64,000 nucleotides of DNA from positions 32,001 to 96,000 of IMG/VR virus record IMGVR_UViG_3300037466_003065; one strand, given 5' to 3'. This document shows positions 1 to 64,000 of the stretch, in pieces (position 1 is the stretch's first letter; each line of letters begins with the position of its first letter). A program made the translations under genes and the position numbers. The stretch is from a virus. The notes below the pieces were generated by a model. That model was not told the DNA's origin. It searched no databases and saw only the letters and a list, made by a program, of their open reading frames with translations.

Positions 1-1
1 C

Positions 2-1780
2 GGCAGCGACCGCCCGATCCCCCACACCGAGCAGTTGAGCAACAGCTTCGTGCGGGCTTGGCCCGACATCTTCTACCCCACCACTCACTCCTACCCGACG
101 CTCGCCAACGGCGACATCGACGAGGCGGCCGCGATCGCCATGAACGGCATTTCCGACGCCAGTCACGACGCCGTCCAGCTCGTCAACCGACAGGTGTCGC
201 CGTTCGACCTGATCGTCTCCTACGACTCGGAGGGCCGCCCGGTCACTACGAACTGGACGACGAACGGGACGAAGGACTACGGGCACATGCTCAGCTCGAA
301 CGCCACGCAGCTCACGAGCTGGGCCCTGAACAACGACGGGTACGGGGACATCAAGCTGGAGTTCGAATACTTCTACCTCGACGGCGGGGTGTGGGGGCCG
401 CCGTACAACCCGGTGGCACCGCGCCGCGGCGACTACCTAGGCGTGTACGACGCGACCGATCCGGACGCGATGGAGACCTACGTCGACTCGCTCGGCCGCA
501 CGCGGTGGCGGCTGAAGAACGCGGCCGTCCTGCGGGAGTTGGCCGCCTACGCCGGCTCCGGGCACGACGTGTATGACCTCAAGACGGGCGCCCGAATGAA
601 CTCCGGGGCGACCGGCTCGTTCACCACGCCGACGTTCACGGCCGTCGACCGGATCGTCCTGATCCTGTACACCGACGCCGCCGGCGCCGCGAGCGGGTTC
701 AAACTCAAGTCGGGCCCCCGGCACCCCCTGGTGTGGACGAACTTCGACGTCGACCCGGCCAACGGACAGCTCTGGATCCACAAGAGCACCAACTACGCGA
801 CGACGGCGGGCAGTGCGGACACGACCCAGAAGATCATGATTTACGACTACTTCGACGCCGTCCTCTCGTACGACTACGAGACCGGCGACGTGATCTTCGA
901 CACCGACAAGACGGGGAGCACGGTCACCGTCGACGTGTCCTACTGGGCCAGCGACACGCCGACGTCCCGCACGTGGCTCGCGGGCAACGACGACCTGATC
1001 GACTACGAGGACGCCAGCGTCTTCGTCGCCCCGACCGGCACGTCCACGATCACCGCCGGCATGCGGACGGACACCTACGAGACGGACGGCGACGGCCGCG
1101 TCGTCCAGCACGGCACGTGGGACAAGGATCGCGGCGTGTTCGAGTTCGACGCCGGCTACGTTCCGGGCACCGGCAAGCGGGTGTTCAGCGAGTACAACTT
1201 CCACACCTACCTCCGACTCACCCCCGACGACCACGGCGACCTCGAGTGGGAAGACCCGGTGATCGTCGCCGACAACACGCCCGCGTACCGCGACTACACG
1301 TTCGCCGACGTGAAGATCACGAACGAAGGGTCGGCGATGCTGGAGAACGGGTTCCTGAAGTTCGTCGCCCGCGGGTACAAGAGCACGAACGACGGCCAGG
1401 CCATCCCGGGCGCCGACGGGATCATCGACTCCGTGCTCGACATCAACCGCCCGTGGGACGTGCAGAAGGGGACGGCCGACGAGACGTACAACAAGATGGC
1501 CATGGCCATCCTGCCCGACTACATCTGGCCCCCGAGCCTCGCCAAGAACAACGACGGCGGCGGGTACAGCGGCGACGACTACTACAACAAGACCGCGCAG
1601 GGCATCCTGAGCCAGTGGAAGACGAAGAGCTTCGGCACGCTCGCGGCACGCACGTTCATGTTCGGCCGGGCGGTCTGGGTGCTCGGCGGCGAGGGCGGCA
1701 CGAACTACCCGGCCACTACGGCCGGCGAGAAGCGGTGCTCGATCGAGGTCAGCGGCCAGTTCTACAACCAGACGATCTAG
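2..1780 (+). CDS. Probable virion structural protein with CUB-like domain; 5' end truncated (frame open to window edge)
   Basis: Frame is stop-free from nt 2. Contains IKLEFEYFYLD...GDYLGVYDA...IVLILYTDAAGAASGFKL, matching the CUB pattern. Thr/Asp/Gly-rich like structural proteins. Confidence 0.75.
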   Translation, partial: GSDRPIPHTEQLSNSFVRAWPDIFYPTTHSYPTLANGDIDEAAAIAMNGISDASHDAVQLVNRQVSPFDLIVSYDSEGRPVTTNWTTNGTKDYGHMLSSNATQLTSWALNNDGYGDIKLEFEYFYLDGGVWGPPYNPVAPRRGDYLGVYDATDPDAMETYVDSLGRTRWRLKNAAVLRELAAYAGSGHDVYDLKTGARMNSGATGSFTTPTFTAVDRIVLILYTDAAGAASGFKLKSGPRHPLVWTNFDVDPANGQLWIHKSTNYATTAGSADTTQKIMIYDYFDAVLSYDYETGDVIFDTDKTGSTVTVDVSYWASDTPTSRTWLAGNDDLIDYEDASVFVAPTGTSTITAGMRTDTYETDGDGRVVQHGTWDKDRGVFEFDAGYVPGTGKRVFSEYNFHTYLRLTPDDHGDLEWEDPVIVADNTPAYRDYTFADVKITNEGSAMLENGFLKFVARGYKSTNDGQAIPGADGIIDSVLDINRPWDVQKGTADETYNKMAMAILPDYIWPPSLAKNNDGGGYSGDDYYNKTAQGILSQWKTKSFGTLAARTFMFGRAVWVLGGEGGTNYPATTAGEKRCSIEVSGQFYNQTI

Positions 1781-1789
1781 GAGTAGGAC

Positions 1790-4700
1790 ATGGGCCTCAC
1801 CATCGACAGTGTCGCTCCCTCGACGAGCGGCACGCTGGGCGACTACGACATCACGTTCACGGTGTCCGGGCCGGCGTCGAGTCTGTACTCGCTCGGCCTC
1901 TCGTTCACGACCAGCGTCAACTTCTCGAAGACGCCGTTGTTCCTGACCGACTCGGCCGCCAAGGTGCCGCCGGGCACCCATGTCGTGACATGGCGAACGG
2001 TCGCCCTCGCCGGCGTCGACGCGGTCATCCCGACGCCCGACCAGATCGGCCGCAACACGGCCGACGTCCTGATCTACGGGTCGCTCAACATCGACGGCGT
2101 CACGCAGGCCGACGTCACGTTCGGGCCGTACCACGTCGACAACACCGCGTCCCCGACCCCCACGGGCGGGGGCAGCAACAACACGTTCAAGTTCCCGGTC
2201 GGCGGCTGGGCCCACCCGGCCGTCCTGCCCGTCGCGTTCGACGAGAAGAACCCGCCAGTCGCCGGCGAGATCACGATCGTCATTCCCGACAAGGTCAGCG
2301 ACCTCTCGCCGGTGCGGTGCGAGCCGTTCGTCTACTGGCGGGCGTACAGCGAGGGCATCATCGAGCCGTCGTCAGGCAGCGGCGTCCGACCCGGATCCGA
2401 CGCGGGGTACGGCCAGTACCCGGCACAGGGGCCGAACAACACCAACGTCCGCGGCCTGTCCTGGCCCGCCCCGATCGCGAAGGACAACGTCGCCAACGGG
2501 AAGCGGTGGGACGACTGGGTGTTCGACCTCGACGGCGCCTACGAGCTCGCCATCCTGACTACCAACCAGCGGTGGATGTTTCGCGTGCCCCGCGACGACG
2601 GCCGCGACACCACGCTGCCGATCCCACTGACCAGCCACGAGCTGATGCGGGGGCAGTATCTGAAGGGGTACGTCGACAAGGACGGCACGACCAAGGAGTA
2701 CCCGGACGGATACGACTGGAACCTGCGGCCCGCCTGGCACCGCGGCCGCGAGGTGTGGGACACGGGCGACGCGTGGATCCAGGTCGCCACGTTCGAGCTC
2801 GTCGACTACATGGTCTGCGACACGTGCCACGGCCGCGGGTGGGTGGTGTCCGGCACGTCGGCCCCGTACGACCGCGTCGGGTGCCCCAACCCCACGTGCG
2901 ACAACGGGAGCGACAAGGGCAAGCCGTACCGCGAGCAGGTCTGGAACCCGAACATCCTGCAGTACGTGTGGTACATGCGGACGCGGCACATCCTGCGGCC
3001 CGTGTGGCACCGCCTGAGCCGGTGGATGGACGACAACCCGCTGTCGCCCCGCCGCCGGGACGGCTTCCCGATCACCGGCCAATTCGCGCTCGACCGAACG
3101 CAGTTCATCATGGGCGACAAGGTCAGCGACCTCGACGCCGTCCTCGCCGGCAACGGCGACATCTCCTACTACCTGCTCCAGACGCGGCACGGCACGACCC
3201 GGCGACTGCCGGCCGACACCGAGGTGGACTGGCCGATCGTCCGCTCCAACAACACGCCGGCGCCGGTGCGTCAGGCGGGCCAGTGGGCGGGCGTGGCGGG
3301 CGACACGTTCGTTTCGCCGACGCTGGTGCAGGAGGACTTCGACCTCGCCTGGCCGGTCGCCGGCGAGCTGGCCGGCAACGTGAAGTTTAAGGACGTCGGG
3401 CCGGTCTCGGGGGAGGTCGGGCCGTCCAAGTCGCAGTTCCTCATGGGGCAGGCAGACCCCGACTCGCACCCGCTCATGGCCAACCGCATGCGGCCGACAC
3501 AGCCGGGGAGCCTGATGGTGGGCGGGGCCATCCCCAAGCTGGCCCTGACCCGCGACCTGTTGTTCCGGTTCTTGCAGGGGGTGTGGGACGCGTACAACAC
3601 GATCCATTTCCAGTACACCGAGAGCGACACGACCTGGCTGCACATGCAGTTCGCCCAGTTCTTCCCGGACAACTCGCACACCGACTGGCAGGACGTGCGG
3701 GCCGACAACGCCGTCTTCGACAAGGTCGCCGGCGTGTGGCTGGTTCCGCCCCACCAGTTCTGGGCCTACTGGGATACGCGGGACGCCGCCCAGTTCCCCG
3801 AGGGCGGCACGTTCCGCCTCCGCATGCGGCAGTACAGCAAGCCGGCCGACGAGCCGGCGTCGTTCGGGCAGTTCGTCGTCTCGACCCCGTTCGTGCTCGC
3901 GCACGGCGTGGCCAACCCGATCAGCATTCTGAAGGTCGAGTACGAGAAGTGGAGCCACACGGTCGGCATTACGTACCGGGCCGACGATTCTCAGGCCGAC
4001 GCCTACACACTTACCCGCTTCTGGTACAGCGTCGACGACGGCGCGACGTGGCAGGAGATCTCCAAGGGCGACATCGCCGGCGAGACCGTCTACGTTTCTG
4101 CCGCCCCCGGATCGAACCTACACCAGATCACGTGGTTCGCGGGCCACTACCCGGTCACCGCGGGCAACGACTACCGGATCAAGATCGAGGCGGTGCCGAG
4201 CAAGTTCCTCGACGACATGGTGATCCCGTTCCTGAAGTGGCTGGCGCCGCGGAACCCGTACATCGACGACGCCGAGCAGGAGCTGACGACGTACCTCGGG
4301 ACGGTGCACACCCAGACGTTCAACGCCACGACGGGCCGGTGGGAGGCGTCGCCACCGTACCGCACCCCGGGCCAGATCGACACGCTGGAGGCCGAGCTGC
4401 TGCGGGTCAAGAACCACCCGGACGGCGGGCCGAACTGGTTCAACTTCTTCACCCTCTCCGGCGGCGTGTACACGCTGACCGACCCGGCCGGCTACAACGC
4501 GTGGCTGCTGACAGCGTACGCCTCCGGCGAGACGCACGGCAACGCGATGGCCCGGGTGAACACCCAGCTCGCGGACATCCTGAACAACAAGCTCCCGGCC
4601 GCACAGGACACGATCGCGGCCGGCGAGCGGGCGATCCGCAAGCGGCTGATCGACCAGGGGTACTACGCCGAGGATCACTTCGTCAACGGGCACGAGGCCG

Positions 4701-6631
4701 TGTTCGCCCCCGTCGTCGCCAACCGGTCGGGTGAGGCGTTCCCCAACCAGAACATCGAGCGGTGGTGGAACTTCCGCGTCCAGAACGCGGCCACCGGGGG
4801 GACGCGGGTGTTCAACGACTCCGGCCTGTACGACCCGCAGGAGATTACGACGCTGGAGCAGGTCTTCTACCGCGTCCAGATGGATCGCCTGCCGACGTTC
4901 GACTCCCAGACGGACGGACGGCCGCTCCGCGACTTCTTCTACGACCACACTGGCGCCCGCATCGGGCAGGCGACGTTCTTCGGCGGCCAGTCCACCCCGC
5001 CCCCGGCCACGGCCGACGCGACCCAGGCGGCCCGTGACCAGGCCAACGCCCCGGCGAACCAGCAGCAGGCTGGCGACGCGTCGACCCCGACCGCCCCGTC
5101 CGACCCCGAGCAGCCCGTCGTCGTCGGCGGGGCCCTGAAGATCCTGCCCCAACTCCTGCCGGGCGAGCAGGGCGGCGACCAGCTCGCGGCCGGCGACACC
5201 GAGTTCGACGGCGACTACCAGTGGCGAGTGGCGGCGTACAACTACATCTTCGACGCCATGCCGTTCCTGCCCCGGCCCACGGTCGACGCCCTCGCGTGGA
5301 GCGCGGACGGCCTCACGCTGACCGTGAACTATACGGCCAAGGCCCACGCCGGCGTCCAGACCTCGTCGATCGCCAACGACGGCGCCGGCAACGTCTACGG
5401 CGTGCGGGTCAGCAAGGCGTTCCTCGACACCCCGACGTGGGACGGCCCCTGGTTCGTCAACTTCGTCTCGGACAACCGGGCGGCCATCACCGAGCCGTCC
5501 CGGCAGCAGAACGGCATCCCGTGGACGCCCACGGGCAAGGATCGCCCCCAGCCCTTCTGTATGTACGACGAGCGGATCCAGCAGTACGTGATCATGACGA
5601 CGAAGAAGAGCTTCGACGGCACGTTCCGGCTGGTCACCTCGCGGGCCGCCTCGCTCCCCAAGGCGTGCGAGTACGACACGCTCTTCACGGGCGAGCAGGC
5701 GGCCGGCATCTTCGGGGCCATGATGCTGGTCGTGAACGGCACGTACCTCCTGTTCGCGACCGTCGCCCCCACGAGCGGCCCCGCCTACGTCGCGGTCAGC
5801 TCGAGCGCGGACGGGGAGACCTGGGGCCCGCTCGTCCCGTGCGCCGGTATCGTCGGAAGCCTCCCGTGGGTTTGCTACGACGGCGGCGTTTACCACATGT
5901 GGTACCAGCGGACGGCGGGCAACACCGCCGTGTACTATGCGACCTCAACGGACACCCAGACGTGGACGCCCCAGAACAGCGACGCCCCCGTTTACCAGCA
6001 GGCGGGCGACGTCGGCCGGCCCAGCGTGGTCAGGGTCAACGGGTCGTGGGCGATGTACCTGAACGACTTCGCGATCAACTCGATCATCAGCCTCGTCTCC
6101 GCGGACGGCGTCACCTGGAGCGGCCGCCGCGTCGAGCTGGGCGCCGTGTCCTACCTCGACGGCATTGGGTTCACGACCGCCCACCCGGTCAACGCCGCCG
6201 CCTACGTCGACGTGTACCAGGGCAACCCCGAGGTGTTCCTGATCCTCAACTATGTCCTGCCGGACAACAGCAGCGCCGTGTTCACGGCCCGGCTGGAGTC
6301 GCGAGACTGGCTCCCCCTGCGGTTCGGCGTCGTGCAGGCGGGGGCGAACCAACTCTTCTTCGTCCCCTTCTCGTCGGCCGGATCGACGCGGACGTTCACG
6401 GTCAACGCCGACCTCTACGGGTTCCAACAGACCGACCCGGTCAAGGTGCGGATCGACTTCCCGAAAACCGCCACGACGCCGGACAAGATGGAGTTTTATC
6501 GCCAGAGCGACTGGGTGACGATTACCAACAAGGAGGAGCTCGGGGCGTACATGAGTCCCCAGCCCTACCACTATTCCAGCAACCTTTTGAACTACCCCTA
6601 CCTGCGTCTGGGCACCAATGGCAACTCTTAA
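1790..6631 (+). CDS. 1613-aa probable virion/baseplate protein with Cys-rich Zn-finger-like segment and C-terminal beta-propeller (GH43/32/68-like) region
   Basis: RBS GGAG/AGGA upstream. CDTCHGRG...CPNPTC motif. C-terminal blades PWVCYDGGVYHMWY...YATSTDTQTW...RPSVVRVNGSWAMY...SADGVTW. Confidence 0.75.
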   Translation: MGLTIDSVAPSTSGTLGDYDITFTVSGPASSLYSLGLSFTTSVNFSKTPLFLTDSAAKVPPGTHVVTWRTVALAGVDAVIPTPDQIGRNTADVLIYGSLNIDGVTQADVTFGPYHVDNTASPTPTGGGSNNTFKFPVGGWAHPAVLPVAFDEKNPPVAGEITIVIPDKVSDLSPVRCEPFVYWRAYSEGIIEPSSGSGVRPGSDAGYGQYPAQGPNNTNVRGLSWPAPIAKDNVANGKRWDDWVFDLDGAYELAILTTNQRWMFRVPRDDGRDTTLPIPLTSHELMRGQYLKGYVDKDGTTKEYPDGYDWNLRPAWHRGREVWDTGDAWIQVATFELVDYMVCDTCHGRGWVVSGTSAPYDRVGCPNPTCDNGSDKGKPYREQVWNPNILQYVWYMRTRHILRPVWHRLSRWMDDNPLSPRRRDGFPITGQFALDRTQFIMGDKVSDLDAVLAGNGDISYYLLQTRHGTTRRLPADTEVDWPIVRSNNTPAPVRQAGQWAGVAGDTFVSPTLVQEDFDLAWPVAGELAGNVKFKDVGPVSGEVGPSKSQFLMGQADPDSHPLMANRMRPTQPGSLMVGGAIPKLALTRDLLFRFLQGVWDAYNTIHFQYTESDTTWLHMQFAQFFPDNSHTDWQDVRADNAVFDKVAGVWLVPPHQFWAYWDTRDAAQFPEGGTFRLRMRQYSKPADEPASFGQFVVSTPFVLAHGVANPISILKVEYEKWSHTVGITYRADDSQADAYTLTRFWYSVDDGATWQEISKGDIAGETVYVSAAPGSNLHQITWFAGHYPVTAGNDYRIKIEAVPSKFLDDMVIPFLKWLAPRNPYIDDAEQELTTYLGTVHTQTFNATTGRWEASPPYRTPGQIDTLEAELLRVKNHPDGGPNWFNFFTLSGGVYTLTDPAGYNAWLLTAYASGETHGNAMARVNTQLADILNNKLPAAQDTIAAGERAIRKRLIDQGYYAEDHFVNGHEAVFAPVVANRSGEAFPNQNIERWWNFRVQNAATGGTRVFNDSGLYDPQEITTLEQVFYRVQMDRLPTFDSQTDGRPLRDFFYDHTGARIGQATFFGGQSTPPPATADATQAARDQANAPANQQQAGDASTPTAPSDPEQPVVVGGALKILPQLLPGEQGGDQLAAGDTEFDGDYQWRVAAYNYIFDAMPFLPRPTVDALAWSADGLTLTVNYTAKAHAGVQTSSIANDGAGNVYGVRVSKAFLDTPTWDGPWFVNFVSDNRAAITEPSRQQNGIPWTPTGKDRPQPFCMYDERIQQYVIMTTKKSFDGTFRLVTSRAASLPKACEYDTLFTGEQAAGIFGAMMLVVNGTYLLFATVAPTSGPAYVAVSSSADGETWGPLVPCAGIVGSLPWVCYDGGVYHMWYQRTAGNTAVYYATSTDTQTWTPQNSDAPVYQQAGDVGRPSVVRVNGSWAMYLNDFAINSIISLVSADGVTWSGRRVELGAVSYLDGIGFTTAHPVNAAAYVDVYQGNPEVFLILNYVLPDNSSAVFTARLESRDWLPLRFGVVQAGANQLFFVPFSSAGSTRTFTVNADLYGFQQTDPVKVRIDFPKTATTPDKMEFYRQSDWVTITNKEELGAYMSPQPYHYSSNLLNYPYLRLGTNGNS

Positions 6632-7010
6632 CGCGACGGCGACCGGCATCAGCCCCACGTTCCCGATCACGAACGAGGAGCTGCAGCTCGACTACAACAC
6701 GAGCGTTACGAAGATCGACATCGACGGCGTGCAGCCGCCCACGTTCGGCCCGGACGGCGGGTACAGCCGCGCGATGGATCTGAGAAATCTATGGTTTCCT
6801 TGGATTGACGAACCGATTGTGCCGGCCCGGTTCGACGGCGTGTGCTTTTACCTCGGCGCCGTGTCAAATCGTCCGACCTTCATCAAGGATTACCTCTCCA
6901 TCTCCCTGATGCGTGCCACGGATTACATTCTGGAACCCGTGTATCAGGGGATGCTTAGGGCTACGGTCGATGGGGTAATACCTATTCCTCCCCCCAGCGA
7001 TTCCGAGTGA
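6618..7010 (+). CDS. Hypothetical protein (130 aa)
   Basis: Overlaps the end of the upstream gene by 14 nt, same strand, plausible composition. Confidence 0.65.
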   Translation: MATLNATATGISPTFPITNEELQLDYNTSVTKIDIDGVQPPTFGPDGGYSRAMDLRNLWFPWIDEPIVPARFDGVCFYLGAVSNRPTFIKDYLSISLMRATDYILEPVYQGMLRATVDGVIPIPPPSDSE

Positions 7011-7045
7011 CAAATTAGCCGAAGATATGCGCGGAGGCTGTCACT

Positions 7046-7522
7046 ATGGCTGAGCGTGTATCCACTGCGAATCGCGTGCTGACCTGGCTCAGTATCTCCA
7101 TTGGTGCGATCGGCTTGCTGGCCACCATGGGGAACATCTGGATCTACAAGGATCGGCAGGACACTTTGCGGACGGACTTCGATAAGCTGAAGGCCGACCA
7201 CGACACCAAGAACCAGACCTTCTCGATGAACGACACGATCTTCGCGTCGTTCATGGAACAACAGCGGGCCCTGAACGGCAAGGTCGAACGCCACCTCGAG
7301 GACAAGAACATCCACGTCACCGAGGAGCAGATGCGGAACCTGGTCACCGCCCAGCTCGGCCCCATCACCAGCAGCGTGGGCAAGGTGGAGGCGACCGTCT
7401 CGGCGCAGGGTGAAGCCATCAAGCGGATCGAGGGCACGACCGACAAGGTACTGCAGCTCCTGCAGCAGCAGATCCTCCAGCCGCCCACCCGCAAGACCGC
7501 GGTCGAGCAGGCTTCGAACTAG
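7046..7522 (+). CDS. Membrane-anchored coiled-coil protein (holin- or spanin-like, uncertain)
   Basis: RBS GGAGG. Hydrophobic LTWLSISIGAIGLLATMGNIWIY followed by a helical, heptad-like region. Confidence 0.65.
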   Translation: MAERVSTANRVLTWLSISIGAIGLLATMGNIWIYKDRQDTLRTDFDKLKADHDTKNQTFSMNDTIFASFMEQQRALNGKVERHLEDKNIHVTEEQMRNLVTAQLGPITSSVGKVEATVSAQGEAIKRIEGTTDKVLQLLQQQILQPPTRKTAVEQASN

Positions 7523-7555
7523 CGGCCCGTCCAACCCAAAGCCGATAAGAGCCCC

Positions 7556-8881
7556 ATGGCAGCGATTAAAGGCCAGGGGCTTTCTTATTTCCCCCTCTAC
7601 TGGTGCCACCATGACCAGTGGATGTTCTATGTCCCGAATCCCTTCGGTAACCTGAACTACCACCACCACGGCCACACGCACTTCTTCATGCTGGGCCTGG
7701 ACTTCAACGCCCCGGGCGCCGACGCCTTCTCCGGACACCAGACGTACGACTTCCGCCTCGATGACATCTGGGGCCCGCGGAGCGGCGATCCGAACCAGGC
7801 CGAGCCGTACCGCGTGATCGGCACCCCGAAGTGGAAGTTCCACATCCAGGAGGTGTGGCGGCGGGTGTACGTGCAGCCGTGGGATCTGAAGGTGGGCAAC
7901 GCCTCCAGCTTCCTACAGCAGCGTGGCGTAAAGTGGGACGCCTCGCCCGCGGACAAGATCCTCGGCCCGTTCCGCGAGACGCTGGGGTACGCCCCGGTGT
8001 ACGTGCAGAACGCCCGCACGCTCCCGCTCGAATACTTCAACCGCGAGACCAAGGGTCGCAAGGAGCGGGACAACTACGTGATGTCCAAGGCCCAGCAGAT
8101 GATCGCCGAGTGGAACGCCAGCCCGCTGGGTGCCCGCTTCCCCAAGACGTTCGACCCGCAGACCTGGAACCTCGACCACGGAAACTACGTCGACTACAAC
8201 ACGCCGCCCGGCCGCCCCTCGTTCCCCGACGCCCTGTACATCTACCCGATCATCGAGTACCAGACGGTCACCCAGCTCGACTGGGAGCGGCTGCCCGGCT
8301 ACGAGGCGGCCCACGACATCGACGCTGACAACTTCGGCGACGGCTGGACGCAGCAGATCCAGATCCCCTTCAAGAACCCGGTCACCGGCAAGTACAACAG
8401 CCCGTTCGGCCCCCAGCCCGGCGTCTGCAAGCCGGTCGGGGAATACTTCGGGGTCAAGACCAACGGCGACCCGCTCGTCCCGCTGGCCAGCCGGCCGAAG
8501 CATCGAAAGCGAAACGGGCCGCCGCCCGACCCCGACCACGTCCCGCCCTACTACCCGGAAGGGAACGACTTCCACTGCGAGCCGTTCAGCCTGCCCGCCT
8601 TCGACCCCGCCGACCCGGCATGGCAGGGTGTGGACGGCGGGCCGGTCACCGGAGACACGCGGGACAACCTCTCGGAGCAGCCCGTCACGTTCCACGATCC
8701 GCACGGCGTGAACGACGGGAAATGGGTTCAGCAGTGCCTCGGCGGCATCGTGCAGGCCCAGGCGATCGTCACGATCGAGCACAAGCTGGGCGGCCGGCGG
8801 GACGTGGTGGTTTCGGCTACGCAGTACCTGCCCACGACGGCTTTCGAAGGCGCCGACCAACTCATGCCGGCAAACCCGTAG
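7556..8881 (+). CDS. Hypothetical protein (441 aa, Pro/aromatic-rich)
   Basis: Long ORF in the expected GC3-rich frame; no motif recognised. Confidence 0.7.
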   Translation: MAAIKGQGLSYFPLYWCHHDQWMFYVPNPFGNLNYHHHGHTHFFMLGLDFNAPGADAFSGHQTYDFRLDDIWGPRSGDPNQAEPYRVIGTPKWKFHIQEVWRRVYVQPWDLKVGNASSFLQQRGVKWDASPADKILGPFRETLGYAPVYVQNARTLPLEYFNRETKGRKERDNYVMSKAQQMIAEWNASPLGARFPKTFDPQTWNLDHGNYVDYNTPPGRPSFPDALYIYPIIEYQTVTQLDWERLPGYEAAHDIDADNFGDGWTQQIQIPFKNPVTGKYNSPFGPQPGVCKPVGEYFGVKTNGDPLVPLASRPKHRKRNGPPPDPDHVPPYYPEGNDFHCEPFSLPAFDPADPAWQGVDGGPVTGDTRDNLSEQPVTFHDPHGVNDGKWVQQCLGGIVQAQAIVTIEHKLGGRRDVVVSATQYLPTTAFEGADQLMPANP

Positions 8882-8905
8882 GTCGATTGAAGGAAGGGAG
8901 TACCC

Positions 8906-9379
8906 ATGATTCGAATCGGATCCCCAGTCACGCAGACGAACCAAGACCTGACCGTCTCGTCGGTGGTTCTCGCAACGGTGGCCGCCCCGGCAACGGGCAC
9001 CATGCGGTACCTCGTCCGCGCGGTGCTCTCCAACCTTCCCTCCAACTACAGCCTCCTGATCACGGAGGGGTACGCCGCCGGCACCTACGTGAACCCGCCG
9101 CTGATCGGCGGTGGCGGGATCCGCCTGGTGCAGATCGAGGTCGTGCTGACGGCGGGGGACGCCAGCGTCCCGATTACGATCATCGACCAGGACGGCGCGG
9201 CGAACGCCGTCTCGTGGACGGTCGAGGTGTTCACGGACGACTCCTCGGCGTCCAACGTGCCCGCCGACCTGGGCGCCCGCCTCGACACGATCGACAAGCG
9301 GCTGTTCGCCACCATGATGCGTTCGTACGGCGTCTCCTCGAAGGCCGACCTGATCGCAATTGCCAACCTGCTGCCCTAA
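8906..9379 (+). CDS. Hypothetical, probably structural protein (157 aa)
   Basis: RBS AAGGGAG. Beta-rich. TAATG coupling to the next gene. Confidence 0.7.
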   Translation: MIRIGSPVTQTNQDLTVSSVVLATVAAPATGTMRYLVRAVLSNLPSNYSLLITEGYAAGTYVNPPLIGGGGIRLVQIEVVLTAGDASVPITIIDQDGAANAVSWTVEVFTDDSSASNVPADLGARLDTIDKRLFATMMRSYGVSSKADLIAIANLLP

Positions 9380-10029
9380 TGCCGACCCCTCCGGACAACT
9401 GGATGGACACGCTGGGGGACGGGGTCAAGGTCTTCGTCCTCGACGCCGGCCTGATCGCCACCCCCTTCGTGTCGCCGGCCGAGGTCAAGACGTTCACGGC
9501 GACCGACACCACCGACCTCCGCGGGCACGGCACCCGGATGGCCGAGATCATCGCGTCGCGAGACCCCGGCGACTTGGGCATCGCCCCGGAGTGCGACCTG
9601 TACATCGCCAAGGTCGTTGAGGTCGGGCAGGGTACGTCGCCGATCGTCCGGGCCCTGCGGTGGGCCAAGAACGCCGGCGCCCAGGTCGTCTCCATGTCGT
9701 TCGCCTACCGAACGCCCGACCCCGACGTCGACCAAGCCCTCGCCGAGCTGGATGCCGCCGGCTGCATCTGCCTTGCCGCCTACAACGCCGCCCTGCCGTA
9801 TCCGGCCGCCTGCGAACACGTCGTCTCGTGCGGCACGCTGGAGAGCGATGCGGACGCCGACGCGCTCACGGTCGGCGAGGTGACGAAAAGAACCCCGGCT
9901 GGGCCGCTCAGGCCCTACCGGGGTTCCTCCATCTCCACCGCCGTCCTTGCCGGGATCGCGGCCTGCGCCAAGTCGTTTCAGCCGTCGCTCACGCGGTCGC
10001 AGTTCCTCGCCGCCCTAGCCGCAGGCTGA
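9379..10029 (+). CDS. Subtilisin-like serine peptidase (S8 family), 216 aa
   Basis: ATG at 9379 overlaps the upstream TAA. Catalytic-triad motifs VFVLDAG (D), GHGTRMAEII (H), RGSSISTAVLAG (S), oxyanion AAYN. The track ORF 8620..10029 is over-extended. Confidence 0.85.
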   Translation: MPTPPDNWMDTLGDGVKVFVLDAGLIATPFVSPAEVKTFTATDTTDLRGHGTRMAEIIASRDPGDLGIAPECDLYIAKVVEVGQGTSPIVRALRWAKNAGAQVVSMSFAYRTPDPDVDQALAELDAAGCICLAAYNAALPYPAACEHVVSCGTLESDADADALTVGEVTKRTPAGPLRPYRGSSISTAVLAGIAACAKSFQPSLTRSQFLAALAAG

Positions 10030-10864
10030 CGCTCTGCTCGAGCTCGGCCCGCATGTCGGGGTCGTCGGTGAACCGCACCTTGAGCTGGTTGAGGATGCTG
10101 CTGTGCATCTGGCTGACGCGGGACTCGGACAGGTCGAGGGCGGCGCCGATCTCCTTCATGGTCAGGTTCTCGCAGTAGTACAGCGAGACGATCATCCGCT
10201 CGGCGCGGTTACTGCCCCGCAGGATCCGATCCCAGAAGTCTCGCTGCATGACCCGCTCGAGGGAGCGGGGCGCCTGCTTGTCCTCCAGGACGTCGATCTC
10301 GCGGACGTCCTTGTTGGAGTCGGTCTCGAACCACTTGCGGGAGAGGGACACCTTGCCGGTCACGAGGGCGTCGCGGGCCATCCGCTCGGCCTCCTTCACC
10401 GGCACCTGCATGTGCCTGGACAGCTCCTCGATCGTCGGCACCTGGCCGCTCTCGGCCTCGAGCGCCTTGACCGCCGCGTCGACCTTGGCCGCCCGGGCGC
10501 GGACGAGGCGGGGAACCCAGTCCATGTTCCGCAGCTCGTCGAGGATCGAGCCGCGGATCCGCGGGGCACAGTAGGTCTCGAACTTCACCCCGCGGGTCGG
10601 GTCGTACGCGTCGATCGCGTCCATCAGGCCGAACAGGCCGGCCGAGACCAGGTCGTCCAGCTCCACCTCGCTGGGCAGCTTGACGTGGATCCGCTCGGCG
10701 TTGTAGCGAACGATCGGCAGGTAGTTCTCCATCAGGCGATTGCGAAGGTGGCCGGTGGGCACCCGCTTGTAGGTGGCCCACTCCTCCTTCATGCACTTCA
10801 CCACCCTTGAGGCCCCCAGGCCGATCGCCCGGGCCGGGGGTCGCTTGATTGTGTTCGAAACCAT
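9989..10864 (-). CDS. fliA: RNA polymerase sigma factor, FliA/WhiG (sigma-28) family
   Basis: RNRLMENYLPIVRYNAERI, DDLVSAGLFGLMDAIDAYDPTRGVKFETY, RIRGSILDELRNMDWVPR, LYYCENLTMKEIGAALDLSESRVSQMH. Confidence 0.93.
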   Translation of the reverse strand: MVSNTIKRPPARAIGLGASRVVKCMKEEWATYKRVPTGHLRNRLMENYLPIVRYNAERIHVKLPSEVELDDLVSAGLFGLMDAIDAYDPTRGVKFETYCAPRIRGSILDELRNMDWVPRLVRARAAKVDAAVKALEAESGQVPTIEELSRHMQVPVKEAERMARDALVTGKVSLSRKWFETDSNKDVREIDVLEDKQAPRSLERVMQRDFWDRILRGSNRAERMIVSLYYCENLTMKEIGAALDLSESRVSQMHSSILNQLKVRFTDDPDMRAELEQSVSLRLGRRGTATA

Positions 10865-10889
10865 GGTGCTCCTTGAAGGGTCGCTTCCC

Positions 10890-11405
10890 TTACAGGTTGT
10901 TGTCCCAGAGGCCGGTTAGATTCATTTCTTTCATCAGCTCGATCCACCGTGCTGTGGGCGTTTGTTGTCGCCCCATGTTGGCCCATGAGCAGCACAGCAC
11001 GATGTTGTCAAGTACGTACCCCTTTGAGCAGTCGAGCCGGTCTACACTCACCGACTTCGGGTTGGCCCACCGCCCGTGGACGAGCGACATATCCATCCCG
11101 CTCCAGTAGCACTTGCCTGCCTGAGACTCCCAAAGGTGCCGCAGGTCGCCCTGCTTGATGGTGAAGGGCCACCCTCTTTTGCGGCACGTCTTCTTGATGT
11201 TCTTGCAGGTAGTCGCGAAGGGGTGCTTCTCGTGGTACTCCTTCGAGTAATCCCGGTAGTGCTTAGGCTTGTTTTGGCGGCAACGCTTGCCCGCCTCCGA
11301 AGTGCAGGCACGACACCATGAGGCCCGACCCAGCTTTGCTTTCTTATTGAGTGCAAAGAGGATCAGCTCCTTGTCGTGCCCACACTTCGGACACCTCTTC
11401 TTCAC
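10890..11405 (-). CDS. HNH-type homing endonuclease-like protein with N-terminal Zn finger
   Basis: CPKC...CRAC N-terminus and KCYWSG...SVDRLDCSKGYVLDNIVLCCSWAN. GTGA overlap with the thyX stop. Confidence 0.8.
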   Translation of the reverse strand: MKKRCPKCGHDKELILFALNKKAKLGRASWCRACTSEAGKRCRQNKPKHYRDYSKEYHEKHPFATTCKNIKKTCRKRGWPFTIKQGDLRHLWESQAGKCYWSGMDMSLVHGRWANPKSVSVDRLDCSKGYVLDNIVLCCSWANMGRQQTPTARWIELMKEMNLTGLWDNNL

Positions 11406-12256
11406 AGGCCATTCTCCTGTTCGTATCGCTCGAGAAGGGCCTTGAGGTCACAGCGTCGGCGTTCGCCAGGAAAATGCTTACGGTAGGATTTCCAACCGAT
11501 GAAGTTCCCCGAGCGGCCCGGTTCGGCGACCGCGGGGTGCTCGAACGGCGACCAGTGGCCATCGGTAGCCAGGTCGTCGTGCATCGCGTAGTCCTTCTCC
11601 ACACTGATCTCCCCCTCGTGGTTGAGGTAGGAGACGCGGGCGCACCGGGCGGCGGACACCTTGCGGATCTGCTCGACGGTCAGGCCGGCGGGCATGCGAT
11701 CCATGTAGGGCAGGTGCCAGTCGCCCCAGTAGAGCTGCTTGGGGTCGGACGCGACGTACGCCTTGAGGGCGAGGTAGGCCAGCCACTGGAACTCGGGCTG
11801 GGCCGCCCTGTGCACGCGGAGGGCGAAGAAGTTCTCCCACTCCGTCGCCGACACGAGGACGGTCATCCACGCGAACGGCTCGAGGACGCGGTTGGCGATC
11901 TGCTTGTGACAGCCGATGTTTTCCAGCGTCGTCGCGTACTCGGCAGCCACCCTTGACGCGGTGAACCAGTCCGCCTGGGCCATCGCCGTCCGATGGTCGT
12001 CGAGCACGCCGTGATCTTGCATGCCCTTGCCGTTCGAGCCCCAACGGATCGGGCCGGCCGGGTTTTCCCGCACAGCCTTGATCATCTTCGCGATGGGGAT
12101 CGCGCGGCTGCTGGCGGCGTTACGGGAGAAGTCCCGGTGGGTCATCAGTTCGCTGTGAATGAAGCGGGGGTACTTCAGCTCCATCGTCGTCAGGCGGTTA
12201 CCGTCCGGGTTGACGGAGTCCGCGATGACCCTCGCGCTGAACAGTTCCTTCTTCAC
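11402..12256 (-). CDS. thyX: Flavin-dependent thymidylate synthase
   Basis: GTG at 12256 (GTGA overlap). ThyX motif ELMTHRDFSRNAASSRAIP, plus SAARCARVSY and HWSPFEHPA. The track ORF 11402..13294 is over-extended. Confidence 0.92.
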   Translation of the reverse strand: MKKELFSARVIADSVNPDGNRLTTMELKYPRFIHSELMTHRDFSRNAASSRAIPIAKMIKAVRENPAGPIRWGSNGKGMQDHGVLDDHRTAMAQADWFTASRVAAEYATTLENIGCHKQIANRVLEPFAWMTVLVSATEWENFFALRVHRAAQPEFQWLAYLALKAYVASDPKQLYWGDWHLPYMDRMPAGLTVEQIRKVSAARCARVSYLNHEGEISVEKDYAMHDDLATDGHWSPFEHPAVAEPGRSGNFIGWKSYRKHFPGERRRCDLKALLERYEQENGL

Positions 12257-13446
12257 GCCGTCACCTCCGTCATCTTCCGCACCGACCACTCGCGGATGTC
12301 GTTGGTCACCACCGCCCACATCCCGTGGTCGCGGCGGATCCCCAGGAACGCCTTGAACAGCGACTCCATGGCCTTGGTGAGGTTGGCGAGGGAGGCGATG
12401 CGGGCGTCGATCACGGCCCGCTCGGTCTCCGCGTTGTCGACGGCCGGGAGCCGCACGCCGCTGTACTTGAACAGCTCGGGGTCGAACGTGAACTCGAACT
12501 GCTCGCCGTCGACGTGGACGGCCAGGTACGCCTTGCGGGGCACCTTGCCGCGGGTCAGGGCCTGGCGGGCCTCCGGCGACTTGGACGGGCCGGCGCCGCG
12601 GGCCGCGGTGCGACCGCCCTGGCCGTACGAGCACTCCAGCTCCAGCACCTTGTCGAACATGAAGGTGAGCTCGGTCTTGCGGCCGCCCGGCAGGTTGATC
12701 TTGACCTCGCCGTCGTGCGCGTCGGCGACGTACCAGAGCCAGACGAGGAACTCGTTCCCGAGGAACGCCTTGGGGTACGCGTTGCGGGCGACCCACGGGT
12801 ACTCGGGGCTGGTCTTCTCGTCGCCGGACGGGTTGTCGGCGAACGCGGTCGGGCGCAGGTCTTCGTACGTCGTGGTCGGCAGGTACGCCTGGGCGATCGA
12901 GCTGGCGTTGACGGGCTGCAGCTCGGCCTTGGTCGTCCGCTCGAAGATCTCGGCCAGCTTCTCGAACGTGGCGCCGGAGGCCGGGGAGTAGAGCGAGCCG
13001 TTGGCCAGATCCCAGAGCACCTCGGTGATCTTGCTCCGGCGGTGCTTGCCCGTCCGAAGGTCCTCGTCGGCCTTCCGCTCGACGGTCTCCCTGACCTCCT
13101 TCTTCTGCAGCTTCGAGAGGAAGCCGCTCGGATTCTGCTTGGCGAGGATCTCGGACTCGATCTCCTTCCACGCCTTCTTCAGCTCCGTGGGCACCTTGTT
13201 GCGGTCGACCTGGAGGCCGAACAGCATCGCCTCGTTGAAGACGTTGCTGCCGAACGTGAACTCCTTGTCGAGGACGTGGCGGCCGCCGCCCCACCCGTAC
13301 TCGATCTCCTCGACCCCGCCGCCCAGCTCGGCCGGCTGCAGGACGTGCTCGTGGAACTGGGCGACCAGTTCCTCGGTCGGCGTGGCGGGCACCGTGCCCA
13401 GCGTCGTGTACCGACGAAACGCAATTGACCCTGTCTTGAAACCCAT
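12253..13446 (-). CDS. rdgC: RdgC-like recombination-associated protein
   Basis: MGFKTGSIAFRRY start. EIEYGW, FGLQVDRNKVP, FLGNEFLVWLWY resemble the RdgC family. RBS AGGAG. Confidence 0.7.
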   Translation of the reverse strand: MGFKTGSIAFRRYTTLGTVPATPTEELVAQFHEHVLQPAELGGGVEEIEYGWGGGRHVLDKEFTFGSNVFNEAMLFGLQVDRNKVPTELKKAWKEIESEILAKQNPSGFLSKLQKKEVRETVERKADEDLRTGKHRRSKITEVLWDLANGSLYSPASGATFEKLAEIFERTTKAELQPVNASSIAQAYLPTTTYEDLRPTAFADNPSGDEKTSPEYPWVARNAYPKAFLGNEFLVWLWYVADAHDGEVKINLPGGRKTELTFMFDKVLELECSYGQGGRTAARGAGPSKSPEARQALTRGKVPRKAYLAVHVDGEQFEFTFDPELFKYSGVRLPAVDNAETERAVIDARIASLANLTKAMESLFKAFLGIRRDHGMWAVVTNDIREWSVRKMTEVTA

Positions 13447-13469
13447 GCGTGATGCTCCTTGAAATGGGG

Positions 13470-13961
13470 TTAGTGGTTGATGATGACGTCGAGCGCGAGC
13501 TCGGCGGGAATGACGTTGTCGAAGCCCTCGTCGTCGATGACGGGCTGCCACAGCTTCTCGTGGGCCCGGGCGACGCCCAGCCAGTAGTCGAAGTCCTTCC
13601 CGCGGGCGTCGCTGGTCGTGCGGCGGCCGGCGTGTATCTCCGGCTTCTCGCGGGGGAACTCGACGGCGATCGCGGGGACGTCGATCGACCGGGCCAGCTC
13701 GACGTAGCGGCGGCGGGTCGACCGGCAGTGGAGCGGGCGGTCGACGACGACGTCGAAGCCGGTGGCCAGGCCGGGCAGGAGGACGGCGTTCTCCACGCCC
13801 TTGTAGATGTGCTTGGCCCGCTCCTCGTACAGGCCGTACTGGCCGGCGTGCAGCGAGAGGACGAAGTCGTCGTCGTTGATGATCAGGGCCCCGTTCTGGG
13901 CGAGCTGCCGGGCGAGTGTGGACTTCCCGGAGGCGATGGGGCCGACGAGTAAGATGAGCAT
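13470..13961 (-). CDS. P-loop kinase (AAA_33/polynucleotide-kinase-like)
   Basis: Walker A GPIASGKS, IINDDD, VVVDRPLH. Confidence 0.8.
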   Translation of the reverse strand: MLILLVGPIASGKSTLARQLAQNGALIINDDDFVLSLHAGQYGLYEERAKHIYKGVENAVLLPGLATGFDVVVDRPLHCRSTRRRYVELARSIDVPAIAVEFPREKPEIHAGRRTTSDARGKDFDYWLGVARAHEKLWQPVIDDEGFDNVIPAELALDVIINH

Positions 13962-13978
13962 GTGGTTACGTCTTTCCT

Positions 13979-14293
13979 TTAGGTCGGGAGGCGTTGGGTG
14001 CCGGACAGCATGGCCTTGGCCCGCATCTGGCGGGCGATGGAGACCGCGTTCACGACGCCGGTGTTGTGCTGGTTCAGTGTGTCGGCCTCGACGGCGCGGA
14101 TGTACCCCTCGAGCGCGTGCGTGGCGTACTGATCCTTCATGTTGAGGACGAAGAACTGTTCGTCGGGGGCGTGCTTCGCGGCCTTCTCGGCCGCGATCTT
14201 GCCGATCAGCTCGGCGAGCTGGCTCCGCTCCTGCGGGGTCAGGTACCGGCTCAAGTCCGACGCCTTGATCACGGTGTACTTGCTACTGGACAT
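13979..14293 (-). CDS. Hypothetical protein (104 aa)
   Basis: In operon, overlaps the recD2 stop. YTVIKxxD...FFVLNMKDQYA is typical of small phage proteins. Confidence 0.7.
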   Translation of the reverse strand: MSSSKYTVIKASDLSRYLTPQERSQLAELIGKIAAEKAAKHAPDEQFFVLNMKDQYATHALEGYIRAVEADTLNQHNTGVVNAVSIARQMRAKAMLSGTQRLPT

Positions 14294-16589
14294 TGGTGAT
14301 GGCTCCTGTCTGGGTGAGTGCCTTGTGGGCCTCGCGGAGCTTCTCGGCGAGGCGGGTGTTCCGTTGGGCGACCTTGTTGTTGCGGATCGCCATCTCGAGC
14401 GCGTTGGGGTGTGCGATCAGGTGGGCGTGCCTCTTGCCGCGGGTCAGGCCGGTGTAGACCAGGTTCCGCTGCAGGAGCGTGAAGTGGCTCGTGTGCAGTA
14501 CCATGATCAGGAGCGGCGCCTCGGAGCCCTGCACCTTGTGGATCGTGCTGGCGTACGCGAGGATCAGGTTCGACCACTCGTCACCGTTCTCGAACTTGAC
14601 GATGCGGCCGTCGAAGTCGACGTGGATGCCGGACAAGTCCTTGCCGTTGATCCCGAACTCGATGTCGGTGATCACGCCCATGTCGCCGTTCGACAGGTTC
14701 AGCTTGAGGCTGTTGGCCGTGTGCATGACCTTGTCGCCGACGCCCCACCGGATGCCGGGGCCCCGCATGACCGACTTGGGCGGGTTCGGGTTCAGGGCCT
14801 CCTGCAACTTCGCGTTCAGCATGTCGACGCCGCACGCGTTCTTCCGCTGGGGGCTGAGCACCATCACGTCGCGGATCGGGTCGAACCCCAGCCGCTGGGC
14901 CATGAACGTCGCCGCCCAGACGGCCATCTGCGTCTGCTGCTCGGCGTCGGTGATCAGGGACGCGAACATGTCCGTGCCCTGCGGGATGCCGGTCTGCCGG
15001 CTCAGGATGTTCAGCTTGGGCATCTCGCCGCGGTTGATCGCGTGGGCGGCGACGCAGATGTCGCTCCCCTGTGCCTGGCGGAAGATGTGGGTCAGGACGG
15101 TCGTGCCGACCACGCCGGACGCGATCAGGTCGCGGAGCACGGCGCCGGGGCCGACGCTCGGGAGCTGGTCGCGGTCGCCGATGACGACCAGGATCGTCTC
15201 GTCGGTGCAGAACCGGAGGAACCAGTCCATCAGCTTGATGTCGACCATCGACGACTCGTCGAGGAACACCACGCTGTGCCCGAACGTGTTGGCTCCCGGG
15301 TCGGCGTCGTACTCGACGTCGTTCGCGGCCTCCCGCTGATCCTTGCCCAACTGGAACAGCTTGCGGTGCATCGTCGACGCTTCGAGGCCGATCACCTGCC
15401 CCATCCGCTTGGCCGCCCGCCCGGTCGGGGCGAGGAGGGTGACGCCGAGGCCCGACTTCAGCCAGCCGTTCACGACGGCCTTGGTGATCGTCGTCTTGCC
15501 GGTGCCGGGGCCGCCGGTCAGGACGGACACTCGGTTAGCCAGACAGCGGAGTACGGCCTCCATCTGGGTGGGGTGGAGCTCGACGCCGGCCGCCTTCTTG
15601 GCCGCGCCGATGATCTCGGCGATCCGGTCTCGGTCGCGGGGTGGCGTCTTCATCGAGGCCATCCGGGCGAGCCGGCGGGCGACGCGGTTCTCGCAGGCGA
15701 GGATGTCGGGCAGGTACACCCGATCCTCCTCGACGACCAGGATCTGCTTGTCGATCGCCTGCTGGACGACCTGGGTGACCATCTGGTGGGTCACCTGCGG
15801 CGTGATCGTCTGCAGGAACTCCGTGGTCAGGTTGATCAGCTCGATGCGGGGGAGGAAGCAGTGCCCCTCGTTCTGCATCTTCTCTTCGAGGATGTGCTCG
15901 CACGCCGCGCGGAGCCGGAGGTCGGACATCTCGACGACGCCCAGGTGGCGGGCGATCTCGTCGGCCTTCTTGAAGCCGATGCCGGCGATGTCGCGGGCGA
16001 GCTTGTACGGGTCGGCCTTGATCGTGTCGATCGCGGCGTCCTCGTACTTCTTGTAGATCTTGTTCAGGAAGACGGTCGAGATCCCGGCCGTCGTGCAGAA
16101 CATCAGGAGCTTGCGGTATTCCTGCTTGGCCTGCCACTCCTTCAGGATGGACTTGTACCGGTCGGCGCCGATGCCCTTGACCTCGAGCAGTCGCTCGGGG
16201 TTGTTGTCGATGACCTTGATCGTGTCCTCGCCGAACATCTCGACGATCCGGCGGGCGTTCTTCGGGCCGATGTTCTTGACGTTCTCCTCCAAGAACTTGG
16301 CGATCTCCACCGTCCCCCGCGGTTCCAGCCGCTGGATCGTGTCGATCTGGATCTGGAGGCCGAAGGACGAGTTCTTGACCTTGCCGGCGACCTTCACCCG
16401 CTCTCCCACCTTGGACTCGGCACAGGGGCCGACGATCGTGCAGATGCCCTTGCGGTTCACGAACGGCCAGTCGCCGTACTGCTTGAGATCGACCTTCAGG
16501 CGGCGGACGCCCCAGCCCGACTCGGGCTTGTCGCACGTGACCGTCTCGATCACGCCCTCGATCTCTACCATGTTTCCGGTGTTATTCAT
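14283..16589 (-). CDS. recD2: ATP-dependent RecD2-like SF1B helicase
   Basis: N-terminal OB and HhH region (GIGFKKADEIA), Walker A LTGGPGTGKTT, LAPTGRAAKRM, DESSMVD, GDRDQLPSVGPG, LAYASTIHKVQGSE, RNLVYTGLTRGK. Confidence 0.95.
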   Translation of the reverse strand: MNNTGNMVEIEGVIETVTCDKPESGWGVRRLKVDLKQYGDWPFVNRKGICTIVGPCAESKVGERVKVAGKVKNSSFGLQIQIDTIQRLEPRGTVEIAKFLEENVKNIGPKNARRIVEMFGEDTIKVIDNNPERLLEVKGIGADRYKSILKEWQAKQEYRKLLMFCTTAGISTVFLNKIYKKYEDAAIDTIKADPYKLARDIAGIGFKKADEIARHLGVVEMSDLRLRAACEHILEEKMQNEGHCFLPRIELINLTTEFLQTITPQVTHQMVTQVVQQAIDKQILVVEEDRVYLPDILACENRVARRLARMASMKTPPRDRDRIAEIIGAAKKAAGVELHPTQMEAVLRCLANRVSVLTGGPGTGKTTITKAVVNGWLKSGLGVTLLAPTGRAAKRMGQVIGLEASTMHRKLFQLGKDQREAANDVEYDADPGANTFGHSVVFLDESSMVDIKLMDWFLRFCTDETILVVIGDRDQLPSVGPGAVLRDLIASGVVGTTVLTHIFRQAQGSDICVAAHAINRGEMPKLNILSRQTGIPQGTDMFASLITDAEQQTQMAVWAATFMAQRLGFDPIRDVMVLSPQRKNACGVDMLNAKLQEALNPNPPKSVMRGPGIRWGVGDKVMHTANSLKLNLSNGDMGVITDIEFGINGKDLSGIHVDFDGRIVKFENGDEWSNLILAYASTIHKVQGSEAPLLIMVLHTSHFTLLQRNLVYTGLTRGKRHAHLIAHPNALEMAIRNNKVAQRNTRLAEKLREAHKALTQTGAITNVQ

Positions 16590-16599
16590 GCGGGGATTA
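16583..16599. promoter_or_regulatory. TAATC-N7-GATTA operator-like site (1 mismatch) covering the recD2 start codon
   Basis: TATTC-atgcggg-GATTA. Confidence 0.55.
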
Positions 16600-16625
16600 C
16601 TGGGAGAGGCCCAGTTGTGCAGTGG

Positions 16626-16654
16626 AGTGTAATCCCTTGGGGATTATTTCGCAA
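16626..16654 (-). promoter_or_regulatory. Sigma-70-like promoter for recD2 with a palindromic operator (16630-16646) in the spacer
   Basis: Minus strand TTGCGA-N17-TACACT. Contains TAATCCC-TTG-GGGATTA. Confidence 0.7.
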
Positions 16655-16684
16655 GGGATGGGAAAGAAAATTTTGTATTCCCCC

Positions 16685-16714
16685 AAAGAAAACGGCCCGG
16701 CACACGCCGGGCCG
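16685..16714 (-). terminator. Rho-independent terminator
   Basis: 9-bp stem CGGCCCGGC/GCCGGGCCG with 4-nt loop, then TTTTCTTT on the minus strand, just after the metallophosphoesterase gene. Confidence 0.75.
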
Positions 16715-16741
16715 CCCACCGCGACCGCGATCGCGGCCCGC

Positions 16742-18133
16742 TTACGCGGTCACGTTGTGTACTAGCATCCCGGCGAACCCGCCCTCTTCCCACAGGTACG
16801 CCTCGGCCGAGCGGGGGCCGTCCGTGTAGCCGTTCTGGGCGTGCCAGGCGTCGGCGGGACAGAGCGACGGGAGGACTCGAACGTGCACGCCGTGGTCGAC
16901 GTGGAGCGTGGTGTCGCCGCGCATCTTCTTGCTCTTGAAGATCGTGTGCTTCCGCGTGTGCAGGTGCCCCAGGTGCAGCTCGCGGTGGGTCGCGCGGGCG
17001 AACGACAGGGGTGCCGCGTTCGCGAAGAACATGGGCAGGTCGGCCGGCGACATCTTGTCCCCGTGCAGGAAGCCGACCAGCGTTTGGCCGTACTCGACCC
17101 ACTTGAAGAGGTTGGGGCGGTTGTCCACCCGAACGTCCTTGCAGCGATGGAAGCGGGCCTCGACGACGTCGCCCAGGTAGAAGGTGCGTTCGTAGTCGTG
17201 GTTGCCGGGGACGATCAGGGCCTCGACGGGCGCCACTCCGCGGCACATCTCGATCGCCCGGATGACGGCCTGCGTGGCCACCCGGAACGACTTCTGCCAC
17301 CGGCCGTCCACGTCCTGCGGCGTGCCCGCCGCGGTCGCGTTCTCCTTGCCGTCCGTGTGGAGCAGGTCGTTGCCCACGGGGAGCAGGATCTTGGAGACGT
17401 GGTAGGGCTGGAGCTTGGTGAGCATGTCCTCGACGGCCTTGAGGTAGGCGCTCTCGGTGATCTTCAGATCCCAGTTGTCGCCCCCGGTCTCCTCGGCCCA
17501 GCACAGCTTTCCGAAGTGGGGGTCGGGGATCGACAGTTCGGCCATGATCCCGCCCAGCGAGGGTCGGCGGCGAACGGGTTTGTAGGTTGGGCTGTTCCGC
17601 CGCATGTCGGCGACCAGATCCTCCCGGAGCTGGTTGTTCAGGGCGATCTCCGGCGACTTCCGCTTCAGGTTGGCCTTGACCTGGAAGAGCTGGACGGCGG
17701 CGAGCTGCCGCTCGTACCGGGTGTCACTGACCTTCTCGGACGACACGCGGGCGAAGCCGTCCCACTTGTTGACCTTGTACTCCGCGACCTCCCAGACGTT
17801 CAGGTCGACCTTCATGTAGGCGAGCAGGTCTTCGAGCGTGCGGATCGTATCGGTGATCGCCGAGACGCACCGGACATCCCCCTTCACGTGATCCTCGTAC
17901 TGGTTCTTGCCGTCCTTGGGTGTCGCGTCGGCCCTGACCCCCTCGCCCCCGACCTTCCCCTGGCCCCTGCTGCGACGCTCCTTCTTGAGCTCCAGGTGCC
18001 GGTTGCGGCACGCGTCCTTGGTGATCCCGAGCTGCCTGGCGATGTGTGAATAGGTGAACCCGTTCGCCCGTCCTTCGACGATTGCCCGATCCATCTCGGG
18101 CGTGTACTTCGACGGTTTCGATCCTGATGCCAT
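16742..18133 (-). CDS. Calcineurin-like metallophosphoesterase with N-terminal HTH
   Basis: DPHFGK, GNDLLH, PGNHD, HGD, GHLH motifs. N-terminal YSHIARQLGITKDACRNR helix-turn-helix. Confidence 0.85.
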   Translation of the reverse strand: MASGSKPSKYTPEMDRAIVEGRANGFTYSHIARQLGITKDACRNRHLELKKERRSRGQGKVGGEGVRADATPKDGKNQYEDHVKGDVRCVSAITDTIRTLEDLLAYMKVDLNVWEVAEYKVNKWDGFARVSSEKVSDTRYERQLAAVQLFQVKANLKRKSPEIALNNQLREDLVADMRRNSPTYKPVRRRPSLGGIMAELSIPDPHFGKLCWAEETGGDNWDLKITESAYLKAVEDMLTKLQPYHVSKILLPVGNDLLHTDGKENATAAGTPQDVDGRWQKSFRVATQAVIRAIEMCRGVAPVEALIVPGNHDYERTFYLGDVVEARFHRCKDVRVDNRPNLFKWVEYGQTLVGFLHGDKMSPADLPMFFANAAPLSFARATHRELHLGHLHTRKHTIFKSKKMRGDTTLHVDHGVHVRVLPSLCPADAWHAQNGYTDGPRSAEAYLWEEGGFAGMLVHNVTA

Positions 18134-18211
18134 AGTGCAAACCCTTGGTGAGACTACTTCCCCTTGTGTTTGGATTTAGATGTGATCGGCAATATTTGCC
18201 CTGTAATCCCC

Positions 18212-18243
18212 AAAAGAAAACAGCCCCGGCTTGTGGCCGGGGC
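18212..18243 (-). terminator. Rho-independent terminator after nrdJ
   Basis: 8-bp stem GCCCCGGC/GCCGGGGC, then TTTTCTTTT on the minus strand. Confidence 0.75.
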
Positions 18244-18271
18244 CGTTCTGTAATGTGGGATGGATCAGAAC

Positions 18272-21200
18272 TTAGTTTCCGCAGCTACCGCCGTGGCCGC
18301 AGTTCTGGCACTTCTTACACGTGCCGTTCGGGATCATCGTGTTCCGCTTGCACTGCGGGCACTTCTCCCCGAACTCCACCAGCTCGTCGTGGGGGCGAAA
18401 GCCGGTGTCGATCGCGCCGGGCGGCACACCCACGGCCTTGGTGTAGCCCTCGGGGCCCACCAGCCCGCCCTTCGCGGGGCTGGGGATCTGGCTGCCGGTC
18501 GCTGAGTCGACGTACAGCGTCTCGCCCACCGGCACGTCGGCGGACAGGGCGTAGGTCGGAGCGACGAACCGGATCTCGTCCAGCTTGGGTGCCGGCTTCA
18601 CCTCGCACACGCTGGCGTCGCCCAGTTCGTGGAACCGGATCAGCTTAGCGATCAGGTTGAGCGGGCTGGCCGCGCTCTTGATGTTGGGGTGTCCGACCAG
18701 GCCGTGGGGCTCGAAGTCCGAGTCCATCCAGCTCTTGAGGATCGCGTCGAGCGGGACGCCGAACTGCAGGGCGACGTTGGCGGTTTTGCAGGCCATGTCG
18801 AGCATGGCTTGGAACTCGCCTTGGTCGCGGCTGTAGGTCGCCCAGATCTCCCCGATCGTGCCGTCCGCGTACCGGGTCGTTCGCACGTAGAGCCGGCCGG
18901 CGCCGAGCTCGGCGTAGACGTCGATGCCCGCGGTGCGGACGTGGGGCAACTTGAACCGGTCGACCTTGGGGTCGAGCCGCTTCGGGCTGCTCAGCTTCGG
19001 GGCCAGGCCGAAGTCGGCCGCCAGACGGGTCAGGTCGAGCTTGTCGACGTTGAACTTGAGTTCTTTCAGCGGCTTGTCGTCCACCACTGCGAACCCGACC
19101 TGCGTGGGGTTGCTCTTCACGCCGAACACGTACTCGGCGTGCCGCTCGGCCGACGCCGCGGTGGCCACCTTCTCCACGTCCAGCCCCTCGGCCGTCAGGA
19201 TCGGGGTCTTGGCCGCCTCCTCGACGATCGCCTCCAGGTGCTCGAGCTTCTTGCGGACGAGGTTCAGGGGCTGTGACAGCTTGCACCCGTCGCGGTAGAG
19301 GGCGACCGCCTTGAGGCTGCAGTCGTGACCCATCCGGTACGCCCGCTTGACGTCGTCGACGCTGGCCGAGGCCGGCATGTTGATCGTCTTCGAGATCGCG
19401 CCGGACAGGAACGCCTGGGCCGCCGCCATCATCTTGATGTGGGCCTCCCACGGGATGACCAGCGAGGGGTCGTCCGAGTTGGCCGTCTGGAAGATCTTGC
19501 GATCCTGCGGGCGAATGAAGGGGACGTCCTTCCCGACCCGCTTCCACTCGACCAACTGGTTGATGTTGATGTCGTGGACGCCCCGAGCACGCATCGCCTC
19601 GACCCACTCCGGGTCGCCCTTCCAGTCGGGGCCCACGGTGCCGCACAGGGCATAGACCTCATCGCCGTAGTCGGGCGGCATGATGCCCGTCTTCGTGATC
19701 CACTCGCAGGTCGCGTCGACCTCCCACTTCGCGTAGTCCAGCTTCTCGAGTGCGGCCGGGATGCACTTGGGCACCGGGAACGTCATGCCGGCGCCGCCGA
19801 CGAGCTGCTTGAACGTCTTGAGGCCGAACAGGGGCTCGACGCCGGTCGTGTCGACGTCCATCAGGATGCCGATCGTGCCGGTCGGGGCGAGCAGTGTGGC
19901 CTGGGCGGTGCGGAAGCCGTACTCGGTGGCAAGGTTGTACGCCTGCGAGAGCTTGGCCAGTGTGTGGTCGAGCCACCGGGCGTCGAACTTCTTGACGCCA
20001 CCATTCGCCATGCACAGGGCTCGCTCGAGCGCGTTCCAGTCGAGTCGCTTGGGTTCGACGGTCAGCCCCTTGAAATTCAGCCGGTCGTTCAGGACGGCCA
20101 TGTGGTTGTGGACGACGCGGAGGTGCTCCTCCTTGTTCGCCCAGAACCGCGGGTACGCGCCCAACTCCTTGGCCAGCAGGGCCGACGTGAGCAGGCACTC
20201 CGCGTGCATCGCGGCGGTGATCGCCCCGCACAACGCGACGGCCTCCTCCGAGTCGTACGGGAGCAGGTGGATCATCAGCAGGGCGCCGAGGTCGGCGTAC
20301 CCGAGGCCGATGTCGCGGTAGTTGTACACGCCCATGGCGGTCTGCCGGTCGGGCAGGTGGGCCATGCAGTTCGTGATGTCGAGAATGATCGTCCAGAGGC
20401 GGGTGAAGTGGGCGAACGCGTCGAGGTCGAAGTGGCCGTCCGCGTCAAGGTATGTGGCAAGGCGGCCGCTCGCGAGGTTGCACCCCGAGCCGTTGGGCCG
20501 GAGGAACTCGGAGCACGGGTTGCTGGCGACGATCGGGGCGTCGTTCGGGGTGACGTTCCAGTCGTTGATGATCGTGCCGTAGTGCGTGCCGGGGTCGGCA
20601 CAGAAGTAGGCGGCGAGGGCGATCTCGTGCTCGAGCTCGCGGGCCGGCTTCTTCCACGCCACCTGGCCCGACGTACGCCACGTCGACTCCCAGTCGCCGC
20701 CCGCGTCGACCAGCTCGTAGAACCGGGTGGGGATCTGGACGGTGTGGTTGGCATTCTGGAACGGGACGGTCTCGTACGCCTTGCCCTCGAAGTTGGTGTC
20801 GTAGTTGACGCCCGGCCACTTGTTCTCGCCCTGTGCGGCGAGCTGCTTGGCCTTATGGATGTACTCCTCGGGGACGCCGGCCTCGCGGGCCTCCTGCTCG
20901 CGGAGCTCGACGTAATCCGGCTCCGTCCGCTCGGCGTCGACCGCGTACTGGGCGGCCATGATCCGCTGGCAGTGTTCGTTCACGAGCTTCGACCCGGCGA
21001 CCATCGAGGCGACCTGGATCTCGCTCTCGACCTTGCAGTTGATGAACTCCAGCACGTCCGGGTGGTCGAGGTCGACGACGACCATCTTGGCCGCGCGGCG
21101 GGTCGTGCCCCCACTCTTGATCGCGCCGGCGTTGTAGTCGGCCGTCTTCAGCCACGACATCAGGCCGCTGCTCGTGCCGCCGCCGGAGAGCTTTTCGCTC

Positions 21201-22075
21201 TTGCCGCGGAGCTTCGACACGTTGGCGCCGCTGCCCGAGCCGTACTTGAAGATGCGGCCCTCGCGGGTGTACCAGTCGAGGATGCCGCCCTCCTTACACA
21301 TGCTGTCCTCGACGCCGAGGATGAAGCAGGCGTGACCCTGCACCGTCTTGAATGCCGTCGCCGACTCCTTGACGGCCTTCTTCAGGATCGTGTTGTGCAG
21401 CCCGATGTCGGTGGGCTTGTCGGTCTTGTAGCCGGTGGTTTGGTGTGGGGCGTCGACCAGGTAGTGCCCGGCGCCACGCCCCTCGATGCCGTAGGCCCAC
21501 CAGAGGCCCGTGTTGAAGAACTGCGGACTGTTCGGGGCGGCCATCTGGGCGAGGAGCATGTAGCAGACCTCGTCGTAGAAGGCACGGGCGTTCTGTTCAC
21601 GAAGGTATGCTGACGCGCGACTGTAGCCCGCGTCGTCGTGGTCTTTCGACTTGAAAACGCTGTCGTCTTCGGCTGAGAACGTTAGTTTGTTGATCTGATC
21701 TTCACTCGGCTCGAAGTAGCCGTTCCGCCACCCGTAGTACGTCCACTGGCCGGCGAGGCGACGGACGACCTGCTTGACGCTGCGCTCGCCGGTGGTCGGA
21801 TGGTCGGTGCTCCCCCGCATCGGCTGCAGCCAGAACGGGACGTCCGGCTCGTTCGCTGCCGTGCCCACGGTCGGCACCCCCGCCTTGCGGAAATATTTCG
21901 TGATCAGGATGTTCCGGGCGTTCTTCGACCAGTGCTTGGGCACCTCGCACCCGAGCTGCTGGAAGACGACCTTGCTCTGATCCTTCCAGTCGCGCTGGAC
22001 GAGGTCGTAATTCTCATATTCGAACATTGCGAACGGATCCTGTCCGGGCGCAACGAACCTGCGTTGGATCTCCAT
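18272..22075 (-). CDS. nrdJ: Class II (adenosylcobalamin-dependent) ribonucleotide reductase
   Basis: PNSPQFFNTG, GHACFI, SGSGAN, TTRRAAKM, SNPCSEF, APTGTIG, AISKTINMP, YRDGCKLSQPL, C-terminal CPQC...CQNCG Zn ribbon. Confidence 0.95.
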   Translation of the reverse strand: MEIQRRFVAPGQDPFAMFEYENYDLVQRDWKDQSKVVFQQLGCEVPKHWSKNARNILITKYFRKAGVPTVGTAANEPDVPFWLQPMRGSTDHPTTGERSVKQVVRRLAGQWTYYGWRNGYFEPSEDQINKLTFSAEDDSVFKSKDHDDAGYSRASAYLREQNARAFYDEVCYMLLAQMAAPNSPQFFNTGLWWAYGIEGRGAGHYLVDAPHQTTGYKTDKPTDIGLHNTILKKAVKESATAFKTVQGHACFILGVEDSMCKEGGILDWYTREGRIFKYGSGSGANVSKLRGKSEKLSGGGTSSGLMSWLKTADYNAGAIKSGGTTRRAAKMVVVDLDHPDVLEFINCKVESEIQVASMVAGSKLVNEHCQRIMAAQYAVDAERTEPDYVELREQEAREAGVPEEYIHKAKQLAAQGENKWPGVNYDTNFEGKAYETVPFQNANHTVQIPTRFYELVDAGGDWESTWRTSGQVAWKKPARELEHEIALAAYFCADPGTHYGTIINDWNVTPNDAPIVASNPCSEFLRPNGSGCNLASGRLATYLDADGHFDLDAFAHFTRLWTIILDITNCMAHLPDRQTAMGVYNYRDIGLGYADLGALLMIHLLPYDSEEAVALCGAITAAMHAECLLTSALLAKELGAYPRFWANKEEHLRVVHNHMAVLNDRLNFKGLTVEPKRLDWNALERALCMANGGVKKFDARWLDHTLAKLSQAYNLATEYGFRTAQATLLAPTGTIGILMDVDTTGVEPLFGLKTFKQLVGGAGMTFPVPKCIPAALEKLDYAKWEVDATCEWITKTGIMPPDYGDEVYALCGTVGPDWKGDPEWVEAMRARGVHDININQLVEWKRVGKDVPFIRPQDRKIFQTANSDDPSLVIPWEAHIKMMAAAQAFLSGAISKTINMPASASVDDVKRAYRMGHDCSLKAVALYRDGCKLSQPLNLVRKKLEHLEAIVEEAAKTPILTAEGLDVEKVATAASAERHAEYVFGVKSNPTQVGFAVVDDKPLKELKFNVDKLDLTRLAADFGLAPKLSSPKRLDPKVDRFKLPHVRTAGIDVYAELGAGRLYVRTTRYADGTIGEIWATYSRDQGEFQAMLDMACKTANVALQFGVPLDAILKSWMDSDFEPHGLVGHPNIKSAASPLNLIAKLIRFHELGDASVCEVKPAPKLDEIRFVAPTYALSADVPVGETLYVDSATGSQIPSPAKGGLVGPEGYTKAVGVPPGAIDTGFRPHDELVEFGEKCPQCKRNTMIPNGTCKKCQNCGHGGSCGN

Positions 22076-22154
22076 TTCGGAGTCCTCCTTGAAGAGTTAA
22101 GGGATTGTCTGAAGGAGTTGGTCTGGCCGACTCGCGAGAGTCTCTATCGGCCAA

Positions 22155-22664
22155 TCAGTGAGGCTTGGCCACTGCCGGAACCCGCCTGAGAAGTTCCTGC
22201 AATTTCGCCCCCGCGTTGGGGTCGAACTGGCCAATAAGATCGCTCGGCGTGGCGCCCGTCTTGTCGTTTGCTTTCTTCCAGGCCGAGCTGAAGTCGTCGA
22301 CCTGTTTCGCCTTCTCGCCGAACCAGACTTGAAGGGGCCCCTGTTGGTCGTACAGGTAGGCGCCGACCGTGGCCGTGGTCATTGCCCGGGACAGGAGGTA
22401 CTGGGTTCGACAGTCCTCGATCGCGTCGCGGAACTGCCACCCCGCCCGCACGGCCACCTGAACGGCCGCGGGGTCATCCTTGTGGAGCTGGATGTACTGC
22501 GACAGGGCCTGGTAGCTCTGCTCCTTGGCGATCCGCAGCGTGTTGTCGAACGCGAGCTGCTTGTGCTCTTCGGTCAGGCGGTAGTTGTCGATCGCCTGCC
22601 GGGTAGCGGTGGAGGTGCAGCCGGCAAGTACGAGTCCGGCAACGACGAGTGCGATGTTCTTCAT
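22155..22664 (-). CDS. Lipoprotein (169 aa)
   Basis: MKNIALVVAGLVLAG-C lipobox from ATG 22664; ATGA overlap with the upstream gene. Confidence 0.75.
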   Translation of the reverse strand: MKNIALVVAGLVLAGCTSTATRQAIDNYRLTEEHKQLAFDNTLRIAKEQSYQALSQYIQLHKDDPAAVQVAVRAGWQFRDAIEDCRTQYLLSRAMTTATVGAYLYDQQGPLQVWFGEKAKQVDDFSSAWKKANDKTGATPSDLIGQFDPNAGAKLQELLRRVPAVAKPH

Positions 22665-22951
22665 GTTGGTTTGATTCCTCTCCGGTACATGGAAATGCGA
22701 AGGGCCGCCCACGTCCGCGGGGGCTTGGGTTTGTTCCACCCGTAGAAGCCCTTGCGGCCGATCAGGATTAGCCCGTCGCAGAGAAGCCAGACACCGACGC
22801 GTTTGTATTCGGCGTGTTTGGCGGGTAGGGGGCGGAACAGGACGAGCATGAAGCCCTTACAGTGCCGGTACGCGTCGACGGCGCCCGAGCCGTAGGTGAC
22901 CCGCATCCGCTTCGTCACCCGCACCTGTGTCCAGATCACGCCGCGTGGCAT
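22661..22951 (-). CDS. Hypothetical basic protein (96 aa)
   Basis: Coupled at both ends (TAATG at 22951, ATGA at 22661). Confidence 0.6.
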   Translation of the reverse strand: MPRGVIWTQVRVTKRMRVTYGSGAVDAYRHCKGFMLVLFRPLPAKHAEYKRVGVWLLCDGLILIGRKGFYGWNKPKPPRTWAALRISMYRRGIKPT

Positions 22952-23538
22952 TAGGCACCCGCCATGCCCGACGACAGCTTGATCGCGGCGAGGACGGCGT
23001 CCTCGAAGTTCTGGGCCTTGATCGCCTTCGCGATCGCGTTGGCGGCCTGCTCGACGTCCTCAAAGTTGAGCCGCAGGCCCTCGTACCGCGTACCCTTGGT
23101 GAGCGAGAGGTAGTCGGCCTCGTAGTCGGCCAATCCGGCATCCTTGTCGCCGACGTGGGGCCACTGGATCTGGTTCAGGTCTTCGATGAAGGTCGTCGAC
23201 CAGACGGCCATCTTCTTGACGACCTCGCCGTCGAGGCCCTTGAGCAGGATGGGGACGAAGTCCTTGGGCAGCAGGCCCAGGACTGTGTAGATCTGCGACA
23301 CCTGCCCGGCGTGGGGCACGTAGTTTCGCAGCATGTCGAGCAGTTCGGTGATCATGTGATTGTCCTCCCGACACACGTCACACGCGGTGACCTGGCCGGA
23401 GATAAGGTGGTAGGGGAATGCGTCGTGAAAATTACCGCACCAACAGCGGCAGACCCATTTGGCGAGTCTGCCGCCGTGGCACGGCCCGAGTGCGGTGAGC
23501 CTGCCGAAGGTACGACTGGTCAGGCGTTCCGGGGTCAT
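22951..23538 (-). CDS. Hypothetical protein with N-terminal Cys-rich domain of the type found in HNH/AP2 endonucleases; possible internal start at 23355
   Basis: TGATG coupling at 23538. FGRLTALG...WVCRCWCGN...LISGQVTACDVC. In-frame GGAGG-N8-ATG at 23355. Confidence 0.65.
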   Translation of the reverse strand: MTPERLTSRTFGRLTALGPCHGGRLAKWVCRCWCGNFHDAFPYHLISGQVTACDVCREDNHMITELLDMLRNYVPHAGQVSQIYTVLGLLPKDFVPILLKGLDGEVVKKMAVWSTTFIEDLNQIQWPHVGDKDAGLADYEADYLSLTKGTRYEGLRLNFEDVEQAANAIAKAIKAQNFEDAVLAAIKLSSGMAGA

Positions 23539-24131
23539 CAGGAAAAGACTTCGTCGGGGTGGACTTGGACGAGCTCGACCCCGGCCTCTTGGAAGAGGTA
23601 GCGACTGGACGGGCTGTAGTCGGGGTGGCTGGTCTTGAGGCAAACAACCCGCTTCACGCCGGCCTGAATGATCTGAATGGCACAATCATGACACGGGACG
23701 CCGCAGGCACAAAACATCTCGGAGCCCAGTGTCACGAGTCCGGCCCGGTTCGCGTTCGCCAAGGCGTTGCGCTCGGCATGGGCACAGTTGCACAGATCGA
23801 GCCCCTGCCCACTGGGGATATCCAGCAGCTTCCGAGGGCACGTCTGGCAACCCGCGTGCTTCGCGGCAAAGTCGGTAGCCGTAGCAACCCCGTACTTCGC
23901 GAGGGCCGTCGCCTTCTGCTCGGGCGTCATCACCTCCTTGAAGATGTGGAACAGTCGGTTGAAACTGTCGTTCGCCTCACCTTTGCGAATCGATCCGTTC
24001 CACCCACCGCACGTCGCACTGTTCCCCGCGGTGACCAGGATGACCCCGATCTTCCGCGAGTAGCACGACTCGTTGTCGTCGGCCAGGGTCTTGGCCAGCT
24101 TCATGTACTTGCGAGTCCACTTATCGATCAT
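23538..24131 (-). CDS. dCMP deaminase (Zn-dependent cytidine deaminase family)
   Basis: RKIGVILV...GWNG, CAHAERNAL, CGVPCHDCAIQIIQAGVKRVV. Confidence 0.9.
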   Translation of the reverse strand: MIDKWTRKYMKLAKTLADDNESCYSRKIGVILVTAGNSATCGGWNGSIRKGEANDSFNRLFHIFKEVMTPEQKATALAKYGVATATDFAAKHAGCQTCPRKLLDIPSGQGLDLCNCAHAERNALANANRAGLVTLGSEMFCACGVPCHDCAIQIIQAGVKRVVCLKTSHPDYSPSSRYLFQEAGVELVQVHPDEVFS

Positions 24132-24273
24132 GACTGACCCCCTGCTGGCTGGGCCAGCCGCGTTCGCTGATGCAGCAGCCGCCAATGACGAGGGCGACCA
24201 CGATGACGATGCAGGTGTAGGCGACGACGGTCTGCAGAAAGTCCCAGCCGTTCGTCTGCTTCTTTTCGGGCAT
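24121..24273 (-). CDS. Small membrane protein (50 aa), not in the ORF track
   Basis: RBS AAGGAG. MPEKKQTNGWDFLQTVVAYTCIVIVVALVIGGCC has one TM segment. Confidence 0.6.
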   Translation of the reverse strand: MPEKKQTNGWDFLQTVVAYTCIVIVVALVIGGCCISERGWPSQQGVSHDR

Positions 24274-24308
24274 GATGCGATCTCCTTGAGGGGTGTGGTT
24301 GTTTTGAG

Positions 24309-24860
24309 TTAGGGGATGATGATCCCGCCGGCCTCGCCCTTGGCCTTGGCCTTGACATCTCGCGACGCGTTTTCCTTGGCGTGCTTGCCGCGGACGTCGG
24401 CGTCCAACTTGTCCATCGGCTTGACGGCGTTCTTAAACGCGACGTTGGCGCCGTGGATCGTGGTGAACAGGTCGAGCAGGAGCTTCACGTCGTTGTCGGC
24501 GTGCTGCAGGCCCTTCGTGCTGAGCAGGCACTCCGACTTGCCGACCGCACGGCCGACCTGGCCTTGCCCGTTCTTGACGAGGGCAGGGTAGATCATGGTG
24601 GCCTTGTTCAGGAGGCACGCGGCGTACGCCGCCTGCCCGAGCTGGATGGCGGTCTGAAGCATGGTCTCCTCGATCGCCTCGGGGACGAGGAGGCTGACCC
24701 GCTTGAAGCCCACGGGGATCTCGCCCTCCGGCGTGACCTCGACCGGGGTATCGGGGGTGACGGCCTGGGCGCCGGCGTCGACCGGCAGGTACTGGTTCTC
24801 GTCGACGACGCCGACTTCTTCGATCGGGGCAACGGACTTCTTCTCGTGCTCGTGGTACAT
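24309..24860 (-). CDS. Hypothetical protein (183 aa)
   Basis: RBS AGGAG, operon context. Confidence 0.7.
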   Translation of the reverse strand: MYHEHEKKSVAPIEEVGVVDENQYLPVDAGAQAVTPDTPVEVTPEGEIPVGFKRVSLLVPEAIEETMLQTAIQLGQAAYAACLLNKATMIYPALVKNGQGQVGRAVGKSECLLSTKGLQHADNDVKLLLDLFTTIHGANVAFKNAVKPMDKLDADVRGKHAKENASRDVKAKAKGEAGGIIIP

Positions 24861-24866
24861 GGGCTC

Positions 24867-25190
24867 CTACTTTTCGAACATGCGGATGTAAAAGGCGTGA
24901 TCCAGCAGCTCCCGCCAGGACACGCCGAACTCTTTCGACACGGCGGTGAGCAGGGCCTTGCCGTACTCCTCGCTCGCCCCCTCGCTACGGAGGTGGGCCT
25001 TCAGGGACTTGGTTAGGACGCGACCGGTGCGGCCGGCGTTCATCTCCTCGACGGACGTGGCCCGCCGGCACTCGGGCAGGTCGATCAGCTCAACCATCGC
25101 CAGCTTGTCGGACGGCGTCTCGGGCAACCACACGAACCCCTTAGACCGGGGCGACGTGCCGGTGTAGTCGGTGAAGAAACTGATCTTCAT
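24867..25190 (-). CDS. Hypothetical protein (107 aa)
   Basis: RBS GGAG, operon context. Confidence 0.7.
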   Translation of the reverse strand: MKISFFTDYTGTSPRSKGFVWLPETPSDKLAMVELIDLPECRRATSVEEMNAGRTGRVLTKSLKAHLRSEGASEEYGKALLTAVSKEFGVSWRELLDHAFYIRMFEK

Positions 25191-25199
25191 GTCACTCCA

Positions 25200-25236
25200 A
25201 TAAAGAGCCCCGATCCCGTGCAGCAGGATCGGGGCT
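25200..25236 (-). terminator. Rho-independent terminator
   Basis: 11-bp stem AGCCCCGATCC/GGATCGGGGCT, then CTTTATT on the minus strand. Confidence 0.65.
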
Positions 25237-25262
25237 GGGGACGTGTTCGTCGGGTCGGGTTG

Positions 25263-25838
25263 TTACGGCTGCGTCGTGGGCGGCGCGAACTCGAACGGCG
25301 TCACCATCGGCACGCTGCCCGGGGCCGGCTTGAAACTCGCCGTCGCCTCCTTGACGCCGTCCGTTATCGCCAGCAAGAGCACCGACGCCGCCTTCTTCCT
25401 CACGTCGGCCGGCTGCCCCGCCAGATACGTGTCCAGCTTCGACTCGACCACCGTTGACAGCTCGTCGAGCAGCGTCCCGACGATTATCCGGTACTTGGGC
25501 TGCACCTTCGTGACCTGCGACGCCACGTACCGCTTCACCAGCGACAGGTCGACCGCGTTGTTCAGGACGGCCTGCTCCACCGTGTCCGCGACCTGGTAGG
25601 CGAACGCGCCCACCTTGGCCTGCGAGTCGGCGTCGACCGAGACCAGCACGGTCGCCGTGGTCAGGGAGCTGACCAGCTTGATCTCGCCCTGGTGAGCCAG
25701 GATCTGCGTGTCCAGCCCCGCGGGCTGGGTGGTGGCCACCCCCGACGACGGCGACGACGCGCAACCGGTCAGGCACAACACAGCGACGGCGACCAACGCG
25801 GCCGCACCTCTCGTAACGAACGCACGAAACGGAGTCAT
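25263..25838 (-). CDS. Lipoprotein (191 aa)
   Basis: Signal with lipobox VLCLTG-C, followed by ATTQPA; C-terminus PPTTQP. RBS AGGAG. Confidence 0.8.
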   Translation of the reverse strand: MTPFRAFVTRGAAALVAVAVLCLTGCASSPSSGVATTQPAGLDTQILAHQGEIKLVSSLTTATVLVSVDADSQAKVGAFAYQVADTVEQAVLNNAVDLSLVKRYVASQVTKVQPKYRIIVGTLLDELSTVVESKLDTYLAGQPADVRKKAASVLLLAITDGVKEATASFKPAPGSVPMVTPFEFAPPTTQP

Positions 25839-25956
25839 GGGACTCTCCTCGAAAGAACCGAAGACCGAGAGCCCGACGCGGGCCCTTCGCTTTCGAGATC
25901 GGCATTTCGGGGATGGGTGGCATGATCAGAATCGTGGGAATCGCGAAGCGGGGGTA

Positions 25957-25985
25957 AGTGTACCCGGAGGGATTACTCGGTGCAA
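25957..25985 (-). promoter_or_regulatory. Leftward sigma-70-like promoter
   Basis: Minus strand TTGCAC-N17-TACACT with TAATCCC in the spacer. Confidence 0.65.
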
Positions 25986-26005
25986 GGGCGGGGAAAGATT
26001 TAATT

Positions 26006-26022
26006 TAATCCCCCCGAGATTA
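26006..26022. promoter_or_regulatory. TAATC-N7-GATTA operator-like palindrome
   Basis: TAATC-cccccga-GATTA. Confidence 0.65.
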
Positions 26023-26031
26023 CTGCGGCAC

Positions 26032-26128
26032 TGTCCCAGTTTTGCGACAGTCCCAATTCTGCGATATGTCGCAGTTCTGCGACACCGCCGCGTTTTTGAC
26101 ACCGCCAGCGTGTCGCAATTCTGCAACA
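26032..26128. repeat. Array of 18-bp near-palindromic repeats TGTCGCA-N4-TGCGACA (iteron/operator-like)
   Basis: Units at 26032-26049, 26049-26066, 26067-26084 (perfect arms) and 26111-26128; degenerate unit at 26085-26101. Confidence 0.75.
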
Positions 26129-26283
26129 CCCCACCCCCTCTACGCGCGGGCGCCCGCGCGAATAAGGAATACCCCCTTCGGGGGTATACCCAGTTCTTAC
26201 TTACTCCCCCTACCCCCCTCTTGAGTTTTCCACCCCCCTAGCGAGGCGCCCGGCGCGGTGCGCGGAAAATTCTGATTCTGATC

Positions 26284-26311
26284 TTGCAGGCCAAACTGCC
26301 GATGGTATGCT
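26284..26311 (+). promoter_or_regulatory. Rightward sigma-70-like promoter of the replication operon
   Basis: TTGCAG-N16-TATGCT with extended -10 TG. Confidence 0.6.
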
Positions 26312-26325
26312 TCGCGAGTCGTTGG

Positions 26326-26388
26326 TAATCACCCAGAGATTACTTCCCGGCTTCGCAGTGCAGAGCGTTGGTAATCCCCCGCGGATTA
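26326..26388. promoter_or_regulatory. Two TAATC-N7-GATTA operators in the leader of the replication operon
   Basis: 26326-26342 TAATC-acccaga-GATTA and 26372-26388 TAATC-ccccgcg-GATTA, both preceded by CGTTGG. Confidence 0.7.
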
Positions 26389-26402
26389 CCTCGCGAGAAC
26401 CG

Positions 26403-27458
26403 ATGACTGACACCACTACCCCACCCAGTGACATCCGGCTCACGCCGGCCGAACGGCTCATGCTGGCCGTGTCCGACCCGGCTCACGCCGGGATCTCCGG
26501 CCAGCTCTACGCCTGGTTGGCCGCCCACTTCGGCCCGGAGGGCTCGGGCGACTACCCGGGCACCGGGCCGCTGGCCCGGGCGTTCTCCGCACACCGGCAC
26601 ACCGTGCTGCGGGCCGAGGAGACGCTGACGGCCATGGGGTGGCTCACGCTCACCGGCGGCCCCGACCGGAAGAAGCTCACGCTGGCGACGCCGGCCAACT
26701 TCCCGGAGGCGAGGGTGGCCGCCCTCCGGGACGCGATGCAGGGCAAGCCGGTGGCCAAGCCGTCGCCCGCACCGCGACCCCCACGCAAGCCCCGCAAACC
26801 TCGCGAGCCCCGCAAGCCGCAAGTCGAGAAGGTCGAGGTGGCGGTGGAGCGGGCCCCCGAGCCGCCCGCGGCCGACGACGTCCTGAGCGAACCGCCGACA
26901 CCCCCACCAGCCGACCCCAAGCCCGCGAAGAAGGCGACGTCGGCAGGGCTCACGGACGAGGAGAAGGCAGCGATCCTCACCGACGTCAACGTGATGGAGC
27001 GATACCTGCTCTGGGGCAAGGCGGCAATCCCAGCCGACGTCGACATCAGCACGCTTGAGCCGGTGGCGACCAACTGGCGCAAGCACCTCGTCGACAGGGA
27101 TCCGAACGTCGACAAGTGGGGCATCCCCGAGTTTATGGGCTTCTACTGGTATTCCGTAAGTCGGTGGCGTACGGCACGCCAGATCCAGCTCACGCTCCCG
27201 ATGTGGAAGCGGATGGCGGGGGACTTCAAGAACCTTCTGGCCACGATGACGAAGGCGGACTTCCACATGTTCATCCGCAACGTCGTCATGCACTTCGACC
27301 TGATCCGGTTTCAACTCCGGAACCTGTCGGCCCAGGTCGCCCTGAATGAGACGTCGCTGAGCACGAAGCTGATCAAGGACACCGCGTTCAACATCGGGCA
27401 GATGGACGAGGCCGGCCTGAACGAGGCGTACGAACAACTGAAAAAGGTCTGGGGCTAA
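26403..27458 (+). CDS. Winged-HTH protein, possible replication initiator or regulator
   Basis: YPGTGPLARAFSAHRHTVLRAEETLTAMGWL resembles the wHTH of phage Rep proteins. Pro/Lys-rich linker. First gene of the replication operon. Confidence 0.65.
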   Translation: MTDTTTPPSDIRLTPAERLMLAVSDPAHAGISGQLYAWLAAHFGPEGSGDYPGTGPLARAFSAHRHTVLRAEETLTAMGWLTLTGGPDRKKLTLATPANFPEARVAALRDAMQGKPVAKPSPAPRPPRKPRKPREPRKPQVEKVEVAVERAPEPPAADDVLSEPPTPPPADPKPAKKATSAGLTDEEKAAILTDVNVMERYLLWGKAAIPADVDISTLEPVATNWRKHLVDRDPNVDKWGIPEFMGFYWYSVSRWRTARQIQLTLPMWKRMAGDFKNLLATMTKADFHMFIRNVVMHFDLIRFQLRNLSAQVALNETSLSTKLIKDTAFNIGQMDEAGLNEAYEQLKKVWG

Positions 27459-27485
27459 CCGAACAAACTTCAACAGGAGAGCATC

Positions 27486-28805
27486 ATGGCATTGGCATCG
27501 AAGAAGAACGACAAGAAGGGCGGCAAGAAGGAGAAGGCCACCAAGGCGAAGGTGGTCACCGCGGGCAAACCGCTCGCCCGCGTCTCGGACACGGCCCGCA
27601 AGCTCGTCCAGGAGGCGATGGACAACCGGTTCGGCGAAGGCACCGTGATCGCCGGCGGCCGGATGGGCACGGGGATCTACCCGTACCAGCTCGAGTCCGG
27701 GTCGCTCGGCCTCGACGGCATCCTCGCCCCCGTCCGCAAGATCGTCGAGACGGACAAGAAGGGCAGCCCGATCGGCGCCAAGTGGCAGCACGGCATCACG
27801 CCGGGCCGTATCGTCGAGATCTACGGCCCCGAGTCCACCGGCAAGACGACGCTCGCCCTCCACTTCATCGCCGCCACCCAGCGGGCCGGCGGCTCGGCCG
27901 CGTTCATCGACATGGAGCACGCGCTCGATCCGGCCTACGCCAAGCAGCTCGGCGTCAACCTCGAAGAGTTGGAGTTCACCCAGCCCGACTACGGCGAGCA
28001 GGCGCTCGAGCAGTGCGAGATGTTCATCCGCTCCGGCTACGCCTGCATCGTCGTCGACTCCGCGGCGGCCCTCGTCCCGAAGGCCGAACTGGAGGGCGAG
28101 ATGGGCGACTCGGCGGTCGGCCTGCAGGCCCGCCTGATGTCGCAGGCCCTGCGGAAGATCTCGTCGCTCCTGGGCCCGCACAAGGCCAACTGCACCGTGA
28201 TCTTCATCAACCAGCTCCGCGAGAAGATCGGCGTGATGTTCGGCAACCCGGAGACGACGCCGGGCGGCCGCGCCCTCCGCTTCTACTCGGGCACCCGGAT
28301 CGAGGTGCGTCGCGGCGACGCGATCAAGCTGAAGGTCAACGACGTCGAGAAGCAGGTCGGTCACCGCTTCCGGATGAAGACGATCAAGAACAAGACCCGC
28401 CCGCCGTACCAGGACGCGGAGTCGAGCCTGATCTACGGCCACGGCCTGCACGTCGTCGAGGAGCTCTACGACCTCGCCGAGGGCCTGGGCCTGTTCACGG
28501 CGAGCGGCCACTTCCGCAAGTTCAGCGGCACCTCGCTGGGTAATGGGCGGGCCGCCTGCGTCGCCACCCTCCAGAGCAACCCCCAGCTCCGATGGGCCGT
28601 CTACGACGCGTACTGGACGAAGTTCAACGCGATCCAGGGCCTCCACCCGGACGGCAGCCCGATCGAGGGGTTCGTCCACAAGAACGTCCCGACGCTCAAC
28701 ACCACGTTCGACAGCAATGCCGCCGCTGCTGCCGATCCCGAGCCGACCGCCGGGGAGTTCGAGGAGGACGGTGACGACGTCGAGAGTATCGAGGGGGCCG
28801 AGTGA
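27486..28805 (+). CDS. recA: RecA recombinase (bacterial type, Lys-rich N-terminal extension)
   Basis: GRIVEIYGPESTGKTTLAL, AFIDMEHALDP, VVDSAAAL, QARLMSQALRK, IFINQLREKIGVMFGNPETTPGGRALRFY. Confidence 0.97.
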   Translation: MALASKKNDKKGGKKEKATKAKVVTAGKPLARVSDTARKLVQEAMDNRFGEGTVIAGGRMGTGIYPYQLESGSLGLDGILAPVRKIVETDKKGSPIGAKWQHGITPGRIVEIYGPESTGKTTLALHFIAATQRAGGSAAFIDMEHALDPAYAKQLGVNLEELEFTQPDYGEQALEQCEMFIRSGYACIVVDSAAALVPKAELEGEMGDSAVGLQARLMSQALRKISSLLGPHKANCTVIFINQLREKIGVMFGNPETTPGGRALRFYSGTRIEVRRGDAIKLKVNDVEKQVGHRFRMKTIKNKTRPPYQDAESSLIYGHGLHVVEELYDLAEGLGLFTASGHFRKFSGTSLGNGRAACVATLQSNPQLRWAVYDAYWTKFNAIQGLHPDGSPIEGFVHKNVPTLNTTFDSNAAAAADPEPTAGEFEEDGDDVESIEGAE

Positions 28806-29221
28806 GCTTCGGCAAGAAGAAGAACCTTCACCCCGCGCGTCGGGAGACCGCCTCCGAGCTACACCGCTTCACCCTCGGCCTGGCTCGGGAGGCGTTCCCG
28901 ATGTTCACGCTGCTCGAAGAGCAGACGATTGAAGTTCGGCAGAACGGCAAGCCGAAGACCCTGTTCGTCGACATCGTGATCAGGGAGCTATGCGTCTGCA
29001 TCGAGTGCCAGGGTCGTCAGCACGACGAGCACGTCCCCTACTTCCACAAGACGCAGGCCGACTTCAACCGGGCCAAGGAACGCGACGCCCTGAAGACCGA
29101 AGCCATCTACGAGTGCGGCATGGTGGTGGTCTACGTCTACGAGAACGAGAAGAACAAACTCACCAAGGCCCAGTTGGAACGCCGCATCCTGCAGGCCCTG
29201 AAGGCGAAGAAGGCACAATGA
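28802..29221 (+). CDS. DUF559/Vsr-like PD-(D/E)xK endonuclease
   Basis: LFVDIVIRELCVCIECQGRQHD...RDALK...GMVVVYVY. Confidence 0.75.
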   Translation: MSFGKKKNLHPARRETASELHRFTLGLAREAFPMFTLLEEQTIEVRQNGKPKTLFVDIVIRELCVCIECQGRQHDEHVPYFHKTQADFNRAKERDALKTEAIYECGMVVVYVYENEKNKLTKAQLERRILQALKAKKAQ

Positions 29222-30489
29222 ACGCGACGGACAGTGAGATCGGATCATTCATCGAGATGACGCAGGGAGGGGCCGGCACCCAGGCCACGTTTGCCCCGCC
29301 CGTTCCGCAGGAGAACCCTCCGGCGGCCAAGGCGGCACAGCAACAGCCCGCTGCACCGCAGCAGCCGGCCCCTCCCGCGGCCGCGCCCCAGAAGCCGATC
29401 ACGGGCAACGGGCTCCTGCCCCCGCTCGTGCCGGGCGGCTCGGTCTCGGTGACGTCGCTGGGGGCGACGCCCAATTCGCCACCCTCGACCGGCCAGACCA
29501 CGTTCCAGACCCAGCCGCCCAAGCCGGCCGGCCCGCTCGTCCACGACGTGCTGAAGGCCAGCGGGACTCCGGCCGGGCACGTCCCGCCCCAGCAACAGCT
29601 CACGCCGGGGCAGGCCGCCGACATCACGCAGGCGTTCGCCGAGCAGCAGAACGGCACCATGGCGGCCCTGCCGCACATGGATCCGGACGACCCCATGGTG
29701 CCCGGCGCCGGCGAGGTCGTGGAGGAGGGTGACTTCGAGTACGACGACGCCCCCAGCCAGATCGCGGAGCTCGCCCGGCGTCAGGCCACGCAAGCCGTCG
29801 CCAAGCAGGAGGATCAGCGGGCGACCACGGCCATTCAGCAGGTCGCCGGCACGCCGCTCCGCACCCCGGGCGGCACCGTACCGCCCGCCCCGACCGCGGG
29901 CAACCTGCCCGACCGGCCACTGTTCGAGCCGCAGGCCGTCACCGTGGGCAACGGCACCGAGTCGGTCGCCGACACGGACGGCACGCTCAAGCGGGTGGCC
30001 CGTGACATCAAGCAGCTCCGGTTGGCGATCGGCCTGGCCCTGCTCGACGACCCGGACGCCTACGACCCGGCGAACGCCGTGCACGTCGCACTCCACACGA
30101 TCCGCTGGAACACCGAGGGGCTGTTCGAAATGACGCCCCACGACCTGTGCAAGATCGAGGTGCTGCTCGCCGGCCACCACGTCTACATGCAGGGGCTGGA
30201 GAAGGAGTGGGCCGCCCACAACCGGACGTACACCGAGGAGCTGGAGAAGTGCCTGCGTAACGCCCGCGATGGCTATCCGGGCGGCACGAAGCAGGAGAAG
30301 GAGGACGCGGCCGTGCTGGCCGACAAGAACCTCTCCAACCTCCGGCTCCAGACCGTGCGAGCCCGCGCGATCGCCACCGTGCTCGAGGGGGCCGGCGAGG
30401 CGTTCAGCCAGTACGAGAACAGCCTCAAGCGTGCGATCTCCCTCTCGATCCACGAGTACACCCAGAACCCGAACCGTCGCGTTAGCTGA
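29218..30489 (+). CDS. Hypothetical protein: Pro/Ala/Gln-rich N-terminus and C-terminal coiled coil resembling UvsY-like recombination mediators
   Basis: ATG 29218 (ATGA overlap). KEDAAVLADKNLSNLRLQ...VLEGAGEAFSQYENSLKR. Lies between recA and dnaB. Confidence 0.6.
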   Translation: MNATDSEIGSFIEMTQGGAGTQATFAPPVPQENPPAAKAAQQQPAAPQQPAPPAAAPQKPITGNGLLPPLVPGGSVSVTSLGATPNSPPSTGQTTFQTQPPKPAGPLVHDVLKASGTPAGHVPPQQQLTPGQAADITQAFAEQQNGTMAALPHMDPDDPMVPGAGEVVEEGDFEYDDAPSQIAELARRQATQAVAKQEDQRATTAIQQVAGTPLRTPGGTVPPAPTAGNLPDRPLFEPQAVTVGNGTESVADTDGTLKRVARDIKQLRLAIGLALLDDPDAYDPANAVHVALHTIRWNTEGLFEMTPHDLCKIEVLLAGHHVYMQGLEKEWAAHNRTYTEELEKCLRNARDGYPGGTKQEKEDAAVLADKNLSNLRLQTVRARAIATVLEGAGEAFSQYENSLKRAISLSIHEYTQNPNRRVS

Positions 30490-32270
30490 TGTCACAACTC
30501 GCTCACGTCATTCAGAAGAACCAACTCCAGCAGGAGGAGTTCGTTCTTTACGACCACTCGACCGAGCGGGCGTTCCTCTGCTGCCTCATGGTCAAGCCCG
30601 ACCTGATCATCGAGGCGGAACGGACACTGCAGCCCGAAGCGGTCTACCAACCCCTCAACCGGTACGTGTACCAGGTCATGCTGTACATCTACCGGAACGC
30701 GGCCCAGCACGGGTGGCCGCTGCAGTTCGACCCGATGTCCATGATGAGCGTGGCCCAGTACATGGGCCAGAACTTCGTCCGCAACTTCCTTGAGAAGACG
30801 GACGGGATGCAGCAGGTGCGGGACATTGAGGCCCTGAAGCACCACATCCGCATCGAGCAGTTCCAGCACTACGTCCAGATCCTGATCGACCGTTCGACCC
30901 GGGTCGAGATCTACCGCAGGGCCCGGCAGATGCAGGAGGCGGCCCTGAACTTCGCCCAGTACCCGCTAGCCGAGCAGATCGCGTCGGAGGCCGGGTCGGA
31001 GCTGGGGAAGCTGGCCTTCCGCGGCGGGAACGAGACCGACTCGCGGATCACGAAGATGTCCGACGCCGAGGCCGGCTACATCGGCAAGGTCACGGTCAAC
31101 CACGACAACCCCGACAAGGGCCTGTTCAGCGTCACCTGCAACCTGTTCCCGTTCCTGATGAACAAGATGAACGGCGGGTATCGCCGCCGGGGCCTGACCA
31201 TGGTCTGCGCCCGGCCGAAGGTCGGCAAGTCGAGCTGGCTCTTGGCCAACGCGGTTCAGATGGCCGTCGTGCAGCAGATCCCCGTGCTGTACATCGACAC
31301 GGAAATGAGCCGCGAGGAAATGTTCGGACGCGGGATCGCCCACGTGTCGGGCATCCAGGAGTTCGACATCATGCGGGGCATCTTCCTCGACGAGGGGAAC
31401 GGTGAGATGGCCACCCATCTTGAGGCCGGCCTCGGGTTGATGCGTCGGTCGCCCCTGTATTACGTGAACATCGCGGGCAAGCCGATCCACTTCGTCCAGT
31501 CGGTCATGCGGCAGTTCCGCAACCAGCACGTCGGGACGACCGAGGTGACGTCCCGCGACGGCCAGACGCTGACGTTCTCGAACCGGGCGGCCGTGATCTA
31601 CGACTGGCTCAAGCTGCCCGACCCCGGGTCGTTGAAGCAGGCGGCCGAACACCAGATGCTCGGGTTCGCGGCGTCGGCGATCAAAGACGCTGCGAACGAA
31701 CTGGATCTTCCGGTCATCGCCGGCGCCCAGAACAACCGCGGGGCTATCGGTATGGATACCGACGAGTGGGAGGAGATGGGCGAGGGCGTCGTCGCCGGCT
31801 CCGACCGGATCGCCCAGTTCTGCACCATGCTCTGCGTGTTGCGGAACGTCGTCCCTGCCGAAGAGCAACTGATCCGGGCCAACCTCGCCAAGTACCTGCG
31901 GAAGGATGGGGAGCGGAAGTTCGAGGCCGAGACCGGACTTTGGACGTACGAGGGCAAGGAGCTGGAGGGCCACGCGGCCCTGCCCTACAACCAGATGCTG
32001 CACATCTTCCTGCAGCGGGGTGGCCCCGACTACCGCCGCGGCATCCCCCTCTACCTCGACCGTGGGCGTGCCCGTTACGAGGAGTTGGCACTCAAGCGGT
32101 GCTCGGACAACACGTACGCGAGGGCGAAGAACGGATGGTTCTCGGGGGAGGAAAACCGAATCCTCCAGTTCACCCGCGAGCGGCAGAAGGCTCTCCACAC
32201 CGAGAAGACATCAAAGGCGGCCAAGCTGCCGGGCGGCGGGGCCCCGGACACCGCATCGGTTGCAGGCTAA
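30489..32270 (+). CDS. dnaB: DnaB-like replicative helicase
   Basis: N-terminal STERAFLCCLM, Walker A ARPKVGKSS, LYIDTEMS, VIYDWLKL, VIAGAQNNR, GSDRIAQFC. Confidence 0.88.
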   Translation: MSQLAHVIQKNQLQQEEFVLYDHSTERAFLCCLMVKPDLIIEAERTLQPEAVYQPLNRYVYQVMLYIYRNAAQHGWPLQFDPMSMMSVAQYMGQNFVRNFLEKTDGMQQVRDIEALKHHIRIEQFQHYVQILIDRSTRVEIYRRARQMQEAALNFAQYPLAEQIASEAGSELGKLAFRGGNETDSRITKMSDAEAGYIGKVTVNHDNPDKGLFSVTCNLFPFLMNKMNGGYRRRGLTMVCARPKVGKSSWLLANAVQMAVVQQIPVLYIDTEMSREEMFGRGIAHVSGIQEFDIMRGIFLDEGNGEMATHLEAGLGLMRRSPLYYVNIAGKPIHFVQSVMRQFRNQHVGTTEVTSRDGQTLTFSNRAAVIYDWLKLPDPGSLKQAAEHQMLGFAASAIKDAANELDLPVIAGAQNNRGAIGMDTDEWEEMGEGVVAGSDRIAQFCTMLCVLRNVVPAEEQLIRANLAKYLRKDGERKFEAETGLWTYEGKELEGHAALPYNQMLHIFLQRGGPDYRRGIPLYLDRGRARYEELALKRCSDNTYARAKNGWFSGEENRILQFTRERQKALHTEKTSKAAKLPGGGAPDTASVAG

Positions 32271-33452
32271 ATGGCGATCATCGTTCACAACTACTGGACG
32301 CGACTGGCCGACCAGGTGTTGGCCCAGTACGTCGCCCACCCGCACCTGATCGAGTCGCTACTGACGAAGATCGGCGTGCAGGAGATGCACCACGATCACG
32401 GGAAGGACATCCGGTGCCCGTGCCCCATTCACGGGGGCACGAAGCTGGAGAACTTCCGGATCTGGTATCACCTGGGCGTCCCGCGGTGGCGGTGCTTCAG
32501 CGGGTCGTGTGGCAACGGCGACCTGGTCAAGCTGCTCCGGCTGAAGTACGGCGCCAGCTACTCACAGGCCGTCGTCTCGCTCGCCCGGCTCGCCGGCATG
32601 CAGGTGGACGGCATGAGCGTCCACGTCCCGGTGGAGACCCTTCAGGAGGAGTCGATCTCGGCGATGGAGCGGCGGCTGGGCATCCACCGCAAGACGGAGG
32701 AGCCCAAGACCTTCCCGGAGGAGATGAACGAGCGTGCCCAGCGGTTCCTCGGGAACCGGCAGAACGTGCACGTGCAGGAGTATTTGACCGGGCCGATCAC
32801 CCAGCGTGCCCGGTGGGGTGAGAAGTGCCGCCAGCTCCCCTACGACATCATCAGGCAGTTCGAGATGGGCTTCGTCCCTGCCCGGTCGTGGATCTACGAG
32901 GATCCGAACGAGAAGGACAGGCGGGGGCAGCCCAAGCAGAAGGGGTGGTTCGTCGACCGCATCAGCGTCCCGTGGCGAATGCCGGACGGGCGACTGATCG
33001 GCTTCGCCGGCCGGCGGGTCGACGGGCAGAAGGACAAGAAGTGGCACACGCTCTTCGGCACGAAGAAGTCCATGACGTTCTACGGCCTGCACTACCCGCA
33101 GACCTTGGAGATGATCCGGGCGACCCGCCAGGTCATCCTCGTCGAGGGCTACACCGACGTGATGCGGGCGTGGCAGTTCGGACTCTTTAACACGATCAGC
33201 GGCGGCGGCACGGAGCTGAGCGAGGAGCAGATGCGACTCCTCGCCCAGTTCGACCTCGCCCGCGCGTTCACCTACATGGACGGGGACGACGCCGGCCAGA
33301 TCGCGACTCAGACCATCGGGAGGCAGCTCTCGCGAATTACCAATGTCTTTAACGCCATTCCGCCGATTGATTGTGATCCCAGCGATTTAGTCGATTTTGA
33401 CTCATTCATTCAGCCGCTCAAGGCGGCACTTCAATTCACTCCAAAGGAGTAG
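32271..33452 (+). CDS. dnaG: DNA primase (Zn finger plus TOPRIM)
   Basis: CPCPIH...WRCFSGSCG, RISVPWRMPDGRLIGFAGR, ILVEGYTDV, DGDDAG. Confidence 0.92.
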   Translation: MAIIVHNYWTRLADQVLAQYVAHPHLIESLLTKIGVQEMHHDHGKDIRCPCPIHGGTKLENFRIWYHLGVPRWRCFSGSCGNGDLVKLLRLKYGASYSQAVVSLARLAGMQVDGMSVHVPVETLQEESISAMERRLGIHRKTEEPKTFPEEMNERAQRFLGNRQNVHVQEYLTGPITQRARWGEKCRQLPYDIIRQFEMGFVPARSWIYEDPNEKDRRGQPKQKGWFVDRISVPWRMPDGRLIGFAGRRVDGQKDKKWHTLFGTKKSMTFYGLHYPQTLEMIRATRQVILVEGYTDVMRAWQFGLFNTISGGGTELSEEQMRLLAQFDLARAFTYMDGDDAGQIATQTIGRQLSRITNVFNAIPPIDCDPSDLVDFDSFIQPLKAALQFTPKE

Positions 33453-33457
33453 CTCAG

Positions 33458-34333
33458 ATGAACGGTAACGGCATCCAGTTCCCCTACGAAAACAACTGCG
33501 TCCTCGCCGGGCAGGTCGCCCCGAAGAAGCAGGGCGAGAACCCCATCCAGTACAAGGCCGGCCAGAACGGCGGCCCCGGTCGCGTGATCGTCTCCATCAA
33601 GATGAAGCGCGAGTGGAACAAGAACGGCCAGGTCGAGCGGCGCATCCAGTTCGTCCGCCTCGTCGGCTACGGGCAGGCCGGTAAGTTCCTGCAGGACAAC
33701 CTCCAGCCGGGCATGTTCGTCCGCTTCAAGGGCGAGTTCAAGATGTCCTGGTTCAAGGTGCAGCAGGGCCCCGAGGCCGGCCAGTTCAAGCCCAACATCG
33801 AGTTCATCCTCGGCCGGCCCGAGCAGCAGGGCGGCAACCCCCCGATCTCCTGCATCGGCAACGGCCCCATCGAGTTCGAGCAGGCCACCAACAACCAGCA
33901 GGGTGGCGGCAACTTCAACAACAACGGTGGCGGCAACGGCTTCAACAACGGCAACAACGGCGGCGGGTTCAACGGCGGCGGGAACGGCTTCAACAACGGC
34001 GGTGGGAACCAGCAGGGCGGCTTCCAGAACGGCGGCAACCAGGGCGGGTTCAACAGCCAGCAGGGCAACGGCAACAACGGGAACTTCAACAACGGCGGCG
34101 CCCAGCAGAACGGGAACGGCGGCGGCTTCAACCAAGGCCAGCAGCAGAACCAGCAGGGCAACGGCGGCGGCAACGGGTTCCAGGGTTCGACGATGCCCCA
34201 GCAGGGCCAGAACCAGGGCTTCAACGGCGGCGGCCAGTTCCAGAACAACGGCGGCCAGCAGCAGGGCAACGGTGGCGGGCAGGGCGGGAATGGCGGGCAG
34301 GGCAACTTTCGCCAGGACGACATTCCGTTCTAG
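33458..34333 (+). CDS. ssb: Single-stranded DNA-binding protein with long G/N/Q-rich tail
   Basis: OB fold (NCVLAGQV...FVRLVGYG...LQPGMFVRFKGEF), about 165 aa low-complexity linker, acidic tip DDIPF. Confidence 0.9.
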   Translation: MNGNGIQFPYENNCVLAGQVAPKKQGENPIQYKAGQNGGPGRVIVSIKMKREWNKNGQVERRIQFVRLVGYGQAGKFLQDNLQPGMFVRFKGEFKMSWFKVQQGPEAGQFKPNIEFILGRPEQQGGNPPISCIGNGPIEFEQATNNQQGGGNFNNNGGGNGFNNGNNGGGFNGGGNGFNNGGGNQQGGFQNGGNQGGFNSQQGNGNNGNFNNGGAQQNGNGGGFNQGQQQNQQGNGGGNGFQGSTMPQQGQNQGFNGGGQFQNNGGQQQGNGGGQGGNGGQGNFRQDDIPF

Positions 34334-34455
34334 CAGCATCTTGCTAGAGGATGCCACCGATCGACTGAACGCAACTCAGGGGCTGCCTTACGGCTCCCCT
34401 GAGTTGCAGGCTGTGGTCGACGAGCTCGTCGACCTGCTTAGGAAAGGATTTTGAC

Positions 34456-34686
34456 ATGATCACCAGCAACACCCACACCCACACCGTCAGCGTCTGCCTT
34501 CGCCAGCTCGAGACCGGCCGCGAACTTCTGCCCGACTGCGGTCGCGGCCTCGTTAAGGCCGAGGCCGAGAAGCGTAACCCGGGCGTTGCAATCGCCGCGA
34601 TCATCCTGATCTCGAGTTACGTCGACCGCGTCGCCGGCCGCATCGAGTACACCTGGGAAGTCATCCACGCCGAACAGGGGGCTTGA
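34456..34686 (+). CDS. Hypothetical protein (76 aa)
   Basis: RBS AAAGGA, operon context. Confidence 0.5.
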   Translation: MITSNTHTHTVSVCLRQLETGRELLPDCGRGLVKAEAEKRNPGVAIAAIILISSYVDRVAGRIEYTWEVIHAEQGA

Positions 34687-34688
34687 AC

Positions 34689-35336
34689 ATGCGAGTTCTT
34701 GGAGTTGACCAGTCCCTGAACGCCACAGGCTTCGTGGTGCTCGACAACGGGACGGAGATCGTGGCCCAGAAGACGTTCCTCCTGGAGAAGGAAGAAGGGG
34801 TCGCCCGGTACGCCCGGATCCACGAGGTGGCTGACAATCTCGGCGCGTGGATCGGGGATCACGATCCCGACATCGTGTGCATGGAGGATTACGCCTTCAT
34901 GGCCGCGTCGGCGTCGATCGTACCGCTGATCGAACTGGGTGGCTCCATGCGGCTCGAGGCGTATCGCCGCGGGTACCACATGTCCCGCGCCACGGTGGCC
35001 GGCGGGCATAAGGCCCTGGTCATCCAGAACCAGTCGTCCATGAAGAAGTTCATGTTCGGCAAGGGCGACACGAAGAAGGACTCGGCCTATCTGCTGAAGG
35101 TGCTCGACATCACGGGCGTCCGGTTCGCCGACGACAACGTGGCCGACGCCTTCATGCACGCCCAGCTCACCACCTTCTACGCGAAGGTCGTCAGGGGCGA
35201 GATCCTGATGTCCAGCCTGAAGCGCGAGCAGCAGCTCGTCCTGTTGGGCAAGTTCATCAAGGGGACGAAGAAGATGAGCGAGGCCAAGGCCCTCGCGATG
35301 TCCGACGAAGAGAAGGCTCAACACGCGAGGCTGTAG
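34689..35336 (+). CDS. ruvC: RuvC-like Holliday junction resolvase
   Basis: MRVLGVDQSLNATG, IVCMEDY, SSMKKFMFGKGDTKKD, DDNVADAF. Confidence 0.85.
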   Translation: MRVLGVDQSLNATGFVVLDNGTEIVAQKTFLLEKEEGVARYARIHEVADNLGAWIGDHDPDIVCMEDYAFMAASASIVPLIELGGSMRLEAYRRGYHMSRATVAGGHKALVIQNQSSMKKFMFGKGDTKKDSAYLLKVLDITGVRFADDNVADAFMHAQLTTFYAKVVRGEILMSSLKREQQLVLLGKFIKGTKKMSEAKALAMSDEEKAQHARL

Positions 35337-35339
35337 ACG

Positions 35340-35825
35340 GTGGCTGGCTTTCCGAAGCATGAGATCAAGTTCAAGCCGGCGATGTGTCACCCTGACAAGC
35401 CGGCTTGGGCCCGTGGCCTGTGCAAGAACTGCTACAACAAATGGCTCCTGGCCAACAACCCCGCATACAAGGCGAAGCAGCAAGAGAACACTGACAGGTG
35501 GCACAAGAAGCACCCCGAACGGGTCTCGGGCCACAAGAAGAAGTGGGAGAAGGCAAACGGTAAGGCCGCATCCCGCCGCAAGGTGCTTCAGCAATACGAC
35601 CTCACTGAGGCCGACTACCAGCGGATGCTCACAAAGCAGGGAGGCGTCTGTCAGATCTGCCTGCAGCCGCCCAAGCCTGGTAAGTCGTTACATGTCGACC
35701 ACTGCCACGAGTCGGGGCGTGTCCGGGGTCTGCTTTGTTTCCGCTGTAACTTTGGTTTGAGCTGGTTTGCCGAGTCTGCCGAACGAATGGAGCGGGCGGT
35801 CGCCCACCTGAAAGGAACATCATGA
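35340..35825 (+). CDS. Endonuclease VII-like HNH nuclease
   Basis: YDLTEADYQRML..QGGVCQIC...LHVDHCHESGRVRGLLCFRCN. Confidence 0.88.
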   Translation: MAGFPKHEIKFKPAMCHPDKPAWARGLCKNCYNKWLLANNPAYKAKQQENTDRWHKKHPERVSGHKKKWEKANGKAASRRKVLQQYDLTEADYQRMLTKQGGVCQICLQPPKPGKSLHVDHCHESGRVRGLLCFRCNFGLSWFAESAERMERAVAHLKGTS

Positions 35826-36295
35826 GCGAAGTATTGAAGAGCGATAAGCCGGAGCGTGAATTTGGCACCGGCGCCATTCGCGACAACGCCGAGGGCAAGG
35901 GTCGCTTCGACCTCGTCCCTTGGACTGCGATCTGGGATTTGGCGAAGTACCAGGAGGTCGCATCGAAGCGGTACCCCTCCGACAACTGGAGGCACGGGAT
36001 CCCGCTGCGCACGTTCCTCGACTCGGCCCTGCGTCACCTGATCAAGCTGACGCTCGGCATGCAGGACGAGGATCACTGGGCGGCGGCCATGTGGAACCTC
36101 ACGTGCATGCGTGAGACCTACTACATGGTCAAGCTCGGGAAGATCCCCCAATTCGTCGACGACCCCAAGAATCCGGGCAAGCAGATCGACCTCCTCGACC
36201 TGCCGGCCTGGTTCGACATGGCGACGGTGACCAAGGACAACAGGCTGGTGCTCCGCGAGGAGCCGAAACTGCCAGCGGGCAGCCCGCCTCTGTAA
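35822..36295 (+). CDS. dATP/dGTP diphosphohydrolase-like protein (DUF5664 family)
   Basis: FGTGAIRD..GKGRFDLVP...KRYPSDNWRHGIP...DSALRHL...EDHWAAAMWN. Confidence 0.85.
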   Translation: MSEVLKSDKPEREFGTGAIRDNAEGKGRFDLVPWTAIWDLAKYQEVASKRYPSDNWRHGIPLRTFLDSALRHLIKLTLGMQDEDHWAAAMWNLTCMRETYYMVKLGKIPQFVDDPKNPGKQIDLLDLPAWFDMATVTKDNRLVLREEPKLPAGSPPL

Positions 36296-36319
36296 CTATT
36301 CGCCCAGAAGGAAGGCATC

Positions 36320-36724
36320 ATGGAAGAAGAGATCAAGAAGCTGCCACGGTACGTCAAGACCTGGCTGAGCGGCCTGAAGCTGCTCACGCCGGACATGATC
36401 CAGGCCGCACCGCTCACGATGTGCGACCGCCGGGATCTGATCCAGGCGTACATGTTCCACCGCAACGTGCCCGTCGCCCAGGCCCAAGCAGAACTACGGA
36501 CGCTCGACGAGATCATCGTCGCGCTGTGCAAGCACGACGACATCACCAACGGCGAAGTCAAGCGGGTGAAGCAGCTCATGGAGAACAAGCATAGGGATAC
36601 GGGCAACTTCACCGCCGAAGAGGTCGCGTACGTCCTCCAGCTCAACACGAAGTACCTGTGCACGCCCAAGCGGCCCCCGGTCGGCGAGGGCAGCCCCACC
36701 AGCATGATCCCCGACCTCGGTTAA
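36320..36724 (+). CDS. Hypothetical protein (134 aa)
   Basis: RBS GAAGG, operon context. Confidence 0.7.
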   Translation: MEEEIKKLPRYVKTWLSGLKLLTPDMIQAAPLTMCDRRDLIQAYMFHRNVPVAQAQAELRTLDEIIVALCKHDDITNGEVKRVKQLMENKHRDTGNFTAEEVAYVLQLNTKYLCTPKRPPVGEGSPTSMIPDLG

Positions 36725-36740
36725 TCGGAAGGAATCTCCC

Positions 36741-38135
36741 TTGAAAGTGTCAACGCTCAGCCCGACCAAGCTCGAGACCGCCCGCCTCTGCGAGGCCCGC
36801 CTCGCGGCCAAGATGCACGACGAGGAGTACGAGGAGGAGCAGGGTTCCGGTGCCCTGATCGGCGTCCTCGCCCATGGCGCCGCCAAGAACTGGTACCGCT
36901 ACTGCTACTACACCAACCCGGAGACGGGCAAGATCGTCACCGGCGAGCCCAAGCCCACGGACGTCCGCGTCCCCGTCAACACCCCGGACGAGGCGTTCGA
37001 GGCCGCCATGCAGGAGTGTGCGGAGTCCGTCGACTTCGACGGCAACCCGGCCAGCCAACTCCCGAAGGAGCCCAACGACGTCATCGAGGCCCGGACGATG
37101 TTCGACATGATCATCGCCAACTACAACCGGGACGTCGTGAAGGTGCTGTACGCCGAACGCCGGTACAAGGGCCACCTGTCCAACGGCGTGCCGATCCACA
37201 CGATCATCGACCTGATCCTCGACCGCGGCAACGGCGTGATCGAGGTGGTCGACTTCAAGACCGGGTTCATCACCTGCACCGAGGACGAGATGATGAACAA
37301 GGATCAGGTTCTGATGAACCTGGTCGTCCTCAACCAGGATCAAGACCTCGCCCGCTTCCCGCACAAGCAGTTCACCTACTTCTGGGTGCGGAAGGGCTTC
37401 CAGACCGGGCCGGTCAGCATGCCGGTCGAGCGGCTGAAGGACTACGAGCTGTTCCTGCTCTACGAGTACCAGCGGCTGCTGAACATCCAGGAGCCGAAGG
37501 AGTCGATCAACCGCTTCTGCGGGAGCTGCGGGCGCCGGCACAAGTGCCAGAAGTTCGCCGACTTCGTCGCCGAGGCCCTCGGCAAGCCCAAGGAGCTGAC
37601 CCCGGAGGAGGCGGCCGCCGTCGACGACGAGACCCTGCTCTCCCAGAGCGACCTGCTCAAGGGCCAGATCCAGTTGCTGGAGTCCCGCCGCGAGGCGATC
37701 GGCGAGGTCATCAAGCTGCGGATGAAGAACGCCAACGTCAAGGAGATCGTCGGCGACAAGTTCAAGGTGCGGCTGCAGCAGAACATCTCGACCAGCTACA
37801 GCTACACGACCGTCGCGAGGCTGTGTAACGAGCGGAACGTCAACCTTGGCGACCTCGTGTCGCTCAGCAAGTCGAAGGTCGAGGCGGCGTTCAGCTCGGA
37901 CGCCGATGCCATGGCCGCCCTAACCCAGACGATGCAGAAGTTTTCGACTGCACCGTTCATCGTTGTCTCGCCGAAGAGTGCTGCGAAGCGTACGGCGGCG
38001 ACGGCTAAGGCGGCCCTCGACGGCAGCCAGCCCGCCAAGCCGCGGGCCCCGCGCAAGCAGAAGGCCGACCCGGCACCCCAGTCGGTGGCCGAGGCGTCGG
38101 TCGCCCCGCCGCCCGACGACACCCCTGCACTCTAA
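36741..38135 (+). CDS. RecB/AddB/Cas4-like PD-(D/E)xK exonuclease
   Basis: LSPTKL...LC, G.LAHGAAK, IIDLILDRGNGVIEVVDFKTG, C-terminal RFCGSCGRRHKC. Confidence 0.85.
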   Translation: MKVSTLSPTKLETARLCEARLAAKMHDEEYEEEQGSGALIGVLAHGAAKNWYRYCYYTNPETGKIVTGEPKPTDVRVPVNTPDEAFEAAMQECAESVDFDGNPASQLPKEPNDVIEARTMFDMIIANYNRDVVKVLYAERRYKGHLSNGVPIHTIIDLILDRGNGVIEVVDFKTGFITCTEDEMMNKDQVLMNLVVLNQDQDLARFPHKQFTYFWVRKGFQTGPVSMPVERLKDYELFLLYEYQRLLNIQEPKESINRFCGSCGRRHKCQKFADFVAEALGKPKELTPEEAAAVDDETLLSQSDLLKGQIQLLESRREAIGEVIKLRMKNANVKEIVGDKFKVRLQQNISTSYSYTTVARLCNERNVNLGDLVSLSKSKVEAAFSSDADAMAALTQTMQKFSTAPFIVVSPKSAAKRTAATAKAALDGSQPAKPRAPRKQKADPAPQSVAEASVAPPPDDTPAL

Positions 38136-38147
38136 GGAAGGACTCAC

Positions 38148-39557
38148 ATGAACAGCTTGTACCGCCGCACGCGGGTGCTGCTCGTGTCCGATCATCCCGC
38201 CCTCGACACCGGCTTCGGCCGGGTGATCAAGGAGATCGGCACGGGCCTCGCCCTCAGCGACCAGTTCGAGGTCGCCCAGCTCGCGTGGTTCCCGCAGTGG
38301 GCCAACCGCGACCGCATGATCCCGTACCGCATCTTCCCCACCGGCCAGGTCGGCACGATCGCCGAGCGTCAGGCCGACAGCTACGGCCAGGTCAGCTTCG
38401 ACAAGGTCGTCGCCGAGTTCCAGCCCGACGTCGTCCTCACGCTGGGCGACGTCCACTGGGTCGACCACATCGCCCGCCGGCCCCGCAGCCATAAGCTGGT
38501 CGGGTACATCCCGGTCGACTGCGGGCCGATCCCCAAGAGCTGGATGCGGACGCTGGCGGCCTTCGACGAGGTCGTCGCGTTCGGGAAGTTCGGCGCCCAG
38601 CAGATCTGGGCCCACGATCCGGGCAAGCTCCTCAAGATCATCCCTCACGGGTGCGACGCCGACACGTTCAAGCCGCTGCGGGGCAAGCCCAACCCGGCCC
38701 GCGAGGCGATCGCCGGCCCGTTCAAGTTCGTGGTCGGCACGGTCGCCCGGAACACGGGCCGCAAGAACCTCCCTCGCCTCCTGAAGGCGTTCAAGAAGTT
38801 CATCAGTCGATACGGCGTCTGCGAGAACTGTGAGACCGTCAACTTCCTCGAGCCCGACCAGCGTGAGTGTTCGTGCAGCAACTGTGGCGGCAATCACTTT
38901 GCCTGGGGCCCGGGCAAGGATGACGCCTTCCTCTACCTGCACACGGTGGCAAAGGACTCGGCCGGCTACGACCTGCACGCCCTGATCGACCGCCTCGGCC
39001 TCAAGGGACGCGTCGGGATCCCGGACGGCATGGAGGTGGGGCAGGGCGTCCCGGACGACGAGCTGAACCTGATCTACAACGCGATGGACGTCTTCACCCT
39101 TCCCACGATGGGTGAAGGCTGGGGCCTGCCGATCGCAGAGGCCATGGCCGCCGGCCGGCCCGTGCTGGTCACCAACTACTCCGGACACATGGAGTTCGTG
39201 CAGGACGCCGGCTCGACGATCGACGTCGCGGAGTTCGAGACCAGCACGACCCACGGGGGCGAGTTCGCCCTGGTCGACATCAACGACTACGTGATGAAGC
39301 TCGACCAGCTCTACTACGATTCGGACTCGTTCTGGACGAAGTGGGGCCGGCACCTGATGGCCGGCGGCGTCCCCGAGGAGGCCAAGTCGCAGTTCATCAC
39401 CGGCGACCCGCTCCGGCTCGAGCTGGGCAACCGTGCCCGCGGGAAGATGCTCGACTACCGCTGGAACCTGATCGTCGCCCAGTGGGCGAGTCTCCTGAGC
39501 AGCCTGGTGGGCACGAAGCCCACCGTCGCCGACATGCTCGGCATGGAGGAAATGTGA
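38148..39557 (+). CDS. GT-B glycosyltransferase (GT4-like) with Cys-rich insertion
   Basis: VLLVSDHPALDTGFGRV, IPHGCD, GTVARNTGRKN, YNAMDVFTLPTMGEGWGLPIAEAMAAGRPV. Confidence 0.9.
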   Translation: MNSLYRRTRVLLVSDHPALDTGFGRVIKEIGTGLALSDQFEVAQLAWFPQWANRDRMIPYRIFPTGQVGTIAERQADSYGQVSFDKVVAEFQPDVVLTLGDVHWVDHIARRPRSHKLVGYIPVDCGPIPKSWMRTLAAFDEVVAFGKFGAQQIWAHDPGKLLKIIPHGCDADTFKPLRGKPNPAREAIAGPFKFVVGTVARNTGRKNLPRLLKAFKKFISRYGVCENCETVNFLEPDQRECSCSNCGGNHFAWGPGKDDAFLYLHTVAKDSAGYDLHALIDRLGLKGRVGIPDGMEVGQGVPDDELNLIYNAMDVFTLPTMGEGWGLPIAEAMAAGRPVLVTNYSGHMEFVQDAGSTIDVAEFETSTTHGGEFALVDINDYVMKLDQLYYDSDSFWTKWGRHLMAGGVPEEAKSQFITGDPLRLELGNRARGKMLDYRWNLIVAQWASLLSSLVGTKPTVADMLGMEEM

Positions 39558-40696
39558 GCCACAGCCGCAACATCATCTGGCGGGGCGCCGCCACCGACCC
39601 GTCCGGGTACGGGGAGGCCACCCGCAACTACGTCCTGGGCCTCGCCGACGCGGCGGCCGTCAAGCTGCAGAACGAATCGTTCTTCAAGGGGCAGCCCTGC
39701 CTGAACCACTGGGCCACGCTGGAGCGGTTGCGTCGGACGCGCGTCGACAACGACAAGCCCCACACCTACGTGCAGCACCTGACCCCCGAGAACTACGTCA
39801 CCCTCCCCGGCCAGCACGTCTACCACGTCGGCATGACGACGTTCGAGACCGACCGGATCCCCGACCAGTGGCGCACGCCGATGCGGGCGATGGACGAGAT
39901 CTGGACGCACAGCACGTGGGGCAAGACCGTCTTCGAGGAGCAGGGCATCCGCAACGTTAAGGTCGTCCCCCACGGGGTCGACACGAAGCGGTTCACCCCG
40001 GAGGGGCCCGCGCTCGGCGTGATCGAGGAGAGCGGCCTTGGTCGCTCATTCCTGTTCGGCTCCAACTTCGACTGGACGGAGCGGAAGAACCCGCGGGCCC
40101 TGCTCCGGGCCTTCCTCGGCGAGTTTGGGCCGGACGACGACGCCGCCCTGGTGATCAAGTCGTACCATCAGTTCCCCCTCGAGCGGTCGCGGGCCTACAT
40201 CCGCGGCTACATCGAGTCGGTGCGAAAAGAGTTGGGTAAACGAAAAGGCGACTCCGCGCCGATCTATGTCATCAGCGACATGCTGGACGGCGAAGACCTG
40301 CCCAGCTTCTACCGGTCGCTCGACGCGTACGTCCTCCCGACGCGCGGCGAGGGCTGGGGCCTGACGTACAGCGAGGCCATGGCGTGTGCGGTGCCGACGA
40401 TTGGTACGGGATGGGGTGGCAACACCCAGTTCATGAACACGCGGAACAGCGTCCTGCTCAGTTCCAAGTTGGTGCCGATCACCGCCGAGCAGGCGGGGCC
40501 CCAGCGACAGTACGCGGGACACCGGTGGGCCGAAGTGGACGTCGACGAGCTGCGTGTGGTCATGCGGAAGCTCTACGAGAGCAACTCGCTGGCCCAGTTC
40601 GGTGCGGTCGCCCGCGGTGACATGGTCAAGTATTTCAGTTGGGAGAACGCCTGCGTCCAGGCAATCGACGCGCTCGAGTTCGACGTCGCCTTCTAG
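39554..40696 (+). CDS. GT-B glycosyltransferase (GT4-like)
   Basis: GTG 39554. DPSGYGEATR, TTFETDRIP, VVPHGVDT, TERKNPRALL, YVLPTRGEGWGLTYSEAMACAVPTI. Confidence 0.9.
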   Translation: MSHSRNIIWRGAATDPSGYGEATRNYVLGLADAAAVKLQNESFFKGQPCLNHWATLERLRRTRVDNDKPHTYVQHLTPENYVTLPGQHVYHVGMTTFETDRIPDQWRTPMRAMDEIWTHSTWGKTVFEEQGIRNVKVVPHGVDTKRFTPEGPALGVIEESGLGRSFLFGSNFDWTERKNPRALLRAFLGEFGPDDDAALVIKSYHQFPLERSRAYIRGYIESVRKELGKRKGDSAPIYVISDMLDGEDLPSFYRSLDAYVLPTRGEGWGLTYSEAMACAVPTIGTGWGGNTQFMNTRNSVLLSSKLVPITAEQAGPQRQYAGHRWAEVDVDELRVVMRKLYESNSLAQFGAVARGDMVKYFSWENACVQAIDALEFDVAF

Positions 40697-40703
40697 GAGA
40701 ACC

Positions 40704-41372
40704 GTGAGACGTACAAAGGACAACAGCAAGGAGCCGCTGGTCGAACTCGACCCCGGCAAGATGGTGGGGATGTTCGGGGTGAACTGGCGACAGTTGCCCA
40801 TGGTCTACGCGAGTTGCAACCTGCAGGGGACGCACGAGCAGCGCCAGCGGACGTACGACGGCCACTTCCGCATCGCCACGGAGCTGTGCCCCTTGGGCAT
40901 CCTGCTCTCCCCGCTCCGCAGCAACGGGGCCCTGGAGATCTGCGACGGCAGGGTCGGCAGCACCAGCCCGCTGAACTCCCTCACGCGGCCCGAGATCAGG
41001 GCACGAGACCTCAAGGACGTCGCCCGTTCCCGCGTCGTGATGCTCGACCTCGAAGCCCACGAGATCGAGTACGACGTGCTCGAGCGCGAGGATCGGATCG
41101 GTGCCACTCCCAAGGAGCACCGCCTGATCCGGGCCGGCTCGCCGCCCGGTTACCAGGCCAAGGTGCTCGGCCAGGTCACGATGCCCGCTCCGTTCACGGG
41201 CAGCGTCGTCGAGTGTTACGAGGCTTACCGGCTGGGCATCCCGGTCGTCGCGTACAACGCCCCCAAGCGAACCCCTCAAAGCTACTCGCCCTGGTTCGGG
41301 GACTTCTTCACCAAGGTGCTCGACACCGAGAAGGACGCGATCGAGTACGTCCGGCGTAACTGGCTGGTGTAA
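40704..41372 (+). CDS. Nucleoside 2-deoxyribosyltransferase / nucleotide N-glycosidase-like protein
   Basis: GTG 40704 with RBS AGGAG. IRARDLKDVARSRVVMLDL...TGSVVECYEAYRLGIPVVAY resembles the NDT/RCL fold motif. Confidence 0.6.
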   Translation: MRRTKDNSKEPLVELDPGKMVGMFGVNWRQLPMVYASCNLQGTHEQRQRTYDGHFRIATELCPLGILLSPLRSNGALEICDGRVGSTSPLNSLTRPEIRARDLKDVARSRVVMLDLEAHEIEYDVLEREDRIGATPKEHRLIRAGSPPGYQAKVLGQVTMPAPFTGSVVECYEAYRLGIPVVAYNAPKRTPQSYSPWFGDFFTKVLDTEKDAIEYVRRNWLV

Positions 41373-41404
41373 AGAACCACCCTCGTTCGGTCGATCATTT
41401 CACC

Positions 41405-41983
41405 ATGCTCAACATGGTGAAATCATTGATTGACGAGGGTCTCTCTTTGGCTCAAATCGGGGAGCGTGTTGGCTGGCACTATCTGAAGGTTTATCGCTTT
41501 CTCAACGAGCACGGGCTCAAGACCAAGCATCGTCGCAAGGCTCGCACCCTCCCTTCTCGCAATCGCCCCCACCTATGTGAGTGTGGCGAGTCAGACCCGT
41601 CTCGCTTCAGCAGGAAGAACAAAACCGTCTGCATGGCATGCGTCCAGGCTGCGGTACGTGTACGGGTTAAGCAGCTTCGCCGGCAGATGATCGATTTTCT
41701 TGGGGGGCAATGCTGCCTGTGCGAGTTCAGCTTGTACCCATCCGCGCTCCATATCCACCATTTCGATCCAGCGATCAAAGATCCGCGGCTAAAAAAGGAC
41801 GGGGATGCGTGGCTTAGTTGGCGATGGGAGCGAGTTGAGGTTGAGCTGAGAAAGTGCGTCCTTTTGTGTGCCAACTGTCATGCGGGGGTTACTTGGGATG
41901 GCGCTATTGTCCCCCCGAATAAAATGCCACCTCACCTCTTGTACTCGAATTTAATCCCGGGTACATTACCTACCCATAAGTGA
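41405..41983 (+). CDS. HNH homing endonuclease-like protein with N-terminal HTH
   Basis: GLSLAQIGERVG HTH, CECG..CMAC, GGQCCLC...LHIHHFDP...KCVLLCANCH. Visibly lower GC than its neighbours. Confidence 0.85.
   Translation: MLNMVKSLIDEGLSLAQIGERVGWHYLKVYRFLNEHGLKTKHRRKARTLPSRNRPHLCECGESDPSRFSRKNKTVCMACVQAAVRVRVKQLRRQMIDFLGGQCCLCEFSLYPSALHIHHFDPAIKDPRLKKDGDAWLSWRWERVEVELRKCVLLCANCHAGVTWDGAIVPPNKMPPHLLYSNLIPGTLPTHK
41939..41968 (+). promoter_or_regulatory. Sigma-70-like promoter with overlapping TAATC-N7-CATTA site, inside the 3' end of the HNH gene
   Basis: TTGTAC(41939)-N17-TACATT(41962); TAATC-ccgggta-CATTA at 41952-41968. Confidence 0.55.
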
Positions 41984-41993
41984 GTCTGATCCC

Positions 41994-42593
41994 ATGAATA
42001 ATCCCACCACCAAGAGCTTTGAGGACTGGCGGCGGGAGTTGGACGGGGCGTACCCACCGGGTCGCCTCGTCCACTCCTACGGGGGAGACCACCCGAACAT
42101 CCTGATCGTGGGGTACAAGGCCGTCCGCGGCGAACAGCACCCGTTCCAGACGTCCCCGGGCATCAGGGTGGTCGAGGGCCTCGTCCGCCTCGGCGTGCCC
42201 CCGGCGGCCGTCCGGATCGGCTACCTGTTCCGCGACCACGAGGCGCCGAACGACGATAAGGCGTGTACCAAGCTGTGGGTCAAGGAGCTCATGGAGGAGA
42301 TCGACATCCTCAAGCCCCGGGCCGTCCTCCTGCTCGGCAAGCGGGTGGCCGACACCATCCTCGGCGTCAACGACAACGACATCGACAAGTACCGCCGCAC
42401 CCGGTTCGCCACCAAGCCGCTGGGGGTCAACTTCATGGTGACCTACTCGCCGGAGGAGCTGGCGGCCGCCGGCGACTGGGACACCGAGACCTCCAAGACG
42501 TTCATGGAAGACCTCTTCGCCCTGGTCACCGTGAACGAGAAGCACTACCCAAACCTGATCCTGCTCGCCCCGGCCAAGGAGGGGATGAAGTAA
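41994..42593 (+). CDS. Degenerate uracil-DNA glycosylase-fold (family 4-like) protein
   Basis: PNILIVGYKA, EEIDILKPRAVLLLGKRVADTILG, FMVTYSP. The canonical GEAPG and HP motifs are altered. Confidence 0.65.
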   Translation: MNNPTTKSFEDWRRELDGAYPPGRLVHSYGGDHPNILIVGYKAVRGEQHPFQTSPGIRVVEGLVRLGVPPAAVRIGYLFRDHEAPNDDKACTKLWVKELMEEIDILKPRAVLLLGKRVADTILGVNDNDIDKYRRTRFATKPLGVNFMVTYSPEELAAAGDWDTETSKTFMEDLFALVTVNEKHYPNLILLAPAKEGMK

Positions 42594-44071
42594 TGCCCAA
42601 GGCACCCGACATCCAGTTCCTCGACGACGCGGCCCACGTCGCCGCCCGCAAGTACATCGTCGAGCAGTTCCCCGGCGTCGTCGGCGTCAAGCTGAAGCAG
42701 GACGACGGCAGTCCGTGGCTGGTCAACCCGTCCAACAACACGACGTACAACGTCGCGGTCGGCATGCCCCAGCAGGATCCCCGCATCCTGACCGTAGCCT
42801 TCCTCGCCGGCGCCCTGCCGCGGTTCGGCCGGGTCGGTTCGGTCTGGTACGGCCTGCTCAACCCAGCCACCTCCCAACTCCACCTGATCACGACGGCCGA
42901 CCTGACGGCCCTGATGAACAACTGGCAGGCGACGGCCGGCGGGGTGACGGTGACCCAGAACGGCGAGTACCTGATGTTCCACCTGAACGTCGCGTACCTC
43001 CAGGACACCAACAAGATCCGCAAGACGTTCACGCTGGGCAAGGGCGACGACAGCTTCGACATGTTCCGCCGGCTCGACGGGGCCACGGACGACGGCTTCT
43101 GCCACCTGCACGCCCACTCGATGTACTCCCTGCTCGACGGGGCCACCTCGATCGAGGGCATGGCCCGGGCGGCGGCCCTGAACGGCCAGAAGGCGATGGC
43201 CCTGACCGACCACGGGGTCATGTTCGGCACGTGGAAGTTCTACAAGGCGTGCCGGGAGTGGGGCGTCAAGCCCCTGCTCGGCGTCGAGGCGTACGTCGTC
43301 GACGACCTGCACGACGGGTACCGCACCGCGGACGGCACCAAGGCCCGGTTCGAACACCACATGGGCATGGTGGCCATGAACGACGAGGGCTGGGGGAACC
43401 TCTGCCAGATGATGTCGGAGGCCAGCCGGGACTGGTTCCACTACGTCCCCCGGATCGGGCACGAGCTGATCCGGAAGTACAACAAGGGCATCATCTTCTT
43501 CACCGGCTGCTTTAAGGGTCTCGCCCCCTGGTACTGCCAGGACTTCGACCCGCCGCCCGCCGACATGCCTACCGGTCAGCACAAGTGGTGGTTCAAGAAG
43601 GATCTCGACCGGGCCTTCCGCTACCTCCAGTTCTACAAGGAGATGCTCGGCGACCGCCTGTACGGCGAGGTCATGAACATCGACTTCGAGCGGTACATGC
43701 GGTGCGTTCCGACGCTCCGCGAGATGTACGCCAAGCTCGGGATCAAGGAGTTCATGTCGAACGACTGCCACTACGAGACGGCCGAGGAGTCGATCGTCCA
43801 GGCCCTCGCGTCCCGCATCAACAACACGAAGGTCGACGAGCTGGGGGACAAGTTCACGAAGCAGGGCTGCTACTTCATCAAGTCGGTGGCCGAGATGAAG
43901 GCCGACTGGACGAGCCCGAATTTGTTCAGCACGACCATGGAGGTTGCCGAACGTTGCAACATCGACTGGTCGCCGAAGAAGGGGGAATCGAAGTATTTGT
44001 TCCCACGATTCCCAGTCGAAGACGATGTCGATTGGCAAGAGTTCTTGCAGAGCGAAGGAGCACGCCAGTGA
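42593..44071 (+). CDS. dnaE: DNA polymerase III alpha, N-terminal part: unknown ~160-aa domain plus PHP domain
   Basis: ATG 42593 (TAATG). FCHLHAHSMYSLLDG, LTDHGVMFG, LLGVEAY, HHMGMV, TGCFKG, SNDCHY. Ends YLFPRFPV...GARQ*. Confidence 0.9.
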   Translation: MPKAPDIQFLDDAAHVAARKYIVEQFPGVVGVKLKQDDGSPWLVNPSNNTTYNVAVGMPQQDPRILTVAFLAGALPRFGRVGSVWYGLLNPATSQLHLITTADLTALMNNWQATAGGVTVTQNGEYLMFHLNVAYLQDTNKIRKTFTLGKGDDSFDMFRRLDGATDDGFCHLHAHSMYSLLDGATSIEGMARAAALNGQKAMALTDHGVMFGTWKFYKACREWGVKPLLGVEAYVVDDLHDGYRTADGTKARFEHHMGMVAMNDEGWGNLCQMMSEASRDWFHYVPRIGHELIRKYNKGIIFFTGCFKGLAPWYCQDFDPPPADMPTGQHKWWFKKDLDRAFRYLQFYKEMLGDRLYGEVMNIDFERYMRCVPTLREMYAKLGIKEFMSNDCHYETAEESIVQALASRINNTKVDELGDKFTKQGCYFIKSVAEMKADWTSPNLFSTTMEVAERCNIDWSPKKGESKYLFPRFPVEDDVDWQEFLQSEGARQ

Positions 44072-44751
44072 ATCACATCGACCTCAATCGTATTGCCACG
44101 TCGTATCGTCCGATCCACCTGAACGTCCCGGATCACGCCAGCTTCCAGAACGAGCACGAGCCCCACGCCTTCAACGGCCTGGTGCAGCAGACCCTGAAGT
44201 GCGCGAACTTCAAGGACTGGAAGAACCGGATGACCCACCTCCAGATCTCCGAGCGTGATCTGAGCAACCCGCCGCCGACGCCCCGCTACCTCGAGATCGG
44301 GACGTACCGCGGGTGCAGCCTGGTGCAGGTCTTCGCGATGTGCCCGGGCATGGAGCTGCACACGCTGAACATCCTCCCCGAGCAGGCCCGGGACAAGACG
44401 ATCGAACTGCTCCCGAAGGAGGAGATCGGTCTCGCCGCACGTCAGCAGGGGATCGCGTTCACCCAGCACTACGGCGACAGCAAGGAGTTCGACTTCTCCG
44501 AGCTGGGCGAGTTCGACGTCATCTTCATCGACGGCTGTCACGAGCCAAGCTACGTCAAGTACGACGCCGTCACCGGCCGAAACCTGCTCTCGCCGGGCGG
44601 TGTCCTGATTTTCCACGACTACCACGACCGAAACGAGATCGGTCGCGGGGTCATGAAGATGCTCGACTACCTCAACTCCGGAGCCCTCTTCGACGGCCAA
44701 CTCCAGCACATCGAAGGCACCTCCCTCGTGTACTGGAGGAAGCCGCTGTGA
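44068..44751 (+). CDS. Class I SAM-dependent methyltransferase (Methyltransf_24-like)
   Basis: GTG 44068. RYLEIGTYRGCS, FDVIFIDGCHEPSYVKYD...LSPGGVLIFHDY. Confidence 0.88.
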   Translation: MNHIDLNRIATSYRPIHLNVPDHASFQNEHEPHAFNGLVQQTLKCANFKDWKNRMTHLQISERDLSNPPPTPRYLEIGTYRGCSLVQVFAMCPGMELHTLNILPEQARDKTIELLPKEEIGLAARQQGIAFTQHYGDSKEFDFSELGEFDVIFIDGCHEPSYVKYDAVTGRNLLSPGGVLIFHDYHDRNEIGRGVMKMLDYLNSGALFDGQLQHIEGTSLVYWRKPL

Positions 44752-44936
44752 AGCTGGTTACCCACTCCTTCAGCAAGCCGTGGATCAAGCTGTGCTGGGC
44801 CCTGTACTGGCCCGACAAGTACCGAGTCTTCCGCGTGACCTGGTGGCTCCTCGGCTTCATCCCCTTCTGGACTGGCGTCTACGCAACCCCCGACCAGACC
44901 GGCGTCGCAGACGCCCCCATCGACGAGTACACCTGA
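44748..44936 (+). CDS. Small Trp-rich hypothetical protein (62 aa)
   Basis: GTGA and TGATG coupling on both sides. Confidence 0.55.
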   Translation: MKLVTHSFSKPWIKLCWALYWPDKYRVFRVTWWLLGFIPFWTGVYATPDQTGVADAPIDEYT

Positions 44937-45124
44937 TGCGAGACCTTCACGACGACGACTACACCCCACCGCCCGAACCCGAAAACATCATGGAACTGGA
45001 CGAGAACGAGCGGATCATCCTCGGCCGCTATCGCCAGTGCGGCAGGGTAAGCACGGAAATCGCCAAGCTCTTCAACGACCTCGCAGCGAGCTACTCCAAT
45101 GAGAATCCTGATCGCCCGACATAA
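44936..45124 (+). CDS. Small hypothetical protein (62 aa)
   Basis: TGATG coupling at 44936. Confidence 0.55.
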   Translation: MRDLHDDDYTPPPEPENIMELDENERIILGRYRQCGRVSTEIAKLFNDLAASYSNENPDRPT

Positions 45125-45872
45125 CGGCCTCGGTGATATGGTGATGCTGTTCCCGTTCATCGGGACGTACCTCGCCGCCGGCCACCAGGTGACGGTGGAG
45201 ACCCACCCGCGGAACCATGAGTTCCTCCGTTGGGTCTTCCCCTCGGTTCAGACTCTAGCCTGCACGTGCGACCCCTACACTGACTTCCGCCAGCGACAGC
45301 ACGGGTTCGACGTGCTCCTCAACTACAACCGGCTCGAGCTCATTGACGGGTTGTACCGGGATCTCGGCTTGCCCGCCCTCAACTGGCAGTTGCAGTGCTT
45401 AGCAATCGCACTGCAGGCCGGTCTGCCTCGGGTCGCCGACCTGTCGCCCAGCGCGTACGTCGACTACCCGGTCAAGAAGGTCAGGGGGTCGGTGATGGTC
45501 TTCACGCGGTCGACCCATCACTCCCGCACCATGGGCCCGAGCGTCGTCGATCAGCTCCGCCAGAAGTACCCCAACGCCACGATCGACCCGGAGTACGAGA
45601 CCCAGGTCGGCCTCGCCGAACACATCGCCCACGCCGACCTCGTGATCGGCATGGACAGCGGTGCGATCCATGTGGCCGAGGCGTTCAAGACGCGGTGGGT
45701 CTGCCTGCACACGACGTTCGACGAGGCGTCCCGACACCAGTTCTACAAGCACGGCGTCTGCCACCAGTCCGATCACACCTCCTCGCCCTGTTACGCCCAC
45801 GACGGGTGCGGCTTCTGCGGCGGGGCGTGTCCGAGCGAGTTCAACATCAAGGAGCTCAGTAATGGCCAATGA
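45099..45872 (+). CDS. GT9-like glycosyltransferase (heptosyltransferase family)
   Basis: MRILIARHNGLGDMVM, IAHADLVIGMDSGAIHVAEA, C-terminal SPCYAHDGCGFC. Confidence 0.85.
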   Translation: MRILIARHNGLGDMVMLFPFIGTYLAAGHQVTVETHPRNHEFLRWVFPSVQTLACTCDPYTDFRQRQHGFDVLLNYNRLELIDGLYRDLGLPALNWQLQCLAIALQAGLPRVADLSPSAYVDYPVKKVRGSVMVFTRSTHHSRTMGPSVVDQLRQKYPNATIDPEYETQVGLAEHIAHADLVIGMDSGAIHVAEAFKTRWVCLHTTFDEASRHQFYKHGVCHQSDHTSSPCYAHDGCGFCGGACPSEFNIKELSNGQ

Positions 45873-46422
45873 GGCAAAGAAGGTTCTGTCCCGCGTCGAG
45901 AAGATGGTCAGCAAGGGCAAGGTCGTAGACCTCGGCTGCGGCCCCTTCAAGATCCACCCCAACGCGATCGGCGTCGACCCGGGCGGGTACGAGGGAATCG
46001 AGTCGCAGTCCTCGCTCGAGTACCTGAAGGCCCTGCCCGACAACAGCGTCGACGTGGTCTTCAGCTCGCACTACTTCGAGCACGAGCGGGAGATCGCCGA
46101 AGTCCTCGGCCACGTCACCCGCACCCTCAAGCCGGACGGCAAGCTAATCGCCTACCTGCCCAACCGCCTGGCTTACAAGGGCGCCGACGGGAACGACCCG
46201 AACGGCGACCACGTGAACCACTGGACGGCCGGCGAGTTCGCCGACCTGATCCTCGCGGTCACACCACTCGTCATCCTGTCCATCGAGAACCGCGTTGACG
46301 GCGTCCCGCCGAACCACGCGTTCACCGGCAACGGCGAGACCGAGCACCCCGACACCGGCAAGTGGGAGTACAGCTTCCTCGTCATCGCCCGCAAGCCCAA
46401 GCCCTCGGAGGTGGCGAAGTGA
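45862..46422 (+). CDS. Class I SAM-dependent methyltransferase (Methyltransf_11/23-like)
   Basis: ATG 45862. VVDLGCG, DVVFSSHYFEH, TLKPDGKLI. Confidence 0.85.
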   Translation: MANEAKKVLSRVEKMVSKGKVVDLGCGPFKIHPNAIGVDPGGYEGIESQSSLEYLKALPDNSVDVVFSSHYFEHEREIAEVLGHVTRTLKPDGKLIAYLPNRLAYKGADGNDPNGDHVNHWTAGEFADLILAVTPLVILSIENRVDGVPPNHAFTGNGETEHPDTGKWEYSFLVIARKPKPSEVAK

Positions 46423-46778
46423 TCTTCACCCTCCCCCTCTGGTTCCTCGCCTGCCACATGGTCGGCGACTACATCTTCCAGACCGACGACATGGCGGCCA
46501 AGAAGATGAGCTGCCCACAAGTGCGGACGAAGCACGTGATCTGGTACCTCGTCCCGTTCGCGATGACGGCGCCGCGGTTCATCTTCCTCCTGCACGGCCA
46601 CGGCCTCGACGCCTGGTACCGGTACCTCATGTTCCTGTTCACCCTCGGCCTGATGCACTGGATCACGGACATGCGGCGGTGGGCGTCCGGCGAGAAGTGG
46701 TGTGCGAAGCCCATCATGGTCGATCAGACCTTGCACGTGCTCCAGATCTCGCTCTGTACCTCCTGGTTCATCTGCTAA
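46419..46778 (+). CDS. DUF3307-like membrane protein
   Basis: GTG 46419. LACHMVGDYIFQTDDMAAKK...H...HWITD...DQTLHV. Confidence 0.75.
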   Translation: MIFTLPLWFLACHMVGDYIFQTDDMAAKKMSCPQVRTKHVIWYLVPFAMTAPRFIFLLHGHGLDAWYRYLMFLFTLGLMHWITDMRRWASGEKWCAKPIMVDQTLHVLQISLCTSWFIC

Positions 46779-46815
46779 CAGGTGCCGGACGGTGGCAAGC
46801 CGCCCGGAACCCATC

Positions 46816-49299
46816 ATGACCCACGACCCCGACCAACTGAACCGATTCTTGAAGTACAAGGTCATTAAAGGGTTCCGGGAAGCCGGCCTCCCGATGACCC
46901 AGCCCTACCTCGAGCGCATCGACTTCGAGCTGGGCATCATCAAGCAGATGGGCTTCGACCAATACTTCTTGATCGTGGCCGACCTGTGTCGGTTCATGCG
47001 GTCGAAGAAGATCAAGTTCCTCGTCCGCGGCTCGGGTTGCGGAAGCTGTGTCGTCTGGGGGCTTCGGATCTCGCACAAGTGGCTCGACCCGATCCAGTAC
47101 GGCCTCCCGTTCGAACGCTTCCTCAACCCGAGCCGGGTGACGATGCCCGACTTGGACATCGACATCCAGGACGACCGGCGGCACGAGGTCGTCACGTACA
47201 CGCTGGAGAAGTACGGCCGCGACCGGGTCGCCCGCATCATTACGTTCGGCACCATGGGCGCCAAGGTGGCGATCGCCGACACCTGCCGGGCCCTGCAGAT
47301 CGAGAACTACCAGGAGGTGGCGGCCAAGATCACCGCCCTGATCCCCGCCGGCAAGGGCGAGGACGGGAAAAACATCCGCATCGCCGACGAGCTGAAGCGG
47401 AACGAGGCACTGCGTGAGCAGCAGAAGCTGTACCCGCAGGTCTTCGAGATGGCCCAGAAGATCGAGGGCAAGGTGCGGCACGCGTCGATCCACGCGGCCG
47501 GCATCATCATCGCCCCCGACGTGATCACGAAGTACGCCCCGCTGTTCTTCAAGGGCAACCCGGACAACCGCTCCGAGGAGGACAACTTCCCCACGATCCA
47601 GTGGGACATGTACGACGCGGAAGAACGCGGCATGTTGAAGATGGACTTCCTCGGGCTCAAGACGCTCCGGGTCATCGACCAGACCGAGCGGCAGATCCGG
47701 GAGGTGCAGAAGGCCCGCGGCGAGGCGCCGACCTTCGACATCGACGAGATCGACCGGTACGACGACCCGGCCTGGCGGGTACTGGCGGCCGGGCAGACGG
47801 CCGGCGTGTTCCAGATCGAGCGGGGGTTCGTCCGCAACTTCGCCCGCCGCATGTCCCTGATGCGGAAAGACCCGTGGCAGCTCGCCATCCTGATCTCCAT
47901 CATCCGCCCCGGCATGATGGACACCGGCGCCACCGAGGAGTACCTCAAGCGTGCCTCCGGGAAGTCGGCCCCCACCCCGCTCGACGCCCTACTGGAGGAG
48001 ACCCTCAGGGGCAACTTCGGCCTGTTCGTGTTCCAGGAGGACTGCATGTGGGCGGCCGTGCGGATGGCCGGCCTCAGCCTGTCGAAGGCCGACGAGCTGC
48101 GTCGCGCGATCGGCAAGAAGAAGCCCAAGGACATGGCGGCGATCAAGCCCGAGTTCATCCAGGGCTGCATCAAGAACGGGGCGACGTTGGAGCGGGCCGA
48201 GTTCGTCTGGCAGAACATGGAGACGTTCGGCCGCTACGGGTTCAACAACGCCCACGCGGCGGCCTACGGGATGGTCGGCTCGTACCAGACGGCCTACCTC
48301 AAGGCCAACTGGCCCGTCCTGTACATGACGAACTTGATCAACTCCGAAGCCGGGGTGGGCAACAAGGACGACGGCTACAACTGCAAGGTCGCCGAGTACG
48401 TCGAGGAGTCCCGCATGATGGGCCTCAAGGTGCTCAAGCCGTGCGTCCTGAAGTCGCAGGCGATGTGCCACCCGGTGTGGCCCAACCAGATCCGCTTCGG
48501 CCTGTCGCTGGTCAAGAAGGTCAGCTCGGGCGCCGTCGCCTGGGTGGGCCAGAAGTGCCGAGACGCCGTGAGCCTGAAGGACTTCATGCTCAAGTCCCTG
48601 TCGATCGAGCTGAACGAACGAAACGAGGAGAGACCCCATGTCATGGTTGGGAAGGGAGACTTGGAAGGACTGGCCCTCTCCGGCGCTCTGGACGTGTTTG
48701 AGGGTAACCGCAGCCGCATCCTCGCGATGCTTCCGACTCTACAGGAGCTTGCGAAGGGGTTTCATGAACAGTCTTGCAAGGTTCGGGCCGGCAAAGGCGC
48801 TCGCATGCGCAAGACGCCGGAGGCGGTTATGCAGACGCTGGAGGCGTACCGGATCGAGGACGACGACATTCCGAACGAGATGACCCTCGAGCGCCAGCTC
48901 GAGCGTGAGCGGGAGGTGACCGGCTGCTACCTCTCCGACTCCCCGTTCACCCCGTACAAGTCGGCGATCGACCAATGGGTCACCTGCACGGTTGGCGAGA
49001 TTCTACAGGGGCACGCCGAACAGCCGATGATCTTCGTGGCCGTCCTGACCAAGTTCCGCGAGATTGTGGTCAAGAACGGCAAGAACGCCGGCCAGACCAT
49101 GGCCATCATGCAGTGGGGCGGCGTCGACGGCGACGTCGAGACCGCTGCTTTCAGCCGCCAGTGGGCCGACATCAAGGCCAAGCCGGGCGGCGTCGAGAAG
49201 GGCAAGGTCTACTTGGTTATGGTGACGCCGGATCGTGACGGCGTGCGGGTGAACATCAAGGATATTTTGAGGTTGAGCAACTGCGGCTACGCCGACTGA
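46816..49299 (+). CDS. dnaE: DNA polymerase III alpha, C-terminal catalytic part (palm/thumb/fingers/HhH/OB)
   Basis: ATG 46816. YLERIDFELGIIKQMGFDQYFLIVAD, VRGSGCGS, FERFLNPSRVTMPDLDIDI, HASIHAAG, LKMDFLGLKTL, YGFNNAHAAAY, EREVTGCYLSDSP. Confidence 0.95.
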   Translation: MTHDPDQLNRFLKYKVIKGFREAGLPMTQPYLERIDFELGIIKQMGFDQYFLIVADLCRFMRSKKIKFLVRGSGCGSCVVWGLRISHKWLDPIQYGLPFERFLNPSRVTMPDLDIDIQDDRRHEVVTYTLEKYGRDRVARIITFGTMGAKVAIADTCRALQIENYQEVAAKITALIPAGKGEDGKNIRIADELKRNEALREQQKLYPQVFEMAQKIEGKVRHASIHAAGIIIAPDVITKYAPLFFKGNPDNRSEEDNFPTIQWDMYDAEERGMLKMDFLGLKTLRVIDQTERQIREVQKARGEAPTFDIDEIDRYDDPAWRVLAAGQTAGVFQIERGFVRNFARRMSLMRKDPWQLAILISIIRPGMMDTGATEEYLKRASGKSAPTPLDALLEETLRGNFGLFVFQEDCMWAAVRMAGLSLSKADELRRAIGKKKPKDMAAIKPEFIQGCIKNGATLERAEFVWQNMETFGRYGFNNAHAAAYGMVGSYQTAYLKANWPVLYMTNLINSEAGVGNKDDGYNCKVAEYVEESRMMGLKVLKPCVLKSQAMCHPVWPNQIRFGLSLVKKVSSGAVAWVGQKCRDAVSLKDFMLKSLSIELNERNEERPHVMVGKGDLEGLALSGALDVFEGNRSRILAMLPTLQELAKGFHEQSCKVRAGKGARMRKTPEAVMQTLEAYRIEDDDIPNEMTLERQLEREREVTGCYLSDSPFTPYKSAIDQWVTCTVGEILQGHAEQPMIFVAVLTKFREIVVKNGKNAGQTMAIMQWGGVDGDVETAAFSRQWADIKAKPGGVEKGKVYLVMVTPDRDGVRVNIKDILRLSNCGYAD

Positions 49300-49308
49300 G
49301 GACAAACA

Positions 49309-49839
49309 ATGAGATACGAGTTCCAGTGCAACGATTGTCAAGGCCCCCGCCCCGAGGGCGCCCCGAAGACCGGGGCCATCAACGTGGCCCACGAGCGGGA
49401 CTTCCCGATCGGCAAGGCCCCCAAGCTGGGCGCCAAGGTGAAGTGCCCGAACTGCAGGAAGAAGTCGGCCGCCCGCATTGTCTCCGAGGGCATCCAGGGC
49501 ATCGTCCGCGGCAAGGCCGTGGTCGACTGGCGGCACGGCCAATCCGTGATCGAGCGTCTGCCGGACGGGCAGGAGGTCAAGATGACCTTCGTCGATCACC
49601 CGCACACCTCGACGGAGTACCAGCGTAACCTCGCCCACCTCGCCAAGAAGGAGGAGATCACGGCGCCGAACGTGTCGGCCCTCTCCAAGGCGTACTACTC
49701 CGAGAAGCACGACCGCCTGGTCGTCGACGTCCACTCCAACGTCAAGGATCCGCTGGGCACGATCGAGCGGAACAAGAAGAACATCAGCGTGACCAAGCGG
49801 CACGTCGGCCAGAAGGTCAAGATCCGGGGGCAGAAGTAA
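49309..49839 (+). CDS. FmdB-like zinc-ribbon protein
   Basis: MRYEFQCNDC...KCPNC. Confidence 0.7.
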   Translation: MRYEFQCNDCQGPRPEGAPKTGAINVAHERDFPIGKAPKLGAKVKCPNCRKKSAARIVSEGIQGIVRGKAVVDWRHGQSVIERLPDGQEVKMTFVDHPHTSTEYQRNLAHLAKKEEITAPNVSALSKAYYSEKHDRLVVDVHSNVKDPLGTIERNKKNISVTKRHVGQKVKIRGQK

Positions 49840-50333
49840 TGGGAGTCCCACCGTCCCCCCCGGCCGCCCCGAAGCCGAAGGTCGTCGTACCGGGCATCGG
49901 CTCTCCGCTCCCGCAGCCCCCACAGGGCGGCGAGCGGGTCATGCAGCAGCGGAGGATCCCGGTCACCACGGGCATCGGCATGCCGGTGCCCGAGGAGCAC
50001 AGGCCGGAGAACGCCGCCAGCCACCTGCTCAACTCGGTCTACCAGGACGAGGTGGGGCGGATGCTGCTGGCCCCCGAGGTGATGGCCCAGCTCCCGCAGT
50101 GGGCCGCCTACATCATCAACCAGAACCGCACGCTCACGATCGAGCTGCAGGTGCTGACCAGCCTCCTGATGAAGCGGGGCCTGATCACCCAGGTCGAGCT
50201 CACCCAGTTCCACCAGCAGGTCATGAAGGCCCACGACGAGCACTTCGCCAAGATGGTCGCCCAGCTTGGGCGGCAGTTCGGCCCCAAGCCGCCGCCCGCC
50301 CAGGAACCCGCCCCCGACCCCCGGAGACTCTGA
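49839..50333 (+). CDS. Hypothetical protein (164 aa)
   Basis: TAATG coupling, operon context. Confidence 0.65.
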   Translation: MGVPPSPPAAPKPKVVVPGIGSPLPQPPQGGERVMQQRRIPVTTGIGMPVPEEHRPENAASHLLNSVYQDEVGRMLLAPEVMAQLPQWAAYIINQNRTLTIELQVLTSLLMKRGLITQVELTQFHQQVMKAHDEHFAKMVAQLGRQFGPKPPPAQEPAPDPRRL

Positions 50334-50334
50334 G

Positions 50335-51018
50335 ATGATCCCCGAGCATTGCCCGGTCTGCGACGCCCCCATCGAGCAGCACAAGTGGGACTGGGACGCC
50401 CAGCAGACGTTCGAGGGGACGTGGCTCACCAAGTTCCGCAACGGGACGACGAGCTGCGCCCGGTGCGGCCGGAAGCTGCGGGCCGTCGAGCCCGACGACG
50501 CCACGCCGCCGGTCATCGAGGCCGACCAAGTCATGGTCGCCGGTCGCGACTACGACATGCTCTTCCAGAGCTACCGGGCCAAGCGGTTCGGCCTGCTGCC
50601 GATGCACGTCTTCTGGTGGTGGAGTCCGCTGAAGCACGACATCGCGTTCAACACCCTGATCGCCAACCAGATCAACGCCTTCGCGCACACCCGCAACCGG
50701 TCGACGGTCATGGGGGTGATCGTCGTCCAGCCGGGCGTCGAGGTGCCGGGCACGTTGATGGAGGGAAAGATCGACGGGATCTACAGGATCAGGTCGCACA
50801 TGCTCAGTGACGCCCGCGGCCCCTACCCCAGCCTCAAGGCCGAGGACGGGATCCGCGCAACGTTCACGAACCACCTGCAGCACATCTACCACTACTGGCC
50901 GTCGTTCACGCTCCCGCCGAATGACTTCAGAAACCTCGGCGACACGGTCGATCTAGTTCGCCTGTGGACGCGGTACTCCCGCTACAACATCCCCGTGACC
51001 GTCAGAAGGACAGCATGA
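50335..51018 (+). CDS. Hypothetical protein with N-terminal Zn finger
   Basis: ATG 50335. CPVC...CARC. Confidence 0.65.
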   Translation: MIPEHCPVCDAPIEQHKWDWDAQQTFEGTWLTKFRNGTTSCARCGRKLRAVEPDDATPPVIEADQVMVAGRDYDMLFQSYRAKRFGLLPMHVFWWWSPLKHDIAFNTLIANQINAFAHTRNRSTVMGVIVVQPGVEVPGTLMEGKIDGIYRIRSHMLSDARGPYPSLKAEDGIRATFTNHLQHIYHYWPSFTLPPNDFRNLGDTVDLVRLWTRYSRYNIPVTVRRTA

Positions 51019-51722
51019 ACAACCAGAACATGACCGCCGGCTTCCATCCCGCCGTTCGCCAGCTCCTCGAGAAGCCCTTCGAGGCGAACCAGCTCAAGCA
51101 GATCCCGTCCAAATGGGACAGGACGAAGATGCTGACGTACGTCATGCCGGAGCCCGTGATCCGCCGCCTGAACGACGCGTTCAACTCGGCGTGGAGCTTC
51201 GAGATCAAGCACGACTCCGTCACGTGGAACACGGTGGCCGGAAAGGTCACCGTCGTCGTCCGCATCCTCGCCCAGCACTTCGTGCCGGATCCGAACGGCA
51301 ATTTCCACCTGGTCACCACGTTCAAGGACGGGATCGGCGAGGCCGACCTGAAGCCCGCTGACGGCGGCGGGTACATCGACGTGGGCCTCGACCTGAAGAG
51401 CGCCGTCACGGACGGCCTGAAGCTGGCGTGCAAGCTGTTCGGGGTCGCCCTCGACCTGTATGAGCGGAAGGACGAGGGAATGGTCGCCGGAAACGACGGC
51501 GCCAAGGCCCAGCAGTTCCAAATCGAAAAGATCGACCGCTACTTCGGCTCCTGCGGGATCGGCCAGGCCCAGTGGCTCGGGAGGTACAACCTCCAACGGC
51601 CCGAGGACATGCCCCTCGAACTGGCCAACTCGCTGCTGAACGGCACCCACCCCGACGTCGTCATGCTCGCCCAGAACACGGGCAAGACGATCACGGGCGG
51701 GATCCGCGCCTCGAACGCCTAA
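51015..51722 (+). CDS. Rad52/Rad22-family (Sak-like) single-strand annealing protein
   Basis: ATG 51015. LEKPF...LTYV...VIRRLNDAF..AWSFEI...KDGIGEA...KSAVTDGLKLACKLFGVALDLY. Confidence 0.82.
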   Translation: MNNQNMTAGFHPAVRQLLEKPFEANQLKQIPSKWDRTKMLTYVMPEPVIRRLNDAFNSAWSFEIKHDSVTWNTVAGKVTVVVRILAQHFVPDPNGNFHLVTTFKDGIGEADLKPADGGGYIDVGLDLKSAVTDGLKLACKLFGVALDLYERKDEGMVAGNDGAKAQQFQIEKIDRYFGSCGIGQAQWLGRYNLQRPEDMPLELANSLLNGTHPDVVMLAQNTGKTITGGIRASNA

Positions 51723-51800
51723 CCCATCAAGGCCCACCGCCGAGCTAGTCGATAGACCCAGAACAAGGTCACCGCTCTCGGTGCGTGAAAGGCCAATAAT

Positions 51801-53270
51801 ATGCCATTGATTAACCCGCCCGCCCCGGTCAGCTCTGTGGCCGGCAAGCAGGGCGACGTATCCCTCGAGGTCAGCGACGTCAACTCGCTGGGCTTTACGC
51901 TCAGCAGCAAGGTTGGCCTTTCGATGATCAACGCCCCCAACGGGGTGATGGGGCTGGACGCGGACGGCAATGCTGTCGGCACGTGGCAGGTGCGACAAGG
52001 CACGAGCGCCCAACTGGCCGGCACCGTTGCCGAGCCCGGCGAGCCCGTGCTGAACACCGACACGGGCGTCCTGTACGTCGGCTGGAACAACCTGTCGCCC
52101 GGCATCGCCGTGGGCAGGCCCGTTACCAAAACGGTTCCCGTTGACACTACTGTCGCCAGTGCCCTGAACGTTGACGCCACCGGCTATGACGTCGTGCGGC
52201 TGACGTGCTCGAATGTCGACGTCAGCCGCGCCCGGGGATTCTCGCTCGCCGCCGGCACCGCTGTCGGCCAGCGGGTGCGGGTGGAGTGGGACTTCACGGC
52301 GAAGTGGGTGACCGCCCCGGCCGGCGCCCAGCTCACGCTCACGTTCACCGACGTCCTGAGCAACGCCGTGAAGATGACCAGCGGCTTCGACGACTCGGGC
52401 AGCGGGTACGGGATGGCCGGGTCGATGGAGGTGGTGTGGGCGGACCTCGGCGCGGGCTTCGTCGGGTGGCTGATCGAGGCGTACCGGCCGGGCGTGGGCG
52501 TGAGCCAGACCAGTACCTTCCCCTACGGGCTGAACGTGGGGAGCAACTCCGTGGGCGCCGTGCCCACGGCCAGCGGCGGGATCGTCCCGTGCGGCGCCGT
52601 CGGCCTCAGCAACATCGTCAGCGGCGCCGGCTCGTTCGCGGTCGGCAGCTCCAACACGCTCCAGGCGGGCAACATGCTCGCCATCGGCCAGGGCAACGGG
52701 CAGACCGGCACGTCGAACATGTCCTACTCGCTGCTGCTCGGCCAGAACAACCGCGCCGGGAACGTCAGCAGCCTTGTGATGGGCAACCGGGCCAAGGGTG
52801 GGCTGCCGTATGGCTATTACCAGGCCAGCGAGTCGGCGGGGGCGAGCAGCAGCTATGGTACCACCCAGTACGAGCGGCACGTGCCCTGCGGCCAGACCAC
52901 GGACGCGACGCCCAAAGACCTGAAGATCGGCAACAACAACACCATCGGCGACTTCGTGCGACTGATCGGCGCCGGGGCGGCGGGGGCGTACGACATCAGT
53001 GTGGTGGGGTGGTCGCACACCCTTCAGGAATCGTTCGCCATCTGGTTCCGTGCCCTGATCCAGCGGGACACGTCCAACAACACGACGATCGTCGGCTCGA
53101 CCGAGATCGCCCGCATCTCGGGCACGAACATGACCGGATGCAACGTGGGGTTGTCCATGTCGGCCGCCAACAGCGGCCACCTGGCCATCACGGTGACGGG
53201 ACTCGCCGCCAACACGATTACGTGGACGGCCGCCGCCAAGGCGGTCGTTAGCCAACAGGTGACGCGATGA
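51801..53270 (+). CDS. Tail fibre / receptor-binding-like protein
   Basis: VSSVAGKQGDVSL and RQGTSAQL...GEPVLNTDTGVLYVG motifs typical of tail fibres; Gly/Asn/Ser-rich beta-helix-like centre. Confidence 0.7.
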   Translation: MPLINPPAPVSSVAGKQGDVSLEVSDVNSLGFTLSSKVGLSMINAPNGVMGLDADGNAVGTWQVRQGTSAQLAGTVAEPGEPVLNTDTGVLYVGWNNLSPGIAVGRPVTKTVPVDTTVASALNVDATGYDVVRLTCSNVDVSRARGFSLAAGTAVGQRVRVEWDFTAKWVTAPAGAQLTLTFTDVLSNAVKMTSGFDDSGSGYGMAGSMEVVWADLGAGFVGWLIEAYRPGVGVSQTSTFPYGLNVGSNSVGAVPTASGGIVPCGAVGLSNIVSGAGSFAVGSSNTLQAGNMLAIGQGNGQTGTSNMSYSLLLGQNNRAGNVSSLVMGNRAKGGLPYGYYQASESAGASSSYGTTQYERHVPCGQTTDATPKDLKIGNNNTIGDFVRLIGAGAAGAYDISVVGWSHTLQESFAIWFRALIQRDTSNNTTIVGSTEIARISGTNMTGCNVGLSMSAANSGHLAITVTGLAANTITWTAAAKAVVSQQVTR

Positions 53271-54586
53271 TCTTCAGCATGAGCGGCGGCACGCGGAAGT
53301 TCCGCAGTTGGGCTCCCACCGAGGTGGGGTTCACCATGACGGCCACGCCGCGACAAGTGGTGATCTCCTCGTCCTCCAACAGTGTTACCCAGGTGCGGGA
53401 CGCCGACATCCAGACCGACGTCTCGGCGACGGTGGACAACGAGTACGACATCGGCATCGACGAGACGGTGCCGAACAGCATCGCGTACGCGGAGTTCACC
53501 AACCTCACGCCGGACATCGTCACGCTGACCGGCGGCAAGCTGACCCGCCTCGCTGACGGCACGGCGAGCATCCTCTACGGCAGCCCCAAGCTGCGCAAGC
53601 GACTCGACCTGGCCATCAGTCGCACCGGCGGGGGCACGGTCACCTCGTTCATCGGGTACGTCGCCGGCTGGCTGGCGAAGTCGATGACGGACGCGGTGGA
53701 CTTGAAGCTGGCCGGGGTTGCCCCCGCGAACGTCACGAGCAGCATGTCGCTGTTCAGCACCGCCGACCACGCCAACGGCAACTACGTGTGGAATCCCAAC
53801 CGCTGGTGCCTCGGGTTGGACTACACGTGCCGCGCGGTCTGGAACTCGTGGGCCTGGGCGAACGTCGTCGCCGGCTCGCCCGGGGCGCTTGCCCCCCAGA
53901 TGGCCGGCACCATGGTCACCCCGCAACACGTGTTGTTCTCTGCCCATTACAATCCCCTCGGCACGATGAACCCCCTGACCATCCGGTTCGTCGACCACAA
54001 CAACGTGTGCTACACGCGGCGGATCCTGGGCGGCGCCCGAATGGGTGACCCCTTTTCGCAAGGGTTCAACTACGACGTCGCCCTCGGGGTCTTGGACACA
54101 CCGCTGCCCGCATCGATCAAGCCCGCCAAGATGATGCCCACGAACGGGTTCGTGCGGCAGTTGCCCAGCTTTTCCTACTCGGGCCCAAACCCCATCGCCG
54201 GCTGGACGAACGTGCCCTCGGTGCGATTCGTGCCCGTGGTGAAGCACAACCAGTTTCTCCAGGCGTCCGTGGGGGATTGGGGTTATCACGACTGCACGAA
54301 CTTCAGCAACACGTTCTTCTCCTATCCCAGCAGCACCCTTCGGGCGGCGTTCTACCTCAACATCATCAACGGGGACTCCAGCTCTCCGGCGTTCGTGCAC
54401 CCGAACGGCGACACGGTGCTGGTGACCACCTGGTCGACGGGCGGTAACGGCGCCGGCCCCAACTACTCCTCCAACGACCAGAAGGCTTGGATCAATTCCA
54501 CCATCCCCGCCATCGACGCGAGTGCGGGGCTGAACACGGGCTATCAGGTGCAGACCTACAACCTGTCCGGCTGGCCCACATTCTAA
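53267..54586 (+). CDS. Trypsin-like (S1) serine peptidase with Ig-like N-terminal region
   Basis: GTMVTPQHVLFSAHY (H), YDVALGVL (D), INGDSSSPAF (S). Confidence 0.75.
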   Translation: MIFSMSGGTRKFRSWAPTEVGFTMTATPRQVVISSSSNSVTQVRDADIQTDVSATVDNEYDIGIDETVPNSIAYAEFTNLTPDIVTLTGGKLTRLADGTASILYGSPKLRKRLDLAISRTGGGTVTSFIGYVAGWLAKSMTDAVDLKLAGVAPANVTSSMSLFSTADHANGNYVWNPNRWCLGLDYTCRAVWNSWAWANVVAGSPGALAPQMAGTMVTPQHVLFSAHYNPLGTMNPLTIRFVDHNNVCYTRRILGGARMGDPFSQGFNYDVALGVLDTPLPASIKPAKMMPTNGFVRQLPSFSYSGPNPIAGWTNVPSVRFVPVVKHNQFLQASVGDWGYHDCTNFSNTFFSYPSSTLRAAFYLNIINGDSSSPAFVHPNGDTVLVTTWSTGGNGAGPNYSSNDQKAWINSTIPAIDASAGLNTGYQVQTYNLSGWPTF

Positions 54587-54624
54587 TCACCCGCCCCCGA
54601 AGGGGCACTTCTCAAGGAGGCACT

Positions 54625-55851
54625 ATGCCACCTCGCATCCTGATCGTTACCCTGACCCTACTGCTCGGCTGGTGCGGTGCGGCCGCGGGCCAGCCGGTCA
54701 CCCGCCCCTCCACCCAGCCGGCGGATCTGGCGTTCATCCCCGACCCGCCGAAGGTCTCGCCGCTGGCCGGCACCAACTGGAAGCCCCGGATCTTCTTCGA
54801 CTACAACGCGACGCCGATCTTCGGGTGGAACCCCAAGTTCGTGAACGACGGCAGGGGAACGGAGCCCGACCGGAACGGGCGGTACTCGTGGGAGCGGAAC
54901 GGCGAGGCGTCCGAGTACCTGCTCAAGTGCGGGTTCACGCCGACGATCATCGCCTACAACGGCACCCTGAACCGTGCGGGCACGTGGTGGAACTTCGACA
55001 CCAACACGTGGGATCCCGGCGTGACCCCCGGCGCGAACCGGTGGGCCGTCCTCTGGAACAAGCCCGATGGCACGACCCGGGAGGGCAACTTCAGCGATCC
55101 GGTCAACCCGCGGGCCGTGGACGCCATCTGTGCCCTCGCCCGAAAGCCGTACGCGTTCGGCGCCCCACTGAAGAGCGCAAGGCCGGTCTGGACGGATATC
55201 GAGGGCACGGCCACCTACAACCCCGACGCCTACGGCCACCCCGGCCCCGTCGAGGCGGTGAAGGTCGCCAAGGCGTGGCTGGGAATGGCCCAGGAGTTCC
55301 GCCGGTGGGGCAACCTGTACACGTACGACCAGGAGCTCTACACCTACGGCGGCCACCTCTGGTGCTACTACGACTACCTCGACGAGAACACCTACGAACA
55401 GAAGCTGAAGGGGGCCGCGACCGCCGAGGAGAAGGCGAAGGCGGCCAAGGAGCTGGGGGCCGTCAGGGAGTTCGCCGCCGTCGAGCGTCAGCACGCCCAC
55501 CTGTACAGCGGCTTCACGGGCTGCACGTACAACGCGAACCAGGTCATCGAGTCCGGGCTGGATGCGTTCGCCCAGGGTGTCGACCGGTATGGGGTGATCG
55601 TCAACAAATACTACCCCGAGTTCCGCGACAACAAGGTGATGTACGTATCGCCGGTGTACACGGTGATGTGGAAGGACTCGCAGGCCGACGAGGTGAAGGC
55701 GCTGGACGGCCAGCCGGTGCCGCTGGATCTCTGGAAGTCCGAGATCGACTACCTCGTCTCGCGAGGGTGGCACGTCTACGTGTGGATGGGGTACACGTAC
55801 GACCTGAAGCCCGTCAAGCCCCACCTCGACTACCTGCTCCGGTTCAAATGA
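54625..55851 (+). CDS. Secreted protein, possibly TIM-barrel hydrolase-like
   Basis: RBS AAGGAGG. Signal MPPRILIVTLTLLLGWCGAAAG, then TRPSTQPA. Aromatic-rich alternating alpha/beta body. Confidence 0.7.
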   Translation: MPPRILIVTLTLLLGWCGAAAGQPVTRPSTQPADLAFIPDPPKVSPLAGTNWKPRIFFDYNATPIFGWNPKFVNDGRGTEPDRNGRYSWERNGEASEYLLKCGFTPTIIAYNGTLNRAGTWWNFDTNTWDPGVTPGANRWAVLWNKPDGTTREGNFSDPVNPRAVDAICALARKPYAFGAPLKSARPVWTDIEGTATYNPDAYGHPGPVEAVKVAKAWLGMAQEFRRWGNLYTYDQELYTYGGHLWCYYDYLDENTYEQKLKGAATAEEKAKAAKELGAVREFAAVERQHAHLYSGFTGCTYNANQVIESGLDAFAQGVDRYGVIVNKYYPEFRDNKVMYVSPVYTVMWKDSQADEVKALDGQPVPLDLWKSEIDYLVSRGWHVYVWMGYTYDLKPVKPHLDYLLRFK

Positions 55852-56150
55852 TCTACGTCCACAACCGATCAACCTACCGTGGCCCCGGAGTGAAAGTCTT
55901 CCGGGGCCACTTGCTTGGTAACCGGTACGTCATAGGCCGCGACGGGGATCGGGCCACCGTGATTGCCAAGTTCCGGCGTTGGCTCTGGGCACAACTTCAA
56001 GTCCCTGCGGAGGTGGCCGCGGAAGTCCGGCGGCTCGCCGAGCTCCACCGCCGGGGCGAGGACATTCACCTGATCTGCTGCTGCGTGCCCGACGACTGCC
56101 ACGCATTCGTGATTAAAGCCGCGATCGAGTGGATGGCGATGAGACTGTGA
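55848..56150 (+). CDS. DUF4326-like protein
   Basis: ATG 55848. VFRGHLLGNRYVIGRDGDRATVIAKF...LICCCVPDDCHA. Confidence 0.82.
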   Translation: MIYVHNRSTYRGPGVKVFRGHLLGNRYVIGRDGDRATVIAKFRRWLWAQLQVPAEVAAEVRRLAELHRRGEDIHLICCCVPDDCHAFVIKAAIEWMAMRL

Positions 56151-56843
56151 ATGCCCAAGAAGCAACTGAGCGAAGCTGACGTGTGCAAGGAGATGATCGC
56201 CTACCTGGAGGAGCGAGGCTGGTGCTGCTATCAGGAGGTTTCCTTCAAGGGCGAGCGGGGCCGAGCCGACATCGTCGCCGTGTATGACGGTCGCATCGTC
56301 TGGGTGATCGAGGCCAAGAAGGCCCTGAACCTCGACGTGCTCGCCCAGGCGTACGACTGGGTCGGCGTAGCCCACTACGTGAGCATCGTGGTGCCCTACC
56401 CGGCGCGGGGTGAGTGGGCCAAGAAGGGGTTCGTGAAGCAGGTGCTGGGCGACCAGGGCATCGGCCTGTTCTACACCTGCAAGACATCCGATGTGCGAGT
56501 TGCGACGCCGGTACACGCCCGGCTGAACCGGTCGGCCCACCGCCACACCGAGAAGCTGCTCTCCCAGCTCCGGCCCGAGCACCAGACCTTCGCGGCCGCC
56601 GGCACCAGCGGCACGTTCTGGACGCCATACAAGGAGAGTTGTCGGGAGATCCTGAAGGAGGTCAGCGGCACGCCGGGGATCAATTTCACGGAGCTGATGA
56701 AGCGGGTGGGCAAAATGCACTATTCGTCTCCTTCCTCGGCCCGATCCACGATGTTGAAGCGGATCATTCGGGGGCACGTCCCCGGCGTCCACATCACACG
56801 GGTCGGCAAGGAGTTCCGAGTCTATCCCGGGGCCCAGAAATGA
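56151..56843 (+). CDS. PD-(D/E)xK nuclease-like protein
   Basis: SEADVC...YQEV...RADIVAV...VIEAK...LAQA. Confidence 0.75.
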   Translation: MPKKQLSEADVCKEMIAYLEERGWCCYQEVSFKGERGRADIVAVYDGRIVWVIEAKKALNLDVLAQAYDWVGVAHYVSIVVPYPARGEWAKKGFVKQVLGDQGIGLFYTCKTSDVRVATPVHARLNRSAHRHTEKLLSQLRPEHQTFAAAGTSGTFWTPYKESCREILKEVSGTPGINFTELMKRVGKMHYSSPSSARSTMLKRIIRGHVPGVHITRVGKEFRVYPGAQK

Positions 56844-56845
56844 GA

Positions 56846-56868
56846 AACCCCCGGGGCGACCGGGGGTT
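56846..56868. other. GC-rich hairpin directly after the stop codon
   Basis: AACCCCCGG-ggcga-CCGGGGGTT; no clear U tract. Confidence 0.5.
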
Positions 56869-56890
56869 ACTCACCTTCAAGGAGGCATCT

Positions 56891-56932
56891 GTGAGCCCTA
56901 CTCGCAGAGGCCAAGATCGCCCGCCATACTAA
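56891..56932 (+). CDS. Possible 13-aa small ORF (MSPTRRGQDRPPY)
   Basis: Perfect AAGGAGG at 56879-56885, 5 nt before GTG; lies between two hairpins. Confidence 0.3.
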   Translation: MSPTRRGQDRPPY

Positions 56933-57035
56933 CAACACGCCTGGGGGCGTCAAGAGGAATTTTGCGATTCGTAAACCGGACTCATGCCCGATGCGGGCTG
57001 GGGCCGATATGTCTGGCGTGATGTCCCGTCTGAGC

Positions 57036-57074
57036 GAAGGCCCCCGGTGGTGATGCCCGGGGGCCTTCTTTATT
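57036..57074 (+). terminator. Rho-independent terminator
   Basis: 12-bp stem GAAGGCCCCCGG/CCGGGGGCCTTC followed by TTTATT. Confidence 0.65.
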
Positions 57075-57142
57075 GCGGATGAAGTCGCTCGTGGGAGCTG
57101 TCGATATCCCGAATGGCAGAGCGCCATTGACGGAGATCCCCC

Positions 57143-57928
57143 ATGAGCAAGATGTCGAATTACCTCGAGAACCTGATCATCGAGCGCCATTTGCGCGGCG
57201 GGGCGTTCACGCCTCCCGCGACGGTGTATCTCGCACTGGCCTCGGGGATCACGGCCGGTGGCGACGGCGACCCCACCGCCTTCAGCGAAGTCTCGACGAC
57301 CAGCACGGGGTATGGTCGTCAGGCGATCACGTTCGGTGCGGCCTCCGGCGGTGCCGCCAGCAACAGCGTTGCGATCTCCTTCAGCCCCGCGACCGCCGAC
57401 TGGGCGTCGGGCTCGAACCTCACGCACTGGGCCATCTACGACGCCTCCACCGGCGGCAACATGCTCTACTGGGGCACCGTCCCCACGCCGGGCACCGTCC
57501 TGAGTGGCGAGACGTTCACCGTCGACGTCGGCAACATCACGGTTACCCTCTCCGGCAACTGGACGACCACCTTCATGAACCAGATCCTGGACGCGACCCT
57601 GCGTGCCCAGGCCCTTCCCGCCCCCACGATCCGCGTCGCCCTGCTCACCGCCTTTACCAACGACTCAACGTTCACCGAGTGCCCGGACAGCAACTACGCC
57701 CGCCTCACGACCACGTGGGGCGCGTCCTCGAACGGCCAGTCCCTGAACGCGGTCGACATCGCGTATGCCGCGATGAACGCCCAGCAGGTGATCACGCACG
57801 TCGCCCTGTTCGATGCGGCGACCGCCGGCAACATGAGCTACCGCGGCCCGCTCGCGGCCAGCAAGACCGTGGGCGCCGGCAAGGTGCTCAAGTTCCTGTC
57901 CGGCCAGTTGTCGATCAACGCTCAGTAA
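57143..57928 (+). CDS. Phage tail-associated structural protein made of two homologous halves
   Basis: MSNYLENLII...VYLAL...GYGRQAITF...THWAIYDASTGGNML is repeated as FMNQIL...IRVAL...YARLTTTW...THVALFDAATAGNM. Confidence 0.8.
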   Translation: MSKMSNYLENLIIERHLRGGAFTPPATVYLALASGITAGGDGDPTAFSEVSTTSTGYGRQAITFGAASGGAASNSVAISFSPATADWASGSNLTHWAIYDASTGGNMLYWGTVPTPGTVLSGETFTVDVGNITVTLSGNWTTTFMNQILDATLRAQALPAPTIRVALLTAFTNDSTFTECPDSNYARLTTTWGASSNGQSLNAVDIAYAAMNAQQVITHVALFDAATAGNMSYRGPLAASKTVGAGKVLKFLSGQLSINAQ

Positions 57929-57960
57929 TTCACGGGGGTTCGTCCTGAGACGAGAGGGCC

Positions 57961-58632
57961 ATGAACTACGTCGAGCTATACCAGGTCTTCGTCGCGCCCG
58001 ACCCGAACAGGTCGGACGCCGACATTCTCGCCGCCGCGAACGCGAAGACGTTGGTGCCGAACGGCAAGGGCGAGTTCCGCGCCGGCGAACTGACACTCGC
58101 CGCCGCGCTCGGCCCCAACGCGGTCGCCGACTTCCTGTCGGACGTTCTCGCCGCAGCCAACGGGCCCGACCCGCGGGTCACCCTGTCAAACCCGAACGCG
58201 CCGTCGAACCACACGCTCGATCTGATCTACCGCAAGCTCACCACCGAGGGCGTCGACCTCCGGAATCCGGTGACGCGGGCCATGATCGACGTCCTGCGCA
58301 TCGTGCCGCTCAAGGTGGTCAACGGCGTGCCCACCCCGATCCTCACGTCCGATCAGGCCGAAGCGATCATCAGCCTTGCCTGGGTGGAGAAGTCTCCCGC
58401 CCTCGACGCGATGGGTCGCGACATGGGCCCGGAAGACCTGGCGACCATTCGCCAGATCGGCACGAGGCTCGCCACGTTGAACGCCTGCCGCGGGCGAGTG
58501 CAGCAGTGGTTTCAGCAGTTGCAGCAGGCCCTGAAAGATTTCGCCGTCACCGAGGACGCCCTGACTAACGGCTCCCTCGTCGCCGTCCCGTCGCTCGACG
58601 ACATCAAGGCGAACCTGAGCACGAACGCGTAG
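57961..58632 (+). CDS. Hypothetical protein (223 aa)
   Basis: RBS GAGGG, structural-region context. Confidence 0.7.
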   Translation: MNYVELYQVFVAPDPNRSDADILAAANAKTLVPNGKGEFRAGELTLAAALGPNAVADFLSDVLAAANGPDPRVTLSNPNAPSNHTLDLIYRKLTTEGVDLRNPVTRAMIDVLRIVPLKVVNGVPTPILTSDQAEAIISLAWVEKSPALDAMGRDMGPEDLATIRQIGTRLATLNACRGRVQQWFQQLQQALKDFAVTEDALTNGSLVAVPSLDDIKANLSTNA

Positions 58633-58688
58633 GCGTGCCAAGGTCTCGCGTGACGACCTGACCGCAGCCGAGGCGTTGAAGTATCGCC

Positions 58689-61600
58689 ATGTCAACCCTG
58701 TATTCGGACAGCTTCTCGGGCAACCTGACGGCGTACGACCAGTGGGACGGCAACGTCGCGAACAGCGGCGGGCCGTACTACACGATCGCCTCCGGGGCGC
58801 TCCAAGTCGTCGCGAACGGGACGTCCGCGCCGCTGGTCTTGTCGGTCAAGACGAGCAGTCTCGCGGCGTTCGCCAACGGCCAGGTGACGGTCACGGTCAA
58901 GAACCCGAGTTCCACCTGGGACGGCGGGCCGGTCATCCGCATGGTGGACGGCCTCACCATGTACGCGCTGGACGTGTACAACTCCGGCGGGTGGCGGGCC
59001 GACCTCACCCTGTACAGCGGCAGCGGCGCCGGCACCGCCCTCGCGAGCAACACTACGATCGCCGCGCCGGTCGACGGCGACAAGCTGACGATCAAGGCCA
59101 ACGGGACGACGCTGACCGGGTACATCAACGGCGTCCAGGTCGTCACGGTCACGAACTCCACGATCGCGAACGGGCAGCCGGCGATTCACTGGTGGGGGTC
59201 GCCGCAGACGGTGGCGTTCGACGACTTCCTGGTCGAAGACCTGGCGTCGGCCACGGTCAACCAGGCGGACTTCCTGTTCCGCAATGACGACGGGAGCGAG
59301 TCGGCGGCGACCGCGGTCACCACGCAGAACACGAACGCGACGATCCCCGCCGGCACAGCATTTCGCCTCCGCACGGCAATCGTGGGGGTGGACGCCGCGT
59401 CCGTCGTGCCGCAAATCGAGTTCAAGAAGTCGACCGACTCGACCTTCACGGCGATCAAGGCGTCCGGCCTCGCCAGCAACATTGCCAGCGTCGGCACGCT
59501 CGGCACGGGCGTCAGCAGTACCAGTAGTACCACGCTCGCACTGACGACGACGACTAACGGCCTGGCGGTCGGCGACTACGCCATCGTTACGATCTCGGCC
59601 GCCAACACGAGCACGACGGACGGCGACAACGGCGAGGTGTCGTCAGTCACTGACAGCGTGGGCAATACGTGGACGAAGCTGGGCGAACAGACCAACAGTA
59701 ACGCCGCCGCCGCGGGGGGCGTTACGTGCTCGGTCTGGTACTCGCGCGTCACGGTCGCCGCCGCGGTCGGTACCGTGATCACCGCCAACTTCGGGACGGC
59801 ACGGGTCGACAAGTGCATCTCGGGGTGGAAGTTCACGTCCCCGAAGAAGCTGATCCTGTCGGCCACCGCCGTCGCGAACGTCACGGACGGCGGTTCCGGC
59901 TTCGGCTCCGTGTCGTTCTCCGGCCTCGCCTCGAAGCAGCGGGTCTACTTCCGTGCCCTCGCCAAGAAGGCCAACAGCACGACCGCCATCACGGCCTCCA
60001 CCAACTTCACGACGCAGGGCATCACGATCCGGTCGCGTAACAGTACGTCAGCGGTCATCCTCCGCGGCGAGTTCCGGGTCAACGCGAGCACGGGCGAGAC
60101 CAGCAACCCGACACTGGCCGTGACCGGTGACACGGCCGCCGTGTTCGTCGCCATGGAGGAGCAGGAGTACCCGATCACCCTGTCGATCTCGAGCAACATC
60201 TCGGCCGGCGGCACGCAGGCCACCGCCTACGGCCCGATGGCGGCACCCAGCGGATACACGTCCTCCAACTTTTCCGCCGGCAACATCAGCGACGACACCA
60301 ATCCGCTCGCCTCGAAAAGTTTGACGGCCGGTTCGTACACGGAGTACGAGTTTTCGCTGGTGCCCACCTCCGGCGTCGTGGTGAATGGCGACAGCTACCA
60401 GTTCAGGATTACGAACTCCGGCACGGCCCTAACTAACTACAGCACCACGCCGACCCTCACGATCGGCACGCCCGCGTCCGACGTCACGGCCAGTGCAACC
60501 CTCACGGGCACCGCGACGACGTCGATCGCGAAGCTCACCTTTGCACAGGGTGCGTCCACGCTGGCGGGTGCCGCCACCACCTCCTTCACTGGCCGCGCCT
60601 GCCTCATGGGTGCCGCCACGTTGACGGGGGTGGCCGCCACGTCGATCGTTGGGGGCATCTATGCTCGCGGGGCCGCCACGTTGACCGGCCTGGCGAGTAC
60701 GGCCTTCTCCAGCTCGAGCGCGTTCCTCGCCGGTGCCACGCTGACCGGAGTTGCGACCACCGCCATTGCCCGCACCGTGTTCGCCTCCGCGGCGTCCACC
60801 TTGGCGGGCCTGGCCTCGACCACCTTCTCGGGCGCGTCCTACCCGATGGCGGCCGCCACGCTCTCCGGGGCGGCCGCCACCAACTTCGCCAGTTCCGTCT
60901 CTGTGTCTGCGGCCGCGTCGCTCGCGGGCACGGCCGCCACTGCATTCTCGGGCTTTAGCCATGTGGGTGGGGCCGCCTCGTTGACCGGCTCGGCCAACAC
61001 GTCGCTCACGCCCGTCGTGGTGGTGGTGGCGTCGGCGACGCTGGTGGGGTCGGCCGACGACTCCTTCAACACGGGCGCGGAAACCACGGCGAGCATCGCC
61101 CTGACCGGCTCGGCCGAGACCTCCCTGATTCCCACGGTCTACCTGACCGCGTCGGTCTCGCTCATCGGCACCGCCGCCACCTCGATCGCCGCCCGGACGA
61201 ACGTCGCCGGCGCCGCGACACTGACCGGCACGGCCAGCTCCCTACTATCGCCCCGCGTATCCGTCCCCGCGGCGGCGACCCTGACCGGCGTGGCCGCCAC
61301 GTCCTTCGTGGGCAAGTCGTTCGTGCTCAGTGCCGCCACCCTGGTCGGCACCGCATCGCTTTCGTTTTCCCCCACCACTTCGCTGACGGGTGCGGCCTCG
61401 CTGCTGGGGCAGGCTGCGACCTCGCTCACGAAGACCATTGCGGTCGGGGCTTCCGCCTCCCTGTCGTCCACGGCCTCCACCCTGTTCCTGCAAACGGTCA
61501 GCGTGCCGGCCGCCGCGTCCGTGGGTGGCGCGGCCGACACCTCCCCTTTGATTTACCTGGTGTACGCCGGGGCGACCTCGACGCTTACGGGGTCGGCCTC

Positions 61601-61964
61601 CACCGTGGTGCAGCCGATCACCTTCCTGGCTGGCGCCGCCACCCTCACCGGGGCCACGGACACCTCACTGCACCGGAAAAGGTTCGACCTGGTCTTCGCC
61701 GACTACGAGGACGCCATCCTCGAACCCCTACTTCCGATCAGTGATGGGGTCTATGTCCTGAACATTGATGTCGCGGGAGCCGATCTAACTCAGGTACTGG
61801 TGTGTGATCCGGCGGCCGACGTTCCGAATCCTTCGGTCGTCGGGGCGGATGTGCACAACCAGAGTGTGACCCAGGCCGACGTGTCGGGGCAGATGACCGC
61901 CTCGCCGGCCGACATCCCCGTGCCCCTGACGATGGTCGAGTTCGATTTCCTGATCGACAAGTAG
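58689..61964 (+). CDS. Tail fibre/adhesin-like protein: N-terminal ConA/lectin-like domain and 20-aa tandem-repeat shaft
   Basis: GDKLTIKANGTTLTGYINGVQV beta-sandwich pattern; about 20 repeats of (A/G)AATLTGxAxTS. Confidence 0.78.
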   Translation: MSTLYSDSFSGNLTAYDQWDGNVANSGGPYYTIASGALQVVANGTSAPLVLSVKTSSLAAFANGQVTVTVKNPSSTWDGGPVIRMVDGLTMYALDVYNSGGWRADLTLYSGSGAGTALASNTTIAAPVDGDKLTIKANGTTLTGYINGVQVVTVTNSTIANGQPAIHWWGSPQTVAFDDFLVEDLASATVNQADFLFRNDDGSESAATAVTTQNTNATIPAGTAFRLRTAIVGVDAASVVPQIEFKKSTDSTFTAIKASGLASNIASVGTLGTGVSSTSSTTLALTTTTNGLAVGDYAIVTISAANTSTTDGDNGEVSSVTDSVGNTWTKLGEQTNSNAAAAGGVTCSVWYSRVTVAAAVGTVITANFGTARVDKCISGWKFTSPKKLILSATAVANVTDGGSGFGSVSFSGLASKQRVYFRALAKKANSTTAITASTNFTTQGITIRSRNSTSAVILRGEFRVNASTGETSNPTLAVTGDTAAVFVAMEEQEYPITLSISSNISAGGTQATAYGPMAAPSGYTSSNFSAGNISDDTNPLASKSLTAGSYTEYEFSLVPTSGVVVNGDSYQFRITNSGTALTNYSTTPTLTIGTPASDVTASATLTGTATTSIAKLTFAQGASTLAGAATTSFTGRACLMGAATLTGVAATSIVGGIYARGAATLTGLASTAFSSSSAFLAGATLTGVATTAIARTVFASAASTLAGLASTTFSGASYPMAAATLSGAAATNFASSVSVSAAASLAGTAATAFSGFSHVGGAASLTGSANTSLTPVVVVVASATLVGSADDSFNTGAETTASIALTGSAETSLIPTVYLTASVSLIGTAATSIAARTNVAGAATLTGTASSLLSPRVSVPAAATLTGVAATSFVGKSFVLSAATLVGTASLSFSPTTSLTGAASLLGQAATSLTKTIAVGASASLSSTASTLFLQTVSVPAAASVGGAADTSPLIYLVYAGATSTLTGSASTVVQPITFLAGAATLTGATDTSLHRKRFDLVFADYEDAILEPLLPISDGVYVLNIDVAGADLTQVLVCDPAADVPNPSVVGADVHNQSVTQADVSGQMTASPADIPVPLTMVEFDFLIDK
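60489..61677 (+). repeat. About 20 tandem copies of a 20-codon (60-nt) protein repeat
   Basis: Examples: ASATLTGTATTSIAKLTFAQ, GASTLAGAATTSFTGRACLM, GAATLTGVAATSIVGGIYAR. Confidence 0.85.
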
Positions 61965-61974
61965 GGAGAATCCC

Positions 61975-62286
61975 ATGGCTGCCGGAAACTGGCTGGTTGA
62001 AACCGATACGAAAGTCACGCTGCGCGGCCTGAAGGACGAGCTGGGGGCGTTCGTCAACGACGCGACGGTCACCGGTGACTTGTACGACAAGACCGTGGTC
62101 GTCGACAACGGGTCGAACATCCCCTTCACCTACGTCGACGGGTCGGACGGCGACTACGAAGGCGTGATCCCCGCAAACGTGCCCATCAAGGAGGGGTCGT
62201 CCTACGACCTGTTCCTGACGGCCGTCCGTAGCGGCAAGATGATGGTCGTCCGCGTGCGTCGCACCGCGAAGTACCTGGACGTGTAA
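61975..62286 (+). CDS. Small structural-type protein (103 aa)
   Basis: RBS GGGAG. VNDATVTGDLYD...DGDYEG...SYDLFLTA is typical of baseplate/tail accessory proteins. Confidence 0.7.
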   Translation: MAAGNWLVETDTKVTLRGLKDELGAFVNDATVTGDLYDKTVVVDNGSNIPFTYVDGSDGDYEGVIPANVPIKEGSSYDLFLTAVRSGKMMVVRVRRTAKYLDV

Positions 62287-62299
62287 TTAGGAGGAACCC

Positions 62300-62800
62300 A
62301 TGGGGCCAATGATGTATCTGGCGTTCTGGAAGGGCGAGGGTTGGTTCGGCGGGAGCCTGACCGACGCGGCGATCCGCCTGTTCTCCCTGAGCAACGTCTC
62401 GCACGTCGAGATGGTGTTCCCCGAGGAGGACGCGGAGGGCCGCAACCTGTGCTTCAGCAGCTCCCCGCGGGACGGGGCGCCGGGCATGACGAACGGCACG
62501 CGGTTCAAGTACATCGGGGTCATGAACGACCCGAAGTGGATCGTGGTGCGGGTGCCCTGGCACCCCGGGATCGTGAAGGCGTTCTGCAAGCGGATCGAGG
62601 GCCTGCCCTACGATTGGGCCGGCGTCCTCCGCTTTGCCTTTCCGTTTCTGCAGGAGTCAGCCGATAAGTATTTCTGCAGCGAGGTCTGCACGGACGGCGG
62701 GCAGGAAGTCCTCCAGCTCGAGGATCTCATTTCTTGGCGGACTCGCCCCGGCGACCTGCTCAAGGCTGTCCGCGAACGGTACGCGTCTTTTAACCAGTAG
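62300..62800 (+). CDS. Permuted papain-like amidase (YiiX/YaeF-like, NlpC/P60 superfamily)
   Basis: His before Cys: VSHVEMVF ... GLPYDWAGVL ... KYFCSEVC. Confidence 0.8.
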   Translation: MGPMMYLAFWKGEGWFGGSLTDAAIRLFSLSNVSHVEMVFPEEDAEGRNLCFSSSPRDGAPGMTNGTRFKYIGVMNDPKWIVVRVPWHPGIVKAFCKRIEGLPYDWAGVLRFAFPFLQESADKYFCSEVCTDGGQEVLQLEDLISWRTRPGDLLKAVRERYASFNQ

Positions 62801-62808
62801 GAAGATCT

Positions 62809-63069
62809 ATGCATTATCGGAACGGCCGCGAGGCCAAGAACGGGGACAAGATCGTCATGCTCGGCGGGTACGGCAGCGGCCCCGTCAAGATCGTCGCCGT
62901 TGGCGTCCTGTACGACGCCACGCCGGGCAACGACCACTGCAACGGGTACATCGCCCCCACCATCGGTGGGCCGGTTCATGCCGCCTGCCTTTGCGACTGC
63001 CTGCACCAGGACGACCTGGGCGACCTCATTGCGAAGGAAGGTCTCGATAAGCGGCCGCCGGGCAAGTAG
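62809..63069 (+). CDS. Small hypothetical protein (86 aa)
   Basis: RBS AGGA. MHYRNGREAKNGDKIV...CLCDCLH. Confidence 0.7.
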   Translation: MHYRNGREAKNGDKIVMLGGYGSGPVKIVAVGVLYDATPGNDHCNGYIAPTIGGPVHAACLCDCLHQDDLGDLIAKEGLDKRPPGK

Positions 63070-63094
63070 GCCGACACGATTCCCGCTGACGCAA

Positions 63095-63126
63095 AGAGGG
63101 CTCCCGAGTTCGCTCGGGAGCCCTCT
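63095..63126. terminator. Probable bidirectional terminator between convergent genes
   Basis: Perfect 14-bp stem AGAGGGCTCCCGAG-TTCG-CTCGGGAGCCCTCT. Confidence 0.8.
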
Positions 63127-63166
63127 CTGTTTGGAGACCTTACCGGGGCCGGCAGGAGGAAGGATC

Positions 63167-63463
63167 TTAGTCGAGATCCTCCCGGACGAACAGGTCGTAG
63201 TAGCCGGGGTCTTCGTTGAACGACCCGCACTTCTGGCTGGCGGCAGCCTCGCTGGTGAACAGGAGTCGCTTGGACACGAAAACTATCTTGTCCAAGGGGA
63301 CGCTGTAGCCGACGCCGGGTATGTAGAAGTTGGCCGGGAACGTTACGCAGGCGAGCGGGTCGTCCGAGATCGCGATCAGCCTCGCCTCCTTCGTTTCGAA
63401 CCGCGGGCCGGGGTAGCTGTGCTTCCCGTGGTCGATGATGGCCCAGATCTGGTCGCCGATCAT
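63167..63463 (-). CDS. Hypothetical protein (98 aa)
   Basis: Coupled to the upstream gene, ends near the terminator. Confidence 0.6.
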   Translation of the reverse strand: MIGDQIWAIIDHGKHSYPGPRFETKEARLIAISDDPLACVTFPANFYIPGVGYSVPLDKIVFVSKRLLFTSEAAASQKCGSFNEDPGYYDLFVREDLD

Positions 63464-63717
63464 TTATCACCGTCCTTCACCAGCTTGCGGTACTCGGGGG
63501 TCAAGAACCGGTCGGCCAGCGTAGCTACGCCGTCGAGGACAGCCTTGACGTCTCGCTGGCACACGCGGGTCTTGTGGTGGATCAGGATCACGAGGGCCTC
63601 CTGAGTTAGCCCGGACGTCTTCATGGCCATCGCGGCCGCATGGATCTTATTCAGCGACGCCGCCATCGCCCTGAACTCGTCGGGCGAAATCGGCGCGGGC
63701 TCGTTCTTGTTGGGCAT
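63460..63717 (-). CDS. Hypothetical protein (85 aa)
   Basis: RBS GAGG, ATGA overlap downstream. Confidence 0.65.
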   Translation of the reverse strand: MPNKNEPAPISPDEFRAMAASLNKIHAAAMAMKTSGLTQEALVILIHHKTRVCQRDVKAVLDGVATLADRFLTPEYRKLVKDGDK

Positions 63718-63967
63718 TGATTTCCTCGGGGGTATGAAGCATCAGGACGCGGGCGAACACCAGCACGTTGGCGAGCGGGCAGTCGCCCTTGACGACCCAC
63801 TTCAGCATGGACTTCGGGACGTCGGGGTACAACGCGACGAGGGGCTTGACGGCCTCCTCGGCCGCGTCCTCGGCGAGTAACACGCCGGCGAAGAACGAGA
63901 CCCGCGCAGCGGCAAACGCCGCGCGGGCCTCTGGGTCGTTCACGATCTCTTTGAACACGTCGGTCAC
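63647..63967 (-). CDS. Hypothetical protein (106 aa)
   Basis: GTG start overlapping an upstream TGA; overlaps the next gene by 71 nt. Confidence 0.55.
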   Translation of the reverse strand: MTDVFKEIVNDPEARAAFAAARVSFFAGVLLAEDAAEEAVKPLVALYPDVPKSMLKWVVKGDCPLANVLVFARVLMLHTPEEINAQQERARADFARRVQGDGGVAE

Positions 63968-63999
63968 TTGATCATCTCCAAGAACTGGTCGAAGCTGAT
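63964..63999 (-). CDS. 3' end of a gene truncated by the window edge (...ISFDQFLEMIK*)
   Basis: Open frame ending in TGA that overlaps the GTG at 63967. Confidence 0.35.
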   Translation of the reverse strand: MSFDQFLEMIK

Positions 64000-64000
64000 C

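Follow-up and report, generated by a model that had tools for sequence, protein, structure and literature searches.

The 11 kb surrounding two glycosyltransferase genes in this phage genome are best explained as a replication and recombination operon carrying a two-layer glycosylation module. The gene set is a mosaic, and the idea of one single system, which the earlier note had described as woven into the replisome operon, is rejected: among the genes listed below, recurrence in relatives is limited to the dGTP_diPhyd_N protein, the PD-(D/E)XK nuclease, the GT4 pair, and both parts of DnaE. Since conserved linkage covers the GT4 pair and leaves out the cargo genes, one woven system would be too broad a description. 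The reading that we favor, with some reserve, is that the GT4 module may glycosylate a phage component, probably a virion protein, with a methylated glycan. The window (the whole 64,000-nucleotide stretch analyzed) belongs to a complete phage record of 184,787 bp and 65% GC originating from soil and rhizosphere metagenomes. Using Pfam, PHROGs, and NCBIfam to assign gene families, we obtained the following features:

35822..36295, +, dGTP_diPhyd_N (MazG-like nucleotide pyrophosphohydrolase domain) protein, 157 aa (Pfam PF18909, E 4e-15; phrog_18716, phrog_801)
36320..36724, +, 134-aa protein without Pfam or PHROG match (GC3 0.89, native codon usage)
36741..38135, +, PD-(D/E)XK (Cas4/RecB-like) nuclease, 464 aa (Pfam PF12705, E 1e-10, residues 5-270)
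38148..39557, +, GT4-1, soluble retaining-type GT-B glycosyltransferase, 469 aa (Pfam Glycos_transf_1, E 4e-14)
39554..40696, +, GT4-2, second GT4 glycosyltransferase, 380 aa (Pfam Glyco_trans_1_4, E 2e-10)
40761..41372, +, NDT/DNPH1-like protein, putative nucleoside/nucleotide N-glycosidase fold, 203 aa (ESM Atlas features, Foldseek, motif)
41405..41983, +, HNH endonuclease (phrog_2255, E 3e-17)
41994..42593, +, UDG-superfamily protein, both catalytic motifs altered (Pfam PF03167, E 2e-7)
42593..44071, +, DnaE N-terminal half (PHP domain), 492 aa (Pfam PHP, E 4e-34)
44068..44751, +, Methyltransf_24 class I SAM methyltransferase, 227 aa (Pfam PF13578, E 1e-13)
44748..44936, +, Trp-rich hydrophobic small protein, 62 aa (ORF, GC3 0.905, 4-base overlap with each neighbor)
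44933..45124, +, acidic small protein, 63 aa, coding status less certain (ORF only, GC3 0.75, no family match)
45099..45872, +, GT9-like (heptosyltransferase-like) protein, 244-257 aa (Pfam PF01075, E 1e-6, residues 171-213 only)
45904..46422, +, Methyltransf_11-type SAM methyltransferase, 172 aa (Pfam PF08241, E 1e-8)
46419..46778, +, DUF3307 membrane protein, 119-138 aa (Pfam PF11750, E 3e-9; phrog_2470)
46816..49299, +, DnaE C-terminal part (polymerase core, fingers, HhH), 827 aa (Pfam PF07733, E 8e-73; PF17657)

Gene junctions within the 11 kb are 1-4-base overlaps or 10-64-base gaps, in agreement with the earlier description of these genes as mostly translationally coupled, and promoter- or terminator-like sites showed no excess over shuffled sequence. 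Pfam likewise upheld the proposed dATP/dGTP diphosphohydrolase-like gene (as the dGTP_diPhyd_N protein), the Methyltransf_24-like enzyme, the second SAM methyltransferase (Methyltransf_11), and the DUF3307 protein. A glycosyltransferase assignment for 36741-38135 was rejected, the PF12705 match identifying a nuclease instead.

Conservation was evaluated across four complete or near-complete genomes spanning 29-65% GC, namely the source phage (G000) and relatives G001, G002, and G003 (65, 40, and 29% GC, respectively). Only 34 proteins of the source phage had tblastn matches in all three relatives, and this core included both GT4-1 (39-43% identity) and GT4-2 (40-45%), at levels comparable to TerL (44-52%) and the C-terminal part of DnaE (33-45%). 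The gene order nuclease-GT4-GT4-...-PHP-...-DnaE core is kept in every relative examined, with DnaE split in all of them, and the clade of phages with the GT4 pair in its core spans 156-194 kb. The nuclease sits directly upstream of the GT4 pair, a position kept in relatives and in Flavobacterium phage immuto. Homologs of the dGTP_diPhyd_N protein were found in G001 (41%), G002, and G003; it is a conserved replication-module neighbor and no glycosylation gene.

The presence of two GT4-like GT-B enzymes was confirmed, each with an intact E-x7-E motif, as was the lack of a transmembrane segment in any of the glycosyltransferases (no 19-residue window with a Kyte-Doolittle score of at least 1.6). 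The start of GT4-2 overlaps the end of GT4-1 by 4 bases. GT4-1 displays a conserved C-terminal tail and a Zn-ribbon insert (two CxxC) between its two Rossmann domains (alignment A1), the latter being present only in replication-module versions. In a tree, GT4-1 clusters with capsid-module GT4s and not with GT4-2, which forms a separate clade (aligned as A2) and is an old paralog. The best PDB match of the GT4-1 AF2 model (pLDDT 91.7) was 3oy2, the chlorovirus GT4 protein NY-2A B736L/PBCV-1 A546L (PDB 3OY2, 3OY7; Foldseek E 3.5e-22, TM 0.81 on target), which is virus-encoded like the source-phage enzymes. B736L was also the only PDB protein to match the GT4 family profile over both domains (E 3.8e-18), with the N-terminal xSGYG/TGFG motif and the RNxxRK motif both covered, but it is a eukaryotic virus protein that shares only 17% identity and has no Zn ribbon. 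Given that B736L has no known acceptor, and that it binds GDP-mannose yet the NY-2A capsid glycan contains no mannose (PMC9614988), it provides no function to transfer.

Variable cargo fills two slots, one after GT4-2 and ahead of the first dnaE half (slot 1), the other between the dnaE halves (slot 2), and consists of the NDT-like, UDG-like, Methyltransf_24, GT9-like, Methyltransf_11, and DUF3307 genes. Conserved linkage across relatives held for the GT4 pair but failed for the NDT-like, UDG-like, GT9-like, and DUF3307 genes and for the particular methyltransferases. The slots of G001 contain a glycosyltransferase, RmlD/RmlB/RmlC-like genes, a sulfotransferase-like gene, and two Methyltransf_24 genes, which occupy the slot of the source-phage Methyltransf_24 (between the dnaE halves); those of another relative contain GT2/Anp1 and GT34, and those of further relatives methyltransferases or a third GT4. 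The Methyltransf_24 protein (44068-44751) had no PDB or NCBIfam match, and Methyltransf_11-type enzymes recur beside GT4 family members at several loci. The proposed GT9-like enzyme was retained in part: the PF01075 match stands but covers 43 residues only, NCBIfam scores were far under threshold (24-26 bits vs cut-offs of 185-467), and no match was found in isolated phages. The DUF3307 protein has a hydrophobic span at residues 40-58, and the Trp-rich 62-aa protein reaches a maximum KD19 of 1.09, under membrane-span level.

In the favored reading, the first layer would be the soluble, translationally coupled GT4 pair, located after the PD-(D/E)XK nuclease and before the PHP half of the split DnaE, and the second an exchangeable cargo comprising the Methyltransf_24 protein, the GT9-like transferase, the Methyltransf_11 protein, and the DUF3307 membrane protein. 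Judging from motif and fold, GT4-1 and GT4-2 would be active and fed by host nucleotide-sugars. The pair would initiate and elongate a short glycan on an acceptor that is conserved and phage-made, with a virion protein as the likeliest candidate, and the cargo transferases would contribute one more sugar as well as O-methyl groups, leading to a glycan that differs between relatives; for this we assume that the Methyltransf_24 and Methyltransf_11 proteins O-methylate sugars. A phage-made target is suggested because the acceptor would be conserved across such different hosts (GC 29-65%).

The nature of this target is inferred by analogy, from the gene neighborhoods of GT4s in other phage groups, where identity is only 23-32%. 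These contexts include a P22-type coat-GT4-Methyltransf_11-B12 radical SAM arrangement (10 loci), a portal-MuF-...-methyltransferase-GT4-GT2 arrangement (5-6 loci), an HK97 capsid-x-GT4 arrangement (4 loci), and one locus (L069) where a GT4-1-like and GT4-2-like pair is placed between capsid and tail-sheath genes. Similar orders occur in Pontimonas phage phiPsal1 (MCP-GT4-methyltransferase-GT2-neck) and Synechococcus phage S-CBS4 (portal-x-GT4-GT2-methyltransferase). With GT4s and methyltransferases beside capsid genes, the second proposal of the earlier note, glycosylation of virion proteins or host LPS, fits better than its first, its host acceptor being rated lower than its virion acceptor. 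As a counterpoint, however, the genes of the source-phage clade and those of the largest other GT4 group (33 loci, PolB-x-x-GT4-...-RNR) both belong to replication/nucleotide-metabolism modules, and such modules are the usual place of DNA-modifying enzymes. No Gly-Ser-type C-terminal tag was shared among the core virion proteins of G000-G003. In mycobacteriophages, phage glycosyltransferases are established as glycosylating the virion (Freeman et al. 2023, as cited in PMC12363180). In Che8 (gp108-110), Corndog (gp35-38), and Myrna, soluble phage-encoded glycosyltransferases with methyltransferase-type domains modify the phages' own capsid and tail-tube proteins, and the Che8 genes are located away from the structural operon, like those of the source phage. 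Che8 gp108 has, however, no sequence relationship with GT4-1 or GT4-2, and the mycobacteriophage genes form an accessory cassette whereas the GT pair of the source-phage clade belongs to the core gene set.

An unlikely alternative is that the GT4 pair acts on a host or small molecule (envelope precursor, glycolipid, or solute) and remodels the infected cell for superinfection exclusion or metabolic takeover. The best structural matches after B736L (sucrose-phosphate synthase, MshA, PimB', BshA, and GlgM in Foldseek) do use small-molecule or lipid acceptors, PHROGs files the GT4 family as moron or auxiliary metabolic gene, and a membrane protein of the DUF3307 family and a domain resembling LPS heptosyltransferases are part of the cargo. 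Yet NCBIfam matches to named bacterial families were all far under cut-off, and the recurrent placement of GT4s in head operons of small phages has no obvious rationale with such an acceptor. A host-specific envelope acceptor is also hard to reconcile with the GT4 pair being kept as part of the core set, at ~40-45% identity, in phages whose GC of 29 to 65% points to very different hosts. We consider it equally doubtful that there is no common pathway, i.e. that the GT4 pair is independent and the Methyltransf_24, GT9-like, Methyltransf_11, DUF3307, and NDT-like genes are unrelated morons around the split dnaE, in which case the methyltransferases might target protein, RNA, or DNA instead of sugars. 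Consistent with this, no cargo gene is kept in G001-G003, slot 2 in some relatives holds non-sugar genes (MazG, RNase T, SNF2 helicase), the methyltransferases match generic class I models only, and pairwise comparison of the GT9-like protein with the GT9 portion of GT4-GT9 fusions revealed no similarity. Such fusions of GT4 with a PF01075 domain nevertheless exist (P0032, P0033, and P0046), at least four independent relatives carry sugar-related genes in these slots, a Methyltransf_11/23-type gene adjoins GT4 homologs in unrelated phage groups and isolates, and cargo codon usage is native (GC3 0.89-0.95).

DNA hypermodification read by a dedicated polymerase, the first proposal of the earlier note, seems very unlikely. 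The GT4 pair would here glycosylate a modified base at the replication fork, with the cargo extending and methylating the sugar against restriction or CRISPR. The genes are embedded in the replisome operon and coupled with a nuclease and DnaE; the Zn-ribbon insert of GT4-1, found in these phages alone, could bind nucleic acid; the source phage encodes DpdA (PF23859, E 5e-67) and a divergent ThyX-like protein; and a Q_salvage (PF10343) gene directly follows the GT4 pair and NDT-like gene in one relative. T4 alpha-glucosyltransferase is GT4-like by HHpred (PMC6024577). The T4 alpha/beta-glucosyltransferases and the 5hmC/5hoC clusters (RB69, DLP3, metavirome 5mYOX clusters) likewise feature GT-B enzymes among replication genes, with several glycosyltransferases building oligosaccharides. 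However, G001-G003 keep the GT4 pair without DpdA or ThyX, and the T4 enzymes were outside the best 50 Foldseek matches. Known phage DNA glycosylation pathways adjoin ThyS or 5mYOX genes (bioRxiv 10.1101/2023.12.21.572611), and the T4-type and 5hmC/5hoC pathways need a nearby ThyA homolog, or a C5-methyltransferase with a TET-like dioxygenase, neither of which was found in the source phage or relatives. The earlier note had seen no base-handle gene in the window, and this held genome-wide: G000-G006 yielded no ThyA-like hydroxymethylase (PF00303) or hydroxylase in a search that detected its positive controls, and neither TET/JBP (searched without a positive control) nor PurZ was found in G000-G003.

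Flavobacterium phage immuto, which is cultured and has published DNA chemistry, also argues against glycosylated DNA. It encodes a PD-(D/E)XK nuclease, a small ORF, and two glycosyltransferases homologous to GT4-1 (hhalign 98.7%, E 3e-16) and GT4-2 (99.7%, E 3e-27), at ~23-25% identity and without the Zn ribbon in its GT4-1 homolog, followed by GT2, methyltransferase, aminotransferase, epimerase, and further glycosyltransferase genes. Despite these many sugar genes, the published nucleoside data report no glycosylated nucleoside, the peaks reported for digested virion DNA being dA, dC, dT, and the 324-Da fdPreQ1 (PMC10516641). The candidate capsid protein of the source phage had no detectable homolog in immuto, and we found no glycan study of immuto virions in the literature.

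The dGTP_diPhyd_N, nuclease, NDT-like, HNH, and UDG-like genes are best explained by nucleotide, recombination, or replisome roles outside the glycan pathway. The proposed NDT/N-glycosidase-like identity of 40761-41372 received weak support from ESM Atlas features (0.92-0.94 to viral Nuc_deoxyrib_tr (PF05014) clusters) and a TGTxxE motif kept in 6 homologs, but its top Foldseek matches (DNPH1/Rcl/NDT) reached only E 0.03-0.3 with a model pLDDT of 69; the gene is absent in G001-G003 and follows the GT4 pair in L109. The codon usage of the HNH endonuclease gene (41405-41983) is foreign (GC3 0.62 vs 0.87-0.95 in neighbors), and it is probably a mobile, homing-type insertion. The catalytically altered UDG fold was borne out, the translation reading GYKAV in place of GEAPG and TYSP in place of HPSP, which we take to be the family-4 UDG motifs, and the NCBIfam family-4 model scoring 20.6 bits vs a cut-off of 125. 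Because its gene shares one base with that of the DnaE PHP half, this protein is probably a replisome accessory, and a UDG gene is found at the same position in another relative.

The source genome is a 184,787-bp IMG/VR record (65% GC) rated 100% complete by CheckV, of which the window covers positions 32001-96000. Because third-codon GC (GC3) is about 0.9 in its real genes, gene calling was straightforward. Genes of region 35822-46778 and its flanks, all on the plus strand, were assigned using Pfam, PHROGs, and NCBIfam:

35340-35825 (+), endonuclease VII; GC3 0.75, below the genome norm near 0.9
35822-36295 (+), dGTP_diPhyd_N protein
36320-36724 (+), unknown, 134 aa
36741-38135 (+), PD-(D/E)XK nuclease, 464 aa
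38148-39557 (+), glycosyltransferase GT4-1; Pfam Glycos_transf_1
39554-40696 (+), glycosyltransferase GT4-2; Pfam Glyco_trans_1_4
40761-41372 (+), NDT-like protein, 203 aa
41405-41983 (+), HNH endonuclease; GC3 0.62
41994-42593 (+), UDG-like protein
42593-44071 (+), DnaE PHP half
44068-44751 (+), Methyltransf_24
44748-45124 (+), two small ORFs
45099-45872 (+), GT9-like protein
45904-46422 (+), Methyltransf_11
46419-46778 (+), DUF3307
46816-49299 (+), DnaE polymerase core

Genes within 35822-46778 are joined by overlaps of 1-4 bases or separated by short gaps, and a scan of the region for promoter- or terminator-like sites gave no excess over chance. An earlier note on this stretch had described a glycosylation and methylation system woven into the replisome operon, an observation confirmed here in part. 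Its gene inventory proved largely right, including the statement that the glycosyltransferases have no transmembrane segment (no hydrophobic span was found in any of them), with three corrections concerning the 464-aa gene (a PD-(D/E)XK nuclease, not a glycosyltransferase), the HNH gene, and the GT9 and NDT assignments, which are weakly supported by Pfam/NCBIfam and by Atlas features/Foldseek, respectively.

A syntenic relative, G001 (193,655 bp, 65% GC), was found via DnaE, and carries RuvC, dGTP_diPhyd_N, the nuclease, GT4-1 (43% identity), and GT4-2 (44%) in this order with the DnaE PHP half directly after, while its dnaE halves enclose a glycosyltransferase, two Methyltransf_24 genes, RmlD-, RmlB-, and RmlC-like genes, and a sulfotransferase-like gene. 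Searching 5.8 billion proteins turned up some 100 GT4-1 relatives, many of them on 125-185-kb contigs, and their neighbourhoods show the order nuclease-GT4-GT4-(methyltransferases, third GT4 or UDG)-PHP half-cargo-DnaE core, the cargo between the dnaE halves being either MazG, GT2/Anp1, and GT34 or RNase T and an SNF2 helicase. The DnaE split (PHP half at 42593-44071, core at 46816-49299) is seen in every relative, including contig loci L009, L023, and L024; the 0.2-9.4 kb separating the two parts form a cargo hot-spot with different contents in each genome, and in some relatives a cpYpsA (SLOG) domain is fused to the PHP half. Two further relatives, G002 (181 kb, 40% GC) and G003 (178 kb, 29% GC), are complete genomes with terminal repeats. 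Only 34 proteins of the source genome are matched in all three relatives, and these include virion proteins, TerL, RecA, DnaB, DnaG, RuvB, the DnaE halves, dGTP_diPhyd_N, and both GT4s. Outside this shared core fall the NDT-like, UDG-like, Methyltransf_24, GT9-like, Methyltransf_11, DUF3307, DpdA, and ThyX-like proteins. Conserved linkage in relatives, a check named in the earlier note, holds for the GT4 pair, the nuclease, dGTP_diPhyd_N, and the DnaE halves and fails for the cargo genes. From this pattern of recurrence, the region can be divided into a conserved replication backbone, the GT4 pair, which is conserved as well, and two slots for cargo, one after GT4-2 and one between the dnaE halves, in which sugar-related genes tend to accumulate. 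The new points are that this GT4 family, distinct and virus-specific, belongs to the few proteins conserved throughout a whole clade of environmental phages of ~160-190 kb, and that it sits within their replisome operon.

The source genome and its three relatives (156-194 kb, 29-65% GC, direct terminal repeats in two) represent an uncultured and apparently undescribed clade. At least nine metagenome runs from soil and rhizosphere contained DNA of the source genome, and no RNA run was among the sequencing runs found. The 11-kb region shares no DNA with isolated phages (megablast), the best DnaE match among isolates has 34% identity, and the candidate capsid protein has no match among isolates. 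A 155-190-kb phage group related to the cultured Flavobacterium phage immuto (PMC11348598) is possibly distant kin, and "moraphage", for which core glycosyltransferases are mentioned (PMC12619734), was rejected as the same lineage since the lineage differs.

GT4-1 and GT4-2 both belong to the CAZy GT4-type retaining GT-B family (Pfam Glycos_transf_1 and Glyco_trans_1_4), and the E-x7-E donor-binding motif (E323...E331) is invariant in the alignment of GT4-1 homologues (A1). An AF2 model of GT4-1 (pLDDT 91.7) matches many GT4 structures, the closest being chlorovirus B736L, which is also the only solved protein matching the A1 profile across the N-terminal domain; the profile matches 3oy2 with an E of 3.8e-18, the alignment covering domain 1 at 5-217. 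A B736L-like viral GT4 clade is marked by such a match over the N-terminal (acceptor) domain with its xS/TG(F/Y)G and RNxxRK motifs; the motif occurs in GT4-1, GT4-2, and phage groups A-F, and the family was placed in this clade. The literature assigns no acceptor to B736L (PMC9614988). Residues 225-246 of GT4-1 form a Zn-ribbon insert (two CxxC) restricted to the replication-module versions of the family, and a conserved C-terminal tail (460-469, hydrophobic-x-hydrophobic-Glu-hydrophobic-hydrophobic) may be a docking peptide. In a quick maximum-likelihood tree, GT4-1 groups with GT4s from capsid modules and GT4-2 falls in a separate old clade.

The wider contexts of the family were surveyed by a profile scan of IMG/VR, which returned 183 relatives, of which 78 loci (29-66% GC) were kept, their neighbours clustered, and representatives scanned. 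The family sits in replication modules in the present clade and a sister group, and elsewhere in PolB-x-x-GT4-...-RNR (33 loci), P22-type coat-GT4-Methyltransf_11-B12 radical SAM (10 loci), portal-MuF-...-methyltransferase-GT4-GT2 (5-6 loci), and HK97 capsid-x-GT4 (4 loci) arrangements, or close to a Mu-type head protease (3 loci). The capsid and tail-sheath genes of locus L069 flank a pair resembling GT4-1 and GT4-2. Isolates carry the family as well: the order is MCP-GT4-methyltransferase-GT2-neck in Pontimonas phage phiPsal1 and portal-x-GT4-GT2-methyltransferase in Synechococcus phage S-CBS4, and in Tetrasphaera phage TJE1 sugar-nucleotide genes, a methyltransferase, and the GT4 lie upstream of terminase. 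The best-supported reading, which we hold tentatively, is that the GT4 module glycosylates a phage component, probably the virion, and the simplest acceptor would be a virion protein bearing a methylated glycan. Glycosylation of virion proteins or host LPS had been one of two readings in the earlier note; a host-directed target or a small molecule as the acceptor seems unlikely. Conservation of the pair across very different hosts, its repeated placement in head operons, and recurrent pairing with a methyltransferase, taken together, favour an acceptor made by the phage. That the cargo genes are unrelated to the GT4 pair is similarly improbable. To our knowledge, phage self-glycosylation has been shown by experiment only in a few actinophages. 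Of the Che8/Corndog glycosyltransferases (Che8 gp108-110, Corndog gp38), Che8 gp108 was compared and is unrelated to the present enzymes (hhalign probability of 0.1% against A1, BLASTP E of 0.58 against GT4-2). In the mycobacteriophage cases, glycans sit at C-terminal sites of capsid or tail-tube subunits; the core virion proteins of the source genome and its three relatives have no Gly-Ser-type C-terminus in common, and no tag of the mycobacteriophage kind was seen. This GT4 family recurs next to capsid genes in a large number of unrelated phages. If the acceptor is the virion, sugar coats, varied by exchangeable methyl-, sulfo-, and glycosyl-transferases, would be widespread and old among phages, with a bearing on adsorption, soil persistence, and immune recognition in phage therapy.

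The other earlier reading, that the GT4 pair glycosylates phage DNA as part of a hypermodification system, appears very unlikely. The DNA glycosylation pathways known from phages depend on a hydroxyl handle, which is the product of either a ThyA homologue or a C5-methyltransferase together with a TET-like dioxygenase, and the handle-making genes cluster with the glycosyltransferases (PMC13326640, bioRxiv 10.1101/2023.12.21.572611). The genome-wide search went against it: ThyA-like genes (PF00303) are absent from the source genome, G001-G003, and three further genomes (controls positive in 10/14), TET/JBP (PF12851) is absent from the genomes searched in a scan run without a positive control, and PurZ (PF00709) is absent from the source genome and G001-G003 (controls positive in 14/14). 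The hydroxyl-handle enzyme of the T4, RB69, and 5mYOX-cluster pathways was thus found in neither the source genome nor the relatives searched. Two specific routes were also rejected, namely 5-hydroxycytosine arabinosylation, which requires a ThyA homologue (PMC13326640), and the MazZ-PurZ 2-aminoadenine (Z-genome) system, which pairs a dATP/dGTP pyrophosphohydrolase with PurZ, an adenylosuccinate-synthetase homologue; dGTP_diPhyd_N, conserved as an enzyme of the nucleotide pool, has no PurZ to go with it. The two glycosyltransferases of phage immuto, whose nuclease-GT-GT module is homologous, match the GT4-1 and GT4-2 profiles at 98.7% and 99.7% (hhalign). In HPLC-UV-MS of its digested virion DNA, the reported peaks were dA, dC, dT, and a 324-Da nucleoside identified as fdPreQ1, and no sugar-bearing nucleoside was among them (PMC10516641). 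This comparison spans distant homology, the immuto GT4-1 homologue has no Zn ribbon, and adducts that resist nucleases might go unseen in an assay of this type. Glycosyltransferases within a replisome operon need not imply DNA modification, and immuto offers a concrete cultured test system.

A C5-methyltransferase, DpdA, and a divergent ThyX-like gene are found in the source genome only. The DpdA transglycosylase (PF23859, E 5e-67; genome 130152-131135, minus strand, contig locus L005:17152-18135) suggests 7-deazaguanine in DNA, from a salvaged base; the earlier reading of the window sequence saw no preQ0-synthesis genes. Gene linkage between DpdA and the GT4 pair was rejected, as the two lie 54 kb apart and DpdA is absent from G001-G006. 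The neighbours of the divergent ThyX-like gene (window 11402-12256, minus strand; partial Thy1 match, E 2e-12), which G001-G003 lack, are an AAA_33 kinase-like gene and RecD2. It is a long shot that the Zn-ribbon GT4 pair, whose place between a recombination nuclease and the split polymerase is conserved, acts on nucleic acid or a DNA-bound replication protein via an undescribed base handle. DpdA here and a Q_salvage gene beside the pair in one relative hint at one candidate handle, a 7-deazaguanine or queuine-type side chain; if true, DNA glycosylation would gain a new class that does without ThyA/TET chemistry.

For the GT9-like protein, PF01075 matches residues 171-213 only and scores fall far below cut-off (TIGR02193, 25.9 bits vs 185; RfaQ model, 24 vs 467), so that a GT9 LPS heptosyltransferase was rejected, and there is no pairwise similarity to two GT4-GT9 fusions (P0032, P0033). 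Family 4 uracil-DNA glycosylases carry the catalytic motifs GE(A/G)PG and HPS. At these positions, the UDG-like protein has GYKAV and TYSP, and with both motifs lost and a TIGR00758 score of 20.6 bits (cut-off 125), membership in this family was rejected. Its gene overlaps the PHP-half gene by 1 base, and a UDG gene occupies the same place in another relative; a structural replisome role is plausible by analogy with poxvirus D4. PDB sequence searches gave no match for Methyltransf_24, dGTP_diPhyd_N, or the UDG-like protein. The nucleoside 2-deoxyribosyltransferase (NDT)/DNPH1 fold is Rossmann-like and has its catalytic Glu in a GTxxE motif. The NDT-like protein has a conserved TGTxxE, Atlas features at 0.92-0.94, and DNPH1/NDT as top Foldseek matches (E 0.03-0.3, on a pLDDT-69 model), with no Pfam match and no BLASTP similarity to the cpYpsA-PHP N-terminus of relatives; a word-based homologue search found only itself, and its relatives emerged from an exhaustive search. 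In a 55% GC relative (L109:3937-5511), an NDT-like gene is followed by Q_salvage (PF10343, queuosine-salvage N-glycosidase family), between the GT4 pair and the PHP half. By codon usage, the HNH gene at 41405-41983 is foreign, and it has the look of a mobile element recently inserted between its NDT-like and UDG-like neighbours. Window 51807-53270, which lies downstream of a Rad52-like gene, encodes a protein of 487 aa that contains the N-terminal domain of major tropism determinants (Mtd_N).
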